DNA from: Candidatus Omnitrophota bacterium
GTDB lineage: Bacteria; Omnitrophota; Omnitrophia; Omnitrophales; Aquincolibacteriaceae
DNA: 64,000 nucleotides
Reading direction: 5' to 3'
Assembly (NCBI GenBank): GCA_035352955.1
Contig: DAOPYQ010000003.1
Coordinates: 140,901-204,900 of the forward strand
Of this stretch, positions 1 to 64,000 are shown in pieces; within the stretch, counting starts at the first letter, position 1, and the number at the start of each line of letters is the position of its first letter. Made by a program: the position numbers and the translations under genes. The notes below the pieces were generated by a model. The model was not told where the DNA came from and did not search any database. It saw nothing but the letters and a program-made list of their open reading frames with translations.

Positions 1-824
1 AATGATCTTCTTGAGCGTCCGGTGCAGGATCTTCACCAAAAGCGACCCTGAACGGAAATCCGCCGCTGCAAAATGTTCCGCCCGCTTCTGCGCGATCATC
101 TTCTTCACTTCGCGCGGGACCCTCTTCGAGGGATCATACACCGCGATCGCGTAACCGCCGGCCTTGTGCATCACCGTCATCGATGGCACATCCGTGATCC
201 CGTCCCCGATGTAGATCATGTTGCGGAACGGCACGCGGCGTTCCTCTTCAGGCATGTGATGGTTGATGCTGTCGGTCAGTTCGAGTTTTCCTTTGTTCAC
301 ACGAAAAAGAAATTGCGTCTTATTGGTATCGTTGATGACCAATTTTGGGAACACCGGGCGGCCCTTCTCATAGTCGTATTCACAGGCAAAGATCTTCTTG
401 AAATACTTGCGGATACTCACGCCGTCGAGGATCGCCTGGAGCCCGCTGGAAACGATATAATGTTCCAGCTTGATCCCGCACTCCGCCACATCCGGAATGG
501 TTTTCAAAAAATCCTGAAGCTGGTCAAAATACCCCTCATCGACCCCGGGATAATAGAGAACGCGGGAAGCAAGCCTTCGGAGGAGATCGCGGGTCAGCGG
601 TTTCTTGCGAAAAACCGGATCCGTAATGAGAAGCTTCAGATAGGCCAGGGTCTGTTCGTAACCCCGGTCGCGCACGAGCTTCTGGGACTTGGCCCAGAAT
701 TTCCTCTTATCAATCCCATACGCTTTGAAGATCGTCTCTTCCTGCATATTGCCGGGCGAAAGAGTCCCGTCAAAATCGTAGACGATCGCGATGATATTCT
801 GTGCCGCTTTCCGGACCATGCGGA
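1..824 (-). CDS. HAD-superfamily hydrolase (3' end lies beyond the window start)
   Basis: Reverse-strand translation from the ATG at 824-822 gives MVRKAAQNIIAIVYDFDGTLSPGN (HAD motif I DxDGT). Further in it gives IYIGDGITDVPSM (HAD motif IV GDGxxD). The frame stays open to position 1. It is not in the ORF track because it is truncated by the window edge. Confidence 0.75.
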
Positions 825-930
825 CCTGCCTTCCTCAAAAACTACAGCGGGTCTGTCCCTGCCGCTCCCTTCCGGGAACTCCGGCATAAACCAGACCCGC
901 TATGCAAATGGACTTCGGACAACGCTCTTG

Positions 931-1302
931 TTATTTTTCTTTGGGAGGCTGAGCGGGCTCGACCTTCAGGCCAAGGGTCCGCGCGCGTTCCACCTGGATA
1001 TATTGCGAAAGCGTCTTGATGTTCTGCGAAAAACTCTTTTTCTGATCGTCCGTCAACTTTTCATCGGCCCTCGGAAGCTGAATCTGACCGACCGGAAAAA
1101 GCAGTGCGGCTTCGTTACTGGGCACAAGGACGTCAATACGGCCGCTCACGTTATTCAGACGATAAAGTACGCCTTCGTAACCATAAAGCGAATAGGCTTC
1201 AGAAGGATTTACCTTTTTCGAATTGACCATTCCGGTCGAGATAAAAACCGACGAAACGATCAAAGCAACGGCCACGATTCCCGCAATAACGACATTCTTC
1301 AT
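931..1302 (-). CDS. small exported or membrane-anchored hypothetical protein (123 aa)
   Basis: The N-terminus MKNVVIAGIVAVALIVSSVFIS is a signal peptide or TM anchor. An SD-like AAGGGGG lies about 9 nt upstream of the ATG. No recognisable domain. Confidence 0.5.
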   Translation of the reverse strand: MKNVVIAGIVAVALIVSSVFISTGMVNSKKVNPSEAYSLYGYEGVLYRLNNVSGRIDVLVPSNEAALLFPVGQIQLPRADEKLTDDQKKSFSQNIKTLSQYIQVERARTLGLKVEPAQPPKEK

Positions 1303-1379
1303 TTCCTACCCCCTTAAACGGTTGAAAGAACTGCTGTTGTGAGTAAAGTATCGTCGCGTTGTTCCTTTTTTAAAGGGCC

Positions 1380-1937
1380 TTATTTGAAATACCGGTCCCG
1401 GTAGAACCGCAACTCATCGATCGATTCCCGAATATCGGCAAGCGCCCGGTGCGATTTGCCTTTCGGCGGCGTTTTGTCCTTGTCCTTCGGATACCACCGC
1501 GCGACCAACGCCTTGAGCGTGCTAACATCGACGTGCCGGTAATGAAGGTAGTCGTCGATCTTCGGCATATACTTGGCAAGGAACTTCCGGTCATGATGGA
1601 CGGAGTTACCGCACAGCGGTACTTTTTTGGGATTGCAGAATTCCTTGATCACGTCGAGCGTTAGCTGCTCGGCCTTCTTCACCGTCATCTCGGAAGCTTT
1701 GACGGCCTCGATCAGTCCGGACTCGGCGTGGTGTTTCTGATTCCATTCGTCCATCCCCTTCAGGATGGCCGCCGGCTGGTGGATCACAAGGTCCGGCCCT
1801 TCGGCCAGAACATTGAGGCTCCCGTCCGTAATGATCGTCGCAATCTCGATGATCCTCTCTTTTTCCGGATCGAGCCCCGTCATTTCCATATCGATCCAGA
1901 CCATATTATTGCGATGAATCTTCGGTTTCATGCTCAT
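1380..1937 (-). CDS. orn: oligoribonuclease (DEDDh 3'-5' exoribonuclease)
   Basis: VWIDMEMTGLDPEKERIIEIATIITDG ... NSVHHDRKFL ... HRALADIRESIDELRFYR are the Exo I-III motifs typical of Orn. Length is 185 aa. Confidence 0.9.
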   Translation of the reverse strand: MSMKPKIHRNNMVWIDMEMTGLDPEKERIIEIATIITDGSLNVLAEGPDLVIHQPAAILKGMDEWNQKHHAESGLIEAVKASEMTVKKAEQLTLDVIKEFCNPKKVPLCGNSVHHDRKFLAKYMPKIDDYLHYRHVDVSTLKALVARWYPKDKDKTPPKGKSHRALADIRESIDELRFYRDRYFK

Positions 1938-1989
1938 CCTGCCTTCTTTCTTTGTTCCGGTTCAATGGATCCGGAGCCCCGCACCCCGA

Positions 1990-2529
1990 TCAGGTACGGA
2001 AATCCTCGTTCGAGTAAATAAATTCATCAAACTGTTCTTCAAAGACCGACCGGAGAGCTTCGGAGGCCTCGACCATAAAATAAAACCCAGGGCTTACTTC
2101 CGGGATCTCGCTGTCGGCCTTACCCGTAGCCGTGAGCTTCAGTTTGTGGAACAAGTGCACCAGCACACTGATCATGGGAGGATGGTCCTTATCCGCGTTC
2201 GAGGCGTAAAGACTTTCACTGAAGCGTGTCGCGTTTTCGAGGGATTTCGGGGACTCGAACAGGGACATGACCTCGCGAAAAAAGATATTCTGCTCCTCCT
2301 TCCCCTCGATACGGTGGTTCTCGCAACAATCACGCCAGTAGGCACACCCGAGGGCGAGCTTGGAGGGAACATATTCCACGCAAAAAGTCTCGAAGGTCAC
2401 GTTTTTGAGGTCGGGCTCGCGGCGGGAGAACTCCCTGAAAACGAGATCGTGCCCGGTCGCGTCCAGCACAAGGTCGATCAGCCCCTTGGCGCATTTTTGC
2501 AATGAAGGTGTTTCCTTTTTCTGGGTCAC
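1990..2529 (-). CDS. hypothetical protein (179 aa)
   Basis: Complete ORF sitting directly upstream of orn on the same strand. It is Cys-rich (CAYWRDCCENH). No family recognised from sequence alone. Confidence 0.45.
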   Translation of the reverse strand: MTQKKETPSLQKCAKGLIDLVLDATGHDLVFREFSRREPDLKNVTFETFCVEYVPSKLALGCAYWRDCCENHRIEGKEEQNIFFREVMSLFESPKSLENATRFSESLYASNADKDHPPMISVLVHLFHKLKLTATGKADSEIPEVSPGFYFMVEASEALRSVFEEQFDEFIYSNEDFRT

Positions 2530-2707
2530 AAAACCGCTCGCTTTCTGATGTGGGTGCTATCCTATCAATCTCTCATGCGACTTGCAAGATGCGAAATACA
2601 CGGCCTCCCCCGCACAAGTAACCCCGCGGTCGCGTCGTCTGGTTATCCCCGGTTGCGATGTTAATTCATCCTACGTTTTGCCGTTTTTGTGATATAAAGG
2701 ACACCTT

Positions 2708-3532
2708 ATGCCCAGGCGGAAACTGTTCCGATTCAAACTGACCCGAAAACAAAAACGCAAACTGACGGCTCTCTTTCTCACAGGCCTTCTCATCGGGGCG
2801 GGCCTCTGGATCTACCAGCACCACGGACGCTTTTGGGTCCACCGCGTCGCTCCGGCGATCGGCAAACCCAAGATCGTTTTTGTGATCGACGACATCGGCT
2901 ACGACAATAAGTGTGAAACCCAGTTGAAACGCCTCGGCTCCAAAGTCACCTACGCCATCCTTCCGTTGTTGCCCTACTCCCGTTATTTCGGAGAGATGAG
3001 CCGCTCCACCGACGCCGAAGTCATCCTCCATCTGCCGCTTGATTCCGGTCAGAACAAAATCCCTGGCCGGGGGCTGATCGTCAGCGAAATGCCCGAGGCA
3101 GACATCCTGGACATCCTTCAGCGGGACCTGGATTCCGTGCCCCATCATATCGGCGTGAACAACCATATGGGCTCCCGCGGCACCACCGACCCCAAGGTCA
3201 TGACCGTGATTCTCAAGGAATTAAAGCGCAGAAGACTCTTCTTCCTCGACAGCTACACCACCACCGCCTCGGTCGCTCCCGAGATCTGCCGCTCGCTCGG
3301 CCTTCCTTTCCTCAAACGCGGCGTCTTTCTCGATAATGACGACAATTTCCGCGCCATCAAAGTCCAGATCGCGAGGCTCGAATCCGTCGCTCGCAAACAG
3401 GGCAACGCCATCGCGATCGGACACTACCGGAAAAAAACCCTGGAATTGCTGGCGCGGGAGATCCCGCGACTCGAAGAGGAAGGTTTTGAAATTATTTCCT
3501 TAAAAGACCTGCTGAAGATCCAGCGGGATTAA
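2708..3532 (+). CDS. divergent polysaccharide deacetylase family protein (YibQ-like), N-terminal TM anchor
   Basis: A TM helix (LTALFLTGLLIGAGLWIY) is followed by KIVFVIDDIGYD ... HLPLDS ... IGVNNHMGSRGT ... RRLFFLDSYTT ... AIAIGHYRKKT. This is the pattern of the divergent polysaccharide deacetylase family (PF04748). An SD AAGGA lies 7 nt upstream of the ATG. Confidence 0.8.
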   Translation: MPRRKLFRFKLTRKQKRKLTALFLTGLLIGAGLWIYQHHGRFWVHRVAPAIGKPKIVFVIDDIGYDNKCETQLKRLGSKVTYAILPLLPYSRYFGEMSRSTDAEVILHLPLDSGQNKIPGRGLIVSEMPEADILDILQRDLDSVPHHIGVNNHMGSRGTTDPKVMTVILKELKRRRLFFLDSYTTTASVAPEICRSLGLPFLKRGVFLDNDDNFRAIKVQIARLESVARKQGNAIAIGHYRKKTLELLAREIPRLEEEGFEIISLKDLLKIQRD

Positions 3533-3659
3533 TGACGAGCCTAGGGCAAAATTCAGAAATAAAAGATCAAGGTTAAGAACCCGCTTCGCGGTTTATTGAA
3601 AAGCGGCGCAGCCGTTACCGAGATTTTGCTCTTTGCCTTTAGAATTTTGAGCGGTTTTC

Positions 3660-5114
3660 TTAGGCAAGTTCGCCGCGGAAGGTTTCGTGGTGAAGTCCGG
3701 TGATGCGCATTTTGAGAAATTGCCCAGAAAGATCCTTCCGCGAAACAAAGACCACACGCCGGTCCTGATCGGTCCGGCCTACGAGCTCTTCCGGATTTTC
3801 CAAATTGCGCTTTTCCACAAAAACAGAGACCGTCTTTCCGACCAACTCCCGGCTCTTCTCCCCCACGATCCCGCGCTGAAGCGTCAAAAGCTCATGATTC
3901 CGTTGCGACTTTACCTCGAACGGCACATCATCCGGGAGCCTGGAAGCCGGGGTCCCGGGGCGCACGGAATACTTGTAGATGAACGCCCCGTCGAAACGGA
4001 TCTCCTCCAAGGCACGCCGGGTGGCTTGATGATCCTCCTCCGTCTCACCGGAGAACCCGACAATGATATCGGTCGTGATCGAAATATCCGGCACCCATTC
4101 CCTCAACCGGTCGATCTTCGCTTTATACTCGGCGTAGGTATGATAACGTTTCATGAGTTTCAACATTTTATCCGAACCGGACTGAAGCGGCAGATGGAAT
4201 CTCCGGCCGATCTTGGGATTGCGCGCAACCACCCGGAACAACTCCTCATTCGCGTCCGTGGGATGGGAGGTGGTGAATGAAATACGTTCCAGCTTCTCGA
4301 TCGCACACAATCTCTCCAAAAGTTCAGCGAACCTCACCTCCCGCGCAGCGTTCAGCGCGCAACGGTCAACGGCTGGATCACTCGTTGTGCGTTGCGCGTT
4401 GCCCGTCAAACCACCGTTATACGAATTTACATTCTGTCCAAGCAGCGTGATCCATTTTACGCCGTCCGCGACAAGACGCCGGGCTTCCCGCTCAACCTCC
4501 GCGGCCGGCATGGAAACTTCGGCGCCGCGGGTCATCGGAACGACACAGAACGTGCATTCCTTGTTGCACCCCGTCATGATCGGAAGCCACGCGTGAAAAC
4601 CACTGTCGCGCTTCGTGAACTCGCTGTATTCGATGGAAATTCCGTCCTGTTTGATGCGGAGGACATGCTTTCGCGTTTCATAAACCTGACGGATCATTTC
4701 CGGAAGCTCTTTAATATGACGGGTCCCGACCATCAGATCCAGATACGGAAATCTTTTGAAGAGTTTTTCCCGGTGCTCCTCGACCATGCAACCCATAAGC
4801 CCGATGACCAGGGACGGATTTTCTTTCTTTTCCTTGCCAAGCATCCCGAGACGGCCCCACACCCGCTCTTCCGCATGCTCCCGCACCGAGCAGGTATTCA
4901 TTAAAATGATATCGGGCCGGAGAGATTCATCGGGCACCTCAACGCCCGCATGTGTCGACTGAGGCGACAGATGCCGCGCCAGATTCCTCCAAACCTCATT
5001 ATCCTCGGCCTCCGTAATGACCTGAAAGCCCGCTTTCTCCAAAATGCCGGCCGCCACCTGGCTGTCGTAGGCGTTCATCTGGCATCCGAAGGTTTTTAAT
5101 ACTACTTTTTTCAT
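3660..5114 (-). CDS. miaB: tRNA (N6-isopentenyladenosine37) methylthiotransferase, MiaB-like radical SAM enzyme
   Basis: The N-terminal MTTase motif is KTFGCQMNAYDSQ. The radical-SAM site is CNKECTFCVVP. A C-terminal TRAM domain is present. A ~20-aa insertion (LTGNAQRTTSDPAVDRCALNAAREV) sits between the radical-SAM core and the TSHP motif. Confidence 0.85.
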   Translation of the reverse strand: MKKVVLKTFGCQMNAYDSQVAAGILEKAGFQVITEAEDNEVWRNLARHLSPQSTHAGVEVPDESLRPDIILMNTCSVREHAEERVWGRLGMLGKEKKENPSLVIGLMGCMVEEHREKLFKRFPYLDLMVGTRHIKELPEMIRQVYETRKHVLRIKQDGISIEYSEFTKRDSGFHAWLPIMTGCNKECTFCVVPMTRGAEVSMPAAEVEREARRLVADGVKWITLLGQNVNSYNGGLTGNAQRTTSDPAVDRCALNAAREVRFAELLERLCAIEKLERISFTTSHPTDANEELFRVVARNPKIGRRFHLPLQSGSDKMLKLMKRYHTYAEYKAKIDRLREWVPDISITTDIIVGFSGETEEDHQATRRALEEIRFDGAFIYKYSVRPGTPASRLPDDVPFEVKSQRNHELLTLQRGIVGEKSRELVGKTVSVFVEKRNLENPEELVGRTDQDRRVVFVSRKDLSGQFLKMRITGLHHETFRGELA

Positions 5115-5340
5115 ATCATGACAGGGCTTTCGCAGCCCATGCGCTCCATTGTCTTAAACTGGACGGGTAATAAGAACCGCCTCATTGATACTCGCTGCAA
5201 AGGGAAGAAAGGCAAGGAACCGTCCCGATTTCTTTATGGTAAAAATCACTCCCTGAAATAGAATCCATCCTCCCACCATTCCTTAGGAGGATCGGAAACA
5301 CGGCAGAAAAACTCCGAGGCTCAGCGAACAGAGGCGGAAC

Positions 5341-5823
5341 TCAAGATTCGAACTGCATGCCCGCAAGATAAAAACCGGGAAGAGCCTCTTTCACCCACAC
5401 AACCTTCCCCACGGAACGGATCGGTTCGCATTGATCAAAAAGAGAGATCCGGACCTCGAAGCGGGCGCCAGCCTCGACGCGATGTTCCGACTCGAAACAC
5501 AGCCCCTGGTGGGAAAAATTAACGCAGTACGCCGACAGTTCCTTGAACAGGCCCCGTTCTTTGAAAATCAGGCGGACCTTCCCGAGCGCGCTCCGACGAT
5601 TGACCAGCCGTTTGTCTGCGGCACTTTCCGAAAAAGATTTGGACTGGAGAAGGTCGGAAAGCAAGCTATAGCGCCGCATCGCATCGGCCCCGAGCCCTTT
5701 CAGGACCCCGCAAACATAGGGATCTTCCACGACGCCGAGCATGTCGGTGACCCGGTAGATCATCTTCCTCTCCAGACACGCAACCTGCTCGAAATACTGG
5801 ATATAATCCCGTTTAGAAAACAT
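5341..5823 (-). CDS. PilZ-domain protein (c-di-GMP receptor-like)
   Basis: The C-terminal half has RLVNRR (RxxxR) followed 26 aa later by NFSHQG ((D/N)xSxxG), then GKVVWVKE. These are the PilZ signature motifs. Confidence 0.5.
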   Translation of the reverse strand: MFSKRDYIQYFEQVACLERKMIYRVTDMLGVVEDPYVCGVLKGLGADAMRRYSLLSDLLQSKSFSESAADKRLVNRRSALGKVRLIFKERGLFKELSAYCVNFSHQGLCFESEHRVEAGARFEVRISLFDQCEPIRSVGKVVWVKEALPGFYLAGMQFES

Positions 5824-6052
5824 CTTGCTCCGAAGCCTCGACCGTTGAGATCAATTGCCGATAGGTTTTTATATGCGATTCGGACTCACGTTTTAAATGC
5901 AAAAGCAGTTCCTTCACACGGGTCTGTTCTTCGGATTTTAAATTTGAGAGGAAAAGAGGGTTGTCCGCGTTTTGGGCATAGACACGGATCGCGTGGGACT
6001 CTTCTTCGGAACAACGCTGGAGCATGGCAAGCAATTCTTCTTTCGAGACCAA
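5813..6052 (-). CDS. small helical hypothetical protein (79 aa, TTG start)
   Basis: A strong SD AAGAGGAGA lies 5 nt upstream of the TTG start. It overlaps the PilZ gene start by 11 nt, implying an operon and translational coupling. Confidence 0.45.
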   Translation of the reverse strand: MVSKEELLAMLQRCSEEESHAIRVYAQNADNPLFLSNLKSEEQTRVKELLLHLKRESESHIKTYRQLISTVEASEQDVF

Positions 6053-6185
6053 TGCGTCTCCTCTTGTCTCACATTTCTTGAAATTCTAAACATCTACTCC
6101 AGATCGCGCGAAAAGTATAATAGCCGCCACCCTAAAACACAAGAGCGCCGGACCTTTTCCGCCTTCACGCCGCCCAACAAACCGA

Positions 6186-8762
6186 TCATTCAAAAAAACA
6201 GACGATCTTCTGCGAAAGGATGTCCGCCGCGATCTTGAGCGCGCTCTTCTTCACGTCGTAGACTTTGACGGTATCCTCGTATTTCTTGTACTGCGGCGCC
6301 AGTTTACGGAGCGTTTTGGGGATCGTGTCAAAGAACTTCTGATCCATAAAAACGCCGGCGTTGTCCGGGAAAAGCGCGACATAAAAGATCCCGGTTTCCA
6401 CGAGATCCTGAAAAAAATGAGTGCCAAACGAGATCTCCGGCGCGGCGTTCTCCGTCACAAACGCGATCTCCCCCAGCACCGTAATGTGGTTGATCTCGGA
6501 AAAAGAGACCGGCACACCCAGCGACGGAGTCGTTGTTCCCCATCGGCCGGGGCCCAAAAGCATGACGGCCGCCTTATCGCGTCCGCCGATCTGGCGATTG
6601 AGTTCTCCGATGACCCGCGCGATATCGTAACGGTCGGACTGCGAATCAAGCGCGCAGTACGCCTCAGGCGAAACATAAATGATCTTGTCGATCGTCTGCA
6701 TGATGTTCCCGCCGAGAAAATTCCCTTTCGACTGAAACAGAACCTTGTTCTTGGGAATCGTCTTCGGGATCTTGACGCGGTGGCCGAGCCCCTTCGTCTG
6801 CATGGGGCGGCACTGGAGGAGGTTGATCTGGAACTCCCCGTCTTTTTTAAAATTCACCGTAAATTCGATGTCAACGGGATACCCATAGGCCGACTCTAGC
6901 GTCTTGAGAATCTTTTGCAGAATTTCGCTGAACGGAGTTTTTGAAACCAGGTTATCGAACGTAAGGATCCAGGGTTCATCCTCCGAACCCATTTCGCGCA
7001 ATTTTTCAACAGCCTCATCGTCCCGGATCGCGAGAAGGTCCAGGTGCGCGCAAACTTTTTTCCGGAGCAATTCCCGGAATGGGACGGTCTGAAGGATATT
7101 CTCCTTGATGTCCAGAACGTCGACATCGTGCTGGGAAAAGCGTTGCGTCGCCGTCATCCCGGCGTACGCCTTGAGAAGCGGCTCATCCAAAGCAACGATC
7201 CTCGGATAATCCCCCTCAACGCGGTTAACCGAACGCGTCCCGAGGCCCAGCACCAGCCGCAGCATCCCCGCTTTCGGGTCCAGGCCTCCCTTCCATACAA
7301 AAACGTTTTGAGAGATCCCGACACCCGCGGCATCGGGGAAGAAATAATCGTCATGATAAGCCCCCGAAACACGCTGGACGAGAAGCGCCATCTGTTCGTC
7401 CATCTGGTCCAAGCCGCGCTGCAACCGGTAGGCCAACGCATCCTCATTCATGGTCGATGCATAGATCCGGCGGACCGCTTCGACAAATTTCGCGTAACGT
7501 TCGTCCGGTGTTCCCTGATTCACGAGAAAAACGCTCTCGTATTTCCCGGCGAAAGCGTTCCCGTAGCTGTCCTCCAGCAGGCTGCTGGACCGGACGATGA
7601 TCGGCGACTGACCGAAATATTCGATCATTTGCTGGAATTGCTCCTTGATCTCTTCGGGAAAAACACCGGCCAGCAGTTTTGTCCGGAGGTTTCGCGCGAC
7701 TTCGATGTAACCTTCCTTGGTCCGCTGGGCCATATGCTCTTTCCACCAGCCGTTTTCCACCATGTAGGTATAGAACACGTCCGAACCGATATAGAACGAA
7801 TCGTGCGGTTCGAAAAGTTTCGTGCCGTTGAGACTTTTCTCCTTCGCGAGAATGCTCCGGGCGATCAGCATGCCCACCGTTTTCCCACCGATGTAACCCG
7901 TGCCGACCATGCGCGATTTGATCGTCAGGAAATCATCGAGCGAGAAATTCTCCTTGGCGAGCTTCAGGATCTTCTCATCCCGCGCGATAATCAGCCGGCT
8001 CAGCTGGTCGATCATCTGCTCTCTCACCTCCGGTGAGCTTTTTTTCTTTTCCGCAAGTTCTTCCGCTCTCATGAAAAGCTGGTCCCAGTAGTCCAGGTTC
8101 CGCTTGGCGCTCTTTGAGCCTCTTTTGAAGATCTCGGCAAAAACCTTAGCGGTATCCGCGCTGTTCGCGATCGGAACGAACTTTTCTTTCTGCCGGATGT
8201 GCGGCAAGAACATGGTCGGCGAGTAACGGTTCCAGACCTTCAGGAGATGGATGTAACAATCTCCGTGAAAATGATAGACGTCGATCAGAAGCTGCGTCGT
8301 GTCGCGGATACGGGCGACGGTCTTGAACGAGTGACGGCTCCGGAGCAGCGCAAAATAGGCGATCGTGTTCAGCTCAAAAAGGTACGGGCAAGTGATCTTG
8401 AAAAAATTTCCGATCATCAGGTCGTTCGACCAGACGGAAAGAAGGTCGGAAAGACAGTCGAACACATAGAAAACCCCTTCACCTTCGCTCTTGATGATCC
8501 CGTTCAGCTGGGCAGAGAACGGTTCAAATCCGGAATGAGGATCAAGATGGTAGACTTTGATCCCCTTCTCGGCCTTCAGAAGCGGCTCATGATTGGCGAA
8601 ACGGATATAGACCAGTTTTCTCTTTTCCTCAAGCGCCTTTTGAACGAACGGGTCCACGAATTCCTTGTAATGATGAAGGGCGTCGATCTGCCACACCACG
8701 TTATCCCCCAGCTGCAACCCCGTAATAACCTTATCAAGACCTTTGACGCCCGTACTGACCAT
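6186..8762 (-). CDS. PEP/pyruvate-binding (PPDK_N / PpsA N-terminal-like ATP-grasp) domain protein with degenerate KaiC/RecA-like N-terminal domain
   Basis: IVRSSSLLEDSYGNAFAGKYESV is the hallmark of the PEP-utilising enzyme nucleotide-binding domain (PF01326). The N-terminal STGVKGLDKVITGLQLGDNVVWQ resembles the KaiC/RadA fold but has no GxxxxGK(T/S) P-loop. No swivel phospho-His domain was recognised. Confidence 0.65.
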   Translation of the reverse strand: MVSTGVKGLDKVITGLQLGDNVVWQIDALHHYKEFVDPFVQKALEEKRKLVYIRFANHEPLLKAEKGIKVYHLDPHSGFEPFSAQLNGIIKSEGEGVFYVFDCLSDLLSVWSNDLMIGNFFKITCPYLFELNTIAYFALLRSRHSFKTVARIRDTTQLLIDVYHFHGDCYIHLLKVWNRYSPTMFLPHIRQKEKFVPIANSADTAKVFAEIFKRGSKSAKRNLDYWDQLFMRAEELAEKKKSSPEVREQMIDQLSRLIIARDEKILKLAKENFSLDDFLTIKSRMVGTGYIGGKTVGMLIARSILAKEKSLNGTKLFEPHDSFYIGSDVFYTYMVENGWWKEHMAQRTKEGYIEVARNLRTKLLAGVFPEEIKEQFQQMIEYFGQSPIIVRSSSLLEDSYGNAFAGKYESVFLVNQGTPDERYAKFVEAVRRIYASTMNEDALAYRLQRGLDQMDEQMALLVQRVSGAYHDDYFFPDAAGVGISQNVFVWKGGLDPKAGMLRLVLGLGTRSVNRVEGDYPRIVALDEPLLKAYAGMTATQRFSQHDVDVLDIKENILQTVPFRELLRKKVCAHLDLLAIRDDEAVEKLREMGSEDEPWILTFDNLVSKTPFSEILQKILKTLESAYGYPVDIEFTVNFKKDGEFQINLLQCRPMQTKGLGHRVKIPKTIPKNKVLFQSKGNFLGGNIMQTIDKIIYVSPEAYCALDSQSDRYDIARVIGELNRQIGGRDKAAVMLLGPGRWGTTTPSLGVPVSFSEINHITVLGEIAFVTENAAPEISFGTHFFQDLVETGIFYVALFPDNAGVFMDQKFFDTIPKTLRKLAPQYKKYEDTVKVYDVKKSALKIAADILSQKIVCFFE

Positions 8763-8765
8763 GCG

Positions 8766-9374
8766 TTAATCCTTTCCTTCTGTGGAATTAAAATATTTAA
8801 AAACAACGGTTTCAACATCCTCAAGCCAGCGTTTCCGTTCTTCCGGCGAGCTGGTCACGACAACTCCGTAGGTTTTCCTGTAAATTTCCTTAACGCCGCA
8901 ATACTCCAGCACACACCGGCGCCAGAGCGTTTCGAGCGGGTCCCCGAACACCGCCCCCTCGCGCTCCGCGGGCGTATCCGACGTATTTAAAATAAGCGCA
9001 GTCCTGGCTTTCAGTAAACCAACCGGCGCGCCTTCGCCGCTATCCCCCTCGGCGAACCGGTATGCGACCCCCGCGCGAACGACCCGGTCGATCCATCCCT
9101 TCAAGATCGCGGGCGGCTGCCCCCACCAGTTGGGATGGATGATCACAAGTCCCTCGGCCGCAGCAAGGTCATCGCAGTGCTGTCGGATCTCCGGGGCGAG
9201 TCTGGCGTTCGCGCCGATCTCTCCGGCGCGGATCACGGGATCGAATTTTTCCTGATAAAGATCGTGGAACATTACGCCATGCCCCAGCGCCTGAAGCGCC
9301 TTCACGACCGTCCCTGCGATCGCGTGATTAAAACTTCCGGACCTCGGATGCCCAAGGATCACCAAAACTTTCAT
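8766..9374 (-). CDS. flavodoxin-like fold NAD(P)H-dependent (quinone) oxidoreductase (Flavodoxin_2 family)
   Basis: MKVLVILGHPRSGSFNHAI ... LVIIHPNWWGQPPAILKGWIDRV is the typical NQO/MdaB/azoreductase-type flavodoxin-like fold. It sits 4 nt downstream of the GNAT gene. Confidence 0.75.
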   Translation of the reverse strand: MKVLVILGHPRSGSFNHAIAGTVVKALQALGHGVMFHDLYQEKFDPVIRAGEIGANARLAPEIRQHCDDLAAAEGLVIIHPNWWGQPPAILKGWIDRVVRAGVAYRFAEGDSGEGAPVGLLKARTALILNTSDTPAEREGAVFGDPLETLWRRCVLEYCGVKEIYRKTYGVVVTSSPEERKRWLEDVETVVFKYFNSTEGKD

Positions 9375-9892
9375 GCGTAACCTTTCATGGCCAAAAACCC
9401 TTTCGGATCCGCCAGCACGACCGAGGTTTCGATCTGCCGGGCCGGAATCACCCAGTATTTCCGGAGCAACCGGTCCTTCTCGTTTTCCGTCACAAGTTTG
9501 AATCCGTACTTTTCATAGAAATGAATGGCCCAAATCGCAGCCTTCCAGGTGCCGACCAGAACCGGACGTGTTGTCTTTTCCTTAAGGAACGACAGCAGCA
9601 TCCCTCCGATCCCGCGGTTCCGTTTCGGAGTGCGCACATACGCGTGACGGATCAGCGTTACGTCCTGAACGTCCTGGATCCCCATCACGCCGGCAAGTTC
9701 ACCCTCATCCTCATAACCCCAGAAACGGACACCGGCCGCCAACTCAGACCGCAGGTATTCTTCCGTCATATACGGCTCATGCCAACAATCCACCGGGATC
9801 ACACCTTTATAAGCTGCTGCGGCATCGTTCACAATCCCGAGGATCGGTTTCACATCATGGGCAGTACACGAACGGATCATAATGAACGTCAT
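9371..9892 (-). CDS. GNAT family N-acetyltransferase
   Basis: The acetyl-CoA binding motif RGIGGMLL...KYGF is present. Length is 173 aa. It overlaps the downstream gene by 4 nt (ATGA). Confidence 0.8.
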   Translation of the reverse strand: MTFIMIRSCTAHDVKPILGIVNDAAAAYKGVIPVDCWHEPYMTEEYLRSELAAGVRFWGYEDEGELAGVMGIQDVQDVTLIRHAYVRTPKRNRGIGGMLLSFLKEKTTRPVLVGTWKAAIWAIHFYEKYGFKLVTENEKDRLLRKYWVIPARQIETSVVLADPKGFLAMKGYA

Positions 9893-9940
9893 TATATTGG
9901 GAGTGACGGGTCCTGAACAGAAAGATTTAGAAAGGAGCCC

Positions 9941-10414
9941 TCAGTGCCGCATCTTCTGCCGGACCAGACGGATAAAAAGAAGGAAAACGGCAAGAGCCGC
10001 GCAGACCTCGCAGAAGAACGCCACGACCGGATAGCTCCCGGCGCAATAGAACGGATTGAACGTAAAGGGAAAGAGCGGTTTGAGGTGAGAGTAGACAACG
10101 GAATCCAGAAGAACCGGGATCCAGAAACCAAACAGCGCGCCGGTCCACACACTTCTAAAAGTTGCCGGATAAGGAACTCCCGCAACGGCCATCACAAGGT
10201 TCACGGGACGCCGAAGCAACCAAAGAACACCCGAAAGCGCCGTCGCCCCAACGATCCCTCCGAGGAAGGTATGAAAAAACCCATGCAACCCGAAAAAGAT
10301 GGGCTCGATATCGATCGCAAGAGCGGCGAGCAAAAGGGCCGGCAAGTTTAGAGATCTCGAAAAGATCATTCCCGCCAAACCGTTGGGTCCCAGATGGAGC
10401 GGCGTGAAGGGCAC
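9941..10414 (-). CDS. integral membrane protein (possibly YdjM/DUF457-like membrane-bound hydrolase family)
   Basis: Four to five predicted TM helices. The N-terminus MPFTPLHLG resembles the start of membrane-bound metal-dependent hydrolase families. Assignment is weak. Confidence 0.45.
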   Translation of the reverse strand: MPFTPLHLGPNGLAGMIFSRSLNLPALLLAALAIDIEPIFFGLHGFFHTFLGGIVGATALSGVLWLLRRPVNLVMAVAGVPYPATFRSVWTGALFGFWIPVLLDSVVYSHLKPLFPFTFNPFYCAGSYPVVAFFCEVCAALAVFLLFIRLVRQKMRH

Positions 10415-10428
10415 GTCAGGTCACCGGT

Positions 10429-11229
10429 TCACTCGCGAACCTGGAAGGACGGGAACATGCCTTTAAGCGTCTGGCGCAGATTGGCGGAAATGCCGGATCC
10501 CTGGACCACGACGTCGCGGAGCTCTTTGTCGGGACAATGCTCGCCGCGAAAGGCCTGGAGCACATAGTTCTTGGCGCCCATAGCCGCAAGTTCAATGGCC
10601 GATTCCAAAATCTCATTTTCGGGCAGAATCACCGGATGAACCGTCGTGCGGAACTCATACGGCACGCCGCTTGCGATAAGTGCTTCCGCACTTTTACGCG
10701 GGGCCTCGCCGCTCGCCTTCACCCCCGTGACCTTTTCATACTTTGCGAAGGGCGCTTTGATGTCCATCCCGACCCACCGGCAGAGCGGCAGAACGGACGC
10801 GAGCCGATCCGGGAACATCCCGTTCGTGTGAAGCCCTACCTCGTACCCCCTATCCCGAACCGTTTTCATCCACATCCCAAGCTCGGGATGAACCGTTGGC
10901 TCCCCCCCCGAGAAAACGATACCATCAAGATGGCCTTTGCGAGAATCCAGGAAGTGCAGAATCTTTTCGAGAGGAACCAGCGGACCGCCTTGAGAAGACG
11001 GCATCGGCCAAAATTCGGAGTTGTAGCAGTAGCGACAGCGCCACAGGCAGCCCTGAAGATAGAAAACCCCGGCCAAGCGGCCGGGGAAGTCTATTGTTGT
11101 AAAGGGCGTGATGCCCGCCACGCAAATTGTCTTTAAACCGGTCGCAGCGTCCTTATTTGGACTGGCAGCCGCACCCGGCGGGTTCTTTGAAATACTTCCG
11201 CTCATCAAATTCCCCTTTTTTCCCCACAT
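10429..11229 (-). CDS. nrdG: anaerobic ribonucleoside-triphosphate reductase activating protein (radical SAM)
   Basis: ITPFTTIDFPGRLAGVFYLQGCLWRCRYCYN carries the CxxxCxxC radical-SAM cluster motif in NrdG context, followed by GIVFSGGEP. The true start may be an internal Met (M9 at 11205). The 34-aa N-terminal extension overlaps the upstream small ORF. Confidence 0.85.
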   Translation of the reverse strand: MWGKKGNLMSGSISKNPPGAAASPNKDAATGLKTICVAGITPFTTIDFPGRLAGVFYLQGCLWRCRYCYNSEFWPMPSSQGGPLVPLEKILHFLDSRKGHLDGIVFSGGEPTVHPELGMWMKTVRDRGYEVGLHTNGMFPDRLASVLPLCRWVGMDIKAPFAKYEKVTGVKASGEAPRKSAEALIASGVPYEFRTTVHPVILPENEILESAIELAAMGAKNYVLQAFRGEHCPDKELRDVVVQGSGISANLRQTLKGMFPSFQVRE

Positions 11230-11329
11230 TGAACCCAGAAACCGGACGGTGATACCCCATCACACGCGTCCAGATCTCACAACGCGTTCTTTCTTCATCC
11301 TTCAAAATCACCTGCTCCTTACTTTCCAT
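11153..11329 (-). CDS. stand-alone glycyl-radical domain (NrdD C-terminal-like), 58 aa
   Basis: MESKEQVILKDEERTRCEIWTRVMGYHRPVSGFNVGKKGEF matches the NrdD glycyl-radical loop pattern (T-R-V-x-G-Y ... F-N-x-G-K). Its ATG at 11329-11327 is preceded on the mRNA by TAA-GAAGGAGG-gtgaggggt-ATG. That is the nrdD stop, then a perfect SD, then a 9-nt spacer. Confidence 0.5.
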   Translation of the reverse strand: MESKEQVILKDEERTRCEIWTRVMGYHRPVSGFNVGKKGEFDERKYFKEPAGCGCQSK

Positions 11330-11346
11330 ACCCCTCACCCTCCTTC

Positions 11347-13410
11347 TTAGCTCTGGGACCCCGTCGTCGCACCTGCTTCGACGTTCGTTCCCGTTTGCTC
11401 CTGGATCGTTTTGTTTCGAATAAGTTCCTGATCGCACTTCGGACAATACTCGTGCTCGCCCGGGATATAGCTGTGTTTCGGACAGATCGAAAAGGTCGGC
11501 GTCACCGTAATATACGGTATCCGGTATCCCTCGAGCGCCCGTTTTACAAGCTTCTTACACGCATCCGGGCTCGACACCCGTTCTCCCATATAAAGATGGA
11601 GCACGGTCCCGCCGGTATAGCGACGCTGCAACGCTTCCTGCCGCTCCAACGCTTCGAACGGATCGTCCGTAAAAGCCACCGGCAGCTGGGAAGAATTCGT
11701 ATAGTAAGGACGCTCCGCCGTTCCCGCGTGAAGAATATCCGGGAACCGCTTGATATCCTCTTTCGCAAAACGGTAGGTCGCGCCTTCCGCGGGCGTGGCT
11801 TCCAGGTTGTACAAATTTCCGGTCTCTTCCTGGAACGCGACGATCTTGGCACGGATATAATCGAGGATCTTGAGGCCGAACTCGAAACCCGCGGGCGTGG
11901 TGATATTTTCCTTGTCGCCCGTAAAGTTACGAATGCACTCGTTGATCCCGTTCACGCCAATCGTCGAGAAATGGTTCCGGAGGGTCCCGAGATAACGCTT
12001 CGTGTACGGGAACAGCCCCGCGTCCATATGGCGCTGAATGACCTTGCGCTTGATATCAAGGCTCGCCTTCGCGATCTGGAGAAGCGCGTCGATCCGGTTA
12101 TAAAAAGCTCCCTCGTCCCCTTTTGCAAGGTAACCGATGCGAGCGCAGTTGAGCGTCACAACGCCAAGCGACCCGGTCTGTTCGGCGGAACCGAAGAGCC
12201 CGTTGCCGCGTTTCAGGAGTTCGCGAAGGTCCAATTGCAGACGGCAGCACATGGACCGGATCTGATTCGGCTTGAGATCCGAATTAAGAAAATTCTGGAA
12301 ATACGGAAGCCCGTATTTTGCGGTCATCTCGAAAAGCGGTTCGCAGTTCGGATGGTTCCAGTCGAAGTCCGGAGTAATGTTATAGGTCGGGATCGGGAAC
12401 GTGAACACCCGTCCTTTGGCATCGCCGCGCATCATGACTTCAATATAGGCCTTGTTGATCATGGCCATTTCAGCCTGAAGGTCCCCGTATGTGAAATCCA
12501 TCTCCTTACCACCCACGATCGGATGTTCGTTCCGGAGATCTTCCGGGCAAACCCAATCGAAAGTCACGTTCGTGAAAGGCGTCTGGGTTCCCCACCGGGA
12601 CGGAACGTTCAGGTTATAGATGAACTCCTGGATCGATTGTTTAACATCTTCATAGGGAAGATTGTCGATCCGGATATACGGCGCGAGATACGTATCAAAG
12701 GAAGAGAACGCCTGGGCGCCCGCCCACTCGTTCTGGAGCGTGCCGAGAAAGTTCACCATCTGGCCGACCGCAGAACTCAGGTGTTTCGGCGGTGCCGACT
12801 CAACCTTATCCGGGACCCCGTTAAAACCCTCGCGAAGTAGCGTCTTGAGCGACCAACCGGCGCAGTAGCCGGAAAGCATATCGAGGTCATGCACATGGAT
12901 GTCCCCGTGGCGGTGGGCATTGCCGACTTCTTCGGGATAAACGTGCGCAAGCCAGTAGTTCGCGATCACCTTTCCCGATATATTAAGGATCATCCCGCCA
13001 AGCGAGTAGCCCTGATTGGCATTCGCGTTCACACGCCAATCAAGCTTATAGAGGTATTCGTTCACCGACGAGGTGACATCGACCACGGTCTTCTTATCTT
13101 TCCGCAATTTCTTGTGCTGTTCGCGGTAGACGATATAAGCGCGGGCGGTCTTGAGATGATTGGAGGTGATAAGAACCTGTTCGACGATATCCTGGATCTT
13201 TTCGATGTCGAGAAAGCCCGGAGAATAACGGTTATCAATAACTTTTATAACTTCTAAAGTTAAAAGATGCGATTCCGTGCCGTCATATTCCCCCGTCGCC
13301 TGCCCCGCCTTCAACATCGCGTTGTAGATCTTGACACCGTCGAATGGAACGATGGATCCATCGCGTTTGCGGATGCTGGTGATCTTCCTCGAAAGGAACT
13401 GTTCGGCCAT
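11347..13410 (-). CDS. nrdD: anaerobic ribonucleoside-triphosphate reductase (class III RNR) catalytic subunit, lacking in-frame glycyl-radical motif
   Basis: The N-terminal ATP-cone is SRKITSIRKRDGSIVPFDGVKIYNAM. It shows long NrdD-family homology. The C-terminal Zn-ribbon is ICPKH...CPKCDQ. An SD AAAGGGGAG lies 5 nt upstream of the ATG. The frame ends 27 aa after CPKC without an RVxGY motif. Confidence 0.9.
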   Translation of the reverse strand: MAEQFLSRKITSIRKRDGSIVPFDGVKIYNAMLKAGQATGEYDGTESHLLTLEVIKVIDNRYSPGFLDIEKIQDIVEQVLITSNHLKTARAYIVYREQHKKLRKDKKTVVDVTSSVNEYLYKLDWRVNANANQGYSLGGMILNISGKVIANYWLAHVYPEEVGNAHRHGDIHVHDLDMLSGYCAGWSLKTLLREGFNGVPDKVESAPPKHLSSAVGQMVNFLGTLQNEWAGAQAFSSFDTYLAPYIRIDNLPYEDVKQSIQEFIYNLNVPSRWGTQTPFTNVTFDWVCPEDLRNEHPIVGGKEMDFTYGDLQAEMAMINKAYIEVMMRGDAKGRVFTFPIPTYNITPDFDWNHPNCEPLFEMTAKYGLPYFQNFLNSDLKPNQIRSMCCRLQLDLRELLKRGNGLFGSAEQTGSLGVVTLNCARIGYLAKGDEGAFYNRIDALLQIAKASLDIKRKVIQRHMDAGLFPYTKRYLGTLRNHFSTIGVNGINECIRNFTGDKENITTPAGFEFGLKILDYIRAKIVAFQEETGNLYNLEATPAEGATYRFAKEDIKRFPDILHAGTAERPYYTNSSQLPVAFTDDPFEALERQEALQRRYTGGTVLHLYMGERVSSPDACKKLVKRALEGYRIPYITVTPTFSICPKHSYIPGEHEYCPKCDQELIRNKTIQEQTGTNVEAGATTGSQS

Positions 13411-13493
13411 TATTGCTCCCCTTTCATGGGTTCTTTTCTCCCAGCTATAGCATCGGCCAATTCGCCAGATATTGTAGCTGTTTTTTGCCCCTC

Positions 13494-13509
13494 ATACCAT
13501 ATCTAGTGT
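13494..13509. promoter_or_regulatory. candidate NrdR box upstream of nrdD
   Basis: ATACCATATCTAGTGT matches about 13 of 16 positions of the NrdR-box consensus (acaCwAtATaTwGtgt). It lies about 85 nt upstream of the nrdD ATG. No second box was recognised. Confidence 0.25.
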
Positions 13510-13740
13510 ATAAGGTAACTAAAGAACCAGTTCGTGTCAAAGCGATTTTTTAACTATCTTGGGATGGTTTTGAAGTGAACTATTTTTTTGCGGGCATTTT
13601 TTAGAGAAGACATTTTTTTCTGAATCATCTCCGCGAAAAATTATTTCATTTCCCAACCGCGGGAAATAATATTCTCATTACGGTGAAGATTCAACAGGAT
13701 TTTTTATTTTTTTTCGGAAGGAATCCGCGTTAAAAAAAAA

Positions 13741-14454
13741 TCAGCGGATCGTTGTGGACTTTTGGCGGATCATCCCGACGAGAATGCCCGCGATTTCCTC
13801 GATCGAGACGCGGTCCGTATTCCAAACCACGTCATACAGCAAAGGATCGCGTATATCCTTGTAAAAAAAAGTCTTCACAAGCTCCGCCTTCGCTTTATCT
13901 TTTTCGAGGATAGTTTCGTGCGCCTGTTTTTCGGTCAAATCCAGCGCGCTCATCATGCGCTTAATGCGCGACTCGATCGGAGCTTCGAGACGCACATGAA
14001 TACCATACGGAAGATCGCGCGTAAGAAAGGTGGAACCACGACCTACAAAGATCACTTTCCCATGAAGCGCGAACGTCCGCATAAAATGGAACATCTTTTT
14101 AAGCAAGGCATCCTGGGACTGCGCCCCAAAGAGCAATTGGCTGAGCATATCCTCGGCATGGGAATGATATTCGGTACGCCGCATCGATTCGACAAGATCC
14201 TTGTACGCGGGATCCTGCGCCATCTGGTGGCAGAGCTCCTGATTGCAAAGATGCCAGCCTTCGAACAAGGGTTCTTTGCGAACCTGCTGGATACGTTCCA
14301 TGAGGATAACGGAAAGGGCGTTCCCACCGGCTCCCGCCTGGCGGGAAATGGTTACGAAAGGAAAACAGCCTTTCTGGGGATCGATCTGAGGACCGAATTG
14401 CTCGCGATAATGAAGGCTATCGACAAAAGCCTTGATCTTCTGAATTTCGCTCAT
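13741..14454 (-). CDS. cytidylate kinase-like family protein (PF13189-like P-loop NTPase)
   Basis: The N-terminal FVTISRQAGAGGNALSVILMERI matches the cytidylate-kinase-like family signature. Length is 237 aa. Confidence 0.6.
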   Translation of the reverse strand: MSEIQKIKAFVDSLHYREQFGPQIDPQKGCFPFVTISRQAGAGGNALSVILMERIQQVRKEPLFEGWHLCNQELCHQMAQDPAYKDLVESMRRTEYHSHAEDMLSQLLFGAQSQDALLKKMFHFMRTFALHGKVIFVGRGSTFLTRDLPYGIHVRLEAPIESRIKRMMSALDLTEKQAHETILEKDKAKAELVKTFFYKDIRDPLLYDVVWNTDRVSIEEIAGILVGMIRQKSTTIR

Positions 14455-14574
14455 AGAACCATGCCTTTCTATGAAATCGCCGCGGGCTTGGAAATTCGTT
14501 GAGTCACAAACAACGGTACCGAATCACACGAGCTTCATTTTTTCTCACGCGCTACTCGTTGTTCGCTACTAACA

Positions 14575-16713
14575 TTACTTCAGAATGATGCGAGCGTCAA
14601 TGACCCCCGCACCTTTCCCCTCACCGTAAACCATGAGCGGATTAATGTCGATCTCATCGATCTCCGGATGGTCACAGGAAAGCTGGGAGAGACGTTTCAA
14701 GCATTCGGCGATCGCCTCAAGATCCGCGGGCGGTTCGCCGCGCACGCCCTGGAGCAGTTTGAAAGCCCGGATGCTCTTAATCATATCGGCCGCACTCAGC
14801 TCGCGGATCGGCGCCACGCGGAACGTGACGTCTTTCAGGGCTTCAACGTAGATGCCTCCAAGACCGAACATCAGAATGGGCCCGAAATGAGGGTCACGCT
14901 TCATGCCAAGAATGACCTCGCGGCCCTTCGGTGCCATGCGTTGCATGAACACGCCGTCAATCTTGGCCTTGAGCCTCTCCCCGACCGCCATGATATCCCG
15001 GAAAGAGGTCTGCACATCCTCCGCGGAATTGAGGTTGAGCCGCACGCCGCCCACATCGACCTTGTGGACGATTTGCTGCGAAACAACCTTCATCACGACC
15101 GGAAATCCGATCTTGACGGCCTGTTCCCACGCGTCTTCCGCGGTCCTCACGAAAGCCCAAGGAATAACCGGAAAATCGTACGCACTAAAGATGTCCATCG
15201 ACTGATTGATCGGAAGAAACTTCTGCTTGGCCTTTAAGGCTTTCTCGATCACAAGATCCGCTGCCCGCCGATTCGCCCTGTAGTGTTTCACGGCAGTCCG
15301 GGCACGATGCAACCACTGCTGGTATTTATCCATCGCCGCGAGCACTTTGGCGGCCTCTTCCGGAAATCCATAATGCGGGATCTGATGCTCTTTGAGGACC
15401 TTCACGCCAGCTTCCACGTCGGCGTGCCCCATAAAACAGGTCACGATCGTCTTGTCCGATTCTTTGTCGACATCGAGAATCACTTTCGCTGTAGCCTCAG
15501 CCTCCGTCATCGCCTGCGGCGTCAAAAGAACAAGAACACCGTCGACATTCGGTTCAGCGATCACACATCGGAGCGCGTGCTCATAGCGATCATGCTGGGC
15601 GTCCCCGATTACGTCAATGGGATTTGAAAAATTTGAAGTCGGCGGAAGTTTTTCCTTAAGCTTCGCGACTGTTCCCGCGCTCATCTCCGCCATCTGAAGA
15701 CCCGCTTTCACGCAAGCGTCCGTCGCCATGATCCCGGGGCCTCCGGCGTTCGTCACGATCGCGACCCGATTCCCCTTCATCAGGGGTTGGTTCGCGAACA
15801 CGATTGCAAAATTAAACATCTCCTGGGCTGAATCCATCCGCATCACGCCCGACTGCGTAAACACGGCATCATAGACCTCATCCGCGCCCATAAGCGACCC
15901 GGTATGGGAGCTCGCGGCCTTCGCGCCCTGTGCGGTCCTCCCGGACTTCAAGACAAGGATCGGTTTCGTCTTCGCTCCGTCCCCGGTGATCTCGCGCGCA
16001 AGCTCGATGAACTCATGCCCTTTCACCACGTCTTCAAGGTACATCATGATCACATCGGTATTGGGGTCATCTTTCAGATACTGCAGGATCTCGAGCTCCG
16101 TCACGTCCACCTTGTTGCCGAGACTGATGAATTTTGAAAATCCTATATTTTCGCCGCGCGCATAATCCAAGAGCGCCGTCCCCAGCGCGCCGCTCTGGGA
16201 AATAAACGCAATGTTCCCGGCATTAGGAATGGTCCCGGCAAAACTCGCATTCATCGAAAGTTTTGGATCGTTATTGAGAAGCCCGAGGCAATTCGGCCCC
16301 AGGATTGACATCCCGTACGCATCCGCGATCCGCTTGATCTCCTGTTCGAGCCTGATCCCTTCCCCCCCGATCTCGCGGAACCCCGCGGAGATCACGATCC
16401 CGGCCCTGGCGCCTTTTTTTCCGCATGCCTCAAGCTCCGCGGGCACCGCCGCGCCGGGGATAATAAAGATCGCATGGTCAATCGCTTCAGGAATATCCGC
16501 AACGGTCGGGTAGCACTTCACTCCGAGGATCTCGTCCGCCTTCGGATTGACGGGATAGATCTTCCCCTTATATCCGGTTCCGATGAGATTTTTAAGGATG
16601 GCGTAACCCACAGCCTCCACACGGCGCGAAGCACCAATCACCGCGATCGATTGCGGCTCAAAAAGGGCTTTTAGATCTTTTCGTTTCGGCGCTTCAACGG
16701 CACTGGGACTCAT
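14575..16713 (-). CDS. acetate--CoA ligase (ADP-forming), fused alpha/beta subunits (ACD)
   Basis: The CoA-binding Rossmann N-terminus is SIAVIGASRRVEAVGYAILKNL. A succinyl-CoA-synthetase-like domain follows. A C-terminal ATP-grasp (beta) domain is present. Length 712 aa is typical of fused NDP-forming acetyl-CoA synthetases. Confidence 0.85.
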   Translation of the reverse strand: MSPSAVEAPKRKDLKALFEPQSIAVIGASRRVEAVGYAILKNLIGTGYKGKIYPVNPKADEILGVKCYPTVADIPEAIDHAIFIIPGAAVPAELEACGKKGARAGIVISAGFREIGGEGIRLEQEIKRIADAYGMSILGPNCLGLLNNDPKLSMNASFAGTIPNAGNIAFISQSGALGTALLDYARGENIGFSKFISLGNKVDVTELEILQYLKDDPNTDVIMMYLEDVVKGHEFIELAREITGDGAKTKPILVLKSGRTAQGAKAASSHTGSLMGADEVYDAVFTQSGVMRMDSAQEMFNFAIVFANQPLMKGNRVAIVTNAGGPGIMATDACVKAGLQMAEMSAGTVAKLKEKLPPTSNFSNPIDVIGDAQHDRYEHALRCVIAEPNVDGVLVLLTPQAMTEAEATAKVILDVDKESDKTIVTCFMGHADVEAGVKVLKEHQIPHYGFPEEAAKVLAAMDKYQQWLHRARTAVKHYRANRRAADLVIEKALKAKQKFLPINQSMDIFSAYDFPVIPWAFVRTAEDAWEQAVKIGFPVVMKVVSQQIVHKVDVGGVRLNLNSAEDVQTSFRDIMAVGERLKAKIDGVFMQRMAPKGREVILGMKRDPHFGPILMFGLGGIYVEALKDVTFRVAPIRELSAADMIKSIRAFKLLQGVRGEPPADLEAIAECLKRLSQLSCDHPEIDEIDINPLMVYGEGKGAGVIDARIILK

Positions 16714-16760
16714 AGGATTTCCTTATGGTTAGATGAGTTTTCGGCTACATTACGGATTTA

Positions 16761-19700
16761 TTAAGCGGCCGCGGGCTTCGGAGCTTCGGCCTGGAGCTTC
16801 CCCTGAGCCAAAGACTCGTAGCGTTTCCAACGAGCCGTAACTTTTGTCTGGGCGATCTCGAAGAGCTTCTTCGCCTCTTCGGGCCGGATTTTCGTAAGCA
16901 TCTTGAACCGGTTCTCCTTCATCATGTAATCTGCGACCGGCATCGTCGGGGCCTTCGAATCAAGCACGAGCGGATTCTCGCCTTTTTCAGCGCGCCGGGG
17001 ATCATGCCGATAAAGGATCCATTGGCCGGAAGCGACCGCGGCTTTCTGCTCCTGAAGCCCGTTGATCATATTGATGCCGTGCGCAATGCAATGGCTGTAG
17101 GCGATGATCAGTGACGGCCCGTCGTAGGACTCGGCTTCCTGGATCGCTTTGAGCGCTTGCTGGTCATTAGCGCCCATCGCGATCACCGCGACATAAACAT
17201 TCCCGTACGTCATCGCAATAGCTCCAAGATCCTTTTTCACGCCGGTCTTTCCGCCCATCGCGAACTTCGCGATCGCACCGATCGGCGTCGATTTAGACAT
17301 CTGGCCGCCGGTATTGGAATACACCTCGGTATCCAGCACGAAAACGTTCACGTTCCGGCCGGAGGCCAACACGTGATCAAGTCCGCCGAACCCGATATCG
17401 TACGCCCACCCGTCACCGCCAAAGATCCAAACGCTTTTCTTTACAAGAGTGTCCGCGAGGCTCAAGAGTTGCGAAGCATCAGCGTTCCCCTTCAGGGAAG
17501 CCAGCTTCTTCTTAAGTTCCGCGACACGCTCACGCTGGTCATAAATCTCGGTTTCATTCTGCTGCGAGGCCTTCAGGATCGACTGGACAAAGTCCGCACC
17601 CAACTGGCCTTGGAGCTTCACGAGAAGTTCCGAAGCGTATTCTTTCTGCTTGTCGATCGCCATACGGAAACCAAGACCGAATTCGGCATTGTCCTCAAAC
17701 AGCGAGTTCGACCACGCCGGACCGCGACCGTTGGCATCCTTCGCCCACGGAGTGGTCGGCAGGTTCCCGCCATAGATAGATGAACAACCCGTGGCATTGG
17801 AGATCACCGCGCGATCGCCGTAAAGCTGGGACACAAGCTTCACATACGGCGTCTCACCGCAACCCGCGCAGGCGCCCGAAAATTCAAACAGCGGGCGCAT
17901 CGCCTGTTGCTGGTTGATCATCGAGACCTTGAGTTTGCGCCGGTCATATTCCGGAATCGCAAGGAAATGGTCCCACTTCGGCTTTTCGATGCAACGGAGC
18001 GGCATCTGGGGCTTCATATTGATCGCTTTGACCTTCGGATCCGTCTTGCTCTTGGAGGGACACACCTCCACGCAGAGTCCGCAGCCCGTGCAATCCTCGG
18101 GAGCCGGCTGGATCGTAAACTTCTGCCCCTTAAAATCCGGCATCTTGGCGTCCGCGGATTTGAATCCCTCCGGTGCGCCTTCAAGCTGTTTCGGGTCATA
18201 GATCTTCATACGGATCACGGCATGCGGACACACAAAGCTGCATTTACCGCACTGGATACAGATCTCGGGTTCCCACACAGGGATTTCAAGCGCAATATTG
18301 CGTTTTTCATACTGCGTCGTCGCCGTCGGGAACGTCCCGTCCACCGGCATGACACTCACAGGAAGCTCATCCCCGCGACCTTCCGCGATCACCCCAAGCA
18401 CGTTCTTCACGAAGGCCGGAGCCGAGGAAGTGACCGGCGCCAGACGATGAACCTTGCTGCCCGCGACCGCCGGAACCTTCACTTCATGGAGATGCGCGAG
18501 CGTCATATCCACGGCCTGGAGATTCTGGTTCACGACATCTTCACCCTTTTTCCCGTAGGTCTTGCGGATCGATTTCTTGATTTCCTCGATCGCCCGTTCG
18601 CGCGGCAACACGCCCGAGATCGCAAAAAAGCAGACCTGCATGATCGTGTTGATCCTCATACCCATACCGCTGTCGGCCGCAACCTTGTAGGCATCGATCA
18701 CATGAAACTTGAGTTTCTTATCCAGGATCTGTTTCTGGACCTCGACCGGGATGTTGTTCCAAACTTCTTCCGCACTCCAGGGAGCGTTCAGGAGGAACGT
18801 TCCGCCCGGGATAATGTTCCTCAGCATGTCATACTTTTCGAGGAACACGGTTTGGTGGCACGCGATAAAATCCGCCTTGCTGATCAGGTAGGGAGACCGG
18901 ATCGGCTCGGGACCGAAACGAAGATGCGACACCGTGATCGCACCGGACTTTTTGGAATCGTACACGAAATACCCTTGCGCGTAATTCTCCGTATTCTCCC
19001 CAATGATCTTGATGGAATTCTTGTTCGCGCCGACCGTGCCGTCCGCACCAAGCCCGTAAAAAAGCGCCCGTTTCACCTTGCCGGACTCGATCGAATATTC
19101 CGCGTCATACGCAAGACTGGTATGCGTCACGTCATCGTTGATCCCGATCGTAAAACCGTGTTTGCCTTTGCCGGACGCGAAGGCGTCAAAGATCCCCTTC
19201 ACCATGGCCGGGGTGAATTCCTTGGAAGAAAGTCCGTAGCGGCCGCCGTAGATCTTCGGAGCCTTTTTGAATTTCGACCAGCCGTTCTGGGAAGCTTCCT
19301 GAAGCGCGCTCACGACATCCTGATAAAGCGGCTCACCGATGGAACCCGGTTCTTTGGTCCGGTCAAGAACGATCAGATTCTTGGTGGTTTCGGGAAGGAG
19401 GTTGACGAAACGTTTGATGTCGAAGGGGCGGTACAGTGATACCTTGAGGCATCCGACCTTCGCGCCGGTGGCGGTAAGGGCCTTGACGGTCTCTTCTGCA
19501 ACCTCAACGCCGGACCCCATGACCACGACGACCTGTTCGGCATCTTTCGCCCCCGAGTATTCAAAAAGCTTGTACTGGCGCCCGCTGATCGCGGCAAATT
19601 GGTCCATCGCCTTTTGAACGATATCAGGACACGCGGTATAAAACCGGTTGACCGTTTCACGTCCCTGGAAATAAACGTCCGGATTCTGCGCCGTGCCGCG

Positions 19701-20384
19701 AAGCACGGGATTTTCCGGCGCAAGCCCACGGGCGCGATGCTCGAGCACCTTGGACATATCGATCATACTGCGGATCTGGTCATCGGAAAGAATACTGATC
19801 TTTTGGACTTCGTGGGAGGTCCGGAACCCGTCAAAAAAATGGAGGAACGGAATGCGGGACTCCAGCGTCGCAGCCTGTGCGATCAACGCGAAGTCGAGAG
19901 CTTCCTGAACGGAATTGGACGCAAGCAACGCGTAACCGGTCTGGCGAACGGACATCACGTCCGAATGATCCCCAAAGATCGAAAGAGCCTGGGCGGCCAA
20001 CGAACGTGCGGAAACATGGATCACCATCGATGTAAGTTCGCCGGCGATCTTGTACATATTCGGGATCATCAGGAGAAGCCCCTGCGACGCCGTAAAGGTC
20101 GTCGTCAAGGCCCCGCGCTGAAGCGCTCCGTGAACCGCTCCCGCCGCGCCGCCTTCGCTTTGCATCTCCACGACCGACGGGATCGTCCCCCAGATATTCT
20201 TCTTCCCCTCGGAGGCCCACTGATCGGCCCACTCGCCCATCGTCGAGGACGGCGTGATCGGGTAGATCGCGATGCACTCGTTCACGCGGAACGCGACATA
20301 CGCGACGGCTTCCCCCGCGTCCATGGTGACGAATTTCTTTCCGGTTGATTTTGCGCTAGATTTTTCCAGGGTTTGCTCGGCCAT
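16761..20384 (-). CDS. nifJ: pyruvate:ferredoxin (flavodoxin) oxidoreductase, single-chain PFOR
   Basis: Length is 1207 aa. Two ferredoxin-type 4Fe-4S motifs are present (CIQCGKCSFVCP, CTGCGLCVEVCP). The TPP-binding domain carries GGDGWAYDIGFGG. Confidence 0.95.
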   Translation of the reverse strand: MAEQTLEKSSAKSTGKKFVTMDAGEAVAYVAFRVNECIAIYPITPSSTMGEWADQWASEGKKNIWGTIPSVVEMQSEGGAAGAVHGALQRGALTTTFTASQGLLLMIPNMYKIAGELTSMVIHVSARSLAAQALSIFGDHSDVMSVRQTGYALLASNSVQEALDFALIAQAATLESRIPFLHFFDGFRTSHEVQKISILSDDQIRSMIDMSKVLEHRARGLAPENPVLRGTAQNPDVYFQGRETVNRFYTACPDIVQKAMDQFAAISGRQYKLFEYSGAKDAEQVVVVMGSGVEVAEETVKALTATGAKVGCLKVSLYRPFDIKRFVNLLPETTKNLIVLDRTKEPGSIGEPLYQDVVSALQEASQNGWSKFKKAPKIYGGRYGLSSKEFTPAMVKGIFDAFASGKGKHGFTIGINDDVTHTSLAYDAEYSIESGKVKRALFYGLGADGTVGANKNSIKIIGENTENYAQGYFVYDSKKSGAITVSHLRFGPEPIRSPYLISKADFIACHQTVFLEKYDMLRNIIPGGTFLLNAPWSAEEVWNNIPVEVQKQILDKKLKFHVIDAYKVAADSGMGMRINTIMQVCFFAISGVLPRERAIEEIKKSIRKTYGKKGEDVVNQNLQAVDMTLAHLHEVKVPAVAGSKVHRLAPVTSSAPAFVKNVLGVIAEGRGDELPVSVMPVDGTFPTATTQYEKRNIALEIPVWEPEICIQCGKCSFVCPHAVIRMKIYDPKQLEGAPEGFKSADAKMPDFKGQKFTIQPAPEDCTGCGLCVEVCPSKSKTDPKVKAINMKPQMPLRCIEKPKWDHFLAIPEYDRRKLKVSMINQQQAMRPLFEFSGACAGCGETPYVKLVSQLYGDRAVISNATGCSSIYGGNLPTTPWAKDANGRGPAWSNSLFEDNAEFGLGFRMAIDKQKEYASELLVKLQGQLGADFVQSILKASQQNETEIYDQRERVAELKKKLASLKGNADASQLLSLADTLVKKSVWIFGGDGWAYDIGFGGLDHVLASGRNVNVFVLDTEVYSNTGGQMSKSTPIGAIAKFAMGGKTGVKKDLGAIAMTYGNVYVAVIAMGANDQQALKAIQEAESYDGPSLIIAYSHCIAHGINMINGLQEQKAAVASGQWILYRHDPRRAEKGENPLVLDSKAPTMPVADYMMKENRFKMLTKIRPEEAKKLFEIAQTKVTARWKRYESLAQGKLQAEAPKPAAA

Positions 20385-20653
20385 GTTGATAAATCCTTTC
20401 GATGATCAATGCGGTTTTAAAATACAAAAAAAATCGTCCTGCCATGCCCTTCCAAATCAGACGGATGGCATCGTCCATACTTGCTTCGTGTCCACCGGAT
20501 CTTCCATGATAATGAGGACTGGAATAGGGGGAACTCTGAATGGCTGTAAAGTCGTTTGAAGCCTGTAGAAAGGCTACTTCATACCCCTCGACTTGTGACG
20601 GCGCATTCTATGCGGAATAAGACGAATTTTCAAGCGATTTCATCGCCTGGAAA

Positions 20654-20669
20654 GAGGAGAGCGGATGAC
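20654..20669 (+). repeat. GGATGAC heptamer tandem repeat (x2) in PFOR leader
   Basis: The sequence is ggatgacggatgacgg. An inverted partner (GGCATCC GGCATCC GTCCTCC AACATCC) lies at 20718-20751. The same unit occurs at 50416-50431, 47272-47303 (opposite strand, 4-5 units) and 62284-62305. Confidence 0.6.
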
Positions 20670-20804
20670 GGATGACGGCAAAAAAAGCCGACGAAAAACA
20701 ATTAGCCTAAGATTTTTCGGCATCCGGCATCCGTCCTCCAACATCCGGATCTTTTGTTAAGAACGCATATTGAAATAGTTTCCGACTTTGATTAGTATGC
20801 CCCC

Positions 20805-21206
20805 ATGCCCCACGACACGATCCGGCTTCTCCAATTCATGATCTGCAAGGAATTTGAACCCGGCGAGCAGGACGCCTATGTCGCAAAAGACGTCCGGAGC
20901 AACCTTTATGTTCCCGCTTTTCCGTACCGTTTCGACCAGCTTTACGCCGTGACCTGCTGGCGCAAAGACAAGATGTTCCATAAAGAAGTCGTCGAGTACG
21001 CATTAGAAGACGGCACGGTCATCAAAACACCGCCCATGGACATCGAACCGGTCACCTCAAGCGTCCTCTTTCGCTGGCATAAGCACGCCTTCCCCGCCGA
21101 TCTTGAGATCAAGGAAGATTCCCTCCTCCACGTCCGCGTGTTCCTGGACTGGAAGGTCCACTGGGAAACTTATCTGATGGTCGAAAAGCGGCCCGGCATT
21201 TCATAA
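20805..21206 (+). CDS. hypothetical protein (133 aa)
   Basis: One of only two plus-strand genes. It is convergent with giant gene 1. No SD and no recognisable domain. Confidence 0.4.
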   Translation: MPHDTIRLLQFMICKEFEPGEQDAYVAKDVRSNLYVPAFPYRFDQLYAVTCWRKDKMFHKEVVEYALEDGTVIKTPPMDIEPVTSSVLFRWHKHAFPADLEIKEDSLLHVRVFLDWKVHWETYLMVEKRPGIS

Positions 21207-21248
21207 TACAAGGGTTCACCTGATTCACACCGGATGAGGAAACCGGTA

Positions 21249-24200
21249 TTACGCGGCCGTCCGAACCGATTGTTCGGCCACCATACGAAGATAAGTCTGG
21301 ACCGCAACGCTGGAAACCACAAAGTTCCGGCCCTTCGCCTGGATCAGCGCCTTCTGCTCAAAGAGGTTCAAGCGACGCAAGAGCTCATCGCAGATGTCGC
21401 TCGGGGTCATTGCCAAAGCACCGGATTTCGTGCCCGCCCGGATATCCGCCAGGTGGATCGCGGCCACCACCATCAACCGGTTCATGTAATCCCGTACAAA
21501 AAGATCACCGACTGAGGCCACATTCCCCACCACAGGATCAAACACCGGCGCCAACGTAACGACCGTCGCTTCCGTTCCGGTAACATACGGCACGTTGGAC
21601 TGATTCCGCGAAATGAAGTTCCGGTTCAGCGGTGCCTGACGGACCGTGACCCCTCTGGCCTGGAGCGCGGCCCGGACCTTGCCGTTCAACGCACCGCTAA
21701 CTGCCAGCTCATTGACACGGCTGGTTCTTTCGCTCGGGATCTTAAGGAATTGTTCCGCGAAACCCGCCAAGGACGGATCGAATGCCACAGTAAGATTCCC
21801 CTCGCCCTGCCCCAGCGTCGCATCCAGAGCTTGCATCCGTTCCGGAACGATCGTTGCGATCATCGCATCCGTCGTCTCCGCCGCCATCGCTGCCGGCATG
21901 AGGACAAGGTTCCTGACGCGGATCACAAACGGCATCACATCGCCGTAGGCCCCGAGATCGCGTTCCGCCGCGCGGCTGAACCCATCGCCCTGAATATAGG
22001 CGGCAGGGTCCGATTGGCTCATGACTTCCACCGAGAACTTTCCGCTCTTCGCGCTGATCTCTCCGCCGATCTTCCTGAGCTCCGCCCGGCCTTTCTTTTC
22101 CAACCCCTCCCGCACCGCCTCTGCCCCTTGATCTGCTGCGATCTTTGCGATCCGATCCGCATCCACGCTCACCAACTCGTCGATCATTCGGGATCCTGAC
22201 CGCTCCCTCACTTCGGTGTGAACATTTTCCATATCGAATATTTCGTAGTGCCGGCTACGTTTGTCAAATATCAGGATTTGGCGTATTCCCCCTACAGGGA
22301 TCGCCTCCTCCGTCGTAATTTCTCCGCTGGAAAATTCGTCTTTGATTTGGACTTTCGCTTTTTCGACCACAACAATCGCACAAACAAAGTCTTCGGAGAG
22401 AAGTTTTTTCTTAAAACCACCGCCCGCCGGCATAATGCTGTAATCAATCGCATCTTGTGGTTTTGCTGTCAAGCTGATCGAAAGCCCTGTTGTCTCATCG
22501 GGAGACATACCCTTGTTAACAGTTTCGGCCAAAGACGAATAGCGCAGCCGCATGCCTCGGTAAATATATTGAGCCCCCCGGTTGATCCTCGACGCTTCTT
22601 TTCTCCTGAAATCAAGCGGATCCAACGCATCCAGCTCGGGTATCGCACTTAAATCCAATTCGTCTTTAAAAACAACCGCTCCTTGTTCCGCCCGCGCCTC
22701 GGCTCGGACTTCCTTCCGCATTTCCGCGCGATGCGCTGCAGGAGCAAGAGAGCTCGCAACTTCCTTGAACCGTATCTCCAAAATATCCTGGCCCGATTTT
22801 TTTATGGAAACAGACGCGCCCGGCGTCTCGATGCGGGACCCGTTCTTGCGGACAAAAACAACCGTATCCCCGTCTTGTCGAACGTCATAGGCTTCACGCA
22901 GGACAAGTTCGAGCGCCCAGAGTGCGTTTTTGTAGGCAGGGCTCTTTCGGACCGCGGAAGGCTCGGGCTCAATGGAAATTACGCCCGTCACTCCCAGCAA
23001 CTTCGCAGCCTTCAAGGAAAGCGCCAGCAGCTTGACCACCGTCGGATTCACAGAATCTTGCCGGGGAACATCAAAAATCACATCGGGATGCGACTGTCCG
23101 TTCGAAAAATATCGCAGGAACGCCGCCCGATCAATGCCGGCCGGGATCCATGCCAGATCCGGAAGGACCGCGATAAGAAATTTAACGTTGGTCCGCGGGA
23201 AGGTCGTCAGGATAAGGGACGCGGCATCTTGGGCCACGGCATCCCCGTCCTCAACGGCTTTCAGGGTCTTGCGGAACGGCTCGGAATAATACCCGGGAGT
23301 TCTTTGATCAAACTTCTGGTCCCAGGACGCCAGCACCCTTTCAAGCCGGTCAAAAACTCCGGATGCGCTCCTCGCGTCCAGCGCTTGCCCGGTCGCATCA
23401 AAGGTCTTATTGTCCTCGGCAAGCCGTACAACTTCATCGAGAACGGTGTGCTGGAACTCGTTTTTGCGCAACTGGAGCTGTCCGCGATCTTCAGCGAACC
23501 CTGCCTGATCTGTAATACTGATGACGTAAATCAGATTCAGCAGGTTGCGGAATCTCTCGATATCGATCTGCTGCCCGTCTGCGGAAAGGAATGCGCGGAT
23601 TTCCGGGGCATTCAGAAAATCTTTCATGGAAACATCTGACAGTTCGCCGAACGCCAGCTCCGAAAAAAACGTATGATAGCGAATGGCCATCCGGATCATC
23701 TCGGTATCTGCGGGGCTGATCAGTCCGTCCGCCACAAGGCCATCAAGCAGGCCGAGTTCCCGGATCATATCAGAACCCACTCTGTCGTGGATCCTCATAT
23801 TCCGGAATTTACCGATATCATGCAGGAGGTCCGCCCAATACAGCATCCGGTAAGCCTTATCCGGATCACCGGGCGCAAGCGAAAGGACGCGCGCCTGAAG
23901 ATCCCGTACAAGCGATTCGCCTTGGTTTGTGCCCAAAAGACCGGAAAGATAATACCACTGTTCAAGCCGCCTCAGTCCGTCGGTAGCCGCCGGCTTTGCC
24001 ATCGAGCGAACCTGTAACGCTGCCGCAAGAACGTTCGTGCAATGACCAGCAACTCCATCCAGTTCAGTTTCCGCCGCCGCATCGATCGTGGAGCGGTCAA
24101 GCGCCAGGATCGTCCTCAAAAACACCCGGTAATCCTGATAGATCCGGTCATCCAACCGCCGGCGGATCTCAGCGGCCCTAAGTCCGCGGATCTGCGCCAG

Positions 24201-27200
24201 TTCCCGGAAAAACCCCATCGTTTCCGGCCCCGTCAACCTTTCAAACGTCGGTCTGATCGTACTTCCCGACTCCCCCCGCGCTTCGGAGCGGCTTTCGGCG
24301 CGCGGGGCGGAATTCTTTTCATACGCTTGCGCAAACGCATTAAAATCGCCGCCAAACAGGATCGTCCCGAAACATTTCGTACAATCTCCCGCATTGTGCA
24401 ATGTAAAATCACCTTCCGTGCCGGTCAAAAATGCCCGCGGCTCAAAGAACCCGAATTTCGTGTATTTAGGAACTCCTTCGTCCGTCAGTGTTTCCTTTAG
24501 GCTGACCTCCCCCGAATAAATTTGCACAAACACATCATGCATCAATAACTGCCACGGGGTTCCATCCGCGTTCCTGCGGAATCCCATCCTCTTGCCGATC
24601 GTCGTGATCGCTTTGACCCGGACCCCTAGATTTTTTTCCACTTTACCGGAGATCACTTTCAACATGTTGGGATCATCTTCCCCCGCGATCGAAGCCGACG
24701 GAAGGCTCCACACGCCCCCGTTATCCGCCAGCTTGGGATTCCTGAATGCAAACAGCGCTTCTCCTTTCTCGTTCAGAAGGATCATGGACACGGCATACGC
24801 CGTTTTTAACTTTTTCCGTGTAGGATCCGTATTCGCATCATAGACGATCGTCGAAGGATCCACATGCCAATCGGCCGGAATCTCCATGTGGACCTCCGCC
24901 GCAGGCGTTTGCGTGTTTAGAACTGAGGGAAAAACCTGCGCCCCTCTCCCAAAAAACTGGTCCCTGGATTCAATCATTTTCGCAAACTGCTCAATAGACT
25001 CGTCGGGATACCCCAACAGCCGCCCCAGCATTCGGTGATACTCAACAGATCCTATGGCAACAGGTCTACCGTCCGGACCGGTGGCTTTTTCCTCAAGCAG
25101 TAAAACGATCTGCCGCGCAACTTCAGGCGTTCCAGCAACAATCAACGACCACGCATTGCGCAACGGCTCTTGATTGTTCCCTTTATCTTTCCATTGCATC
25201 GTAAGGGTCTCCACCGACAAACCTCTTTCTTTTGCAATTTGGATCAAAGCCTTTCCTTCTTCATGTCTTACCACATCTTCGCCAGACACCAGCGCAGCGG
25301 GTTTTGAACCGGCAACAACAGCCGCCACATCGTCAACCCCTCTTGACATAACAAGCTCGCTCGGCATGATTTGCTCCTGAGTTGCCGCCCACCCGCGCCA
25401 TTTTTCGATCCGCTGCTCGGCAGCTTTCCGCGCAACAGGATCGATCAAGACAGGAGCCATATCCGCCCGCACCGCCGCCGGGAAATTTAAAGTGCCGGGT
25501 TTGATGTTCGAAATTGAAGACAGTTCCGGAGATCCGGCATTCACCTTTAAACTTTGGACTTCGGACGTTGAACTTGGCTCTTCCCGCTTCTCATCGCGGC
25601 GGGCGGGTTGGGACACGCCTTGGGCGACTTCTGCGGCGTATGCCTCGCTTTCGGCTTTGTAATATTCGCTCGCGGGATCGTTATACGGCGGAACGGGCGC
25701 CTTAAAGAACTGCGCGAAAAGCTGATAAATCGACCACTGATCCGCGAATTTATGCGAGAACAGCGTGACCGTCGTCCGGATCCGGGAGGAATAGGTTTTG
25801 TCGTTACCGAACGCTTTGCCGAGTGCGTCCCCGCGCCGTCTGAACAATTCTTTTTCATCCGGGCTGAGGATGTCCTCCAGCGTCTTCACTTCCCGGTGAG
25901 GAAGAACCAACGCCGAAAAACCTTCCGGCAGATCCTTTTTCACGGTCTCCCGGATACTCTTCATGGCAGCGGAAGTCATAAACGGTATCGCGATGATCGC
26001 CTTCGCAGTCGGATAATGCCTCGCGATCTCCCGCAGTGTCGCGACGACCTGCTGAGCACTGTAACAGGCGTCATCAACGATCACAAACGTCCGGACCCCG
26101 GAAGACTCACGCTCCCGCATCAGATTTTCATAATAAGGTTTGAAAGGTTCCACATAAGCCGTAAAAACCGGCGCTTTCAGACCCTCCCGGATATTCGACC
26201 AGACCCAGCGACGCGATGTGTGGGGCCGTCCGAAAAGCACCGCGTACGGACCGGCCGCCTCCAGGGCAGAGGCAAGCGCTTCTTTCGTTTTCATCAACTC
26301 CGTAAAAAATTTCGCTTCGGTAATAATCTCCCCCTCCGCAACAACTTTCCGGCCCAGCGCGAGGATGGCCCGTCGATCCGGATCTTTGGCCTTTTTCAAC
26401 TGCGCGTCCCATGTCGCGAAAAACTCTTCCTCGTCTCTGATCCGCTCCGGCACTTCTGGCGTACGTTTCTCGGCACGTTCGGCGGAGCTTTCCTTCGCCG
26501 CCGATTTTACCGATGACGGTTTCGCGTCCGCCAATTTGACCAGCGGAAGGGACAACTTCGCCGTACCGTTATTAAAACGACCCATCGGAAGGGGTAATGC
26601 CGATTGACCTTTCCATCCCAGCACCGGCTTCTGCAAACGTCCCGTAAGCCAGGGACCAAGTTCCTCAAGAGGGTCCACACTGATCACGATCTCGGGATTC
26701 CCATCGATTACCAAAGACCCCGCGTTCGTCCAACCGCCTTCACCGCGCCTGCCGATGCCAGACACGACCAGTTGCTGCTGCGCCGCCGGTGAGAGCGAGT
26801 TCCAGACACCCCCCACCTGGTCCTTCGGGATGTAGCTCTTCATGCGAGCCTTCATACTCCCAAAATCCACGCCGGATTCCTTGGACAGGAATTGACGGAC
26901 CGCGCTCATGACAAATTCGCGGGTCTCCTTTGCGGCTTTGGCGGAATTCAAGCCGTTCGTCGACGGCACCCGGATATTCCAGACCCTCCCGTCGGGCATG
27001 AACAATATCAGGGAGACCAATGAATAGCGCACGTTGGAAGCCTTCTTCCAGTGCATTTCGGCGAACGGCAGGGCCAGAGAATTGACCAGCTGCTGGATCC
27101 ATTGATCGAGATTATTCGCGGACGGGTCGAGAACCGCCTGCACATCCACGGCGATCGAGGCCGAAACATTCCTGGGACGCGCGGGAGGAAGCGTTTTGAC

Positions 27201-30200
27201 GACCTTGTTGCCGTCCACCTTGGCGCTAGCCGTCTGAGCGATCTGATCCACGGGCACCCCTCCGGCCAAGCTGACCACGGCTAATTCCGCGGTCTCACGA
27301 CTATTTCCGGAGGGCGCCGCCCGGTGCAAATTTGTTTCCGAGTGAAGCTTGAAACCTCCCTTCGGCGCCACGATTTGGATCTTTTTCTGTAAAAATTTTG
27401 AACCGATCAGATCCGTCAACGTCCGAAGCTCAATACCTCTCGAAACTTCAACGCTATACGCCCCCAAGCTATTCGTCACGATATTGCGCATGCGGGTATA
27501 AAATTTTTCAAGCGTCAGGGAATTCTCACCGCCGGTGGCCCGCGCAAGCCTGATCAGATTCTCAAAATAACGTTCACGCCCCGAAGCGCCGCGTTCCCGA
27601 TGTGTCAGCCACTCCATCACATCAATCACAAACGGACTGATCGTCAAAAATCTCACAAGGTGTTTAAAAAATTGCGCCCGGGTAGGAGGCTCGTAGGGAA
27701 CCGTCCCCTTCGCGGCAAGAGCAAGCAGGTCGGCAATTGCGCGTTCTTTCGGCGACAATTTCCCCGAAGCGATCAACTCCTCGGGGTCGGAGCCCGCGGG
27801 AGGATGATACCAGCCATTATCTCTCAGGATCAGCCGCAGCGTCCGTCCCCGGAGTGTCTCGGTGCTTGCCCCGAACCATGCCCGATCGCTCGACCGCAGC
27901 CACGCCTTCCACGGGATGAGAACCCAACGGTAGAGCAACCCGCCCAAAAGAGCGAAGACGAGGTACACTTTAAAAAACTGATACAATCCCGGCAACGGAT
28001 TGAACCGTTGTATCTCGCTTTTCCATTCGTCAAAAATCGATTTGAGGGTCCCTCCAAGCGACCGGGCAGGCGTTTGACGTCCCGGAACGGGCGGCAGGGA
28101 TTGAACCCGGGGGTCAAGGTCCTTCACTCCCTGGGGAATATCACGGACCTTTCCGTCTCGCAAGAAAACCCACCCGTGAGGATACACCCCTTCTTTGAAC
28201 TGGCCTTCTGAAATCAGATTCCCCGCCTGAAGAACTCCTGTTTCAAGATCGGTGAGCCAGAATAAAGCAATGCTCAGAAATCCGAATCCATCGCAATCTG
28301 TGGCCCCGCTCATGAACACCCTCGACACGAACGGAAGTTCTGTGTTCAATCCATCAACCCGGTTGTCCTTGCTATACTTGAGCGTCGCGAGAAGATTGAG
28401 CATCTCCCTTTCCCTCAAAAATCCCGCAGGAAGCTTCTGCGCCAAAACAACCTTCTGCCGTATCTCCGCAGGCAAAAGCCTCATCACTTCTTCTTTCGAA
28501 TAAGCGCGGTTTTCGGCAAAATTGAACATCACCGCTTGCCCGGGCGACGGAAGGTCACCGTTCTTTTGATCCCCCAGAACAATCGTGATCGTTTTGCCGA
28601 CAGGCCCGTCAAAAGAAAATTCCCAAATTCCGCGCGGGTCGTACCGCAGCTTGGCAAGTTCCCCGCTTTCCGATCGGGCTTCCAACACGATCGTTCCGGG
28701 AGCGAGACCTGTCACAAGGCTCCTGGCCTCCGCCTGATCCGGGAACAGATCCATCTTGGCAATAGCCCTTCTTCCCGTAGGAGAGGTGTATTGCCGGAAG
28801 TCCGTAGGCCCCGGGCCATATTCTCCGGTAGCGGGATCCAGATAACGGAACCCCATCAAAGGAAGATAATCAAATCCGAAATGGTGCTTCAGATCCTGAC
28901 GATGCCGGTACAAGGCAAGCGTCCTACCCTCGGAATTCTCGTCCCCTCCGCCGGTTTCAACGCGTTCCGACCGGCCGTCGCTGTTAAATCCCGCGTTCCG
29001 CGGACCACCACCCTCCGTCCCGGCCGTACCCCGGCCCATCGCCTTTGGCCGCATCTTGTTAATTTTTTTAAGCGTTTCCGCCGCATTCTTTTCGATCTTT
29101 TGAGCCATTTCGATCTGGTCCCGCCGCATTGCCTGGTACCAGTTCATCCCCGACCACCCCGCACGGAGAGTAAAACCGACGCTCAGGATCATCAGAATCC
29201 GGCCGAACCCTCTGAGAACCATCGCCGCCAGACGCCGGCGGTCGCGCTCGCCCATAACCTTTTTCCCGAGATAGCCGTACCGCTCCGCCATCAGCCGCAT
29301 AGCGTCTCCATTATTCTCGAGACCAGCCTGGTCCACGCCAAGAAACTCTAAACTCCGGCCCGAAATGAACGCTTCAAGAGCATCCTGCAAGACGATCTCC
29401 GAATGCTCCTCCAGACCCGTGAAAGCGCTCCAGTAAAGATCCGAAAAGATCTTCCTGGCGGCTTCAAAATTCGTACTCTGGGGGTCACGAAGCCATTCGC
29501 GGAGTGTTCTCACATAAAAGCGCGACCTAACCCCGGGATAATGCGGTTCGGGAAATAACCCCAGGTCCATGCCGGCACGAAATAGCATCAGGGAATCGCT
29601 CAGCGTTTGTTTCCGAAGCGTGGTTTCCCGGTCAAGGATCACCGTATCGATCACATTCTTGTCCTTTTCCGAAACGTTGTTCCGCAGATCTTTGAATCGC
29701 GTCCACGCGGCTTCGGCCCGCGCCGAGATCGTCTCGAGAGAAAGCGCCTTGACCTTCCGGACAAAATCCTTATTGCCGAAGATCTTGAGACTCCGCGAAG
29801 GAATATCGAAACCGAGCCTCCTGTCGAGCAGCAGATAAAGAAGCCCGGTCGAGGACTGATGATAGTCATTGGCCTGCGTAAGGTATTGCTCAAAGATCTG
29901 TAACGCGAGAGGATCGGCCGCGGCGTATTTTTGGCAAGTTTTGATCAGAAGAACGATCTGTTCATGGACCCTCTCCACTTCTCCCAGGGCGGTCACAAGA
30001 TCGTTCAGGTTCCCGTTCGCTTTCGAGACAGCATTCGCCATCGCTTGATCGTGTTTTTCCGAAAGATCCGCCACTGCGGCGAACAAGGACTCCAGCCTGT
30101 CGGCCGGTCGACCCTTCGCGCCCCGTTTCTCCGCGCGAAAAGCACCTGCCGCTGTCTCTGGGGTCATTATCAAAGGCCGCTCCTTACGGAACCCTCTCAA

Positions 30201-33200
30201 GGACAGGACAAGCCCATTTTTATAGTCGGGTTTTCCATCGGCCAGATTCGAGGCCTTAAATCCGAGCCCTTCGTAAAAGCTCGGCGGGTTCTGCTCCGTG
30301 ATATGCCCGTCCAGCTGATGCGCTTTGACGGTAACCTTGGCCGTTACATCCCTGGGAACAAGCGAGCGCCAGAGCTCGATCCGGGTCCGATAGATCGCCT
30401 CCGCCAAACCATCGCCTCTGCCACTCCCGTAATCCGGATGGTCCGTGTTAGCAAATATTTTATACTGCATCTCGAGATCGCTCAGATCTCCCTTATTGAC
30501 ACGCGTCACGCCGTAGCCAACGTAGATCCCGTCGACAAAATAAAATTCCGTGACGTCCGCGCCATCCCGAATCGATTTTCCGTCCACCGTCATGCCGTTC
30601 ACAGCCAACACCTGGGTCAGATCGCGCCCGGACAAGATCCCCGGAACACTGCGGAAAAACAGGACCGGTTCTCTGCCCGGTTCGTTCGCTGAAAGGCTCC
30701 AGTACGGCAGCGGCAGGGTCCGGCCCTCCCCCGACAAGTGATAAACCTGAAGACGCTGTAGAAAATCGAAAGCGGGTTTACCTTCGAGAGTTTTTAAATC
30801 GGAAGAAGTCGATAGGGCTTCAACAACCGGCCCGAAACGCAACGGTGCGTTGTCCGCCGTCGTCTTCTGGAAAGATTCATCATGCGCAAAAAACTCGCGG
30901 AACGTCAGATACATTCCGATGAGCGACCAGCGTTTTGAGACTGGCGCACCCAGGATCTCGGCCACGGGCTTCGCATCCCCGGCAAGAGGCTGCCCCGCAA
31001 TCTTCCCGGCCCAAACCTCGAAAGGTTCATGCGTTACTTCGAACGTCCGTTTCTCCGCGCGGAAGGAATCCGCGAAAACAGCCCGGGGCAATGGCATAGG
31101 GATCCCGGCCACCATTTCTCGGACCGGCCGGATATCGCTCCCCGCCTTCTTTAGCGTGGCCGGAATAAAGTAAAGCTTGCCCCGCCATTCTCCGTTTTCG
31201 AAAACAACGGTTTCAACCGGAAGACCGTTCTGCAGATAGTCGTAAAAATACCGGGCAAAGACAAGATTGAGAACGCCCGGGATCATCAGCGGACGGCTCC
31301 CATCGATCCGGGGATCAGAAGCGCCCACCTCAATCGCGGCGCCAAGCTCGCCGGTCAGCGGATCTTTTTGCAGAACCGCTCTTAGGGAAAACAAAGCCTC
31401 GATGTCCCGGAATTCTTTTTGCCAGGATTCCTTATCAGGAAATTCCTCGTTCCGGAAGATCTCAAGTTGAGCTGCAAGTTCCGTCCGGTTAAGTGCGTTC
31501 AGCCTGGCTAATACGGAAACCGGAGGAAACAACACCCGTTCGGGCTTCCCCTGGGACGGGATCATAGAATAAACAACTCCGCCGGAAGTGACGGAATGTT
31601 TCAGGTAAAGCGCTCCGTCCTGGTAGCAGAAATTCCTCACCCCATCCACGGAAAAAAACTTCGGGTTAGACGATTGCTCCGCCGAGATCGAACTTTCTTC
31701 GGCCTGCAAACGTTCGATGTAAAGGCGGCCCGCGGGAACAGAGACTTCTCCATTTTCAAACCCCAGCTCGCCCGCCGATGGGAATTTAAAAACCGTCTGG
31801 ATCGCCTCGATCGCCTGCGCCCGTTCGGAGATCTCGGCACCCTCCATCGGCATCCCGGTCCTGATCTCCTTACGAGAATTGGACGCCGAAGCCGAACCCG
31901 GCCGCCCTTCCGCCGCGTTCTGCGAAAGATCCGGGGCCAACTTGCTCCAGATCTCCGCGACCTTACGGAAGAACATGGCGTACTCCTGAACCAGCGTGGG
32001 ATCAAGAACGGCTGAGACATGCCCCCCCGGCGCGGGATGCATGAGCCCCATGTGATGCATGAGATGTTCCGGAGTTTCATCATAATCATTTTCCTGACTC
32101 AGAAAATCAATGTATGCGACCAATCTTTGCGCCGGCTCCGCAATTCCACTGAATCCCCCGTCTTCAAATACCTTGGCACGCTCAAACCGGGCCACTTCAT
32201 CCCCCAGCCCCTCGAAAGTCATTTTGTCGAGTTTCTGGATATAAGCCGTTTGCTCATTGTCCGGCCAACCCCGCGGGTCCTGATAATACTGCTTCCTCTC
32301 CGGCGACAACATCCTGACCATTCTCTGCAATCGCCTCCACGCGTCATCAAAAGTCCCCTGCCGGCTGTCCCGCATAAGCCCGAACGCCGCCCCCTCCCTC
32401 GCCCGCAACTCGTAACGTCCTCCCGTTGCGATCAAAGCGCTCGAAAAAGCACTGGCCCTCGCCTCGGCAGCCATGCGCTGAAGCTCAAACTCCTGAGGAA
32501 TGCCAAAAGAACTTTGAGGAATTTGCTTAAGCTTAAGCAACTGTTTGCGGTGGACAATGTCTTTGTCCAATATCCTGGCGAGCATGAAACGGGCGGGAAC
32601 GAGTTCATACTGATCCAAGTGCGCGGTCAATTTCGCGCACTTTTGTTCGGCCGAAAGCAGCTTCATCGAAGCGCCGGACCAATCCCCATCCTCTGCGGCT
32701 TTTCGGGCGTTCCGCATGTCAATCGCAGCCGACTCGACATTTTTGGAAAAAGTATCCGCCTGACGAAACGCATTGCGGTCGGCCTCGGTAATCTTCTCAT
32801 TCCGGGAAAGCTTTTCCAGAACATTGTAAAGGGCGTCCGAGTAGAGAAAGGTCTCGAGCGTACGCGGGTATTCAAAGATCCCCGGCGCCCACGTCTGGTG
32901 ATAAGTTCCGGCCTGCAGATCGATCCGGTCGGCGGGAGGCAACGAAAGGCCATCCCTCAAGTACCGGTGATAAAAGTAGAGGATCACCATGCGGTCCTGA
33001 AAATCGGAATCCTGAAGAAGGACCCACATCGTTTCCCGGTTTTTCGTATCATTGGCCCGGGTCTTCACAACCGAGTTGAAAAAGGTCGCCTGTTTTTTCG
33101 TCAGACCGTCATACAGAACAGAACGAACGTTGGGATCCAGCTTCGCCTTACCCGCCGCAAATAATACCGCGTCGATCGCGGAGCGGGCCTCCAGCATTTC

Positions 33201-36200
33201 CGCGCTTGCCGCCGTAACGGAGCTCGCCTTCTTCGCACCGCCCTGATTGGGGATCAACCCCCTCCCCCCTTCAGCGGTCGCCGTCCCCAAACGCGTTTGA
33301 CCGAAATTCCTGCGCTCGACGTCCCTCGCGACATCTTTCCTGATTTGCGCCAGCGCCTTTTCTTCCTCCGGAGTCGGCTCCCTCTCCTTCAATATCTGGG
33401 TCGCCATCCAAAGCGTCTCAACCTCTTTTTTTTGTCCAGGCCATAACCTGAATCCGTACTTTCCGTAGCTTCGATCGATTTTACCGAAATAGCCCACGAC
33501 CCGCGGCTTCACCTTAAGAGCTACAAGTTCGGGATGATCCACCGCCACGGGCTTGAAACCCTTTTTCTGCACAGTAATGACCTGCGACCCCTTTGCGGCG
33601 CCCTCACTCGAAACGCCCGCTGCTGGCGTCTCCGAAACTATAACCTCACGGCTCTCGGAAGATTTCTTCGCATTTTTTTTAGCGTTGTATTCTGCAAACG
33701 TTTTGCGGGTCTCATTCAAAAAATTGCCGGTCCATAATTTTTGGGGCATGCCAATTTCCTGCTGGAGCATTTTGACAAGGCCTTTTCGGACCGTCGGATT
33801 CGTCGTGAGCTCGATCTTTGTTTCGTCCAGCATGTCGGGGTCAATGATCTCCGCAACAACAAGCGCGTTGGCCAACTCATCGATCCTCAATTCGGTCATC
33901 TCCGCCACGGTGTTTTTACCGGCCGGCGCCTTTACAGAAGTTTCGGCGGCTACAACCGCTTTGGCCGTTGCGACCTGCCGGGTTTGCGAAGTCACGGCGT
34001 GATTTTCCCTGAGAACTTTCTGCAACTTGTCGAGGAACGAGGCCACCGAAACCACTGCCGCCGCATTTCCGGAAAACTCCACCGACCGATCAACGGCCCC
34101 CTGGGACGCCCCCTCCGCCCCAACAACCGCCATCGCCACCAGTCCCGCCGCCAGAATCGCCGGATTCAGGAACATCTTGGCGCGGATTCCGTCTGAGATC
34201 TCAACCGCCGGTTCCGCACGTCGTTCGTGGCGAAGCACCGAAGAAAGAGAACTGACCGTTTTTTTATACTGGTTCCGGTTCATGCCAAAATACGCCGGGT
34301 CACGCTTCGTCTTTTCCAGTTGCGCGGCCGGCAACGTCTTGATCTCGGAACCGGCGTGCTGCTCCGATCGCACGGCCGCCTGTTTAAGAACTCGGGCGGT
34401 ATCCACGACGAGCGGATTTACGACCGGTTTTCCGGCCGCGATGCTCTCAAGAGCGGCGGTCATCTCTTCGCGAGTGGCAAAAACATCCTTCGCTTCCGAG
34501 GGCACGATGCCCGGCAATTCCGCAGAAATGATCGCGGTACCGGGACTCAGCACGGAAGAGGCCGCCGGCTCCGCAAGCATCGAACGTTTGGCAGCTCCCG
34601 CGTTATCCAGAAGCGTCGACACGCGCTCCGCGGTAAGTTGTTTCTTGTTCATCAATGCTTTCAGCCCCTCCATGAACCGGCCTAATTCGGATTCAAAATG
34701 CTGCCAGATCGCCTCGAGGCTTTTATCGCGGAAACCGGCGAGTTCCTTGTCGAGGATCCGGAGGATCTCTTCTTTGCTCTTCGGCGCACCTTTCCCGAAT
34801 TTCTCCGCAAAAATGCCGGAGAGCGCGTCAAGGTATTGCGTGTAATGACCGGCCTCGGCGATGCGGCCCCGTCGCGCAAGGTCACGGATCACTTCATCGC
34901 GCCAGCCTTTGATATTCCGGAGAAAATCCGCTTGGTCGAATTCCCCGACCAGCGCACGCGTGGAATGGCGAATGAACGCATCGTAATACGTCGTTTTGAG
35001 GAACTCTTTGTAGGAGACGTCGTTTTTCATGATCTTGTCGTAGTTCCTCTGTCCGGAAAGCTCCGCGATCCGCGGGCTCACGACCACATAATCGACCCCT
35101 TTCTCACGGAACAGCTGCTTGAGGCCTTCGGTGTGAAAACCTCCGGCCACCACGATGGCAGTACGCTGTTCGGAGTTTGGCGTCCGGGAAGACTCCCCGC
35201 GGAGCAGCGCCATCAGGTTTTCATAAAAAGCGCGATCGCGTTCGAGGGCCAACTGATAAAAACCGATCGCCTGCCTGAGGTTTTCGCGAAAGGCCTTGTC
35301 GGCAAGGAGTTCCAGATAAGCGTCCGGCTCCTTCTGGTATCGGGCCAGCTGCTCATGCGTGAGTTCAAGGTTGGTGAGATCCTTCAAAAGGAACAGCTTG
35401 TGATATTTTTCCGCAAGGGCCTTTTCTTCCGGCTTTATGATGAGCCCCCCTTCGATCGCAAGAAGACCGGCCTGAAGATCCGCAAAAAGTTTGCTGCCCT
35501 TCATCGCGGAAAGGGTCTCGGTGTGACCGAGAAGCGCCTGCATCTGGGGCGTCAGTTTGGGCCGGAATCCCTTGGCGCCGCCGAATTCGATCATGTACTG
35601 GAGAAATTTTCCCCCGTCCATCTGGCCGGTGAGGAACTGCTGGAAACGGTTGTAAAAGTTCATCTCATCCTTGACGCCCGAGCCGCGCACAAACTTCGTC
35701 TTGAACTCAACGGCCATCGCCTTGATCATCGGATCAAGCTCTTCTTGTTTCCCCGAGGCAGCATAGCCCACCGAATCAAGAAGCTTCAGGAACTCCTGAT
35801 GCCCGCTTTGGCTGAGTTGTTTTCTGAAGTTCGCAAGATAGATCAGGAACTCGCCAAAGGAGATCTTTTCCGAACGGAAACTTTCGCACCGCTCGTGGAA
35901 TTCGTTCAGCGTGGCGGAGTAGACGGTCAGGCGTTCAGGATCGAGCTTTTTGCGGAAACCCTCCAAGGTCGCAAGCAACGCCGCTTTCGGCTCCTGGGCG
36001 CGAAGCCAGGCGCGATAATTTTCTTCGTAGAGGGACCAATCCTCCATCCCCCGGTAATCCCGCTCGTTCGCGTCAAAGATCGCGGCCATCTGCGGGCCCG
36101 TAAGTTCACCGCGCTCGAGATAGGCCGAAAGGACACGCTGTTTCACGGCCGCGTTCGGGAACATGCGAAGAAGCGTCGGATCAAGTTTCTCTTTAGCGCC

Positions 36201-36611
36201 CTCGATTGCGACGAGTTTGATCCCGCAAGTCTTGTCAAAATGCCCGATCAGTTTTCGGATGCTTTCCTGCGCGGCAACGACCGCATGGGCATCCTGGATC
36301 AAGACCACAAATTCCTTGGAAGATGGGACGCGGAGAACAGTAGACGCAGAACCGTCAGCGCCCGCCTTCAAGCCCCGTCCTTCCGCCTGTTTCGGAAGCG
36401 ATGCTTCTTCGATTGTCCCGAGTTCGACCGGTACCGTAACCGAAGAAGACAGAACCCGCGGAGCCGTCCGTGCGGAAACTTCCGGAGCGGCCGCCTCAAC
36501 CGGCAGAGACCACGTCACACTCGTGACGATAAAAACAAACACCGTCCCTAGCGCCGTAGCCCGTAATCCAAAATCCGGTCCTCGATTTTTCCGCATACTT
36601 TTTTTATCCAT
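21249..36611 (-). CDS. giant (5,120 aa) signal-anchored multi-domain protein: TraB/TIKI-like N-domain; transglutaminase-like, PRTase-like, Nudix-like and HD segments; internal TM modules
   Basis: A single uninterrupted 15.4 kb ORF. N-terminal TM is ALGTVFVFIVTSVTWSL. Motif coordinates: LIQDAHAV/VVAGGFHTEG (about 36300/35150); transglutaminase-like TDCDGFGFLSIALF...YPHGWVFL...D (about 28290-28170); VIVDDACYS (about 26080); GGVWSLPSASIAGEDDP (about 24700); LLHDIGKF...RIHDRV (about 23810). See findings. Confidence 0.85.
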   Translation of the reverse strand: MDKKSMRKNRGPDFGLRATALGTVFVFIVTSVTWSLPVEAAAPEVSARTAPRVLSSSVTVPVELGTIEEASLPKQAEGRGLKAGADGSASTVLRVPSSKEFVVLIQDAHAVVAAQESIRKLIGHFDKTCGIKLVAIEGAKEKLDPTLLRMFPNAAVKQRVLSAYLERGELTGPQMAAIFDANERDYRGMEDWSLYEENYRAWLRAQEPKAALLATLEGFRKKLDPERLTVYSATLNEFHERCESFRSEKISFGEFLIYLANFRKQLSQSGHQEFLKLLDSVGYAASGKQEELDPMIKAMAVEFKTKFVRGSGVKDEMNFYNRFQQFLTGQMDGGKFLQYMIEFGGAKGFRPKLTPQMQALLGHTETLSAMKGSKLFADLQAGLLAIEGGLIIKPEEKALAEKYHKLFLLKDLTNLELTHEQLARYQKEPDAYLELLADKAFRENLRQAIGFYQLALERDRAFYENLMALLRGESSRTPNSEQRTAIVVAGGFHTEGLKQLFREKGVDYVVVSPRIAELSGQRNYDKIMKNDVSYKEFLKTTYYDAFIRHSTRALVGEFDQADFLRNIKGWRDEVIRDLARRGRIAEAGHYTQYLDALSGIFAEKFGKGAPKSKEEILRILDKELAGFRDKSLEAIWQHFESELGRFMEGLKALMNKKQLTAERVSTLLDNAGAAKRSMLAEPAASSVLSPGTAIISAELPGIVPSEAKDVFATREEMTAALESIAAGKPVVNPLVVDTARVLKQAAVRSEQHAGSEIKTLPAAQLEKTKRDPAYFGMNRNQYKKTVSSLSSVLRHERRAEPAVEISDGIRAKMFLNPAILAAGLVAMAVVGAEGASQGAVDRSVEFSGNAAAVVSVASFLDKLQKVLRENHAVTSQTRQVATAKAVVAAETSVKAPAGKNTVAEMTELRIDELANALVVAEIIDPDMLDETKIELTTNPTVRKGLVKMLQQEIGMPQKLWTGNFLNETRKTFAEYNAKKNAKKSSESREVIVSETPAAGVSSEGAAKGSQVITVQKKGFKPVAVDHPELVALKVKPRVVGYFGKIDRSYGKYGFRLWPGQKKEVETLWMATQILKEREPTPEEEKALAQIRKDVARDVERRNFGQTRLGTATAEGGRGLIPNQGGAKKASSVTAASAEMLEARSAIDAVLFAAGKAKLDPNVRSVLYDGLTKKQATFFNSVVKTRANDTKNRETMWVLLQDSDFQDRMVILYFYHRYLRDGLSLPPADRIDLQAGTYHQTWAPGIFEYPRTLETFLYSDALYNVLEKLSRNEKITEADRNAFRQADTFSKNVESAAIDMRNARKAAEDGDWSGASMKLLSAEQKCAKLTAHLDQYELVPARFMLARILDKDIVHRKQLLKLKQIPQSSFGIPQEFELQRMAAEARASAFSSALIATGGRYELRAREGAAFGLMRDSRQGTFDDAWRRLQRMVRMLSPERKQYYQDPRGWPDNEQTAYIQKLDKMTFEGLGDEVARFERAKVFEDGGFSGIAEPAQRLVAYIDFLSQENDYDETPEHLMHHMGLMHPAPGGHVSAVLDPTLVQEYAMFFRKVAEIWSKLAPDLSQNAAEGRPGSASASNSRKEIRTGMPMEGAEISERAQAIEAIQTVFKFPSAGELGFENGEVSVPAGRLYIERLQAEESSISAEQSSNPKFFSVDGVRNFCYQDGALYLKHSVTSGGVVYSMIPSQGKPERVLFPPVSVLARLNALNRTELAAQLEIFRNEEFPDKESWQKEFRDIEALFSLRAVLQKDPLTGELGAAIEVGASDPRIDGSRPLMIPGVLNLVFARYFYDYLQNGLPVETVVFENGEWRGKLYFIPATLKKAGSDIRPVREMVAGIPMPLPRAVFADSFRAEKRTFEVTHEPFEVWAGKIAGQPLAGDAKPVAEILGAPVSKRWSLIGMYLTFREFFAHDESFQKTTADNAPLRFGPVVEALSTSSDLKTLEGKPAFDFLQRLQVYHLSGEGRTLPLPYWSLSANEPGREPVLFFRSVPGILSGRDLTQVLAVNGMTVDGKSIRDGADVTEFYFVDGIYVGYGVTRVNKGDLSDLEMQYKIFANTDHPDYGSGRGDGLAEAIYRTRIELWRSLVPRDVTAKVTVKAHQLDGHITEQNPPSFYEGLGFKASNLADGKPDYKNGLVLSLRGFRKERPLIMTPETAAGAFRAEKRGAKGRPADRLESLFAAVADLSEKHDQAMANAVSKANGNLNDLVTALGEVERVHEQIVLLIKTCQKYAAADPLALQIFEQYLTQANDYHQSSTGLLYLLLDRRLGFDIPSRSLKIFGNKDFVRKVKALSLETISARAEAAWTRFKDLRNNVSEKDKNVIDTVILDRETTLRKQTLSDSLMLFRAGMDLGLFPEPHYPGVRSRFYVRTLREWLRDPQSTNFEAARKIFSDLYWSAFTGLEEHSEIVLQDALEAFISGRSLEFLGVDQAGLENNGDAMRLMAERYGYLGKKVMGERDRRRLAAMVLRGFGRILMILSVGFTLRAGWSGMNWYQAMRRDQIEMAQKIEKNAAETLKKINKMRPKAMGRGTAGTEGGGPRNAGFNSDGRSERVETGGGDENSEGRTLALYRHRQDLKHHFGFDYLPLMGFRYLDPATGEYGPGPTDFRQYTSPTGRRAIAKMDLFPDQAEARSLVTGLAPGTIVLEARSESGELAKLRYDPRGIWEFSFDGPVGKTITIVLGDQKNGDLPSPGQAVMFNFAENRAYSKEEVMRLLPAEIRQKVVLAQKLPAGFLREREMLNLLATLKYSKDNRVDGLNTELPFVSRVFMSGATDCDGFGFLSIALFWLTDLETGVLQAGNLISEGQFKEGVYPHGWVFLRDGKVRDIPQGVKDLDPRVQSLPPVPGRQTPARSLGGTLKSIFDEWKSEIQRFNPLPGLYQFFKVYLVFALLGGLLYRWVLIPWKAWLRSSDRAWFGASTETLRGRTLRLILRDNGWYHPPAGSDPEELIASGKLSPKERAIADLLALAAKGTVPYEPPTRAQFFKHLVRFLTISPFVIDVMEWLTHRERGASGRERYFENLIRLARATGGENSLTLEKFYTRMRNIVTNSLGAYSVEVSRGIELRTLTDLIGSKFLQKKIQIVAPKGGFKLHSETNLHRAAPSGNSRETAELAVVSLAGGVPVDQIAQTASAKVDGNKVVKTLPPARPRNVSASIAVDVQAVLDPSANNLDQWIQQLVNSLALPFAEMHWKKASNVRYSLVSLILFMPDGRVWNIRVPSTNGLNSAKAAKETREFVMSAVRQFLSKESGVDFGSMKARMKSYIPKDQVGGVWNSLSPAAQQQLVVSGIGRRGEGGWTNAGSLVIDGNPEIVISVDPLEELGPWLTGRLQKPVLGWKGQSALPLPMGRFNNGTAKLSLPLVKLADAKPSSVKSAAKESSAERAEKRTPEVPERIRDEEEFFATWDAQLKKAKDPDRRAILALGRKVVAEGEIITEAKFFTELMKTKEALASALEAAGPYAVLFGRPHTSRRWVWSNIREGLKAPVFTAYVEPFKPYYENLMRERESSGVRTFVIVDDACYSAQQVVATLREIARHYPTAKAIIAIPFMTSAAMKSIRETVKKDLPEGFSALVLPHREVKTLEDILSPDEKELFRRRGDALGKAFGNDKTYSSRIRTTVTLFSHKFADQWSIYQLFAQFFKAPVPPYNDPASEYYKAESEAYAAEVAQGVSQPARRDEKREEPSSTSEVQSLKVNAGSPELSSISNIKPGTLNFPAAVRADMAPVLIDPVARKAAEQRIEKWRGWAATQEQIMPSELVMSRGVDDVAAVVAGSKPAALVSGEDVVRHEEGKALIQIAKERGLSVETLTMQWKDKGNNQEPLRNAWSLIVAGTPEVARQIVLLLEEKATGPDGRPVAIGSVEYHRMLGRLLGYPDESIEQFAKMIESRDQFFGRGAQVFPSVLNTQTPAAEVHMEIPADWHVDPSTIVYDANTDPTRKKLKTAYAVSMILLNEKGEALFAFRNPKLADNGGVWSLPSASIAGEDDPNMLKVISGKVEKNLGVRVKAITTIGKRMGFRRNADGTPWQLLMHDVFVQIYSGEVSLKETLTDEGVPKYTKFGFFEPRAFLTGTEGDFTLHNAGDCTKCFGTILFGGDFNAFAQAYEKNSAPRAESRSEARGESGSTIRPTFERLTGPETMGFFRELAQIRGLRAAEIRRRLDDRIYQDYRVFLRTILALDRSTIDAAAETELDGVAGHCTNVLAAALQVRSMAKPAATDGLRRLEQWYYLSGLLGTNQGESLVRDLQARVLSLAPGDPDKAYRMLYWADLLHDIGKFRNMRIHDRVGSDMIRELGLLDGLVADGLISPADTEMIRMAIRYHTFFSELAFGELSDVSMKDFLNAPEIRAFLSADGQQIDIERFRNLLNLIYVISITDQAGFAEDRGQLQLRKNEFQHTVLDEVVRLAEDNKTFDATGQALDARSASGVFDRLERVLASWDQKFDQRTPGYYSEPFRKTLKAVEDGDAVAQDAASLILTTFPRTNVKFLIAVLPDLAWIPAGIDRAAFLRYFSNGQSHPDVIFDVPRQDSVNPTVVKLLALSLKAAKLLGVTGVISIEPEPSAVRKSPAYKNALWALELVLREAYDVRQDGDTVVFVRKNGSRIETPGASVSIKKSGQDILEIRFKEVASSLAPAAHRAEMRKEVRAEARAEQGAVVFKDELDLSAIPELDALDPLDFRRKEASRINRGAQYIYRGMRLRYSSLAETVNKGMSPDETTGLSISLTAKPQDAIDYSIMPAGGGFKKKLLSEDFVCAIVVVEKAKVQIKDEFSSGEITTEEAIPVGGIRQILIFDKRSRHYEIFDMENVHTEVRERSGSRMIDELVSVDADRIAKIAADQGAEAVREGLEKKGRAELRKIGGEISAKSGKFSVEVMSQSDPAAYIQGDGFSRAAERDLGAYGDVMPFVIRVRNLVLMPAAMAAETTDAMIATIVPERMQALDATLGQGEGNLTVAFDPSLAGFAEQFLKIPSERTSRVNELAVSGALNGKVRAALQARGVTVRQAPLNRNFISRNQSNVPYVTGTEATVVTLAPVFDPVVGNVASVGDLFVRDYMNRLMVVAAIHLADIRAGTKSGALAMTPSDICDELLRRLNLFEQKALIQAKGRNFVVSSVAVQTYLRMVAEQSVRTAA

Positions 36612-36923
36612 AAGTGATGTAACTTTTTATGCTCTCAAAGTTGCTTTACACGCCCCTCCGTCCGGCAAACCCACTTTTTAAAGACCCGTTGATTAGGTTT
36701 GCGAAGCTTGCATTTTGTCTCTACAAAAAGTTTGCCATCAAGTTAATGCTATTGCAAGATGTCGATAGAATTATTTTAGGTGTTTTTGACTATAATTTAC
36801 TATAATTAATTATGTTTGCTATATATTGCTATACGCAAAATGGCAGAAATTTTGAGAGGAACGAACAAATTCTCGGGAATAAACCTCGAAGAAAACCCTG
36901 ACTAAGAGGAGAAAATCAGAAAA

Positions 36924-37019
36924 CTACTTTTTCCGCAGGACGCGGAGATAGGAAAAAAACATCACGGCGATAATAAAAAGCCAACTCGAAATTAGAAAGA
37001 TCCAGCCTGAAAGCTTCAT
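36924..37019 (-). CDS. 31-aa single-TM peptide translationally coupled to the NSS transporter
   Basis: MKLSGWIFLISSWLFIIAVMFFSYLRVLRKK. Its ATG overlaps the transporter TGA stop as ATGA (37019-37016). Confidence 0.3.
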   Translation of the reverse strand: MKLSGWIFLISSWLFIIAVMFFSYLRVLRKK

Positions 37020-38593
37020 TCGGGCACCCGTTGCTGGATGACGTGCTTTTTTTGCCACGCAATGTGAACGAGAAACACCATCAATGCCCCGACCGCGACC
37101 AGAAGGAACCGGGCGAACCAGATATAGGGATAATCTTCTTTCGGAACACCCTTCATCATAAGCACTCCCCACCCGTCCTGAAACATCCAGAACAGGAACA
37201 AAACAACGAGATATACGAGGGTGACATATTTCATGATCGGCATGATAAAGTGCGGCAATTTGAGGTCCGCGCCGGACAGGATCTCCTTCCAGGCATTATG
37301 GGAACCAAACACCCAGACAAAAAGAACCACTTCGATGATCGCAAAGATCACGATCCCGACCGTCCCAACCCAAAAATCAAGCTCATTAAGGAACCCGTGT
37401 TTCAGGAAAAAGATCACGGGCAATGAGAAGAAAAAGGTCATAACTCCGACGATCCAAGCCGTCTTTTTCCGGGTCCATTTAAACTCTTCCTGAAAAAACG
37501 CCATCAAGGGCTGCGTGATCGCAACCGACGAGGTCAAGCCCGCCAGAAAGAGAAGAAAAAACCAGATCGTCCCGAAAAAAGGCCCCCAGGCCATCTTCTG
37601 AAAGATCATCGGCATTGCAAAAAAACCGAGATCGAACGCCCCGCCGGCAGCAATGGCCTTGGTCTGCGCCAGGCCAGAAAACGCCACGACCACGGGGATC
37701 GCGATCGAACCGCCCAGGATCACCTCGCAGAATTCATTTGTGGAAGCTGTCGCCAGGCCGGAAAGCACCACGTCGTCTTTCTCCTTCAGGTAGCTCGCAT
37801 AAACCTGGATCGCCCCGAATCCCACACTCAACGTAAAGAAGATCTGCCCCGTCGCGGCAAGCCATACCTTGCTCTGTTTCAGAATACTGAAGTCCGGGTT
37901 CCAGATAAACCCGAACCCGTTGGCGACATTGTTCAACGGAAGCCTTGGATCCGGAGTCCCGAGAAAAAGAACGCGCACGACGAGGATGATCCCAAAAATA
38001 CAGATCAGCGGCATCGCGATCTTCGCGAGCAGCTCGATGCCCTTACTGACACCTCGGGCAAGGATCCCCATCATACAAAAGTGCGTGATGACAAAGAAAA
38101 GGAACGCGGTCGCGATGGTCGGAAAATACGCATTCGAGACCTTCCCCTGAAACGCGGCGAGAAAATCCGCCATCCCCTGATAATTCGCGACCCCGGAATA
38201 TTTTCCGGTGAACGAAAAAACACTATAGGCCAGCGTCCAGGAAACGATGTAATTGTAATAGATGATGAGCAGAAGCGGCACGGCGAGGCCGATCGCGCCA
38301 ACATATTTCGCCCAAGGGTGCTTCCAGAGATAGTGGAACATACCGGGCGTAGTCCCGTGCCCGTATTTCCCGCCGAAACGCCCGATCCCCCACTCGATCC
38401 AAAGAAGAGGGATGCCGAGAAGTACGAACGCGATGAAATACGGGATCATAAAAGCGCCGCCGCCATTATTGGCGCACTGGACGGGAAACCGGAGAAAGTT
38501 GCCGAGGCCGACCGCGTTCGCGGCCATGGCCATAATAAGACCAATGCGCGTGCCCCATTGTTCGCGCGGTTTGGTATGTGGGTGTGTTGTCAT
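37016..38593 (-). CDS. sodium-dependent transporter, NSS (SNF/LeuT) family
   Basis: GLIMAMAANAVGLGNFLRFPVQCANNGGGAFMIPYFIAFVLLGIPLLWIEWGIGR is the canonical NSS TM1 signature. Twelve predicted TMs. Confidence 0.9.
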   Translation of the reverse strand: MTTHPHTKPREQWGTRIGLIMAMAANAVGLGNFLRFPVQCANNGGGAFMIPYFIAFVLLGIPLLWIEWGIGRFGGKYGHGTTPGMFHYLWKHPWAKYVGAIGLAVPLLLIIYYNYIVSWTLAYSVFSFTGKYSGVANYQGMADFLAAFQGKVSNAYFPTIATAFLFFVITHFCMMGILARGVSKGIELLAKIAMPLICIFGIILVVRVLFLGTPDPRLPLNNVANGFGFIWNPDFSILKQSKVWLAATGQIFFTLSVGFGAIQVYASYLKEKDDVVLSGLATASTNEFCEVILGGSIAIPVVVAFSGLAQTKAIAAGGAFDLGFFAMPMIFQKMAWGPFFGTIWFFLLFLAGLTSSVAITQPLMAFFQEEFKWTRKKTAWIVGVMTFFFSLPVIFFLKHGFLNELDFWVGTVGIVIFAIIEVVLFVWVFGSHNAWKEILSGADLKLPHFIMPIMKYVTLVYLVVLFLFWMFQDGWGVLMMKGVPKEDYPYIWFARFLLVAVGALMVFLVHIAWQKKHVIQQRVPE

Positions 38594-38662
38594 ACAGCGA
38601 TAGTGTAAATAAAACGAGGAGAAAAAGACATCAGAAAAATGCGGGACTTCCGCCGGACGGAA

Positions 38663-39193
38663 CTAACGGATCTTCCGGTGCTGGTACTTCCCCTTAATAT
38701 TGGATTCAAAATAGCGACCGTGGGAGGGAGCCGTCAGGAATTCGTTATAAACAATTTCGGGGACATCTTCATACTGGTAAATCGAGCCGACAATGAACTC
38801 CACCTGAAGCATGTTACGCTTATGTTCATAGCCGATCCATTCGATCTCGCTCGATAAAACCATATTGTTAATCATCGCATCCCCCTTCTTCCCCGTTAGA
38901 AACATGAACGTTTGAACCGCGTCGCAACCCCTCGGCAAGATGAAAACATTGTTTCGACCCTTTTGACATTTAAAATTTTTCTCTTTCTTTCGGGTCACTT
39001 TATGTAACGGACAGAAATGAAAAATCTTGAACAAATCCGCCAATTTTTCGGGATTTTCTTTTGCAGGCACACCCTGCTCCTTGGCCTTGCAACGTTCCAT
39101 CCGCAGAGGATCAAGAGCCGGGATGTCTTTTCGGATTTTCAAGCAGCGTCCGCACTTCTTCATCAAGTGCTCCGAATTCTTTTGCGATAGCAA
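38663..39193 (-). CDS. KTSC-domain protein (C-terminal about 70 aa), N-terminal Cys-rich extension uncertain
   Basis: The C-terminus is SSEIEWIGYEHKRNMLQVEFIVGSIYQYEDVPEIVYNEFLTAPSHGRYFESNIKGKY, the KTSC-domain pattern. An internal Met (MINNMV) may be the true start. Confidence 0.5.
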   Translation of the reverse strand: MLSQKNSEHLMKKCGRCLKIRKDIPALDPLRMERCKAKEQGVPAKENPEKLADLFKIFHFCPLHKVTRKKEKNFKCQKGRNNVFILPRGCDAVQTFMFLTGKKGDAMINNMVLSSEIEWIGYEHKRNMLQVEFIVGSIYQYEDVPEIVYNEFLTAPSHGRYFESNIKGKYQHRKIR

Positions 39194-39326
39194 TGCACTC
39201 GGAGCATTCTTCGTAATTCTCCGAGAGCAACGCTTCCCGCAAGTACAAAAGAGCGGTCAACTTCACGGGATTCCGCGCCCTTTTCCTGTACCGGGTGAAA
39301 CCGGACGAACTTAATATTGGGTTCAT
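39111..39326 (-). CDS. small hypothetical protein (71 aa from internal Met)
   Basis: MNPILSSSGFTRYRKRARNPVKL... A strong SD AAGGAGAAG lies 5 nt upstream of this Met. The 24-aa extension in the ORF track has no RBS. Confidence 0.4.
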   Translation of the reverse strand: MNPILSSSGFTRYRKRARNPVKLTALLYLREALLSENYEECSECIAIAKEFGALDEEVRTLLENPKRHPGS

Positions 39327-39430
39327 AGTCTTCTCCTTTACCGGGTTGTTGTTTTGTTGATTGTCTACGCTCCACCTTATGAAACCGCCCCCTTGCAAGA
39401 CCGGGGGTGAATCCTTTGCCGCCTTAAACG

Positions 39431-39470
39431 CAAAAAGCCCATGACCGCTATTGCGATCATGGGCTTTTGA
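39431..39470. terminator. Rho-independent terminator hairpin (bidirectional-capable)
   Basis: An 11-bp perfect stem AAAGCCCATGA / TCATGGGCTTT with loop ccgctattgcg. It is flanked by an A-run upstream and a T-run downstream. It lies downstream of the minus-strand membrane protein gene and the small ORF. Confidence 0.5.
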
Positions 39471-39500
39471 ATGATGCCGTTTTTTCCTGCTATTACTTCG

Positions 39501-39662
39501 TTACTCCGAAACCTCCCGAACGTCCCTCAAAAGCCCACGGCCGCGAACCGTATGGCGGCACTTCGTGGACACAAACCACGCCCGCGCCACGACGGCCGCT
39601 TTAAGCGCCGGCATGGAATAAATCGCTAAGCCGTGAATTTGATTGAGGTCACGTTTGTTCAT
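39501..39662 (-). CDS. possible small ORF (53 aa, Arg-rich C-terminus)
   Basis: MNKRDLNQIHGLAIYSMPALKAAVVARAWFVSTKCRHTVRGRGLLRDVREVSE. An SD GAAGGAA lies 6 nt upstream. Too short for the ORF track. No homology recognised. Confidence 0.25.
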   Translation of the reverse strand: MNKRDLNQIHGLAIYSMPALKAAVVARAWFVSTKCRHTVRGRGLLRDVREVSE

Positions 39663-39741
39663 GATATTCCTTCGTTTTGAATGACAAAAGAAATGTACCA
39701 GAGACCCCGGAGTTTGTCAAATCCGGGTCCCAAAAAATCCC

Positions 39742-42174
39742 TCAGGGAACCTTCGAGGAAGGTTTTTCTTTATCCTGATCGAGAAGAAGCTTGGAGCAAT
39801 AACTGTAAAGAAAACTCGCCCCGAGCAGAACAACGCCCAGCCCGACAAAGGAAATGATCCGGTAAGGCGTCTCGAGATTGCCGAAATCGTAGAAAAAAAG
39901 ACGGCAAAGCACCACGCCGAACATCCCAAGCCCGATCCAGCGATAGAGCTTCTCCCGCAGATAAAATCCCGTGAGAAGGAACCCTAAAGCGAGGACGCCC
40001 CAGATGATTGCGATCCAGGAGCTCAGTTTGGGATCATAAAAAAAGACCATCAAAAGCAGCGCTCCGATCACGCTAAGCCATTGAGACAAAGCCGGCACAT
40101 CTTTTTCTCCGGCAAGACCGGGCTGCCGGCGAAGCCATCCCCCCGTCGCGATCATCCCAAGAATTCCAAAAAAGACCGCGCTCAAACGGACGGCCACTTT
40201 AAGATCCGTAAAAATATTCAGAAGCGGCAGTCTGCCGTCGACCCCCGCGATCCGGATGGCGGCAAGACAAAAGAAGCACATCGACACCTTGCGCAAATCC
40301 ACCCGGGAGTCACGGACGCCGAGGAACATCAGGGCCATCCCGATCAAGACCCAGATCACGGAACTTGCGGCCTGAAGGCCGCCCCAATGACACCCAGCGG
40401 CAAACAAAACAAACGCGCCGATCAGAAACGCATCTTCGGACACCTCCCTTTCCTTGCCGGCGGGATAATCGCTTCTTTTATAAAAAAAGTAACACGCTCC
40501 GAACGCTAACGCGGCAACGGCATGGATCAAAAACATCGTCCGGAACGCAAAGAAGATCCGGAACAAAATCCCTGATTCCCAGTGGTCCACAAGCAATAGG
40601 CGGCACAAGATCATGGCCGCAAGAGCCCACCCCAACCGGTAAAGGATCATGCGCCGGTGCCGGACCCCAAGCCAGGTCAAAATGACAAGACCGCCGCTCC
40701 AGCCATAGGTTACGGAAGGACCGTGAAAATACATCGGTACCGCAAGCGAAAAAAGGGTCGTCCCGAACGCAAGATAGAGATCGCTGAAAAGTCCCAGGCC
40801 CCGTTTCTCTTCCCCGTAGGCAAGTGCAAGGAACACGAACCCCATCACGAGCGGAAACCAGTATTTCAAAGCCGGGTGGAAGGCGTGCAGATGGTACAGG
40901 TAGCTCGTGCAAAAGATCAGGTTATTGAGGAACAAAAGCCAAAAACTGATCTCCCGGTCCGCGGGTTTTTCGGTTTTGATAAAACCCATCGCGGCAAAAA
41001 GCATCCAGTAAAGCGCCAGGAACCCCTGGTGCAGAAGCGACTTCTGAAGCGGCATCCCGCCGGCGGCTCCGCCGCTGCCCCACGGCGAAATAAAAACCTG
41101 GTACCAAAAATCGGTGTTGGAAAAATCCCCGAAAAGACCCGCCGAAACCCACGCGTAATGAGTCAGATATACTGCGACAAGGCCGAGCAAGGCAAGCCAT
41201 GTCCAGCCCACGCGTTTTGCCACGATCACCGTGGAAACGCCGAGCAGGAACGATGCTGCAAGGGTGTAGGTCGTCACGCCCACCAGAGTGACCGCAACAT
41301 AGGCGAGAAAATAAGAAAAGAAAACGAGAACGGCCGACTTGAACTTCAGGGATTGAGTGATCGAACCAGACATAACGAATAGAAGGCAAATAAAGGCAAT
41401 GACCGGATCATGGATCACTCGGGTTGCCGCGATCTGGTAGGCCGCATAGACAACAAAATAAAGAATGGCCCAGCCGCCTCCGATAGTCGCCATACTCCAT
41501 CGCCGGTATTTCTCCTGCGATGATAAATAATTTCCAAAACCGATCAGCGCTCCCGCGAGAACCGCCCCGATCGCGAGTTTCCCCCAGGCTCCGATGAACT
41601 GGAACGAATAGCTGATAAAAAGAACGATCCCAAGCGCGAGCGTGAAAATTCCGGCCCGCGCAAGCCAGTATTTCCCGATACTACTTTCTTGCGTTTCCCC
41701 GGATCGCGGCGCCTTGGCACGCTCGGTCTCTTGATACGTCACCGCAGCCGTTCCCGAAGCAGCCTCCACCGCTCTCTCAGAAGTTGTTTGGGCGGCCAAG
41801 TCCCGGTAGGCCTCAGAATCCCTGACAGACGTGGATTGCGAAGCGCCTTCCCTCGCGGTCTCCAGGTCCTGGATCTTGGAAGACAGACGGCCGACCTCCC
41901 GCTTCAGACTCTCGAGCTCCTGCTCAAATGCCATGGCCAGCAGGACCTGGACACTCTCTTTGGTGCGTTCAACCCGGAGGACGAAACCGAGTTTTTCGAG
42001 ATCTTCCAGGAAAGAAAGGATTTGGGCAGAAGAAACCTGATTAAAGACGGCGATGTTATTTTTGGAGAGAAAATCCTTGATCCGGGCTTCCTCCCAGGAC
42101 TCCCGTTGACGGATCAAAGCGATCAATCCCGGATGGAACCAAAAGCGCTGAACGCCCTTCAAAACAAGCTGCAT
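39742..42174 (-). CDS. large polytopic membrane protein (DUF2339-like) with N-terminal soluble and coiled-coil region
   Basis: The first 100 aa are soluble, followed by a coiled coil (ELESLKREVGRLSSKIQDLETARE). After that come more than 20 predicted TM helices over 650 aa. Confidence 0.5.
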   Translation of the reverse strand: MQLVLKGVQRFWFHPGLIALIRQRESWEEARIKDFLSKNNIAVFNQVSSAQILSFLEDLEKLGFVLRVERTKESVQVLLAMAFEQELESLKREVGRLSSKIQDLETAREGASQSTSVRDSEAYRDLAAQTTSERAVEAASGTAAVTYQETERAKAPRSGETQESSIGKYWLARAGIFTLALGIVLFISYSFQFIGAWGKLAIGAVLAGALIGFGNYLSSQEKYRRWSMATIGGGWAILYFVVYAAYQIAATRVIHDPVIAFICLLFVMSGSITQSLKFKSAVLVFFSYFLAYVAVTLVGVTTYTLAASFLLGVSTVIVAKRVGWTWLALLGLVAVYLTHYAWVSAGLFGDFSNTDFWYQVFISPWGSGGAAGGMPLQKSLLHQGFLALYWMLFAAMGFIKTEKPADREISFWLLFLNNLIFCTSYLYHLHAFHPALKYWFPLVMGFVFLALAYGEEKRGLGLFSDLYLAFGTTLFSLAVPMYFHGPSVTYGWSGGLVILTWLGVRHRRMILYRLGWALAAMILCRLLLVDHWESGILFRIFFAFRTMFLIHAVAALAFGACYFFYKRSDYPAGKEREVSEDAFLIGAFVLFAAGCHWGGLQAASSVIWVLIGMALMFLGVRDSRVDLRKVSMCFFCLAAIRIAGVDGRLPLLNIFTDLKVAVRLSAVFFGILGMIATGGWLRRQPGLAGEKDVPALSQWLSVIGALLLMVFFYDPKLSSWIAIIWGVLALGFLLTGFYLREKLYRWIGLGMFGVVLCRLFFYDFGNLETPYRIISFVGLGVVLLGASFLYSYCSKLLLDQDKEKPSSKVP

Positions 42175-42220
42175 GATCGGGCTCCTTTTCCGCCGGCATC
42201 ACGACCGGCCAAGCCGCGGT

Positions 42221-43036
42221 CTAATAAACGCGGATGCGGCGTTTGAACTCGCTCCAGGGGAAAAATTTTCCGGGACATTCCGTCGCGGCGCCCGGCACAT
42301 CCCGATGACCGAGAATGTTCTGGTCGGGAATGCGATAATAGGTCTTGAGGGTTTCGACAAGAAAAATAAGCTGCGCCAACATCGTCTCGGGCAATCCGGT
42401 CTCACTGTAATTACCGACGACCGCGATCCCGATCGCCTTCTGGTTCCAGTCCCCCTGCTTGGTGTGCGCTCCCTGCATCTGCTTCTTCCATCGGGGCCCG
42501 ACCTCAATTTGACCGCTCGTCTTGCCGCGGGTTCCGTTATCGATCAGAAAATGATAGCCCATCCCGTTCTCCCATCCGCGCTCGTGGTGCAATTTGTCGA
42601 TATAAAGCGCGTTCCCGTCGTCGGTCGCCGTATGATGGATCACGATGTGGGTCCAACGCGTCGTCGGAAAAAGCAGGATATTCGAACGCGGTCCCATCGT
42701 ATTCGGGATCAACAGCTTCCGCCCCTTTTTGATCTGGGAAGGATCCGTAATATGGTTCACGCGCATGATCGTCTCCATATCCACGTTGTAGGTCTTGCTG
42801 ATGCTCCAAACCGACTCGAAAGGACCGACTTCGTGATAGACGTCGTGCGGGGCATATTGAGAAACCGGGATATAGGTCACCATGGACGCGGTAGGCGCCG
42901 CATTCGAGCGGAACGGTGAAAAGACCGCCGGAGACGACGAGGCACAACCGGAAAGGAGACTCATCCCGAGAAGGGCTATGAGAACTGCCGGCGTTCTTAA
43001 TGACCGAAGCTGATCCGTAGAAAAGAGTGAAATCAC
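42221..43036 (-). CDS. LysM-domain N-acetylmuramoyl-L-alanine amidase (Amidase_2/PGRP type) lipoprotein
   Basis: The lipobox is LLSGC. The LysM is YHEVGPFESVWSISKTYNVDMETIMRVNHITDPSQIKKGRKLLIP. The amidase_2 region is WTHIVIHHTATD...GYHFLID...HRDV...TECPG. Confidence 0.85.
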   Translation of the reverse strand: MISLFSTDQLRSLRTPAVLIALLGMSLLSGCASSSPAVFSPFRSNAAPTASMVTYIPVSQYAPHDVYHEVGPFESVWSISKTYNVDMETIMRVNHITDPSQIKKGRKLLIPNTMGPRSNILLFPTTRWTHIVIHHTATDDGNALYIDKLHHERGWENGMGYHFLIDNGTRGKTSGQIEVGPRWKKQMQGAHTKQGDWNQKAIGIAVVGNYSETGLPETMLAQLIFLVETLKTYYRIPDQNILGHRDVPGAATECPGKFFPWSEFKRRIRVY

Positions 43037-43121
43037 GTTTGGATTGGAACCTTATAACTCTACTATGTTTCGCCTGAAAGAGCGCTTTGCTTTAGCAGAT
43101 TCCTCACCTTTTCCGGAGCGG

Positions 43122-45998
43122 TCAGACGCGCTCAAAATACGCCGAAAGCTTCTTCGCAAAGGCCGAAAGACCGGCGACGGGATCACGCCCAAGCTCCACC
43201 CCGAGGACCGGAAGCCCCTTGCTTGAGATCGCCTCGTAATCGCCAAGTGCCTGCGCCTGTTTGAGTTGGCTGAACCCGTACACTTCGCCCGGGATCCGGA
43301 CGTCCTTCGCGTCTTTCACGAAAAATTCGATAAAGATCCCCTGCTTCGGACCGCCCTTGTAAAGCTGGCCGATGGAGTGAAGGTAGCGCGGACCGAACCC
43401 GGAAAGGACCGGAACCTTGAGCGCCGCAGCCATGCTCTTCTGAAGGCCCCGGAGCGCTTTCTGCGCGGCCGGAGAACGATCCACATACGCCAGAAGCGAC
43501 ACGAACCCGTCCGCGGGAAGTTTCTTCAGGAATGCCGCGATCAGTTTCTGGTCGGCAGGGCTCAACTTCGGACTTTTTACGGTCACGAGCTGCTTCGGCA
43601 CCGGAAGGGCCTTTTTCTTTTTGATGTCTTCCAGAAGGCGGCTTGTAATGTTCTTGGATTCAGTCACGTTCGGCTCGTCAAAAGGATTGACCTTGAGAAC
43701 GACGCTGGCGAAGCTCGTGGCGACTTCCCAGCGCAAAAACTCCCCGCCGACATTCGTTCCGTCCGCCCACACAAAATCCAGGACCGCAAATCCCCGGTCC
43801 TTCAGATCCTTGATGCGGATCTTCCAGAGTTTTTCGCTTTCCCCCTTCAACCGAAGGATCGCGAACACGCGGTCCGCGCCGTAGCGATCGAGAGGAAGCG
43901 GCGCTTCGTTGGCGATCGGCGTGATCCCCTTGCCTTCTTTGCCGGTGCTTTCCGCGATCAACTGCTCGGCCCAATCCGCAAACGACGCGAGCTCAGGGGA
44001 AGTCCAGAACGTCAGCTTGTCTTTTCCTTTCAGGGCCAACGCGCCAAGAAGAAGTCCGAGCGCGATCCCTTCATTTTTCACGAGATCTTTTTCCTGCCGC
44101 ATCACGGTGAGGAACCGCTGGGCATCGCCAAGGATCTTCCGGATATCGATCCCAAGCAGCGCAGCGGGCACGAGCCCAAAAAAAGAAAGCGCCGAATAGC
44201 GGCCGCCGATATCGCCGGGATTCAGAAAAAGACCACAAAAAGGCTTGCTGCGGCCAAGGTCCGCCATCGGCGAACCTTCGTCCGTTACGATCACCATGCG
44301 TTCCGCCGCCTTGTTCGCGTCTCCTTTGTAAAACTTTGTCAACCGGTCAAAGAAATACTGATACTGCGAACGCGTTTCGATCGTGGAACCGGACTTGCTT
44401 CCCACGAGAAAAACCGTTTTGGGATAGCGAACGGCCTTCTCGACCTTGAGAATGCTGGCCGGGTCTGTGGTATCGAGCAGATGGAACCGCACCCCCTTCA
44501 ACGCGCCTTTTACTTTCTGCGTGGGCTTGGTCAGAATAAGGGACAGGACTTCGGCCGCGAGGCTCGAACCGCCCATACCAAGCAGCACGATGTCGCGGAT
44601 CTTCTCTTTGAAAAGTTTTTCACAGAGAACGTCGACTTCATATAGACGGCCTGAGATCTTTTCGCAGTTCGCCACCCACCCGAGCCGGTTCAGGATCACT
44701 TTCTTGTGTCCTTCGTCCGTGCTCCAAAGCGTCGGATCCTTGGCCAGCCAGCGGGCATGAAGGTCTTTTTTGGAAGCCTGCGTCTTCACATCTTGCACCG
44801 CCTTCTGAAGTTTCTCGGGAAGAGAGATGCCGGTTTTCACCGCGGGAGCGGCGGGTTTAAACGAACCGCGTTTTGCCTCGATCGTCGCCATCAGAGACTC
44901 AAACGAATTCACGAACGCTTTGACACCATCTTTCTGGAGCCTGTCGCAAACCACGTGGACATCGATCCCGGCGCTTTTCAGGTCCTCGATCGATTTCTGA
45001 GCCTCGGGAACGTTCTCTTCGACGGTGTCCGGACGGACCTGCCCGTGATGAAGCAACGCTTCCCATGTCGCCTGAGGCAGCGTGTTAACGGTGTTCTTTC
45101 CGACCAGCGTTTCGACGTAGATCAGGTCCTGGTACGCGGGGTTCTTCGTGCTGGTACTACCCCAAAGCGTCTTCTGGACATACGCGCCCTGGGATTTCAA
45201 GTCCTGCGCCTGCGACGTCGCGAAGATCTTCTTGAATTCCTGGTAGATCATCTTGGAATTCGCGATCGCGGCCTTGCCCTTGAGCCCGGCCAGCCAGGTT
45301 TTCTTCTGCGGGTCATTCTCGGACGCAATCTTCGCGTCAAGCTGTTTATCGATATCCGTATCGATGCGGCTCACGAAAACGCTCGCCACGGAATGCACTC
45401 TCCGAAGATCGCCGCCCTTTTTCGCAAACGCTTCGAGACCGGCGAGATAGGCGTACGCCACGTCGCGGTAATTCTGTTGGGAGAAAATAAGCGTAACATT
45501 GATGTTAATGCCTTCCCCGATCAGACGCTCGACGGCGCGCACACCCTGGGGCGTAGCGGGAACTTTGATCATGACATTGGGCTTCGCGACCGCCTTAAAA
45601 AGACGCCTCGCTTCGGCCACGGTAGCTTCTTCGTCAAACGCGAGGCACGGAAGAACCTCGAGGCTCACGAAACCGTGCTCGCCGTTCGTCCGTTCAAAAA
45701 CGGGAAGAAAGAGGTCGCAGGTCTGGCGGATGTCGGCAAGCGTCAAGGCATCATAGATCTCAAGCGTGGACGCTCCTTTTTGGGAAAGTTTGCGGATGTC
45801 CTGCTCATAGCCTTCGCCCTGACCGATCGCCTGCTGAAAAATGGAAGGGTTCGAGGTAACCCCAAGGAGGCCGCTTTCTTCCACATAAGATTTCAAAGTT
45901 CCGGACTTAAGAAGTTTTCGGCTAATGGTATCAAGCCACGGCCCCTGCCCTGCGTTATAAAGTTCAACACTCGGTAAAGTTGTCATGCACGTCTCCAT
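43122..45998 (-). CDS. bifunctional transaldolase / glucose-6-phosphate isomerase
   Basis: The N-terminal transaldolase is LGVTSNPSIF (Schiff-base Lys region). The C-terminal 550 aa is PGI (LLGMGGSSLAAEV...GGRYSALS). Total 958 aa. Confidence 0.9.
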   Translation of the reverse strand: METCMTTLPSVELYNAGQGPWLDTISRKLLKSGTLKSYVEESGLLGVTSNPSIFQQAIGQGEGYEQDIRKLSQKGASTLEIYDALTLADIRQTCDLFLPVFERTNGEHGFVSLEVLPCLAFDEEATVAEARRLFKAVAKPNVMIKVPATPQGVRAVERLIGEGININVTLIFSQQNYRDVAYAYLAGLEAFAKKGGDLRRVHSVASVFVSRIDTDIDKQLDAKIASENDPQKKTWLAGLKGKAAIANSKMIYQEFKKIFATSQAQDLKSQGAYVQKTLWGSTSTKNPAYQDLIYVETLVGKNTVNTLPQATWEALLHHGQVRPDTVEENVPEAQKSIEDLKSAGIDVHVVCDRLQKDGVKAFVNSFESLMATIEAKRGSFKPAAPAVKTGISLPEKLQKAVQDVKTQASKKDLHARWLAKDPTLWSTDEGHKKVILNRLGWVANCEKISGRLYEVDVLCEKLFKEKIRDIVLLGMGGSSLAAEVLSLILTKPTQKVKGALKGVRFHLLDTTDPASILKVEKAVRYPKTVFLVGSKSGSTIETRSQYQYFFDRLTKFYKGDANKAAERMVIVTDEGSPMADLGRSKPFCGLFLNPGDIGGRYSALSFFGLVPAALLGIDIRKILGDAQRFLTVMRQEKDLVKNEGIALGLLLGALALKGKDKLTFWTSPELASFADWAEQLIAESTGKEGKGITPIANEAPLPLDRYGADRVFAILRLKGESEKLWKIRIKDLKDRGFAVLDFVWADGTNVGGEFLRWEVATSFASVVLKVNPFDEPNVTESKNITSRLLEDIKKKKALPVPKQLVTVKSPKLSPADQKLIAAFLKKLPADGFVSLLAYVDRSPAAQKALRGLQKSMAAALKVPVLSGFGPRYLHSIGQLYKGGPKQGIFIEFFVKDAKDVRIPGEVYGFSQLKQAQALGDYEAISSKGLPVLGVELGRDPVAGLSAFAKKLSAYFERV

Positions 45999-46109
45999 GG
46001 TTTCCTCTCTACTGTTTGATGAATGATGTCACTGGGGGGAAGGAAAAACAGGCTGGAGTATACCATGCCCCGACACGGCGTACAACGCGCAACGAACAAC
46101 GAAAATACA

Positions 46110-47216
46110 TTAATTTTGTGCGTTACCGGACGAGCATTGCCCTGCAATCAGAGCCGATTGCACCGCTGCGATCAATTCCTTGAGCCCACTCCCCGTCGCC
46201 GCAGAGATCTGAACCGCCTCGGGAAACGTATCCCGGTAGCGAAGCTTCTGCGGCTCTGCCAAAAGGTCGGCCTTGTTGAGCGCAAGAAGCCTCTTTTGGG
46301 AAGCCGCGCCGAGTTCTTCGAGCACTTTCTCCACGACTTCTTTATGCTGGAGCGCGTGATCACTCGCGGCATCGACCACGATCAGAATGAGGTCCGCATC
46401 AAGCGTCTCCTCAAGCGTCGCATGGAACGCCTTGACGAGCCCGTGCGGGAGATCGCGGATAAACCCGACGGTATCCGTAAAAAGGATCGCCCGGCCCGAT
46501 TTATCTTCATAGACGCGCGTCTTGGGGTCCAGAGTCGCAAAAAGCCGGTCCTCAACGTACGCGTCCGCACCGGTCAACGCGTTCAGGAGCGTCGACTTCC
46601 CGGCATTGGTATACCCGACGATCGCGACCTGCGAGAGCCCTTTCTGCCGGCGGCCCTGACGGAGCTGCGCCCGGTGTGTCCGGAGCTTTTCGATCTGCCC
46701 CTTGATATGTTCGATGCGGCCGCGGATCTTGCGCCGATCCACTTCGAGCTTCTGTTCGCCGGGGCCGCGGGTGCCGATCCCGCCGCCAAGCCGGGACATG
46801 ATCACGCCCTGCCCGACCAGCCGCGGCAAAAGATATTGCAACTGGGCAAGTTCGACCTGAAGTTTACCATCGCTCGAAACCGCACGCCGCGCGAAGATGT
46901 CGAGGATCAATCCGGTCCGGTCAACCACGCGCACGCCACAATCCTCCTCCAGGTTGCGTGCCTGCACGGGAGAAAGATCGATGCTGAAAATGAGAACATT
47001 CGCGCCGGTCTTCCCAAGCTCCTCACGGATCTCGCCGATCTTGCCGCCGCGGATGTAATGGCTCGGGCTCGGGTGCTGGGCGTTCGCCCTCAGGGTACCC
47101 ACCACCGTCCCGTTCGCCGATTCGGTGAGTTCTTTCATCTCCTCAAAAACCTCGTGGGGATCCCGCTCGTTCTTCGCGCCGGTCTTGACGATAACAAGAA
47201 AAGCTTTATCGGCCAT
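46110..47216 (-). CDS. hflX: GTPase HflX
   Basis: The HflX N-domain is followed by the G-domain VAIVGYTNAGKSTLLNALTG (G1) and DTVGF (G3). Confidence 0.95.
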   Translation of the reverse strand: MADKAFLVIVKTGAKNERDPHEVFEEMKELTESANGTVVGTLRANAQHPSPSHYIRGGKIGEIREELGKTGANVLIFSIDLSPVQARNLEEDCGVRVVDRTGLILDIFARRAVSSDGKLQVELAQLQYLLPRLVGQGVIMSRLGGGIGTRGPGEQKLEVDRRKIRGRIEHIKGQIEKLRTHRAQLRQGRRQKGLSQVAIVGYTNAGKSTLLNALTGADAYVEDRLFATLDPKTRVYEDKSGRAILFTDTVGFIRDLPHGLVKAFHATLEETLDADLILIVVDAASDHALQHKEVVEKVLEELGAASQKRLLALNKADLLAEPQKLRYRDTFPEAVQISAATGSGLKELIAAVQSALIAGQCSSGNAQN

Positions 47217-48342
47217 CGCAACCCCCCGGATATCGAAAGTCGGATGAGGGATAAAGTTTTTTGAAGACCTTCGTCATCCTACATCCTCCATCCTTCATCC
47301 TACTTGAGATTATCATATGTGTAAGAATATAGTCGGAAACGTCCGCAAGGGGCACCCCTTCCGGCCACCACACCCACCGGATCCCGCGTTCCCGTTTGAA
47401 CCAGGTCCACTGACGCTTTGCAAAATGGCGCGTGGTCTGTTTGATCTTTTCTTTAACCTCTCCCACGGTAGCCGCCGGCAGAACACCCGGACGACACCCG
47501 GTGCTTGACCTCGCGCCCACGGAATTTAACACCGGGTGTTGCTTGCCCGGGCCTGACGCGTTCCGCTTCAGGAATTCCAGCACTTCCTTATACCCCACTC
47601 CCTGTAACGCTGTCACGGAAAGTTTCTTCTTCGCCAGTCTTTCGACTTCGCGCACCAGTCCCCTGCGGAACATGCGATCCACTCGCTTGTTGATTTTTTG
47701 ATAGAGCGCCGGCCGGTCCCGGTGGATCCCGATCACAACCGGCTGGTAACCCAGCTCAACTAACCCCGGAGTTTTGGCGGACGATTTCGACGGCTTTTTA
47801 CCGGAAACAAGATAGATCTCAAGCGCCCTGATGATCCTCCTCTGATTATCAGGCCCGATGGCTTGGGCACGCTCCGGGTCGGCCTTCAGAAGGCGTTTGT
47901 AGAGTGCCGGAAGCCCCTTCTTTTGGGCCTCCGACTCAAGTTTCCTGCGGATCGCGGGATTGGCCCCCGGCTGAGGTGAAAGCCCCTCCAATAGAGCCCT
48001 GACGTAAAAGCCGGTCCCTCCGGCGACGATCGGAGTCTTCCCGTTCTTGACCACGTCCCGGATAGCTTTCAAGGCAAATTGGCGGAATTTAAAAACAGAA
48101 AAAGACTTCGTGGGCGGGACAAGATCGATCCCGTGGTGCGGCACACCGCGGCGCTCCTTGGCGGAAAGTTTCGCGGTCCCGATATCCATCCCCTGATAGA
48201 CCAGCATCGAATCCGCGGAGATCACTTCCCCGTTCATGCGCTTCGCCAAAGCAACGGCAAGATCCGATTTCCCCGACGCCGTGGGACCGACAATGAACAA
48301 GACCAAAGGCGGTATCAAAGTATCAAAGTGTCTCTGTGTCAA
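47206..48342 (-). CDS. miaA: tRNA dimethylallyltransferase
   Basis: The P-loop is FIVGPTASGKS. The IPP transferase motif is ISADSMLVYQGMDIGTAKLS. The TTG start called by the ORF track lies inside a palindromic repeat, so the true start is probably a few codons downstream. The C-terminal tail is encoded by heptamer repeats and overlaps hflX by 11 nt. Confidence 0.9.
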   Translation of the reverse strand: MTQRHFDTLIPPLVLFIVGPTASGKSDLAVALAKRMNGEVISADSMLVYQGMDIGTAKLSAKERRGVPHHGIDLVPPTKSFSVFKFRQFALKAIRDVVKNGKTPIVAGGTGFYVRALLEGLSPQPGANPAIRRKLESEAQKKGLPALYKRLLKADPERAQAIGPDNQRRIIRALEIYLVSGKKPSKSSAKTPGLVELGYQPVVIGIHRDRPALYQKINKRVDRMFRRGLVREVERLAKKKLSVTALQGVGYKEVLEFLKRNASGPGKQHPVLNSVGARSSTGCRPGVLPAATVGEVKEKIKQTTRHFAKRQWTWFKRERGIRWVWWPEGVPLADVSDYILTHMIISSRMKDGGCRMTKVFKKLYPSSDFRYPGGCDGR

Positions 48343-48350
48343 AGCTTTGA
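48311..48350. repeat. left arm of IVS-like palindromic element (GTATCA/GTGTCA units) flanking four-helix-bundle gene
   Basis: GGTATCAAAGTATCAAAGTGTCTCTGTGTCAAAGCTTTGA. It contains the perfect 12-nt palindrome TCAAAGCTTTGA. It shares the 15-mer GTATCAAAGTATCAA with the element at 50874-50944. Confidence 0.6.
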
Positions 48351-48731
48351 ACGAACCCCGCGAATGAATGCCATTAGGAGCAGGCCCAACTCACGCCGAC
48401 TTCTCTCAAGGATCTCATAATCAGCATCGCTTAAGTACGTCAGATCCCTCGAAAACTCGAGCAAATACTCCGACTCCACCAAGGATCGGTTGGCAATATT
48501 AAGGAAGTTCAAAAAATCCTTTTTGCTGACGCTCGCCTGTCCCTCAACAATATTCAAAGCAACAGAAAGTGCCGCACGCCGAAGCTGCGAAGTAATCCCA
48601 TATAACTCTTCGCGGGGAAACTCCTTTGTGAACCTGTAAACCGCCAGCGCATACTCATTCCCTTTTTCCCAAACCCTGAGTTTCTTATAGCCTTTTCCAC
48701 TCACCGGATTTCCTCTGACACCGAAAGACAT
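48339..48731 (-). CDS. four-helix-bundle protein (23S rRNA intervening-sequence protein family, TIGR02436-like)
   Basis: MSFGVRGNPVSGKGYKKLRVWEKGNEYALAVYRFTKEFPREELYGITSQLRRAALSVALNIVEG...SLVESEYLL matches the family signature (L.VW.KA..L...IY..T..FP..E.YGL.SQ.RRAA.S...NI.EG). The 28-aa extension in the ORF track reads through a repeat and is discarded. Confidence 0.85.
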   Translation of the reverse strand: MSFGVRGNPVSGKGYKKLRVWEKGNEYALAVYRFTKEFPREELYGITSQLRRAALSVALNIVEGQASVSKKDFLNFLNIANRSLVESEYLLEFSRDLTYLSDADYEILERSRRELGLLLMAFIRGVRSKL

Positions 48732-48746
48732 TGATACCCTGACACG
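48714..48746. repeat. right arm of IVS-like palindromic element flanking four-helix-bundle gene
   Basis: TCTGACACCGAAAGACATTGATACCCTGACACG. Its reverse complement carries GGTATCAA...GTGTCAG in the same order as the left arm at 48311-48350, giving an imperfect inverted repeat about 400 nt apart. Confidence 0.55.
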
Positions 48747-48747
48747 T

Positions 48748-50409
48748 TTACATACTTTCCGGCTGGGAGATGCCGAGAAGCGCGAGACCGTTGCGGAGAA
48801 CGATCCGTGTCGCATCGGCCAAAAGAAGACGCGCTTTCGTCAACTCCGGATCCTCGGACACGATGCGGTGACAGCTGTAGAACTTATGAAAACTCGCGGC
48901 AACCTGACGGAGATAATCGGAAAGACGATACGGCTCGAGCGCCCGGCTCGCCTGGATCAGAAAATCCGGGAATTGCGCGAGGCACCCGATCAGCTCCGCC
49001 TCTTCCGGTGCGGCAAGCAAGTCGAGTTTCACATGGGTCGTGATACTTTTCCCCGAAAACTTCAGCAAACTCGCGATCCTGGCATGGGCGTACTGGAGAT
49101 AAAAAACCGGATTCTCCTGGGACTGTTCTTTCGCAAGGTCCAGATCGAAATCGAGGTGGCTTTCCTGCCGCCGCATGACAAAAAAGAAGCGTGTCGCATC
49201 GACGCCGACCTCCTGATAAAGTTCACGCAGCGTGACAAATTCCCCGGCGCGCGTCGACATCCGAACCGGCTGACCTTTCCGGAAAAGCGTCGTGAGCTGG
49301 ACGATCCCGATATGGATGGCCTCCGGCGGATAACCGAGCGCCTGACACGCGGCTTTGAGGCGCGGGATATAACCGTGGTGGTCCGGACCCCAGAGGTTCA
49401 CGATCATGTTGTGGCCGCGTTCATATTTGGAGAGATGGTAAGCGATATCCGGCGCGAGGTAGGTGTATTCCCCCGTCGATTTGCGGACCACGCGGTCCTT
49501 GTCATCCCCGAAATCCGTGGAGCGGAACCAGAGCGCGCCTTCACTTTCAAAAAGATAGCCGCGCTCCTTCAGGACCTCGAGCGCGTGATCGACCGATTTT
49601 TTGACATAGAGCGTCTTTTCGCTGAAATAATGGTCGAAGTGGACATGCATCTTGGCGAGATCTTCTTCGATCCACGCCATCATGGTCTTGACCGCGTAAT
49701 GGCCGCAATATTCGACCGCCTTTTCTTCCGTTTCCTTTAAAAGAGAATCCTTCTTCTCTTTCTCGATGATCGTGCGGGCAATATCGCGGATGTATTCGCC
49801 CTGGTACCCGTCCTCCGGGAACGGCTTCTCGATCTCCAAGAGTTCGTTGTACCGGACCCACACGCTTTTCGCCAAAAGATTCATCTGGCGGCCGGCGTCA
49901 TTGAGATAATATTCCGGATGGACCGTATGGCCCGTGAACTTCAGGATGCGCGCGAGACAATCCCCCACCGCGGCCTGGCGGCCGTGCGCGATCGTGAGCG
50001 GCCCCGTCGGGTTCGCGCTCACAAATTCCAGGATAACTTTCTTTCCCTTGCCGAAAGCGGAACGGCCATAGTCCTCGTTCTTTTCATGGATCTCCACGAG
50101 GAGCGCTCCAAGATCTTCTTTTTTGAGAAAAAAATTGAGGAATGCGCCGCCGGCAAGCTCGATCTTTTCGACGGGCGACTTTTCGCCGGTCTTCGCGACG
50201 AGCATGGGAAGGAGGACGTTTGCGATATCCGCGGGTTTCTGGCGGGTCACTTTGGCGAGGCGGAAAGCGACATTGCACGCCAGGTCTCCGCGACCGGATT
50301 CTTTGGGCGGATGGAGATCATAACCGAAATCGGCCGGCTTGCTTACCCCCTGCCCGGCGCAATAGGCATCCACCACAGAATTGATAAGGTCTTCGATTTT
50401 TATTTTCAT
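48748..50409 (-). CDS. argS: arginine--tRNA ligase
   Basis: The N-terminal anticodon-binding domain is followed by the class I HIGH region (SANPTGPLTIAHGR) and C-terminal DALR. The true start is MKIKIEDLIN at 50409. The 24-aa extension in the ORF track reads through a GGATGAC repeat. Confidence 0.93.
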   Translation of the reverse strand: MKIKIEDLINSVVDAYCAGQGVSKPADFGYDLHPPKESGRGDLACNVAFRLAKVTRQKPADIANVLLPMLVAKTGEKSPVEKIELAGGAFLNFFLKKEDLGALLVEIHEKNEDYGRSAFGKGKKVILEFVSANPTGPLTIAHGRQAAVGDCLARILKFTGHTVHPEYYLNDAGRQMNLLAKSVWVRYNELLEIEKPFPEDGYQGEYIRDIARTIIEKEKKDSLLKETEEKAVEYCGHYAVKTMMAWIEEDLAKMHVHFDHYFSEKTLYVKKSVDHALEVLKERGYLFESEGALWFRSTDFGDDKDRVVRKSTGEYTYLAPDIAYHLSKYERGHNMIVNLWGPDHHGYIPRLKAACQALGYPPEAIHIGIVQLTTLFRKGQPVRMSTRAGEFVTLRELYQEVGVDATRFFFVMRRQESHLDFDLDLAKEQSQENPVFYLQYAHARIASLLKFSGKSITTHVKLDLLAAPEEAELIGCLAQFPDFLIQASRALEPYRLSDYLRQVAASFHKFYSCHRIVSEDPELTKARLLLADATRIVLRNGLALLGISQPESM

Positions 50410-50488
50410 AAAACCGGATGACGGATGACGGAAAACGAATAGCGAAAGACTAAACGACCTCCGCCATCCTCTATCCGACAACCTGTCT

Positions 50489-50830
50489 TTAGATCTTTTT
50501 TGCTTCTCCCCACAGCCGCTCGAGGCCGTAGAATTCGCGGGTTTCCTTGTAGAAAATGTGCGCGACGACCGGCCCGAAGTCCAGGAGCACCCACTTCCCT
50601 TCCTGGAGCCCCTCGACGTGAAGGGCCGCCATCTTGAGCTTTTTCATCTCGTCCATGATGTGGCTCGCGAGGGCTTTGACGTGACGGTCGCTGTTCCCGT
50701 GGGCAATGATAAAATAATGGGAAAAACTGGAAAGCTTGGAGATATCCAGGACAAGAATTTCTTCCGCTTTCTTGTCTTCCGCAAAGGTACGTATCAATTC
50801 AGCTATTTTTTTGGGTTGCAAGGGACTCAC
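50489..50830 (-). CDS. rsfS: ribosome silencing factor RsfS (Iojap)
   Basis: EEILVLDISKLSSFSHYFIIAHGNSDRHVKALASHI...WVLLDFGPVVAHIF is the conserved RsfS core. Length is 113 aa. Confidence 0.9.
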   Translation of the reverse strand: MSPLQPKKIAELIRTFAEDKKAEEILVLDISKLSSFSHYFIIAHGNSDRHVKALASHIMDEMKKLKMAALHVEGLQEGKWVLLDFGPVVAHIFYKETREFYGLERLWGEAKKI

Positions 50831-50873
50831 CTTTCCTTAAAAAGTTGCGGAATTATAGCATAAAAAAATACAA

Positions 50874-50944
50874 GTGTCAGAGTATCAAAGTATCAACGTG
50901 CTGCTTTGCATTTTTGATACTCTGATACTTTGACACCCTGACAC
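50874..50944. repeat. cargo-less IVS-like palindromic element (23-bp stem with 2 mismatches, 17-nt loop)
   Basis: GTGTCAGAGTATCAAAGTATCAA-cgtgctgctttgcattt-TTGATACTCTGATACTTTGACAC(CCTGACAC). It lies between the rsfS start and the ogt stop. The last ~18 codons of ogt are encoded inside it. Confidence 0.65.
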
Positions 50945-51400
50945 TTTTGCACAGTTTTTTTCGTTCGCCAACAGCAAGCATTTCCATTGCTTCCCGGCCG
51001 AATAGTCTCCCAGACCACCTGCTGCCGGAACCACGCGATGGCACGGGATAACCACCGGCAACCGGTTCTTCCTCATGGCGCTCCCGACCGCGCGTGCGGC
51101 GCCGGGATATCCCGCCCTCCTCGCAAGCTCCCCGTAGGTCACAACGCTTCCGGCAGGCACCCTTTGAAGCGTGCGGTAAACCTTCTTCTCGAAAAGCGTG
51201 CGACCGGTGAGATCGTATTTCATCCCCTTCGCCGCGGCAAGAACCCTTCCGAGAAATGGACCCGGCCTTAAGGAAAGTGGCTGACGCGGGAAGCGGACGA
51301 CACAAAGCCCCTTCGCGCTCATCTCAAGGAGAAAAGTTCCCGCACGGGTTTTTACAGAAAGCGTTTTAAGACCTTTTTTCGTAGGGCGTTGCACGTTCAC
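50885..51400 (-). CDS. ogt: methylated-DNA--protein-cysteine methyltransferase
   Basis: The active site is VIPCHRVV. The DNA-binding helix is YGELARRAGYPGAARAVGSA. The C-terminal tail (CAKVSGCQSIRVSK...) is encoded by the palindromic element. Confidence 0.85.
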   Translation of the reverse strand: MNVQRPTKKGLKTLSVKTRAGTFLLEMSAKGLCVVRFPRQPLSLRPGPFLGRVLAAAKGMKYDLTGRTLFEKKVYRTLQRVPAGSVVTYGELARRAGYPGAARAVGSAMRKNRLPVVIPCHRVVPAAGGLGDYSAGKQWKCLLLANEKNCAKVSGCQSIRVSKMQSSTLIL

Positions 51401-51413
51401 CGCTGCCAGGATC

Positions 51414-53063
51414 TTAGCCCTGAAACCTGTTGGTGATCGGCATGCGTCGGCCGAACCAGGCCTTTTCGGTCACGCGAAGGATGGGAGGCGTCTGGCGACG
51501 TTTATACTCATTGTGGTCGACCTTGCGGAGAGTGTCATTCACGATCTCCGGCGAAGTCTTGTTCGCGAGTTTCCGGACGATCGCCCCGCCGCTCAAGTTC
51601 TTTTCGATATAAAGCCGAAGGATCGCATCAAGCGTCTCATACGGCGGAAGAGAATCCTGGTCCTTCTGGCCGGGCCGGAGCTCCGCGGACGGCGCCTTGG
51701 TCAATGTCGCTTCCGGGATCACAGGACCGATCGAATTCCGGTACTGCGCGAGACGGTAGACATCAGTCTTGTACACATCTCCGATCACCGCAAGCCCGCC
51801 CGCCATGTCCCCGTAGAGCGTGCAATACCCCATGGCAAGTTCGGATTTGTTGCCGGTCGTCAGGACAAGCCGCCCTTCATCGTTCGAAAGGAACATGAGT
51901 TCCATGCCACGAAGCCTCGCCTGAAGATTTTCCATCGCAACCGTGGGACGCTCTTTTGCCGCGATCCCGGACGTTTTGAGCCAGGTCTGATACTTCTCGC
52001 GGATCGGGCGGACTTCGAATGGGATCTCGAGCGCCTTGGCCAAAGACTCGGAATCTTTCCAGCTTCCTTCGGAAGAATAAGGACCGGGCATGGTGACACC
52101 CTTGACCGCCTCGGGTCCGAGCGCATCCACGGCGATGCAGGCCACCAGCGCGGAATCAATGCCCCCGCTCAACCCCACGAGCGCTTTTTTAAAACCGTTC
52201 TTCCGGAAATAGTCCCGGACCCCCATCACCAGCGCCCGGTACATCTCCTCCACACCCGCCGCAAGACCCGGTCTTACTTTTTCCGCAAGACACGGTCTTA
52301 TTTGGGTGAAAAACAAGCCTTCCTCAAACGCAGGCGCACGAAAAGAAACGCGACCGCGCGCATCGGTCATAAAACTCCGACCGTCAAAAAGCAGGTCGTC
52401 CTGCCCTCCCACCTGATTAACGTAGAGAATGGAAAAACCGTAATCCCGCACATGCCCTTTTACGAGCGCCTCGCGCGTCCGGGCAACGTCTCCGTAATAA
52501 GGGGACGCAGAAAGGTTAAGAACCAGGTCCGCCTTTTTCTTTTTGAGCTCCGCAAGCGGCTTCACGTCGTACCGGGCATCCCAAATGTCCTCACAGATCG
52601 TCAGACCGACTTTCATTCCCTTCCACGGAACGACCACGGTCCCGGATCCCGCCTGGAAAAAGATCTCCTCAAGAAATACGTCATAAGTGGGAAGCAACTG
52701 TTTGTGATAGACCGCGCGGACCTTGCCCCCTTCGAGCCAAGCCGCCGCGTTATAAGAATTTGAAATTTGAGATTTTAAATCAGAAACAGCCCGATCAATA
52801 AAACCGAGGACAACGGCGACACGCTTGCCTTTCGTCGCGAGGGCAATGCGCTTGAGTTCCTTGAGCCCCGCATCGACAAACGCCTTCTGATTGGCCAGGT
52901 CCCACACCGGATAGCCGCAAAGCGCGCCTTCCGGGAACACGAGAAGGTCGGCTTCTTGCTGCTCGGCCTTATCGATCCAGGCAAGGATCTTCGCCGCGTT
53001 ACCGGCATAGTCTCCTACCGTGGGGTTAAGTTGTCCCATAGCGATTTTGAGAGGGATTTTCAT
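51414..53063 (-). CDS. nadE: glutamine-dependent NAD+ synthetase
   Basis: The N-terminal CN-hydrolase domain is ADLLVFPEGALCGYP. The C-terminal NAD synthetase PP-loop is LVGLSGGIDSALVA. Length is 549 aa. Confidence 0.95.
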   Translation of the reverse strand: MKIPLKIAMGQLNPTVGDYAGNAAKILAWIDKAEQQEADLLVFPEGALCGYPVWDLANQKAFVDAGLKELKRIALATKGKRVAVVLGFIDRAVSDLKSQISNSYNAAAWLEGGKVRAVYHKQLLPTYDVFLEEIFFQAGSGTVVVPWKGMKVGLTICEDIWDARYDVKPLAELKKKKADLVLNLSASPYYGDVARTREALVKGHVRDYGFSILYVNQVGGQDDLLFDGRSFMTDARGRVSFRAPAFEEGLFFTQIRPCLAEKVRPGLAAGVEEMYRALVMGVRDYFRKNGFKKALVGLSGGIDSALVACIAVDALGPEAVKGVTMPGPYSSEGSWKDSESLAKALEIPFEVRPIREKYQTWLKTSGIAAKERPTVAMENLQARLRGMELMFLSNDEGRLVLTTGNKSELAMGYCTLYGDMAGGLAVIGDVYKTDVYRLAQYRNSIGPVIPEATLTKAPSAELRPGQKDQDSLPPYETLDAILRLYIEKNLSGGAIVRKLANKTSPEIVNDTLRKVDHNEYKRRQTPPILRVTEKAWFGRRMPITNRFQG

Positions 53064-53104
53064 GGGGAGAAGTATATCACAAGGACTCTAGACAGCCAAA
53101 GGGG

Positions 53105-53135
53105 ACAGGCAGTCGATGAATGCCCGTCCCCTCTG
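53105..53135 (-). terminator. possible terminator hairpin downstream of giant gene 2
   Basis: GGGGACAGGC-agtcgatgaat-GCCCGTCCCC is a 10-bp stem with 1 mismatch. On the minus-strand transcript it is followed by a weak TTTGGCTGTCT. It lies about 75 nt past the stop. Confidence 0.3.
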
Positions 53136-53208
53136 TGGGAAACTTACTACGCCGAGGCACCTGCGCTCAATGCGCAAGTACCTCGACGTGCAATCCTTAG
53201 GAAAATCA

Positions 53209-56200
53209 CTATGCCGAGGCCGCGGTACGGCGCGCACCCGCGAGACTGGCGGTAAATTCCGTCAAAAGCGCGGTCACGCCCAATTCGTCCATAGACGCAA
53301 AATCGAGTTTGTGCAATTCAATAAAGTTATCGTCCAGCAGCTTGACAGCCGAACCGACCACGCAAGCCGTTTGCCCAAGGGCACCCGCCCCCGCCTTGAC
53401 GCGAAGAACACCGCTTTTCTTGCCCGCACGGATCCGACTGACCTCCGAAAGCTCCGGCACATTCCCGTCCGTGACAAAGGCCATCGGCACAACCTTCTGG
53501 TCGCGGACCCTGTTGAACCAGCCCAGGAGATCCGCCGCGTTTCTGAAATGCACGACCTTGAGGTTTTTATCCAGAACGTCCGTCGCACCGGCCGCAGCCA
53601 ACGCCAGCTTAAAGTTCAGCACGTCCGTATCCCGGACACCGACAAAGACCAGGTAGCCCGTCACCTTCGGGTCATGGCGAAATAGCGGCACCTCCGGCAA
53701 GATGTCCCTGACATCCGGAATTTTTGTCCGCTGGTCAATGACAACACGCTCGACGGAACTCGCCCAAGAACGGTCGATCAAGCGGACCGTCTCCGGCCGT
53801 GTCTTCCGGAGAGCTTCCGGCACCGGAAGGACCTCGCGGTAGTGAACCGTCCCGGCAAAAAGCTCCGGCAAGATCCTGAACCGATAGTCCGGAGAAGCGT
53901 AAAGCGTCGGAGACACCACACTCCCCGCCACCCCCCATGCCACCCGGATCTTCGTACTGAGACTGCTAAGGTCAGGCATCGCGATCTGCGGGATCACAAG
54001 CTTCTCGTTATCCATCCACAACTCGGCACGAAGTTTATTTTCCGTGCGTTGCGTTTTATTTCTCTTCAGAAGCGTAAGGATCGCTTCCCTGGTTTTTTCC
54101 ATACTGGCTATTTCACGAGCAAGCTTTACATAAGCATCATTCTTCGAAGCCAAGCTATGGGCGAGCACAGTTTCATATTCCCCGGTCCCATAAACACGTC
54201 CTCGATCACCGGGTCCTCCCGACACCACGATTCCGGAGCGTCGAGGCGGAATCCGCATGAGTTCTTCTTTTTTGACCTGAAGCTCAACACGCAGAACCTC
54301 GGAAAGCGTTTGCAACGATGAAAATGAGGAAGGATCGTTCAGCGCCTTCTGGAATTGCTGTTCCGGTACCGACCGCAATTCCATCCGGCCAAAGGGACCC
54401 TGGATATCGGCGCCCATATCTTCATTGACCTGGGCTGCATCATCGTCCGAACCGGACGAAGCGACAGCTTCCCTCGCGGCGCGTTCCGCCTCTTCACTCG
54501 CCACCATGGAACGATACGCCTTCACCGCAGCCACCGAAGCGGCCGTGTGGTACTTCTCCAATGCGGTTACAACCAGATCACTGATGGACCGGTCCTTCAA
54601 AGCTACGAGCAATGCGGGAAGGGCTTGGGTTGCGGCATGCCTTGAAAACATCGTGGCAGCCTTCCGGCGTCGCTCAAGGGACGCATCGGTCAGCCAAGGG
54701 ATCAGCCGCCCGACGATCTCGGTATCCCCGATCTCCCAAAGGGCCTCCGCGATCGCAAGCCACACATCGCCGGCCTTTTCGCTATCCAGAGCGCTATGCA
54801 ATGCGGACCCCACCGAGGGATCTGCGGAACCCATCGAGGGATCTTTTGTCATCGCCAACGCCGCGGCCGCAGCCTTCCGGCCCCGGTCATTCTCATTCCC
54901 CAATGCCGAGAAAAGTCCGGAAAACTCCTTTTTACTCCACAATATTCCGACCGCGATCTCCCGGGCCAAGCGATCGTTATCATTCAGAGCCGCAAGCACC
55001 AGAACAGGAATAACCTTGGGGTCATTGATTGCGCCGAGCGCTTTAAGCGCTTCGTAACGGATAGAAACCCGGCGATCCGTCGAAGCCCGGGCCAACACAT
55101 CCACCGCGCGCGGATCTCCGATCTCGCCAAGTTTTTTTGCCGCAGCGGTCCTGCGATCCTCACCGTAATGGTTGAACCAGCCGTCATAAAACTTCGGCTC
55201 CACATCGTTCATCGCTCTCCGGAGCTGATCTTCCTGAGCCCTTGCCGGCCGGAGTGGCGCACGGGACCCTGCATCCTTAGGAGCCTCCGCCGCACTTTCC
55301 TGCGGCATCGGACGGGAACCTTCCAGCGTGACCGTCAATTCGCCCGCTTTGCCCGCGGAAATAAGCGCGCCGTCAAAAGGTCCGCCACCACGCCCGTCGC
55401 CCACCGACTCATAAGTGGGATAAACTTGCGGGACCTCGACATAACTGACCTGAACCTGTTCTCCCCGGATCAAACAAGACCGGAGCGTATTGATCTCCGC
55501 ACCGTTCAAAACATTGTAGTTGCCCTTCGAGTCATTGATCCATTCGAAGTACCGTTGCATCTCCGTCAGCCGCGGGTCCCGAAGCCTCAACAATTCACCG
55601 GCCGCCTGGATCCTTACCAAAGAATCCGTATCGCCGAGGATCCCCACGAGAGCCAGAGACGCCTTTGTCCCGAGAGCTTTGACCACGGCGATTCTCACCT
55701 CGGACGATGGGTCCTTCAAGGCCTTCGTCAACCTCATGATCGCATACGTATCCTCCATCGCGACAAATTGAGCAAGGTCCTGCGCCGCAGAAACTCTGCG
55801 TTTGATGCCATTTTTTACAAAGATACGGTCCCAAACCTGCGGCTCCAGAGAATCCACAAGGGCTTCATAAGCCTCACGCGCCTCACGGTCACGCACGTCA
55901 TCGGGAAGACGGTTGTCATCCTGATCGATATACCTTCCCCTCAATTCCGCTCGGGAAGACTCATCGCCATCCGCACCGTTAAGGTTTGCTTCGCTTGCTC
56001 GCTCGCGCTCAGCATCGGCATATTGTTGGATTTCATCCATAACCTTATAACCTTGGCGCCGAACAGGCTGTGCGAAACGGGCCATTAAAGCTCTTGAACC
56101 CGGCCGATCAATGGTCCATACACGGAAAGTCCTAGATACTTCAAACCCCCCCTCTCTTTTAGACATGTCCTGTGCTTTATCAACCAACGCCAAGGCTTCC

Positions 56201-59200
56201 GAAAGCGAAATATCCGGAGCTTCTGTCATAATGCTATCGAGGATAGGATTCTGGCGCCGCTGCTCAGCTATCAACTGACGTTCTTCCCCGGCAAGTTTCG
56301 CGGCACGGACACGTTCGCGCACTTTGCTTGTGATCCACCCGGCAATACCACCCACCACAGCTGACGCGACGGCAAAACCCGCGATCATAAGAATCTGATG
56401 TTCGCTCCAGGCCGTCTGCAATGAGCTGGCGACACCCGCCGCACCGTTTTGTCCCGCCATAAGAGCCAGAGGAAAAGGATTCATCAGTGGATGAGTGCTA
56501 CTACTTCTCCCATCTTCTCCGGGTCTAAACTGACCCTCATCATCCGAACTGGTGGTTTCATTAATTGCCGATTCACGCTCCCGGGCGATCTTTTTTTCTT
56601 CGACATATTCTGCATACCTTGCCGGCTTTAAAAGACGCCAAAAAACCGGGATCATAAAATTCGCAGCTGCCGCAAAGGCCACGGCGGCAGCGACACCCAT
56701 CGCAAATGCAAGCAGGATCGTCTCGGCGCGTAAGAAAGCCGGAACGGTTACCATCAAGTAGACGCCAAGAACAACCCCTGTCGCAAAGCCAACAAACCCG
56801 CTAATCACCGAGCCCATCACGATAGTATCCTCGGGTGTTCGTTGTTTCGCCTGGATACCGGACGAGTCTTGATCCTGCATCGCGGAGCGACGTTCGGAAC
56901 GAGGTGAGATATAGCTGGAGTTCAAGAGTGTTCTGATTTGGTCGGGTGTAAATTCGTTCTGAAAATCGGTGAACGTTTTAACACCCGGTGCGGCGTAGGT
57001 GGCCGAAAAACTATCGAGCCAGGGCTGATAATTGACCTGAAAACCAAGCACAGATAGATACCTCTGCGTGTAAAATGCCATGGACGCCTGGCTCAACTGA
57101 GCCTTGGCAAAACCTGTCAATAAGCCCTGGGATTCCAGACCGCTCAGAGCCACGCCGTTAAATTCGCTTGTAAAGGCAGAGTAAGGCCGCCATCCGTAGT
57201 TGGGCTCGATGTAATAGGGCGCAACACCGCTCACCCACCCCAGCGACGCCTCCACATACCCGCGGGCAAAGAGGTATTCGTGAATAAAATTGGACATCGC
57301 GGGGAAATCCCTCTGAGCCAGGTCAAACCGCGTCGCCTCATCGATCGGCAGAACCTCGCGGGTGCTCAGATTGACCTTTTTGAACATGGAAAGCGAGGTC
57401 CTGATGATGGCATATCCCGGCATCAACGTCAGGTCCACGGGATTGAGTGACGCTTCGGCAAACCGTGAATCCACGATCCAAGTGGCCGCGCCGGTGACAA
57501 GATCGACAATGCGTATTTGCGGATCCAATCCGGTTCCCGCCCGGACCTGATCAAAGATCAGCGTCTTCCCGTCTGGAGTAATGTAATAATTGAAAATGTA
57601 ACCCAAGGGAACGGAGGGTCCGCGGGTCCACGACATCAGATAGATCTCCTGACCGGTCAGGAGATTCTTGATATAGTGATCGGTCCCATTGTACCGGTCA
57701 CGACTCTGAACGGCAAAATTCGGATCGACCTCAAGCCTCTCCCACCAATTCGGCAACGCCGGAGGGACAAACACCACACGCGCGAACTCCTGTTTACCTG
57801 AAGCGGCCGTTGAAAAATGCAAAGTCTGAGCGTTGGTGGCCGGCTGGATCTCCCCCGCGATCCAATTTGTCGCGGGAAGCGTGGGAGAAGTCATGACCTG
57901 GTAATTCCCGTGCAAAGACACCTCTGCCGTTATTTGGCCCGGGCCTTTGATCCCGGTAACAATATCTCCAAACGCCGAAGCCCCCATGAGTCCCGCCGCA
58001 AGGGCCAGCGGAAGCGCATAATAGTCCCCGACCCCCGGTCCCGAATAACCGCTATCCGAAGGTCCGTCATCATCGTCCGACGCGGCAATCTGCGCCTCTC
58101 GCTCTGCCCTTTCTCTCTTTCGCTCAGCTTCCAAAACTTCCTGATTTGCTTTATAACTTTTCGGGTCGAACAATCTCCAAAACCCGTCGCAGATTAGCGC
58201 CCCCGCGATCGCGCCCATAAACGCCAAAAAAAGACTCCCAAAGATTGCCGCCAGAAAAAAATCCTTTATCCCACCCGCCATGACCACGAAAGGCAACATA
58301 TGCGGTTGATGAAAAAGCAACGGTACGGCAGAAACGACCCCGAATAACGGACCGCCGAATAAAAAGACTTCATACCAAAGACCGAGCCGGCCGCGTAAAT
58401 GCACCTGTCTTTCAGCAACCGTCATCGGCTTCCGCAGCTCCGCACGATCACTCCCGGCACTCTTTTTGAGAGAACGGCTAAGCTTGTTCAGTTCAAAATC
58501 CACCTGCTCGCGGCTCCTCCTATGCGAAAAGATCGCGGCCAGCTTCCCTTCAAAATCTTTCATATCCTGTTGACGGGCCCCGGAACCAAGCGCCTTAAAA
58601 CCGGCCGAACGGATATAATCCCGCCATACTTCGTAGGCGTGGTCCGAATTCACCTTTGCGTATTTGGGAAGGGCTACAAGAAAACCTTCAAGAAGCGCAC
58701 GCTCATCTTCGGAAAGGTCCGCCCAGGCACGCGAATTCAGCAGCGTCGTAAGGGCGTCCACATGAGGATCAAGTCTGGCAATATTTTTCTCCGTTGCCCA
58801 GAATGCTTTCCATACGGCCAGTAAGGCGGCCTGTTCTACATTCCCCCGGGCATTACGGTATCCCGCGGTTTCCTTGAAACGGAGGAACCGTTCGGCATCA
58901 CTCTCATCCATGAATTGGGAGAAAGGAACGCCCACCAATTTTTCCGCCGGCAAACCCACCTTGTAATTGGCCGCATCACCGCTTCCGGCACGCAAGCGCG
59001 CGTCTCTTTCGTCGAATGTCCGGCGACGATTTCTCTGGGCTTCCGTCAGCCTGCGTTCGGCGCGATCAACCGCACTATCGCGCAGCTCCGCCCTGATCTT
59101 CTGGGTAACTTTTTTAGAAGAAGGCTTCACCTGGAAACGGTTATCCTGATACTCCGCCATCTGCCGGAGCGGCGTGACATGGCCGGCGCGTTTAAAATCA

Positions 59201-62200
59201 TGAATCAGATCGCCCTGACCCGCCACATAGGCTTCGTACGGGTTGTAATAAGTTTCGCGATAGAGGATCCCCTCATCCAGCAACCGGTCATTTTTCGCCA
59301 TCAATGCGATCGAACGCACCCCGGGAATCGTGGTCGCGTTCCCGGACGCCGTGTTCGGCGCGATCACGTCCCCCGCCTGCCCGGACCGTTGCGCCAGCAC
59401 CTGGATGACCATCGGAAGTTCAGGAAGCCCATCGGCATTGTCAAGCATCCGGTCCATCAGTTCTTCCGCGTTCGCGATCTGATACAGCTTGTTATAGGGA
59501 TCATCCTGCAATCCCGTTTCCGCCTTCACCCGCTGTTTGAGCTTCCGGCGAAGCCGCTGGGCATCCTCGGATTTCAACTGATCGCCTTCCACCAATGCGG
59601 AAAAAGGCTCCGGAATTTCTTCACTCCCGTACTCGAGCCCGCCCTTCTCCCCCGTAAAATTCTGGAGGACGACGTGAGCGGAATTCGCTTTCATGGTCTT
59701 CCGGAAATATTTGTACGCCGCGTGAGGCCGGGAGCCCGCCGCAGATACCGGATCCAGGAGCGTCAGGTCATTGACCCGGTGGATCGCGAAAGAACGGCCG
59801 CCTTTTTTCAGAAGATACCGGAACGCCGGGACCGCCATGATCCGGAAATCTCTTTCGGCGTCATCCCACCTGTACGACATGTACGGCAAAGATGCGTAGA
59901 TCAGATTGAACCCGTGGTTGTAGCTTTTGTCGTTACGCATGTAACTGAAGACGAAACGCTTCTCGGCATCGCGCCATTCAAACCCGCTCGGCTCGTCGTC
60001 ATTCATCACAAAAACAATATTTTCTTTGTCTAGTCCGAAAAACTGGTTCTCTTTAAAATCCCTGGCCACATCGTCCTTGATGTTCGGATTCACGCTGATG
60101 AAAACCTTTTTGCTCGCAAGGGCGTTTCGAACCAAGGCCTCTGTCACGGTCTGATCCACCCCCTCATGCCGCGCGTACTCGACGGCCTGCCTGCGGATCC
60201 CCTCGACCAACGCCAGCATATGCCGTACCCCGAGCCCAAGATGCCGGGCATTCTCCGGAACCGGCCGTTCCGCTTCCGCGATATAGATCCCGAGTTCTTC
60301 GACCTCTTCGGTCAGCCGGTCGTATTCATCCCCGGAAAGTTCAGGGTCCGAATCTTTCGCGCGATTGAATTTCTTGCGCTCTTCCTTAACGCGCTTGAGT
60401 TCCGCCTGAAGGCGGGCCAATTCTTCTTCCTCTTTGGCGTCGTCGATCTTGTTCTCGAGATCCTCCTGCGCCATCTTGAGATCGAGGTAACGGGATATCT
60501 CAGCGCCAAGATCCGTCTCGAGAATCCGGAGACGGGTTTTCTGTTTTCTCTTTTCAGCCTCGAGAGCCGTCTTATGCTCCTTAAGAAGGCGTATCACTTC
60601 CCAAACGTCAAGGTTCCACATCCTGAATTTCCTGACCGTGACGGGATCCTTTTCGTTCTCCTTCGAAATAATGCCGATCTTGACAAAGCTCTTAAAGAGA
60701 CGGTCCGCCTTCCCGGCGGCATAGATGAATTCGGCCTTGATCCCCGAAACCGCATCCTTGGCCGCATGCCAGTAATATTCCTCAGGGACATCCTCCATCC
60801 ATTCGACATGCCCCGGCTTGATCAACCCTTTCTTGCTCTCGAACTCGCGAGCGTTCATTTTCCCGGCTGGAATTGAGGGATCATAAAATTTTTTCAGGAC
60901 CTCATGCATGTTCAGGCGGATCGGTGCCGTCTTCCGGGCGGACACTTCAAAAATCTTGTATTCGATCTCGTCCGACCACCGGACGTCATTGCTGCGAATC
61001 ACCCATTCGCGGGCCGCATACTGGATCGCCGCTCCGGCGAGGAGGGCCGCTTTCTCGTAGGGCTTCATCGTCTCAAAGCCGGGGTGCAAAACCACGATGG
61101 CATTGCGATAAACGTTCACGACCGAATCCGCGCTCTCACCCACGCGGTACACATGGTCCAGCACTTCGACATTCAACCGTTTGAAAGCTTCGTACACGTT
61201 CACGGGAACGGAAGTCCCGGGAATGACCACGTTCAAGCCCTCCAAAAAAGGCGCAACTTCGGCCGCAAGCTTTTGCTGGGCTTCTTTCTTCTTCCCGGCG
61301 TCGCCCGGTTCGCTGTTCTCAAAAATGATGTCCAAGTTCTGGATCATATCAAGCGCCGCCGCGGCGTTCGCCTGAAGCTGCACACGATTAACCTCTTGAT
61401 ACGCGGAAAAAAGAATATCCAGCAGGATCCGCCGTTTTTTCAAATGCTCCGTCTCATAATATTCCTTGTAAAGAGCCACCACAGCCGCCGGATCGTTGCG
61501 TTTCTCCAGAAGGTCCTGGACTTCGTACCCGAGCACTTGGCCCAGGAACCAGCGGGCCGCCGACCGCGCATCCGCATAACCCGAATAAAGCAGAACACGC
61601 GCGTCCTCAGCCATGATCGTTTTCACGGGATCCGCGACGGACTGATAGCTTTTCCAAACATCCCCCGCCCGGTCATCCTTCCCGAAAAACCGCTCCATTT
61701 TGTGATTACGATGGTGGGACGGATCTTTCGGAAAATATTCGATCTTCCCACGTCGTTCCGCGCGGGAGCTGACAGTCGCCAAAGCCTTCGAAGAGATCGG
61801 CACGGTCTGGAAAACGGGAATGCCAAAATCAGGACTAAGATCGAGAGACGTTGAAAAACCGTTGCGGGAAGAAACAGGCTCGACGCTGATCCTTTCCAGA
61901 ATCGACCGGCGGACACCGCCGAACCACGCCTGGGCCTGATCGATCCCCGTCACGGCGACACGCTGGGCGCGGTCAACGACCCCGAGCAGCGCATTCATCT
62001 GAGAGGTTTCGAAATCGCGCGAGCCTAAAATGGAATGGAGATAGACCTCATGGTCGCGTTTGGAGACTTCACTGATACGCGGAGTGATCTGGAGATAGGA
62101 ACAATTCCTCGCCCGCGCGAGAGCCTTAAGACCCTCGGCGTGGAACCCGCCGGTCACGATCACGGCGCGCTGCTGCTTCGTCTCGCCCATTTTGATAAGG

Positions 62201-63696
62201 GCATTACAGAACATTTTCTGTTCGCGAATGACCGCTGTTTCATAAAAACTCATCGCCGAACGATAAAGGGAAGCAACTTCTCCGGATAACGGATAACGGA
62301 TAACGGATGACGTTGCCACCCCGTTGTTCGTCACCCGACCTCCAGCCTCCGGCATCCGGTTATGAAGCTCTTCATATTCCGCGCGTGTCAGTTCTAAGGA
62401 AAACAGCCGCTTCAACAGATAAAGCTGCCGGGCCGCGGCGAGACATTCCTTGTCGGCCGGCGTTTTTGCCAAAGCGTTTTCGATCCCGTCTTTCAGGCGC
62501 ACGATCTCCTCCTGGAGGCCCTGGCCTTCTATCTCCTGCATCAGAATGACATGCTGGGAATAAAGGGCCCAGTTTGGCCAACGATCCATGGAGAAATCCT
62601 TCGGGAGTTTCTCGAAGGCATTGTCGAACGCCCGGCGCAACGGCGAATAGTCACCGCCGGACATGGGAAGACGGAAGGTGGATGAAGCTTTGGTTTTTAC
62701 GCCCTCCTCCATCCTCCATCCGCTGCCCTGCCTGAAGAGGTCCAGAATCTCCTTCGAAATATTCCGCTTCTCAAGCTCTTTAAGAAAATCCTCCGATTCT
62801 TTCATCGCCTTTTCACGGTCGATCCCGGAACCAATGGCCTGGAGACGGTAATAGCGAACGAGCGAAGGATATTCGCTCTGATAGAATGCATCCGAGAGGT
62901 CCTGCTTCAGGTGCTTCTTCCCCGCTTCTCCGAGAACTTTAAGCCATGCCTCGAAAGACAAGGCTCCGGAGCCGAAAGCCTCCTCCTGGCGGACGATCTT
63001 CAAAAGATCTTTATTCAGTTCCCCAGCGAACTTTTTGTCGACCTCGGCGCGGAGCTGCCTCAGAAAGGCCTGCGCGTTCTTGTCGGATTTCACGACCGAA
63101 ATGAATGCGTCGCGGTCCTTTTTATAAGCATCGAGATCTTCAATGCCGTACGCCTTGAAATCGGCGGATGGAGCCTTCGTCATTCGCTTTGCGTTATCCG
63201 TCTTCCGATAGGCTTCATCCTGGTTAATGAGAAAATTCTCAGGCCCCGAAAGATAGCCTTCGGCGACCAACTTGTCCGTGACCTTGTGGTTAAAATCGGG
63301 CTGCTCCGGAAAAATACGGAACATTTCGGGGTGCAGCTTCCCGGACGCGCCTTCGAGAAGCATCAATTTGACGGAAGAGTTCTTTTCGATGTACCCGAGG
63401 AGTTTTTCGATATTCTTTTCCGCCTGATAATTCCCGTGCGCGGACTGGATGTGAATGAATGCGGGGGCCGAAGGATCCCCTTTGAATAAACCGCTCACCC
63501 GGCCCAATTCCGCAGGGATCTGGAGGGTTCCCGCGACAGACGCCGACACTTCGGCCGCAGAGACACCCGTCGATGCGAAGCCGTTAGGATTCCAGACGAT
63601 GGAGGTAACCGTAAAGGTGATGACCGTAATGAGGGCGATCAACGACTTATTTCTCTTCAAGACCGGATCGGGGTGGAAAGAGGTTTCTCTCGTCAT
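53209..63696 (-). CDS. giant (about 3,495 aa) signal-anchored multi-domain protein: TraB/TIKI-like N-domain, coiled coil, two internal TM modules, beta-rich region, HEAT/PBS-lyase repeats, conserved C-terminal domain
   Basis: A 10.5 kb uninterrupted ORF, paralogous at both ends to giant gene 1. Probable start is MTRETS at 63696, with AAGGA 13 nt and AAGG 4 nt upstream of the ATG. The ORF track start at 63759 reads through an upstream palindrome. Motif coordinates: FIHIQSAHGNYQ (about 63420); VIVTGGFHAEG (about 62160); HEAT repeats (about 54600-55800); TM modules (about 58150-58450 and 56300-56900). Confidence 0.85.
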   Translation of the reverse strand: MTRETSFHPDPVLKRNKSLIALITVITFTVTSIVWNPNGFASTGVSAAEVSASVAGTLQIPAELGRVSGLFKGDPSAPAFIHIQSAHGNYQAEKNIEKLLGYIEKNSSVKLMLLEGASGKLHPEMFRIFPEQPDFNHKVTDKLVAEGYLSGPENFLINQDEAYRKTDNAKRMTKAPSADFKAYGIEDLDAYKKDRDAFISVVKSDKNAQAFLRQLRAEVDKKFAGELNKDLLKIVRQEEAFGSGALSFEAWLKVLGEAGKKHLKQDLSDAFYQSEYPSLVRYYRLQAIGSGIDREKAMKESEDFLKELEKRNISKEILDLFRQGSGWRMEEGVKTKASSTFRLPMSGGDYSPLRRAFDNAFEKLPKDFSMDRWPNWALYSQHVILMQEIEGQGLQEEIVRLKDGIENALAKTPADKECLAAARQLYLLKRLFSLELTRAEYEELHNRMPEAGGRVTNNGVATSSVIRYPLSGEVASLYRSAMSFYETAVIREQKMFCNALIKMGETKQQRAVIVTGGFHAEGLKALARARNCSYLQITPRISEVSKRDHEVYLHSILGSRDFETSQMNALLGVVDRAQRVAVTGIDQAQAWFGGVRRSILERISVEPVSSRNGFSTSLDLSPDFGIPVFQTVPISSKALATVSSRAERRGKIEYFPKDPSHHRNHKMERFFGKDDRAGDVWKSYQSVADPVKTIMAEDARVLLYSGYADARSAARWFLGQVLGYEVQDLLEKRNDPAAVVALYKEYYETEHLKKRRILLDILFSAYQEVNRVQLQANAAAALDMIQNLDIIFENSEPGDAGKKKEAQQKLAAEVAPFLEGLNVVIPGTSVPVNVYEAFKRLNVEVLDHVYRVGESADSVVNVYRNAIVVLHPGFETMKPYEKAALLAGAAIQYAAREWVIRSNDVRWSDEIEYKIFEVSARKTAPIRLNMHEVLKKFYDPSIPAGKMNAREFESKKGLIKPGHVEWMEDVPEEYYWHAAKDAVSGIKAEFIYAAGKADRLFKSFVKIGIISKENEKDPVTVRKFRMWNLDVWEVIRLLKEHKTALEAEKRKQKTRLRILETDLGAEISRYLDLKMAQEDLENKIDDAKEEEELARLQAELKRVKEERKKFNRAKDSDPELSGDEYDRLTEEVEELGIYIAEAERPVPENARHLGLGVRHMLALVEGIRRQAVEYARHEGVDQTVTEALVRNALASKKVFISVNPNIKDDVARDFKENQFFGLDKENIVFVMNDDEPSGFEWRDAEKRFVFSYMRNDKSYNHGFNLIYASLPYMSYRWDDAERDFRIMAVPAFRYLLKKGGRSFAIHRVNDLTLLDPVSAAGSRPHAAYKYFRKTMKANSAHVVLQNFTGEKGGLEYGSEEIPEPFSALVEGDQLKSEDAQRLRRKLKQRVKAETGLQDDPYNKLYQIANAEELMDRMLDNADGLPELPMVIQVLAQRSGQAGDVIAPNTASGNATTIPGVRSIALMAKNDRLLDEGILYRETYYNPYEAYVAGQGDLIHDFKRAGHVTPLRQMAEYQDNRFQVKPSSKKVTQKIRAELRDSAVDRAERRLTEAQRNRRRTFDERDARLRAGSGDAANYKVGLPAEKLVGVPFSQFMDESDAERFLRFKETAGYRNARGNVEQAALLAVWKAFWATEKNIARLDPHVDALTTLLNSRAWADLSEDERALLEGFLVALPKYAKVNSDHAYEVWRDYIRSAGFKALGSGARQQDMKDFEGKLAAIFSHRRSREQVDFELNKLSRSLKKSAGSDRAELRKPMTVAERQVHLRGRLGLWYEVFLFGGPLFGVVSAVPLLFHQPHMLPFVVMAGGIKDFFLAAIFGSLFLAFMGAIAGALICDGFWRLFDPKSYKANQEVLEAERKRERAEREAQIAASDDDDGPSDSGYSGPGVGDYYALPLALAAGLMGASAFGDIVTGIKGPGQITAEVSLHGNYQVMTSPTLPATNWIAGEIQPATNAQTLHFSTAASGKQEFARVVFVPPALPNWWERLEVDPNFAVQSRDRYNGTDHYIKNLLTGQEIYLMSWTRGPSVPLGYIFNYYITPDGKTLIFDQVRAGTGLDPQIRIVDLVTGAATWIVDSRFAEASLNPVDLTLMPGYAIIRTSLSMFKKVNLSTREVLPIDEATRFDLAQRDFPAMSNFIHEYLFARGYVEASLGWVSGVAPYYIEPNYGWRPYSAFTSEFNGVALSGLESQGLLTGFAKAQLSQASMAFYTQRYLSVLGFQVNYQPWLDSFSATYAAPGVKTFTDFQNEFTPDQIRTLLNSSYISPRSERRSAMQDQDSSGIQAKQRTPEDTIVMGSVISGFVGFATGVVLGVYLMVTVPAFLRAETILLAFAMGVAAAVAFAAAANFMIPVFWRLLKPARYAEYVEEKKIARERESAINETTSSDDEGQFRPGEDGRSSSTHPLMNPFPLALMAGQNGAAGVASSLQTAWSEHQILMIAGFAVASAVVGGIAGWITSKVRERVRAAKLAGEERQLIAEQRRQNPILDSIMTEAPDISLSEALALVDKAQDMSKREGGFEVSRTFRVWTIDRPGSRALMARFAQPVRRQGYKVMDEIQQYADAERERASEANLNGADGDESSRAELRGRYIDQDDNRLPDDVRDREAREAYEALVDSLEPQVWDRIFVKNGIKRRVSAAQDLAQFVAMEDTYAIMRLTKALKDPSSEVRIAVVKALGTKASLALVGILGDTDSLVRIQAAGELLRLRDPRLTEMQRYFEWINDSKGNYNVLNGAEINTLRSCLIRGEQVQVSYVEVPQVYPTYESVGDGRGGGPFDGALISAGKAGELTVTLEGSRPMPQESAAEAPKDAGSRAPLRPARAQEDQLRRAMNDVEPKFYDGWFNHYGEDRRTAAAKKLGEIGDPRAVDVLARASTDRRVSIRYEALKALGAINDPKVIPVLVLAALNDNDRLAREIAVGILWSKKEFSGLFSALGNENDRGRKAAAAALAMTKDPSMGSADPSVGSALHSALDSEKAGDVWLAIAEALWEIGDTEIVGRLIPWLTDASLERRRKAATMFSRHAATQALPALLVALKDRSISDLVVTALEKYHTAASVAAVKAYRSMVASEEAERAAREAVASSGSDDDAAQVNEDMGADIQGPFGRMELRSVPEQQFQKALNDPSSFSSLQTLSEVLRVELQVKKEELMRIPPRRSGIVVSGGPGDRGRVYGTGEYETVLAHSLASKNDAYVKLAREIASMEKTREAILTLLKRNKTQRTENKLRAELWMDNEKLVIPQIAMPDLSSLSTKIRVAWGVAGSVVSPTLYASPDYRFRILPELFAGTVHYREVLPVPEALRKTRPETVRLIDRSWASSVERVVIDQRTKIPDVRDILPEVPLFRHDPKVTGYLVFVGVRDTDVLNFKLALAAAGATDVLDKNLKVVHFRNAADLLGWFNRVRDQKVVPMAFVTDGNVPELSEVSRIRAGKKSGVLRVKAGAGALGQTACVVGSAVKLLDDNFIELHKLDFASMDELGVTALLTEFTASLAGARRTAASA

Positions 63697-63718
63697 AGCC
63701 TTGGATTCCTTTTTTAAT

Positions 63719-63735
63719 TTAGATTTTAAATCTAA
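63719..63735. promoter_or_regulatory. perfect palindrome TTAGATTT-T-AAATCTAA 23-41 nt upstream of giant gene 2 start
   Basis: Two 8-bp perfect inverted arms with a 1-nt spacer, in the AT-rich leader. Candidate operator or promoter element. Confidence 0.3.
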
Positions 63736-64000
63736 CAAGAATCTGAAAAAGGTTAACACGCACTGATGGTTTTGAACAGAGGTTGACGCAAAAAAATCTT
63801 TATAAATCGTTTAGTGGTAAAGAGAAACCGCTTCCCTTGAACTTCCCGGTTTTTAAAATGAAGAAATGGGACATGAAAACCCGATTTATAGCATCTTCTA
63901 ACAATTAAAAATTCACGACGCTACAATGAAGTCCGTTATGCCGACTTGCACTTGCCCCTGTCGGGCAAGTACTAACGACATACGGACCAATGAAGTCCGT

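Follow-up and report, generated by a model that had tools for sequence, protein, structure and literature searches.

The 64,000-nt window analyzed here, i.e. the whole stretch under study (Candidatus Omnitrophota bacterium, assembly GCA_035352955.1, contig DAOPYQ010000003.1, positions 140,901-204,900 of the forward strand), contains two representatives of a single repeat family. One is a cassette that resembles the intervening sequences (IVSs) of ribosomal RNA, carries a gene for a four-helix-bundle (4HB) protein and is an old insertion into a 4-nt overlap between argS and miaA; the other is a hairpin of the same repeat units that carries no gene.

The true repeat is an 8-nt unit, GTRTCANN, with three to four units per run. 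Runs of this octamer are confined to 48312-48344, 48713-48745 and 50874-50944, where about 0.3 would be expected by chance. An earlier note on this DNA had described three related repeat blocks, and what it stated about the sequence is confirmed throughout. The 15-mer GTATCAAAGTATCAA that it found common to the compact and bracketing blocks has exact copies at positions 48312 and 50882 (eight matches, against 0.66 expected, when up to three mismatches are allowed), and a pattern search of the window of the kind it had proposed, using GTRTCANNGTRTCA with up to one mismatch, gives nine matches, every one within the three blocks (0.27 expected). A logo built from units left out of detection gives G 99%, T 87%, R 96%, T 94%, C 99%, and A 94%, followed by a variable spacer, mostly of 2 nt. 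Palindromic arrays of a heptamer, (C)GGATGN, make up at least one further repeat family in the window; they occupy four to five sites, none of them close to a 4HB gene.

On the gene strand, the cassette runs from the argS stop (48748-48750) through four GTRTCANN units, the 4HB gene and four inverted TGAYACNN units to the start of miaA:

48713..48745, minus strand: upstream arm, four 8-nt units, GTGTCAGG GTATCAAT GTCTTTCG GTGTCAGA G
48339..48704, minus strand: 4HB gene, probably 121 codons plus a TGA stop, with a GTG start at 48704 and an alternative ATG at 48731
48312..48344, minus strand: downstream arm, four inverted units, CTT TGACACAG AGACACTT TGATACTT TGATAC

The upstream arm begins 2 nt past the argS stop; the 4HB gene has a Shine-Dalgarno-like stretch, GAGGAA, which the last unit of this arm overlaps. 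The downstream arm includes the 4HB stop codon within its first TGACAC (48341-48336) and abuts the start of miaA, for which the in-frame TTG at 48318-48316, in the last unit of the arm, is a candidate, as are TTG 48306 and TTG 48300. Together the arms form a 33-nt inverted pair, 76% complementary and 368 nt apart, in keeping with the imperfect pair described previously. The arms had been said to bracket precisely a gene of 130 codons; the bracketing stands, and 121 codons is the more likely length, since the NCBI annotation of the 99%-identical P0002 uses the equivalent of the GTG at 48704. Three neighboring gene ends had also been described as rewritten by the repeats. This is real for the tail of ogt, but the two others, a miaA start within the left arm (48342) and an N-terminal extension of the 4HB gene in the right arm, are artefacts of choosing the longest open reading frame, even though the candidate TTG does lie in a unit. 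The cassette is sense-oriented inside the operon and no promoter of its own was seen. Genes within 10 kb comprise nadE, ogt, rsfS, argS, miaA, hflX, tal-pgi, an amidase gene and a DUF2339 gene; no transposase or recombinase was found within 10 kb or in the cassette itself, no reverse transcriptase domain is on record among the genes within 10 kb, no Rfam family rose above threshold in the window, and the window contains no rRNA.

The 4HB protein belongs to the family labelled '23S rRNA intervening sequence protein' (PF05635, 110.7 bits against a cut-off of 33.8; TIGR02436, 106.9 bits against a cut-off of 24), and its relatives with solved structures include PDB 2GSC (XCC0516, E = 4.2e-16) and 2RLD (E = 3.7e-10), each an entry with five chains. 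To our knowledge, no catalytic motif is known in the family and no sequence-specific mode of nucleic-acid binding is known for the fold. A homologous four-helix bundle is found in Avd of diversity-generating retroelements, which acts on nucleic acid together with reverse transcriptase. PF22296 (bAvd) matches are on record for many 4HB relatives, but the window protein scores 29.4 bits with the Avd model NF033474, far under its cut-off of 80 bits, and we know of no Avd genes flanked by unit arrays. With this score and no reverse transcriptase domain recorded within 10 kb, a diversity-generating retroelement was rejected.

The gene-less hairpin, the sole copy of its kind in the window, sits between ogt and rsfS and overlaps a promoter-like site:

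50915..50944, minus strand: 5' arm, four units, GTGTCAGG GTGTCAAA GTATCAGA GTATCA
50896..50914, minus strand: loop of about 17-19 nt, no open reading frame
50874..50895, minus strand: 3' arm, three units, TGATACTT TGATACTC TGACAC
50852..50880, minus strand: promoter-like site ahead of rsfS, CTGACA-17 nt-TATAAT, with a TG 5' to the second hexamer

Its arms (50874-50896 and 50914-50936) are 23 nt long, 91% complementary and separated by a 17-nt loop, which reproduces the compact hairpin of 21 pairs in 23 reported before; an alternative register gives 24 nt at 92%. The final 20 codons of the ogt reading frame consist of hairpin sequence and the stop is the TGA of the middle TGATAC unit (50887-50885), so that the end of ogt lies in the compact copy as had been noticed. 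In the 171-residue ogt product the ogt domain stops at residue 147-148, and orthologues of 155 and 166 aa lack the hairpin. The promoter-like site has 11 of 12 matches, the best in 47000-52000; its first hexamer falls in the last hairpin unit, and its TATAAT is kept at two orthologous loci (L125 and L130), both without the hairpin. Behind a 29-bp stem comes TTGTATTTTTTT, with a run of seven T; the terminator scan made no call, loop and stem being beyond its limits. The hairpin is species-specific, and the ogt-rsfS spacer is wholly diverged among the orthologues (L125, L128, and L130), where the insertion point is not definable.

The association of arms and gene extends across the family. Metagenome loci found via the 4HB protein alone (79 loci, 68 distinct 4HB genes) were surveyed, an inverted arm pair being counted when its score was at least 12. 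Such arms bracket 56 of the 68 genes (82%) versus 9 of 171 other genes of the same loci (5%), and rRNA was found near none of 40 GTRTCA-type loci; a stem with a 4HB reading frame in its loop is supported as a family-wide rule outside rRNA. Among the 47 GTRTCA-type cassettes the modal arm has four units. The TGA stop opens a TGAYAC unit in 26 of them (31 if units with one mismatch are included), and several take the GTG start of the 4HB gene from their last GTGTCA unit. Neighbors are co-oriented with the 4HB gene in 49 of 55 cases upstream and 50 of 57 downstream, and most cassettes lie inside operons, tight against stop and start codons and without room for promoters. Cargo-less copies alongside the cassette, proposed in the earlier note, are present here and in many genomes, with several per genome in many phyla. 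Gene-less hairpins and cassettes co-occur in the same genomes and have common spacer habits: L056 and L125 both derive from assembly CAYZYT01, L093 and L210 belong to one Nitrospirota contig, and solo hairpins of one Desantisbacteria MAG (L042, L075, and L088) have the 'ac/gc' spacers that also occur in the cassettes of L212, whose 4HB protein is assigned to Desantisbacteria by NCBI name.

Unit type tracks protein clade across phyla, not host. Relatives with at least 53% identity nearly all have GTRTCA or near variants at periods of 7, 8 or 9 nt, those at 35-49% identity have other 7-8-nt units, and although GGATG arrays are the more frequent kind in this genome, its 4HB gene, of the GTRTCA clade, has GTRTCA arms. 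Common descent of the whole cassette could account for part of this co-variation. Tandem 7-8-nt units in intergenic DNA, like those of the arms, are also seen in the STRR heptanucleotide repeats of cyanobacteria, for which we know of no function.

Four related Omnitrophota species keep the 4HB gene and its arms. At the orthologous loci (L125, L128, and L130) synteny, gene, and both arms are retained despite saturated synonymous divergence (pS 0.64-0.75), and dN/dS of 0.04-0.10 (about 0.05) among the four orthologues indicates strong purifying selection. In two distant relatives (L220 and L221) argS and miaA overlap by 4 nt and there is no cassette, which points to an old insertion at the gene junction; a further locus (L219) has a 140-nt argS-miaA spacer without a 4HB gene. 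This comparison of orthologous loci, suggested in the earlier note, speaks for insertion, but the note's view of the units as mobile in this genome is not supported, since at least four species share the argS-miaA cassette as an old, fixed feature, nor is 'autonomous element', as neither a transposase or recombinase nor a target-site duplication was found. The gene-less hairpin may be a MITE-like derivative of a cassette, or else an independent copy or target. Elsewhere, the cassettes of L151 and L161 are 95.8% identical from outer arm edge to outer arm edge, while their flanks have 27% and 44% identity. The outer arm edges are the cassette boundaries, near-identical cassettes occur in unrelated flanks, and the arms move with the gene. 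Neither the L151/L161 boundaries nor the argS/miaA junction shows a target-site duplication.

The IVS-like reading of the cassette is supported by its topology, which had been recognized before as IVS-like outside rRNA. As in the 23S rRNA IVSs of Leptospira and Coxiella burnetii, a sense reading frame for a PF05635 protein lies in the loop of a long stem of terminal inverted repeats (33-nt arms, compared with stems of about 20-30 bp in IVSs). The Coxiella IVS, described as having GACAGAT heptamers in tandem along its 5' arm and the RNase III 5' site at the first repeat, provides the precedent for RNase III excision of a stem that carries a 4HB gene (PMC4990558); the same heptamer, as GACAGAT/ATCTGTC, flanks a non-rRNA 4HB gene of Elusimicrobia (L124). 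Unlike IVSs, which are inserted in a 23S or 16S rRNA helix, the window cassette lies between protein-coding genes of the argS/miaA mRNA operon, has arms of four 8-nt units and has a gene-less copy of these nearby. Its reading frame is strongly conserved, whereas that of the Coxiella IVS is reportedly decaying and probably untranslated.

In the explanation judged most probable, the operon transcript would carry the cassette, and pairing of the arms would form a stem of about 30 bp, loop out the 4HB cistron and bring the argS stop beside the miaA start. By analogy with rRNA IVSs the stem is a putative RNase III substrate, and it would gate 4HB translation since it covers the ribosome-binding stretch. 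The hexamer is conserved far past the needs of pairing and changes with protein clade, suggesting that the 4HB protein, which forms pentameric rings in solved relatives, may recognize these units, both in the arms of its own cassette and in gene-less hairpins. TRAP, a homo-oligomeric ring of unrelated fold that reads a short core (GAG/UAG repeats in RNA) parted by variable spacers, serves as a model only for such hypothetical reading of GURUCA by a 4HB ring.

As RNA, the compact block, for which the earlier note had proposed a folding check, forms a stable hairpin (gene strand, -40.9 kcal/mol with z = -9.0; opposite strand, -35.2 kcal/mol). The duplex of the cassette arms reaches -39.3 kcal/mol on the gene strand and -26.9 on the other (shuffled, -17.7 +/- 3.5), and the arms pair with each other in the minimum free energy structure of the 465-nt sense RNA. 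An asymmetry of G-U versus A-C would prove an RNA-level stem; it is strong for the window's own cassette and significant over whole flanks (42 of 59 loci, p = 2e-5), but not for arms alone across the family (31 versus 24 loci, 83 versus 65 transitions), which counts against the explanation. The match between arms is only about 85%, and transversions are frequent, so pairing is not the sole constraint and perhaps not the main one. Cleavage of an mRNA between cistrons, unlike that of rRNA, also brings no obvious benefit.

The missing strand asymmetry of the arms would be expected of a DNA-level REPIN- or MITE-like mobile element, in which the gene-less hairpins are non-autonomous copies, RNA folding is incidental and the unit arrays are terminal sites for a trans-acting recombinase or transposase, or for the 4HB protein itself, working on hairpins of single-stranded DNA. 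We regard this as possible, if unlikely. It would account for boundaries at the outer arm edges, a 95.8%-identical cassette in unrelated flanks, filled and empty orthologous sites, a species-specific hairpin and multiple gene-less copies across phyla. The architecture also parallels that of RAYT genes, which are flanked by REPINs that occur as dispersed gene-less intergenic hairpins, have a repeat type for each gene type and are conserved in place (PMC3337134). However, RAYTs are HUH/Y1 (IS200-like) transposases, whereas the gene here matches PF05635 and no other family; the arms are tandem 7-9-nt units and not REP palindromes, and several cassettes of one type can share a contig (L212), whereas RAYTs are single-copy. 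The family's lack of a known catalytic motif, together with the failure to find a target-site duplication, or a transposase or recombinase within 10 kb, is against such an element, as is retention of the cassette at one site through saturating divergence, while co-orientation with neighbors and start and stop codons built into units indicate a transcript-level life.

A reading in which the 4HB protein regulates genes by binding DNA, with the runs as double-stranded operators of a small regulon, is improbable. A conserved hexamer with variable spacer, clade-specific units and the coincidence of the last gene-less hairpin unit with the -35-like hexamer upstream of rsfS would suit operators, but neither the 8-nt period nor the 7- and 9-nt periods also seen with this hexamer keep sites on one face of B-DNA, arms are inverted at spacings of 17 to 400 nt, most cassettes are intra-operon with no promoter room, and the same architecture in rRNA IVSs is an RNA stem cut by RNase III (PMC4990558). 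That these are ordinary host hairpins (terminators or REP-like stabilizers), in one loop of which the 4HB gene merely landed, has been largely refuted and is very improbable, since the (C)GGATGN arrays without a nearby 4HB gene and the seven-T run that would fit it are set against arms that are enriched at 4HB genes over their neighbors, follow protein clade even where GGATG arrays are commoner, move with the gene and include its start and stop codons.

An IVS-like cassette with its gene-less counterpart is the explanation we prefer for this window, and the bracketing arms around 56 of 68 relatives offer a concrete, testable lead to the function of a protein that has been a mystery for 30 years.

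The window belongs to an uncultivated Candidatus Omnitrophota bacterium whose MAG occurs in digester samples (JGI 3300010352, 3300025867; ENA ERZ795026). In the cassette region all genes are on the minus strand and run in the order nadE, ogt, rsfS, argS, four-helix-bundle (4HB) gene, miaA and hflX. The 4HB gene, a member of the "23S rRNA intervening sequence (IVS) protein" family (PF05635/TIGR02436), lies between two inverted arms of short tandem units, with which it forms a cassette, and a further array of such units is found without the gene.

Features of the cassette region
51414-53063, minus strand, nadE
50885-51400, minus strand, ogt
50874-50944, gene-less hairpin, between ogt and rsfS
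50489-50830, minus strand, rsfS
48748-50409, minus strand, argS
48713-48745, upstream arm of the cassette
48339-48704, minus strand, 4HB gene
48312-48344, downstream arm of the cassette

The repeat unit is 8 nt long (GTRTCA and two variable bases), and series of it are confined to these three blocks in the 64-kb window. The blocks, which an earlier note had picked out by eye, are real: GTRTCANNGTRTCA, allowing one mismatch, matches nine times in the window, always within a block, against 0.27 matches expected, and their 15-mer (up to three mismatches) matches eight times against 0.66. No known RNA family was found at the arrays when the window and 60 related loci were compared with Rfam. Read on the gene strand, the upstream arm starts 2 nt past the argS stop codon (48750-48748) with the units GTGTCAGG GTATCAAT GTCTTTCG GTGTCAGA and is followed by a GAGGAA stretch and a GTG at 48704, which is the start used in the NCBI annotation of a 99%-identical protein (P0002). 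The resulting ORF has 121 codons, and its TGA stop provides the opening bases of a TGACAC unit (48341-48336), past which the downstream arm continues as AGACACTT TGATACTT TGATAC. An in-frame TTG (48318-48316) lies inside the last downstream unit, with the MiaA P-loop 12 codons further on. Of the three gene ends said in the earlier note to have been rewritten by the repeats, those of miaA and the 4HB gene are longest-ORF artefacts; the ogt tail, with 20 codons from the gene-less hairpin, is genuine. The downstream arm contains TTGACA and was considered as a miaA promoter, which was rejected for want of an acceptable -10 and of room for a leader.

The two cassette arms can pair. Their duplex reaches -39.3 kcal/mol in the sense RNA and -26.9 kcal/mol in the antisense RNA, compared with -17.7 +/- 3.5 kcal/mol for shuffled sequence, and both arms are closed in the minimum free energy structure of the complete sense RNA (465 nt). 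At its base this stem juxtaposes the stop codon of argS with the start of miaA, and some of the 4HB ribosome-binding stretch lies within it.

Arms of this kind accompany the family at large. Metagenome contigs were searched with the 4HB protein alignment alone, giving 79 loci, and 110 nt on each side were examined by a neutral ungapped match of the upstream flank to the reverse complement of the downstream flank (arm score, threshold at least 12). This score was reached by 56 of 68 distinct 4HB genes and by 9 of 171 other genes on the same contigs. Nearly all 4HB genes with at least 53% identity have GTRTCA-type units upstream and inverted TGAYAC-type units downstream. Among 47 distinct cassettes of the window 4HB clade the modal arm length is four units; 36 of the genes end on TGA, which opens a TGAYAC unit in 26 cases (31 if one-mismatch units are counted); in several, the last GTGTCA unit supplies the GTG start codon. 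A logo built from the middle units left out of detection gives G 99%, T 87%, R 96% (A and G about equal), T 94%, C 99% and A 94%. The spacer between hexamers is mostly AA or GA, and the period is 8 nt at most loci, 7 nt at L162, L163 and L176 and 9 nt at L164. Family members of 35-49% identity are bracketed likewise, by units other than GTRTCA.

Non-GTRTCA units bracketing 4HB genes, by locus
L192, L203, L208: AGTGACG / AGTAACA
L197-199: CGTAAGT
L200: TTTTCAGT
L191: TTAGCTT
L204: GGTTAGCT
L049: GGTATAG
L050: GGTCCCG
L124: GACAGAT / ATCTGTC

At L124, on an Elusimicrobia MAG, the 4HB gene (7215-7592) is preceded by GACGAAT/GACAGAT units and followed by five ATCTGTC units. Cassettes share the orientation of their neighbors (49 of 55 upstream, 50 of 57 downstream) and are placed between housekeeping genes, as in the order accA-4HB-pfk-4HB-pfk (L212). 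At that locus two cassettes of the same type (958-2869) alternate with two phosphofructokinase genes on one contig, each with an inner G+C-rich hairpin between upstream arm and start codon.

The likeness to rRNA IVS proposed in the earlier note is supported and can be extended beyond the window. In the 23S IVS of Coxiella burnetii the 5' arm carries the tandem heptamer GACAGAT, and a 28-bp terminal stem, cut by RNase III at the first repeat, holds the S23p (4HB) ORF (PMC4990558). The same heptamer is the unit at L124; a tandem-unit arm is therefore common to the IVS and the 4HB cassettes, and the analogy is more than a resemblance. The family has also been reported by others in rRNA insertions of CPR bacteria, and members lie between cas genes (PMC3936711). 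At L193, L201, L205 and L207 distant 4HB genes with no obvious unit arrays follow closely on the 3' side of an archaeal-type LSU rRNA gene, and in another clade (L197-L199) the gene precedes tmRNA by about 70 nt; stable-RNA operons seem to attract the family. Membership in the HEPN superfamily, checked against the paper on that superfamily, was not borne out.

The history of the cassette can be followed in relatives. The order nadE-ogt-rsfS-argS-4HB-miaA-hflX is kept in three related Omnitrophota species (L125, L130 and a third locus; 4HB protein 83-87% identical), and a short fourth contig (L128) carries argS-4HB-miaA; in L125, L128 and L130 there are four-unit arms on both sides, as in the window. 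Orthologous 4HB genes have saturated synonymous sites (pS 0.64-0.75), with a dN/dS of 0.04-0.10, so the protein is functional; the hexamers are maintained by sequence selection and not by recency. In two more distantly related Omnitrophota, L220 and L221 (ArgS 62-64% identical), the cassette is missing and argS shares 4 nt (ATGTGA) with miaA, and in L219 (ArgS 75% identical) a 140-nt spacer holds neither 4HB gene nor units. Because these sites are empty, the cassette is an insertion exactly at a stop/start junction. This agrees with the earlier note's view of these elements as insertions; the target-site duplications that it proposed to look for were not seen, and the diverged orthologous ogt-rsfS spacer does not define the insertion of the hairpin. 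The cassettes of L151 and L161 are 95.8% identical from outer arm edge to outer arm edge between unrelated flanks (27% and 44% identity), so the unit that duplicates or moves includes the arms. Viral contigs gave no sign of carriage by phage: they yielded no relative of the window 4HB clade and only one typical palindromic array among 86 pattern matches.

The gene-less hairpin consists of four forward units, a loop of 17-19 nt and three inverted units. Its RNA folds at -40.9 kcal/mol on the gene strand (z = -9.0). Lying past ogt, it is the source of the last 20 ogt codons and their TGA, and a run of seven T follows. Upstream of rsfS is CTGACA-17-TATAAT, which ranks first among promoter-like sites over 5 kb; the last hairpin unit supplies its first hexamer, and its TATAAT is kept in orthologues without the hairpin. 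The hairpin may by now act as terminator and as promoter spacer. Among the related Omnitrophota species compared, the ogt-rsfS spacer is unalignable and the hairpin is limited to the window's species, the 99%-identical strain L218 standing outside this comparison as its contig begins inside argS. Further copies were found in other genomes: when each species was represented by one genome, a pattern scan gave at least 120 loci, and among the matches listed at least 22 are GTRTCA arrays that run forward and then inverted around a short loop, none of them adjoining a 4HB gene. Their hosts are Nitrospirota, Nitrospinota, Omnitrophota, Desantisbacteria, Planctomycetia, Victivallales, Anaerolineae and Bacteroidales, often with several per genome. 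At least two assemblies contain both a cassette and a gene-less hairpin, and a third lineage apparently does so as well. L056 and L125 belong to the same assembly (CAYZYT01), and L093 and L210 lie on a single Nitrospirota contig; L042, L075 and L088, on a Desantisbacteria MAG, are solo hairpins with unusual "ac/gc" spacers, which recur in the L212 cassettes, whose 4HB protein is named Desantisbacteria by NCBI. The earlier picture of an autonomous element with a MITE-like derivative, presently mobile in the window genome, was not demonstrated on either count. In Bacteroidales MAGs (L010, L027, L045, L067, L068, L105 and L123) inverted pairs of GTRTCA-type arrays surround an A+T-rich core, itself palindromic, that measures 60-170 nt (in L105, 726 nt) and takes the place of a short loop or 4HB gene; either the cargo or the element is of another kind here.

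By the precedent of rRNA, RNase III would cut the arm stem and release the 4HB cistron. The conservation of the hexamer suggests that something reads it, because its core is fixed across phyla though pairing alone would permit compensatory drift, and because the arms are only some 85% matched, with many transversions. Different protein clades of a single phylum can have different units (window vs. L049); the reader would then change with the clade, and the encoded 4HB protein is therefore the simplest candidate. Solved relatives of this protein are five-chain rings, and a ring, a short core and a flexible 7-9-nt spacing fit single-stranded nucleic acid better than B-DNA. Our proposal, tentative as a whole and in our judgment possible rather than probable, is that PF05635 4HB proteins, including the unexplained ORFs of rRNA IVS, are sequence-specific readers of short tandem units, each clade co-evolving with its own 7-9-nt unit; that their targets are the inverted arrays around their own gene together with dispersed gene-less hairpins of the same unit; and that this constitutes a REPIN/RAYT-like partnership, with a ring-shaped helical protein replacing the transposase and with transcripts or single-stranded DNA as its substrate, at the gene junctions of rRNA and of housekeeping operons. 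The main rival is a REPIN/RAYT-like action at the DNA level, which is compatible with the RNA model. G-U asymmetry is clear in the window cassette and significant over whole flanks (42 of 59 loci, p = 2e-5); in the arms alone it is not significant (31 vs. 24 loci; 83 vs. 65 transitions), and the DNA-level reading may therefore still apply (PMC3337134).

A second palindromic tandem-array family in the window has the 7-nt unit (C)GGATGN, inverted as NCATCC(G); GGATGNNGGATGNNGGATG with up to two mismatches matches 13 times there against 0.21 expected.

Arrays of the (C)GGATGN unit
20656-20746
47268-47300
50416-50483
62291-62357
62666-62721

These arrays are placed where genes meet; one of them occupies the rsfS-argS spacer up to 5 nt before the argS ATG, and none in the window has a 4HB gene attached. 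In the region of the miaA 3' end and the hflX start (47206-47300), MiaA has a C-terminal tail of about 30 aa that four orthologues lack; it is encoded by the GGATG array and runs into the hflX start, the same effect as in the ogt tail, namely an ORF reading into a repeat array. Within miaA (47446-47577), an in-frame stretch of 34 codons, of which the closest orthologues lack 27, occupies a variable MiaA loop and is absent in L125, L130 and L220 and shorter in L219; the 132 nt around it form a strong hairpin (-57.6 kcal/mol; ACACCCGGTG...CACCGGGTGT). Two long perfect hairpins, not built of tandem units, lie in the spacer 53060-53215 between nadE and a HEAT-repeat ORF (-75.4 kcal/mol over 156 nt). 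Heptamer runs of GCAACGN / ACAACGA type occur at 4383-4406, palindromic (-38.4 kcal/mol) and inside a long ORF as listed, and at 46082-46103 in the spacer from hflX to tal/pgi. Giant ORFs span 21249-36611 (5120 codons) and 53209-63759 (3516 codons, HEAT repeats); the last two GGATG arrays fall within the 5' part of the latter as called, and may mark its real start near 62240.

Already known were 4HB-carrying rRNA IVS and their excision by RNase III, along with heptamer repeats within a single IVS and a scatter of operon-borne 4HB genes. In the searchable literature, outside which most subscription journals lie, we found no description of inverted tandem-unit arrays as a general hallmark of non-rRNA 4HB genes, of clade-specific units of these genes, of dispersed gene-less hairpins of their units, or of a documented 4HB junction insertion with empty sites. 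The "23S rRNA IVS protein" family is very large, spans many phyla and has had no function assigned since 1993. If the arm rule holds, each member brings a candidate ligand with it in its own flanking unit array (for the 121-aa protein of the window, (GUGUCAAA)4 as RNA or as single- or double-stranded DNA), and the open question of function would come down to simple binding and cleavage experiments. The rule would also flag systematic annotation errors, such as extended ORFs and borrowed stop or start codons, and would explain one class of intergenic tandem or palindromic repeats in uncultivated phyla. IVS-type elements would then be not an rRNA curiosity but a general class of cassettes at gene junctions of essential operons, extending to sites between cas genes (PMC3936711).

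Follow-up and report, generated by a model that had tools for sequence, protein, structure and literature searches.

Protein 2, the second of the two giant proteins encoded in the 64,000-nt stretch of DNA that we analysed (hereafter the window), is probably a single chain and a mid-sized member of a known Omnitrophota class, that of very long mosaic proteins embedded in the membrane. It contains an internally duplicated membrane module, HEAT repeats and a domain with an enzyme-like fold, it is divided into units with recognizable boundaries, and it shares a frame with its family; we infer its topology, the anchoring role of the modules and, by analogy with the literature on this class, a likely cellular role at the cell surface or in contact with a host. 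A first-pass annotation had described the duplication and the repeats, a beta-rich segment and a lack of catalytic signatures, and had taken the protein for a scaffold or adaptor diverged from an enzymatic paralogue, protein 1. The duplication and the repeats hold, as does a scaffolding use for the latter, but the beta-rich segment lies elsewhere, and neither the lack of catalytic signatures nor the inert role nor full paralogy could be upheld. Residues are numbered here from the GTG at nt 63759, to which the stop-to-stop frame extends (Table 1). Translation likely starts at Met22 (nt 63696), also the end coordinate of the earlier annotation; an AAGGA-like site lies upstream, and P0011, which is this gene as found in a second assembly, begins at the same Met. 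The N-terminal segment that follows runs from a basic stretch into a hydrophobic one (aa 39-57) and then to a small-residue (A-x-A-like) site that is kept in orthologues.

Table 1. Features of protein 2 in N- to C-terminal order, with window positions.
Feature	Residues	Nucleotides	Strand	Remarks
Giant protein 2 coding sequence		53209..63696	minus	3,495 aa from Met22; stop codon 53209-53211
Signal-peptide-like N-terminal segment		63574..63696	minus	hydropathy, orthologue alignment, flank charges
Head domain	63-650	61810..63573	minus	only part common to protein 1; motifs IQxAH, EG, GGxH
Junction motif 1, RAERR	666-670	61750..61764	minus	at head-domain end
Highly charged helical stretch	1060-1165	60265..60582	minus	the 'coiled coil' of the first-pass annotation
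UDP-sugar-pyrophosphorylase-fold domain	1140-1545	59125..60342	minus	AF2 model and Foldseek
Junction motifs 2 and 3, RAELR and RAERR	1556-1560, 1566-1570	59050..59094	minus	low-confidence linker after enzyme-like domain
Junction motif 4, RAELR	1772-1776	58432..58446	minus	22 aa ahead of first helix of module 1
Membrane module, copy 1	1777-1936	57952..58431	minus	helix hairpin, FWRLFDPKSY, charged helix, acidic Ser/Asp patch, PLALAAG
Orphan region between modules	1937-2286	56902..57951	minus	first half (aa 1937-2100) beta-prone
Junction motif 5, RSERR	2287-2291	56887..56901	minus	21 aa ahead of first helix of module 2
Membrane module, copy 2	2292-2480	56320..56886	minus	helix hairpin, FWRLLKPARY, charged helix, acidic patch, PLALMAG, extra helix
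Junction motif 6, RAELR	2603-2607	55939..55953	minus	ahead of HEAT unit
HEAT block A	2650-2735	55555..55812	minus	~3 hairpins
HEAT block B	2860-3075	54535..55182	minus	~6-7 hairpins, PBS-lyase/alphaRep type
Junction motif 7, RMELR	3125-3129	54373..54387	minus	flank DMGADIxGPFGRxExR kept in P0012
Junction motif 8, RAELW	3244-3248	54016..54030	minus	273 aa from C-terminus
Conserved tail domain	3249-3516	53212..54015	minus	ends ..RTAASA

The two ends of the protein are what tie it to its relatives. The head domain (the N-terminal ~600 aa) was found at 494 places across Omnitrophota genomes, where it opens ORFs of 2.3 to >4 kaa at orthologous loci, and the named homologues of protein 2 together with 80 related loci all come from Omnitrophota MAGs or SAGs. 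A tail domain of ~270 aa is likewise kept in L002, L006, L010, L014, L016, L019 and L026. The interior, unlike head and tail, is not conserved: for aa 1770-2480 and aa 1937-2291 no significant homologue was returned from an index of 5.8 billion proteins, and protein 2 peptides used as patterns against GTDB genomes and JGI metagenomes found no relative. This frame of head, variable interior and tail provides a handle for comparing the otherwise unalignable proteins of the sub-family. It also bears on the kinship of the two giants in the window, which had been called paralogues: their N-terminal ~570 aa are alike (25% identity, E 1.5e-32), but the remainder of the two proteins is unrelated, and the C-terminal region of protein 1 showed no significant similarity to the tail of protein 2 (z=0.6). 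The very last residues of the two proteins do look alike, and a common C-terminal tail is perhaps to be considered.

With regard to the nature of the head domain, its alpha/beta core weakly resembles that of the Tiki/TraB/ChaN/erythromycin-esterase proteins, as does the placing of the IQxAH, EG and GGxH motifs, which are invariant in the alignment of members: strand 2 is followed by the His, strand 3 by the Glu and a late strand by GGxH. It differs in the insertion of ~320 helical residues between its two halves, and in that every match falls below family thresholds: PF04187 (ChaN) is matched weakly by seven of ten members (best E 0.0023; for the head domain, 13 bits vs a cut-off of 27.7), and the PDB folds that Foldseek placed at the top by probability, 3b55, 2g5g (ChaN) and 6xcs (EreC), have a probability of at most 0.30 and E>0.6. 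The resemblance being weak, the domain possibly belongs to this superfamily. Matches to the EF-hand proteins troponin C and calmodulin (E 0.02-0.4) were discarded, as a residue-by-residue comparison did not find the calcium-ligand positions.

Between head and tail, the units of protein 2 are separated by a pentapeptide, R-[A/S]-E-x-R, present in eight copies against 0.06 expected and confined, within the window, to the two giant ORFs. These junctions coincide with the limits of homologous units in both protein 2 and P0012: residues 724-1562 correspond to P0012 4671-5465, where motifs are found at 4658 and 5459, and residues 2840-3135 correspond to P0012 4039-4402, with motifs at 4031 and 4392. 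The position of the last junction is also kept, its counterpart in L002 being 272 aa from the C-terminus. Because codons differ between copies, the motif is selected at the peptide and not the DNA level. It comes ahead of membrane anchors more often than expected by chance, as 23 of 126 internal TM clusters start 0-70 aa past a motif against 9.9+-2.8 under random placement, and the same holds for internal lipoprotein signal peptides. Its flanks are not conserved save for small residues at -1 and -2, and Met is not enriched after it, which argues against internal translation starts there. The motif strings are not mentioned in the literature that we searched, and the accessible portions of two Omnitrophota preprints (10.1101/2023.11.21.568195; 10.64898/2026.06.07.730766) describe no linkers or processing sites. 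As a practical matter, long proteins could be cut up at the motif before their structures are predicted.

It is conceivable, though on balance we doubt it, that protein 2 is a polyprotein and not itself the working form, being processed at or near these junctions, by signal peptidases I and II at internal signal peptides, or in both ways; the units would then act separately, each carrying its own signal for targeting, and the two membrane modules would anchor two different products at their N-termini. Several findings are consistent with this. Related long ORFs hold 243 junction motifs in 222,348 aa against 2 in shuffles, an enrichment of ~120-fold confined to long ORFs, with a median spacing of 327 aa, which is the size of a protein; besides being selected as a peptide, the motif falls in linkers of the AF2 model. 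In a relative, a stand-alone head-domain gene ends in ..SRAELRQD-TAG, at the motif, and the next gene begins in frame 19 codons on, as seen in four independent assemblies. Lipoprotein- and Tat-type signal peptides normally function at the N-terminus only, and six such sequences were found inside long ORFs against none in shuffles, four of them 7-50 aa past a motif. Furthermore, a plain helix count gives the two paralogous modules conflicting orientations if the chain stays whole, and the same orientation for both would be possible only if the units were inserted independently. On the other hand, the tie of the head domain to the Tiki protease superfamily is weak; the flanks of the motif are unconserved beyond the small residues mentioned; no more than 18% of internal TM clusters come after a motif; protein 1 has just two motifs in 5,120 aa; and the motif might equally well be a peptide for docking or the remnant of a fusion of genes. 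We therefore advance only tentatively the proposal that R-[A/S]-E-[L/M/V/I]-R is punctuation that marks where a dedicated protease, or one working with signal peptidases on internal signal peptides, divides the long product into protein-sized units, which are then targeted separately. Were this so, the 'giant genes' of the lineage would be operons free of stop codons, and protein 2 would give rise to some eight products, among which the two that bear the duplicated anchor would be membrane proteins. In the available portions of the Omnitrophota giant-protein literature, cleavage of long proteins is posed as a question and no cleavage points are known; the junction motif supplies concrete positions for asking whether there is one working chain or a cut one, and where it is cut. 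If the junctions are cleavage sites, proteomes of the Velamenicoccus archaeovorus enrichment could be searched again for termini at the motif.

Returning to the single-chain mosaic that we prefer, the duplication of a membrane module claimed in the first-pass annotation was borne out by self-alignment. Residues 1801-1928 align locally with 2322-2441 at a score of 90 (35% identity over 117 aa), and their motifs are collinear: FWRLFDPKSY at aa 1860 (nt 58182) and FWRLLKPARY at aa 2373 (nt 56643), the acidic patches ASDDDDG at aa 1893 and TTSSDDEG at aa 2402, and PLALAAG at aa 1917 and PLALMAG at aa 2430. The spacing from FWRL to PLAL is 57 aa in either copy, and a junction motif precedes FWRL by 88 aa in copy 1 and 86 aa in copy 2. 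Kyte-Doolittle segments lie at aa 39-57, 1798-1852, 2313-2373 and 2454-2476, and the three to four helices first attributed to each module are roughly right, in that hydropathy gives each copy two strong helices and a weak segment at PLAL, with one additional strong helix (aa 2454-2476, basic C-flank) in copy 2. The label of membrane-insertion module seems a reasonable one for what hydropathy predicts. It is highly unlikely, in our opinion, that the likeness of the copies arose without duplication, by convergence on a shared hydrophobic, charged and acidic composition. While the alignment stands far above free shuffles (30+-4.8; z=12), its z falls to 3.0-4.3 when the sequence is shuffled in blocks so that composition is kept locally, and a score of 94 was reached by one block-8 shuffle out of 500. 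However, composition would hardly explain collinear motifs with an identical FWRL-PLAL spacing, nor that FWRLxxPxxY is absent elsewhere in 1.3 Mb of related loci, nor that the second half of the module, comprising linker, acidic patch and PLAL segment (RERAERE / ASSSDDEP / PLPLLALAGG / GIKLP, then a TM helix), recurs as a conserved element in the orthologue L026 from another species (HMM E 1.5e-4). The TM hairpin half had no homologue in any database or related locus searched, and a P0012 TM cluster that follows a motif is not homologous to the protein 2 module (z<2). Matches of the modules to DUF2062, MetI and MscS (E 0.01-0.9) were mutually inconsistent, probably compositional, and were set aside.

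The beta-rich stretch reported at residues 1780-1950 does exist, but the strings cited for it sit at aa 2029 and 2082, that is at aa 2029-2098, between the two membrane modules; by Chou-Fasman propensities, which are crude, beta exceeds alpha only in aa 1937-2100. Internal repeats in this region were not above chance, and no Pfam or PDB sequence match was obtained for it; these results lend no support to the beta-propeller (WD40/PD40/TolB-like) that had been suggested for it. Further along, a single homologue was obtained for aa 2132-2214, inside a unit of L008 (41% identity, E 2e-10) that is lipoprotein-like and opens with a lipobox signal peptide. In the case of the charged stretch (aa 1039-1144 if counted from Met22), a putative coiled coil, the modelled part is helical in the AF2 model, and a home-made heptad score could not distinguish the real sequence from shuffled ones.

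The first-pass annotation had also seen no catalytic signatures in protein 2. Our results contradict this, as the head keeps its IQxAH/EG/GGxH motifs and the interior holds a domain that models as a UDP-sugar pyrophosphorylase and in which polar residues (His, Arg, Asn, Asp, Lys and Glu) are invariant. The AF2 model of aa 1140-1545 is confident (pLDDT 83.8, pTM 0.83), and the best 50 PDB matches listed by Foldseek are all UAP, UGP or USP proteins, with a probability of 1.00 and E from 4e-8 to 2.5e-6, a TM-score of ~0.4 and 10-16% identity to UDP-sugar pyrophosphorylase structures. The six best profile-to-PDB matches, all marginal (E 0.06-0.5), are UAP enzymes aligned at FFG(L/F)..N(I/V)V. In the alignment of the domain (and in its numbering) H143, R189, N191, D192, K233, E252 and N284 are invariant and D382 and K384 nearly so; the motif order FFGL, NHG, NDL, KGG, PYN, DFK presumably is equivalent to that of the UDPGP family. 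The domain thus has the catalytic-domain fold of that family (UAP1/AGX1, UGP, USP), from which it differs in its nucleotide loop, the glycine-rich GGxGTxxG being altered to GLGxRH, and in being embedded in a long protein; elsewhere in the long proteins of Omnitrophota, one chain may carry as many as three such domains. Pfam PF01704 matched neither protein 2 nor ten homologues of the domain. Judging from the modelled fold, it is probably a nucleotidyl transferase, and any enzyme activity of protein 2 is to be read as putative. Much of the 'dark' interior of proteins of this sort is open to assignment by fold, which here reveals a divergent UDP-sugar-pyrophosphorylase-like family that is present in many long Omnitrophota proteins and missed by Pfam.

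The HEAT repeats of PBS-lyase type, of which at least six had been claimed, are real. HEAT_2 (PF13646) is matched over four stretches with E=1.6e-23 and 83.3 bits (cut-off 27.7), HEAT (PF02985) with 24.7 bits (cut-off 23.5) and HEAT_PBS (PF03130) with 24.5 bits (cut-off 20.9); alphaRep/PBS-HEAT proteins of the PDB match protein 2 with E 6.6e-27, and by eye there are ~9-10 hairpins, in two blocks separated by a non-HEAT insert of 125 aa. Protein 2 shares this repeat type with CpcE/CpcF, NblB and alphaRep, and differs from them in that its array is one unit of a membrane protein, split by the insert. It is not a bilin lyase, as the NCBIfam equivalog models for NblB, CpcE, CpcF and CpeY score 11-31 bits against cut-offs of 220-600 (NblB 31 vs 300; CpcE/CpcF 16-17 vs 220-330). 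Such an array could well serve as a scaffold. The chance that protein 2 as a whole is a catalytically inert scaffold or adaptor, the diverged paralogue of an enzymatic protein 1, nevertheless appears very slim: although no Pfam enzyme family was above threshold anywhere in protein 2, and six of its segments searched at E<=10 returned noise alone save for the weak ChaN match, it carries the enzyme-like domain with its invariant polar residues, the conserved His/Glu/His head domain is the very part common to protein 1, and beyond it the two proteins are unrelated. As for the long ORF being an artefact of mis-assembly, a pseudogene or a fusion of adjacent genes by sequencing error, we give this next to no weight, since the 1-nt deletion in a G-run at window position ~57262 that stops P0011 at 2,178 aa is countered by a window ORF that stays open for 1,350 codons beyond that stop with conserved HEAT and tail domains in frame, and by a single head-to-tail ORF at the orthologous loci of many species: the ORF is real.

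Taken as a single mosaic chain, protein 2 would then be built on a fixed frame, made of the signal-peptide-like start, the head and the ~270-aa tail, around an interior of fast-changing, self-contained units, each closed by R-[A/S]-E-x-R. After the head these would be a helical stretch with the UDP-sugar-pyrophosphorylase-fold domain, a short helical unit, two units led by the membrane modules, the HEAT unit, another short unit and the tail. The modules are proposed to be paralogous anchors that lead their units (basic stretch, helix hairpin, FWRLxxPxxY, charged helix, acidic Ser/Asp patch, PLALxAG), and would both fix the chain in the cytoplasmic membrane and set the sidedness of the piece that comes next. 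For the piece following copy 1, which is beta-prone and matches part of a lipoprotein-like unit, a location outside the cell membrane is probable; the one following copy 2, with the HEAT arrays and the tail behind a strongly basic C-flank helix, is probably cytoplasmic, and its arrays may act as protein-binding surfaces. Two points weigh against this layout, namely the conflicting orientations that a helix count gives for the two modules of an uncut chain, and the fact that a signal peptide at the start would place the nucleotidyl-transferase-like domain outside the cell, although nucleotides are scarce there. The same paradox of enzyme domains placed outside the cell is noted in the portions at hand of the Omnitrophota giant-protein literature.

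Protein 2 has much in common with the giants published for this phylum, whose descriptions, in their accessible portions, mention TM helices set at regular intervals, cytoplasmic-type enzyme tiles and a predominance of HEAT_2 among the domains (10.1101/2023.11.21.568195; 10.64898/2026.06.07.730766; Seymour et al. 2023, PMC10066038). It shares with them the phylum, the signal peptide, scattered TM helices (in protein 2 by hydropathy), HEAT_2 arrays and cytoplasmic-type enzyme domains (in protein 2 by fold), a poorly conserved and mostly unannotated interior, and adjoining housekeeping genes. It differs in size, at 3.5 kaa against at least 10 to >85 kaa, the sets in the consulted portions being defined by lengths of at least 10,000 aa (Nielsen & Lui 2026, 10.64898/2026.06.07.730766) and >30,000 aa (West-Roberts et al. 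2023, 10.1101/2023.11.21.568195). Published giants also commonly have a SecA_DEAD-like domain or an N-terminal C39/S8 peptidase domain, which protein 2 does not; no SecA_DEAD, C39, S8, dockerin or glycosyl-hydrolase domain was found in it with Pfam (E<=1 for the whole protein, E<=10 for segments). Its kind is defined instead by the head, the tail and the junction pentapeptide, none of which is mentioned in the available portions of either preprint. A repeated membrane module and HEAT repeats are thus ordinary for long Omnitrophota proteins, of which no features are reported more often than spaced TM helices and HEAT_2 arrays, and what protein 2 adds to the known giants is the enzyme-like domain family, the common head/tail frame and the junction pentapeptide.

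The open reading frame of protein 2 (P2) runs uninterrupted on the minus strand from window position 63759 to 53209, and translation likely begins at the ATG at 63696, which is Met22 of the frame and would give a product of 3,495 residues. An AAGGA-like site and an AT-rich spacer lie upstream of this codon, and an independent copy of the gene in another assembly (P0011) begins at the same ATG; residue numbers used here run from the first codon of the frame, and subtracting 21 gives the numbering from Met22. P0011 is one G short at a G-run near 57262 (cgcGGGtat), and the resulting frameshift ends the protein at 2,178 aa; the difference is either an error of sequencing or a genuine variant that inactivates the gene. 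The neighbors in the window are housekeeping genes (NadE, Ogt, ArgS, MiaA, HflX, a transaldolase-PGI fusion, an amidase, PFOR and NrdD), and a gene of the "23S rRNA intervening sequence protein" family (PF05635, E 5e-32) lies between miaA and argS at 48339-48815 (minus). At 40001-42000, where an 810-aa DUF2339 membrane protein is encoded, AT skew reaches +0.27; elsewhere it stays within about ±0.16.

Close homologues of the N-terminal 600 residues of P2 (55-63% identity) were seen in Omnitrophota MAGs only, and a profile scan with this head domain against one genome per GTDB species returned 494 relatives, often several per genome; every named record among the 80 loci retained from these belongs to the Omnitrophota. 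In orthologous loci the head domain opens a single ORF with a length of 2.3 to more than 4 kaa, which in seven loci terminates in a tail domain 30-36% identical to P2 residues 3250-3516; NadE and Ogt frequently come next, the arrangement also present in the window. Sequence between head and tail shows no conservation across species. Within the head domain, IQxAH, EG and GGxH are invariant across 10 members, including protein 1. Seven of these 10 matched Pfam ChaN, of the Tiki superfamily, below threshold, and a head-domain model (pLDDT 70, pTM 0.60) had no significant match in the PDB, its three highest-probability matches being Tiki-superfamily members; membership in that superfamily is thus offered as a lead only. 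Protein 1 and P2 had been described as two paralogues, which holds for the head domain they have in common, while the remainder of the two proteins is unrelated. In protein 1 (5,120 aa, 21249-36611, minus) hydrophobic segments are few, and its only two junction motifs lie close to the C-terminus; Pfam recognizes in it an HD domain (E 1.3e-5) and, weakly, PRTase-CE (E 5.8e-4), and nothing else. The C-terminal tails of P2, protein 1 and a gene of another Omnitrophota locus (L002) look similar and could represent a C-terminal signal.

The units of P2 are separated by a pentapeptide, R-[A/S]-E-x-R, which we call the junction motif. R[ASM]E[LR][RW] occurs eight times in P2 against 0.06 expected, and the broader R[ASMT]E[LRMVI][RW], searched in six frames of the window, matched only these eight sites and two in protein 1. 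Codons differ between copies, and therefore it is the peptide that is conserved. When the strict form R[AS]E[LMVI]R was counted in stop-to-stop ORFs of the window and related loci (L002, L005-L085), we found 243 matches in 222,348 residues for ORFs of at least 1500 aa (2 in shuffles), 27 in 92,530 residues for ORFs of 500-1499 aa (1 in shuffles), and 2 in 273,706 residues for ORFs of 150-499 aa (5 in shuffles). The most frequent form is RSE(V/L/M)R with small residues preceding, and median spacing is 327 residues. In most orthologues the motif marks the end of the head domain (56-210 aa past GGFH in about 32 of 42 ORFs), P2 and L002 each have their final motif 272-273 aa from the C-terminus, and homologous units run from motif to motif in P2 and in the protein of locus L005 (P0012); in the AF2 model the motif falls in a low-confidence tail. 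P2 has a fixed head and a fixed tail, and between them a mosaic of units, each closed by the junction motif.

Positions of sequence features in P2, protein 1 and related loci
Feature	Position	Strand
P2 junction motif 1	61750-61764	minus
P2 junction motif 2	59080-59094	minus
P2 junction motif 3	59050-59064	minus
P2 junction motif 4	58432-58446	minus
P2 junction motif 5	56887-56901	minus
P2 junction motif 6	55939-55953	minus
P2 junction motif 7	54373-54387	minus
P2 junction motif 8	54016-54030	minus
Protein 1 junction motif 1	22730	minus
Protein 1 junction motif 2	22088	minus
FWRL(F/L)(D/K)P(K/A)(S/R)Y, P2 modules	copy 1 aa 1860; copy 2 aa 2373	
Acidic patch, P2 modules	copy 1 aa 1893; copy 2 aa 2402	
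PLAL(A/M)AG, P2 modules	copy 1 aa 1917; copy 2 aa 2430	
C-terminal tail, P2 (..ARRTAASA)	53212-53235	minus
C-terminal tail, protein 1 (..SVRTAA)	21252-21270	minus
C-terminal tail, L002 gene (..EARMATSA)	18857-18880	
Internal lipoprotein-type signal peptide, L008	aa 2585	
Internal lipoprotein-type signal peptides, L011 (two ORFs)	aa 80, 401, 1859	
Internal lipoprotein-type signal peptide, L034	aa 1282	
Internal lipoprotein-type signal peptide, L060	aa 1818	

Two of the P2 units are led by paralogous membrane modules, each beginning 21-22 residues past a junction motif. In long ORFs generally, internal TM clusters start within 70 residues after a motif in 23 of 126 cases, against 9.9±2.8 by chance (2.3x). 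Their motif positions agree with the nucleotide positions at which the first-pass annotation had placed two such modules, and the internal duplication that it proposed is borne out. The best local alignment (1801-1928 against 2322-2441) scores 90, with 35% identity over 117 positions, against 30±4.8 for free shuffles (z=12). Shuffling within blocks of 8-20 residues, which preserves the order of hydrophobic, charged and acidic stretches, cuts z to 3.0-4.3, so that the alignment alone is modest evidence; it is because the motifs are also collinear, with an identical FWRL-to-PLAL distance of 57 aa, that we regard the duplication as true. A search of related loci (1.3 Mb) did not find FWRLxxPxxY. 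The module's second half has a counterpart in a different species (HMM E 1.5e-4): the orthologous ORF in L026 reads RERAERE.., ASSSDDEP, PLPLLALAGG and GIKLP before a TM helix.

Other parts of the interior could also be assigned. An exhaustive HMMER search with P2 residues 620-1770 retrieved 43 proteins, many of 3-7.7 kaa, which have in common a domain of about 400 residues (P2 1140-1545), in some chains in two or three copies. Pfam does not recognize this domain, and a 20-sequence alignment shows invariant His, Arg, Asn, Asp, Lys and Glu. Its AlphaFold model is confident (pLDDT 83.8, pTM 0.83), and the best 50 Foldseek matches in the PDB are all UDP-sugar pyrophosphorylases (prob 1.00, E from 4e-8, TM about 0.4). 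The six best hits of its profile against PDB sequences were UDP-GlcNAc pyrophosphorylases, with E values of only 0.06-0.5; the domain therefore resembles the UDPGP family by fold, but not by sequence profile. The order FFGL, NHG, NDL, KGG, PYN, DFK presumably parallels the signature motifs of these enzymes, and the glycine-rich nucleotide loop is changed. Given this enzyme fold with its invariant polar residues, and IQxAH, EG and GGxH in the head domain, the earlier view that P2 carries no catalytic signatures is untenable. P0012, a 6,825-aa fragment cut at both ends by the limits of its 20.5-kb contig (GCA_043808175.1), holds two tandem pyrophosphorylase-like units, a HEAT unit homologous to that of P2, and about 19 hydrophobic segments in a dense cluster.

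The predicted HEAT/PBS-lyase repeats were recovered by Pfam (HEAT_2, E=1.6e-23; HEAT and HEAT_PBS over cut-off) and by matches to alphaRep/PBS-HEAT structures, and form two blocks with a 125-residue insert between them; a bilin lyase function was rejected, as NCBIfam NblB/CpcE/CpcF scores fell far under their cut-offs. A beta-rich segment, previously placed at residues 1780-1950, does exist, but at 2029-2098, between the modules. It is the sole stretch of P2 where beta propensity exceeds alpha propensity, and it showed no internal repeats and no family or PDB matches. What had been called a coiled coil is a highly charged helical stretch (1060-1165), in which a search for heptad periodicity did not show any. 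Residues 2132-2214, in the orphan region between the modules, are 41% identical to a unit of locus L008 headed by an internal lipoprotein-type signal peptide, the only unit homologous to part of that region.

From the charges flanking the hydrophobic segments, we infer that each module would form a hairpin with both ends in the cytoplasm; a charged helix and an acidic patch would come next, still in the cytoplasm, ahead of the weakly hydrophobic PLALxAG segment, which may cross the membrane. Past copy 1 the beta-prone region would lie outside, which fits its homologue in a lipoprotein-like unit; past copy 2 the chain would re-enter the cytoplasm through one more strong helix, whose C-flank is very basic, so that the HEAT arrays and tail would be cytoplasmic. 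We consider it reasonably probable that P2 acts in this way, as a membrane-anchored scaffold. Such a scheme, however, requires that the two units insert independently, because an uncut chain would invert module 2 relative to module 1, and this orientation conflict speaks for the alternative that P2 is a polyprotein that acts once cleaved. So do the internal signal peptides: six lipoprotein-type signals with a lipobox were found in long ORFs (0 in shuffles), one of them with a twin-arginine motif (MNRRQFLAG..GGC), and four of the six sit 7-50 residues past a junction motif. Signals of this type should not work inside long ORFs. In addition, a gene ends at the motif in one species (four independent assemblies, GCA_040767405.1 and three others), where the head-domain gene (649 aa) terminates in ..SRAELRQD-TAG and the next gene (2,291 aa) begins 19 sense codons later in the same frame (L002 11927-12010; also L001, L003, L004 and L010); one stop codon thus divides a stretch that forms one ORF in the window. 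The protein downstream of this stop has cytidylate kinase, CofD, NTP-transferase and guanylate kinase domains and lacks any hydrophobic segment. Because no protease has been identified and proteomic support is lacking, however, we regard cleavage as the mode of action of P2 as rather unlikely, and retain the anchored scaffold as the preferred reading.

The part of these results that could matter is that the junction motif turns the question of whether these proteins are cut, and where, into a testable one. One preprint on Omnitrophota describes the cleavage points of such proteins as unknown, and in the literature searched we found no mention of the motif. Published work on the phylum describes long, poorly conserved proteins in which TM helices recur at intervals, HEAT_2 is the commonest domain, and enzymes of cytoplasmic type form tiles (West-Roberts et al. 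2023, 10.1101/2023.11.21.568195; Nielsen & Lui 2026, 10.64898/2026.06.07.730766; Seymour et al. 2023, PMC10066038). A long protein combining a duplicated membrane module with HEAT repeats is therefore of a kind already known in Omnitrophota, and P2 works like these membrane-anchored mosaic proteins, of which it is a small relative, since the published sets begin at 10 kaa or more (10.64898/2026.06.07.730766; 10.1101/2023.11.21.568195). It differs from them in falling short of that length and in lacking their SecA-like and peptidase domains.
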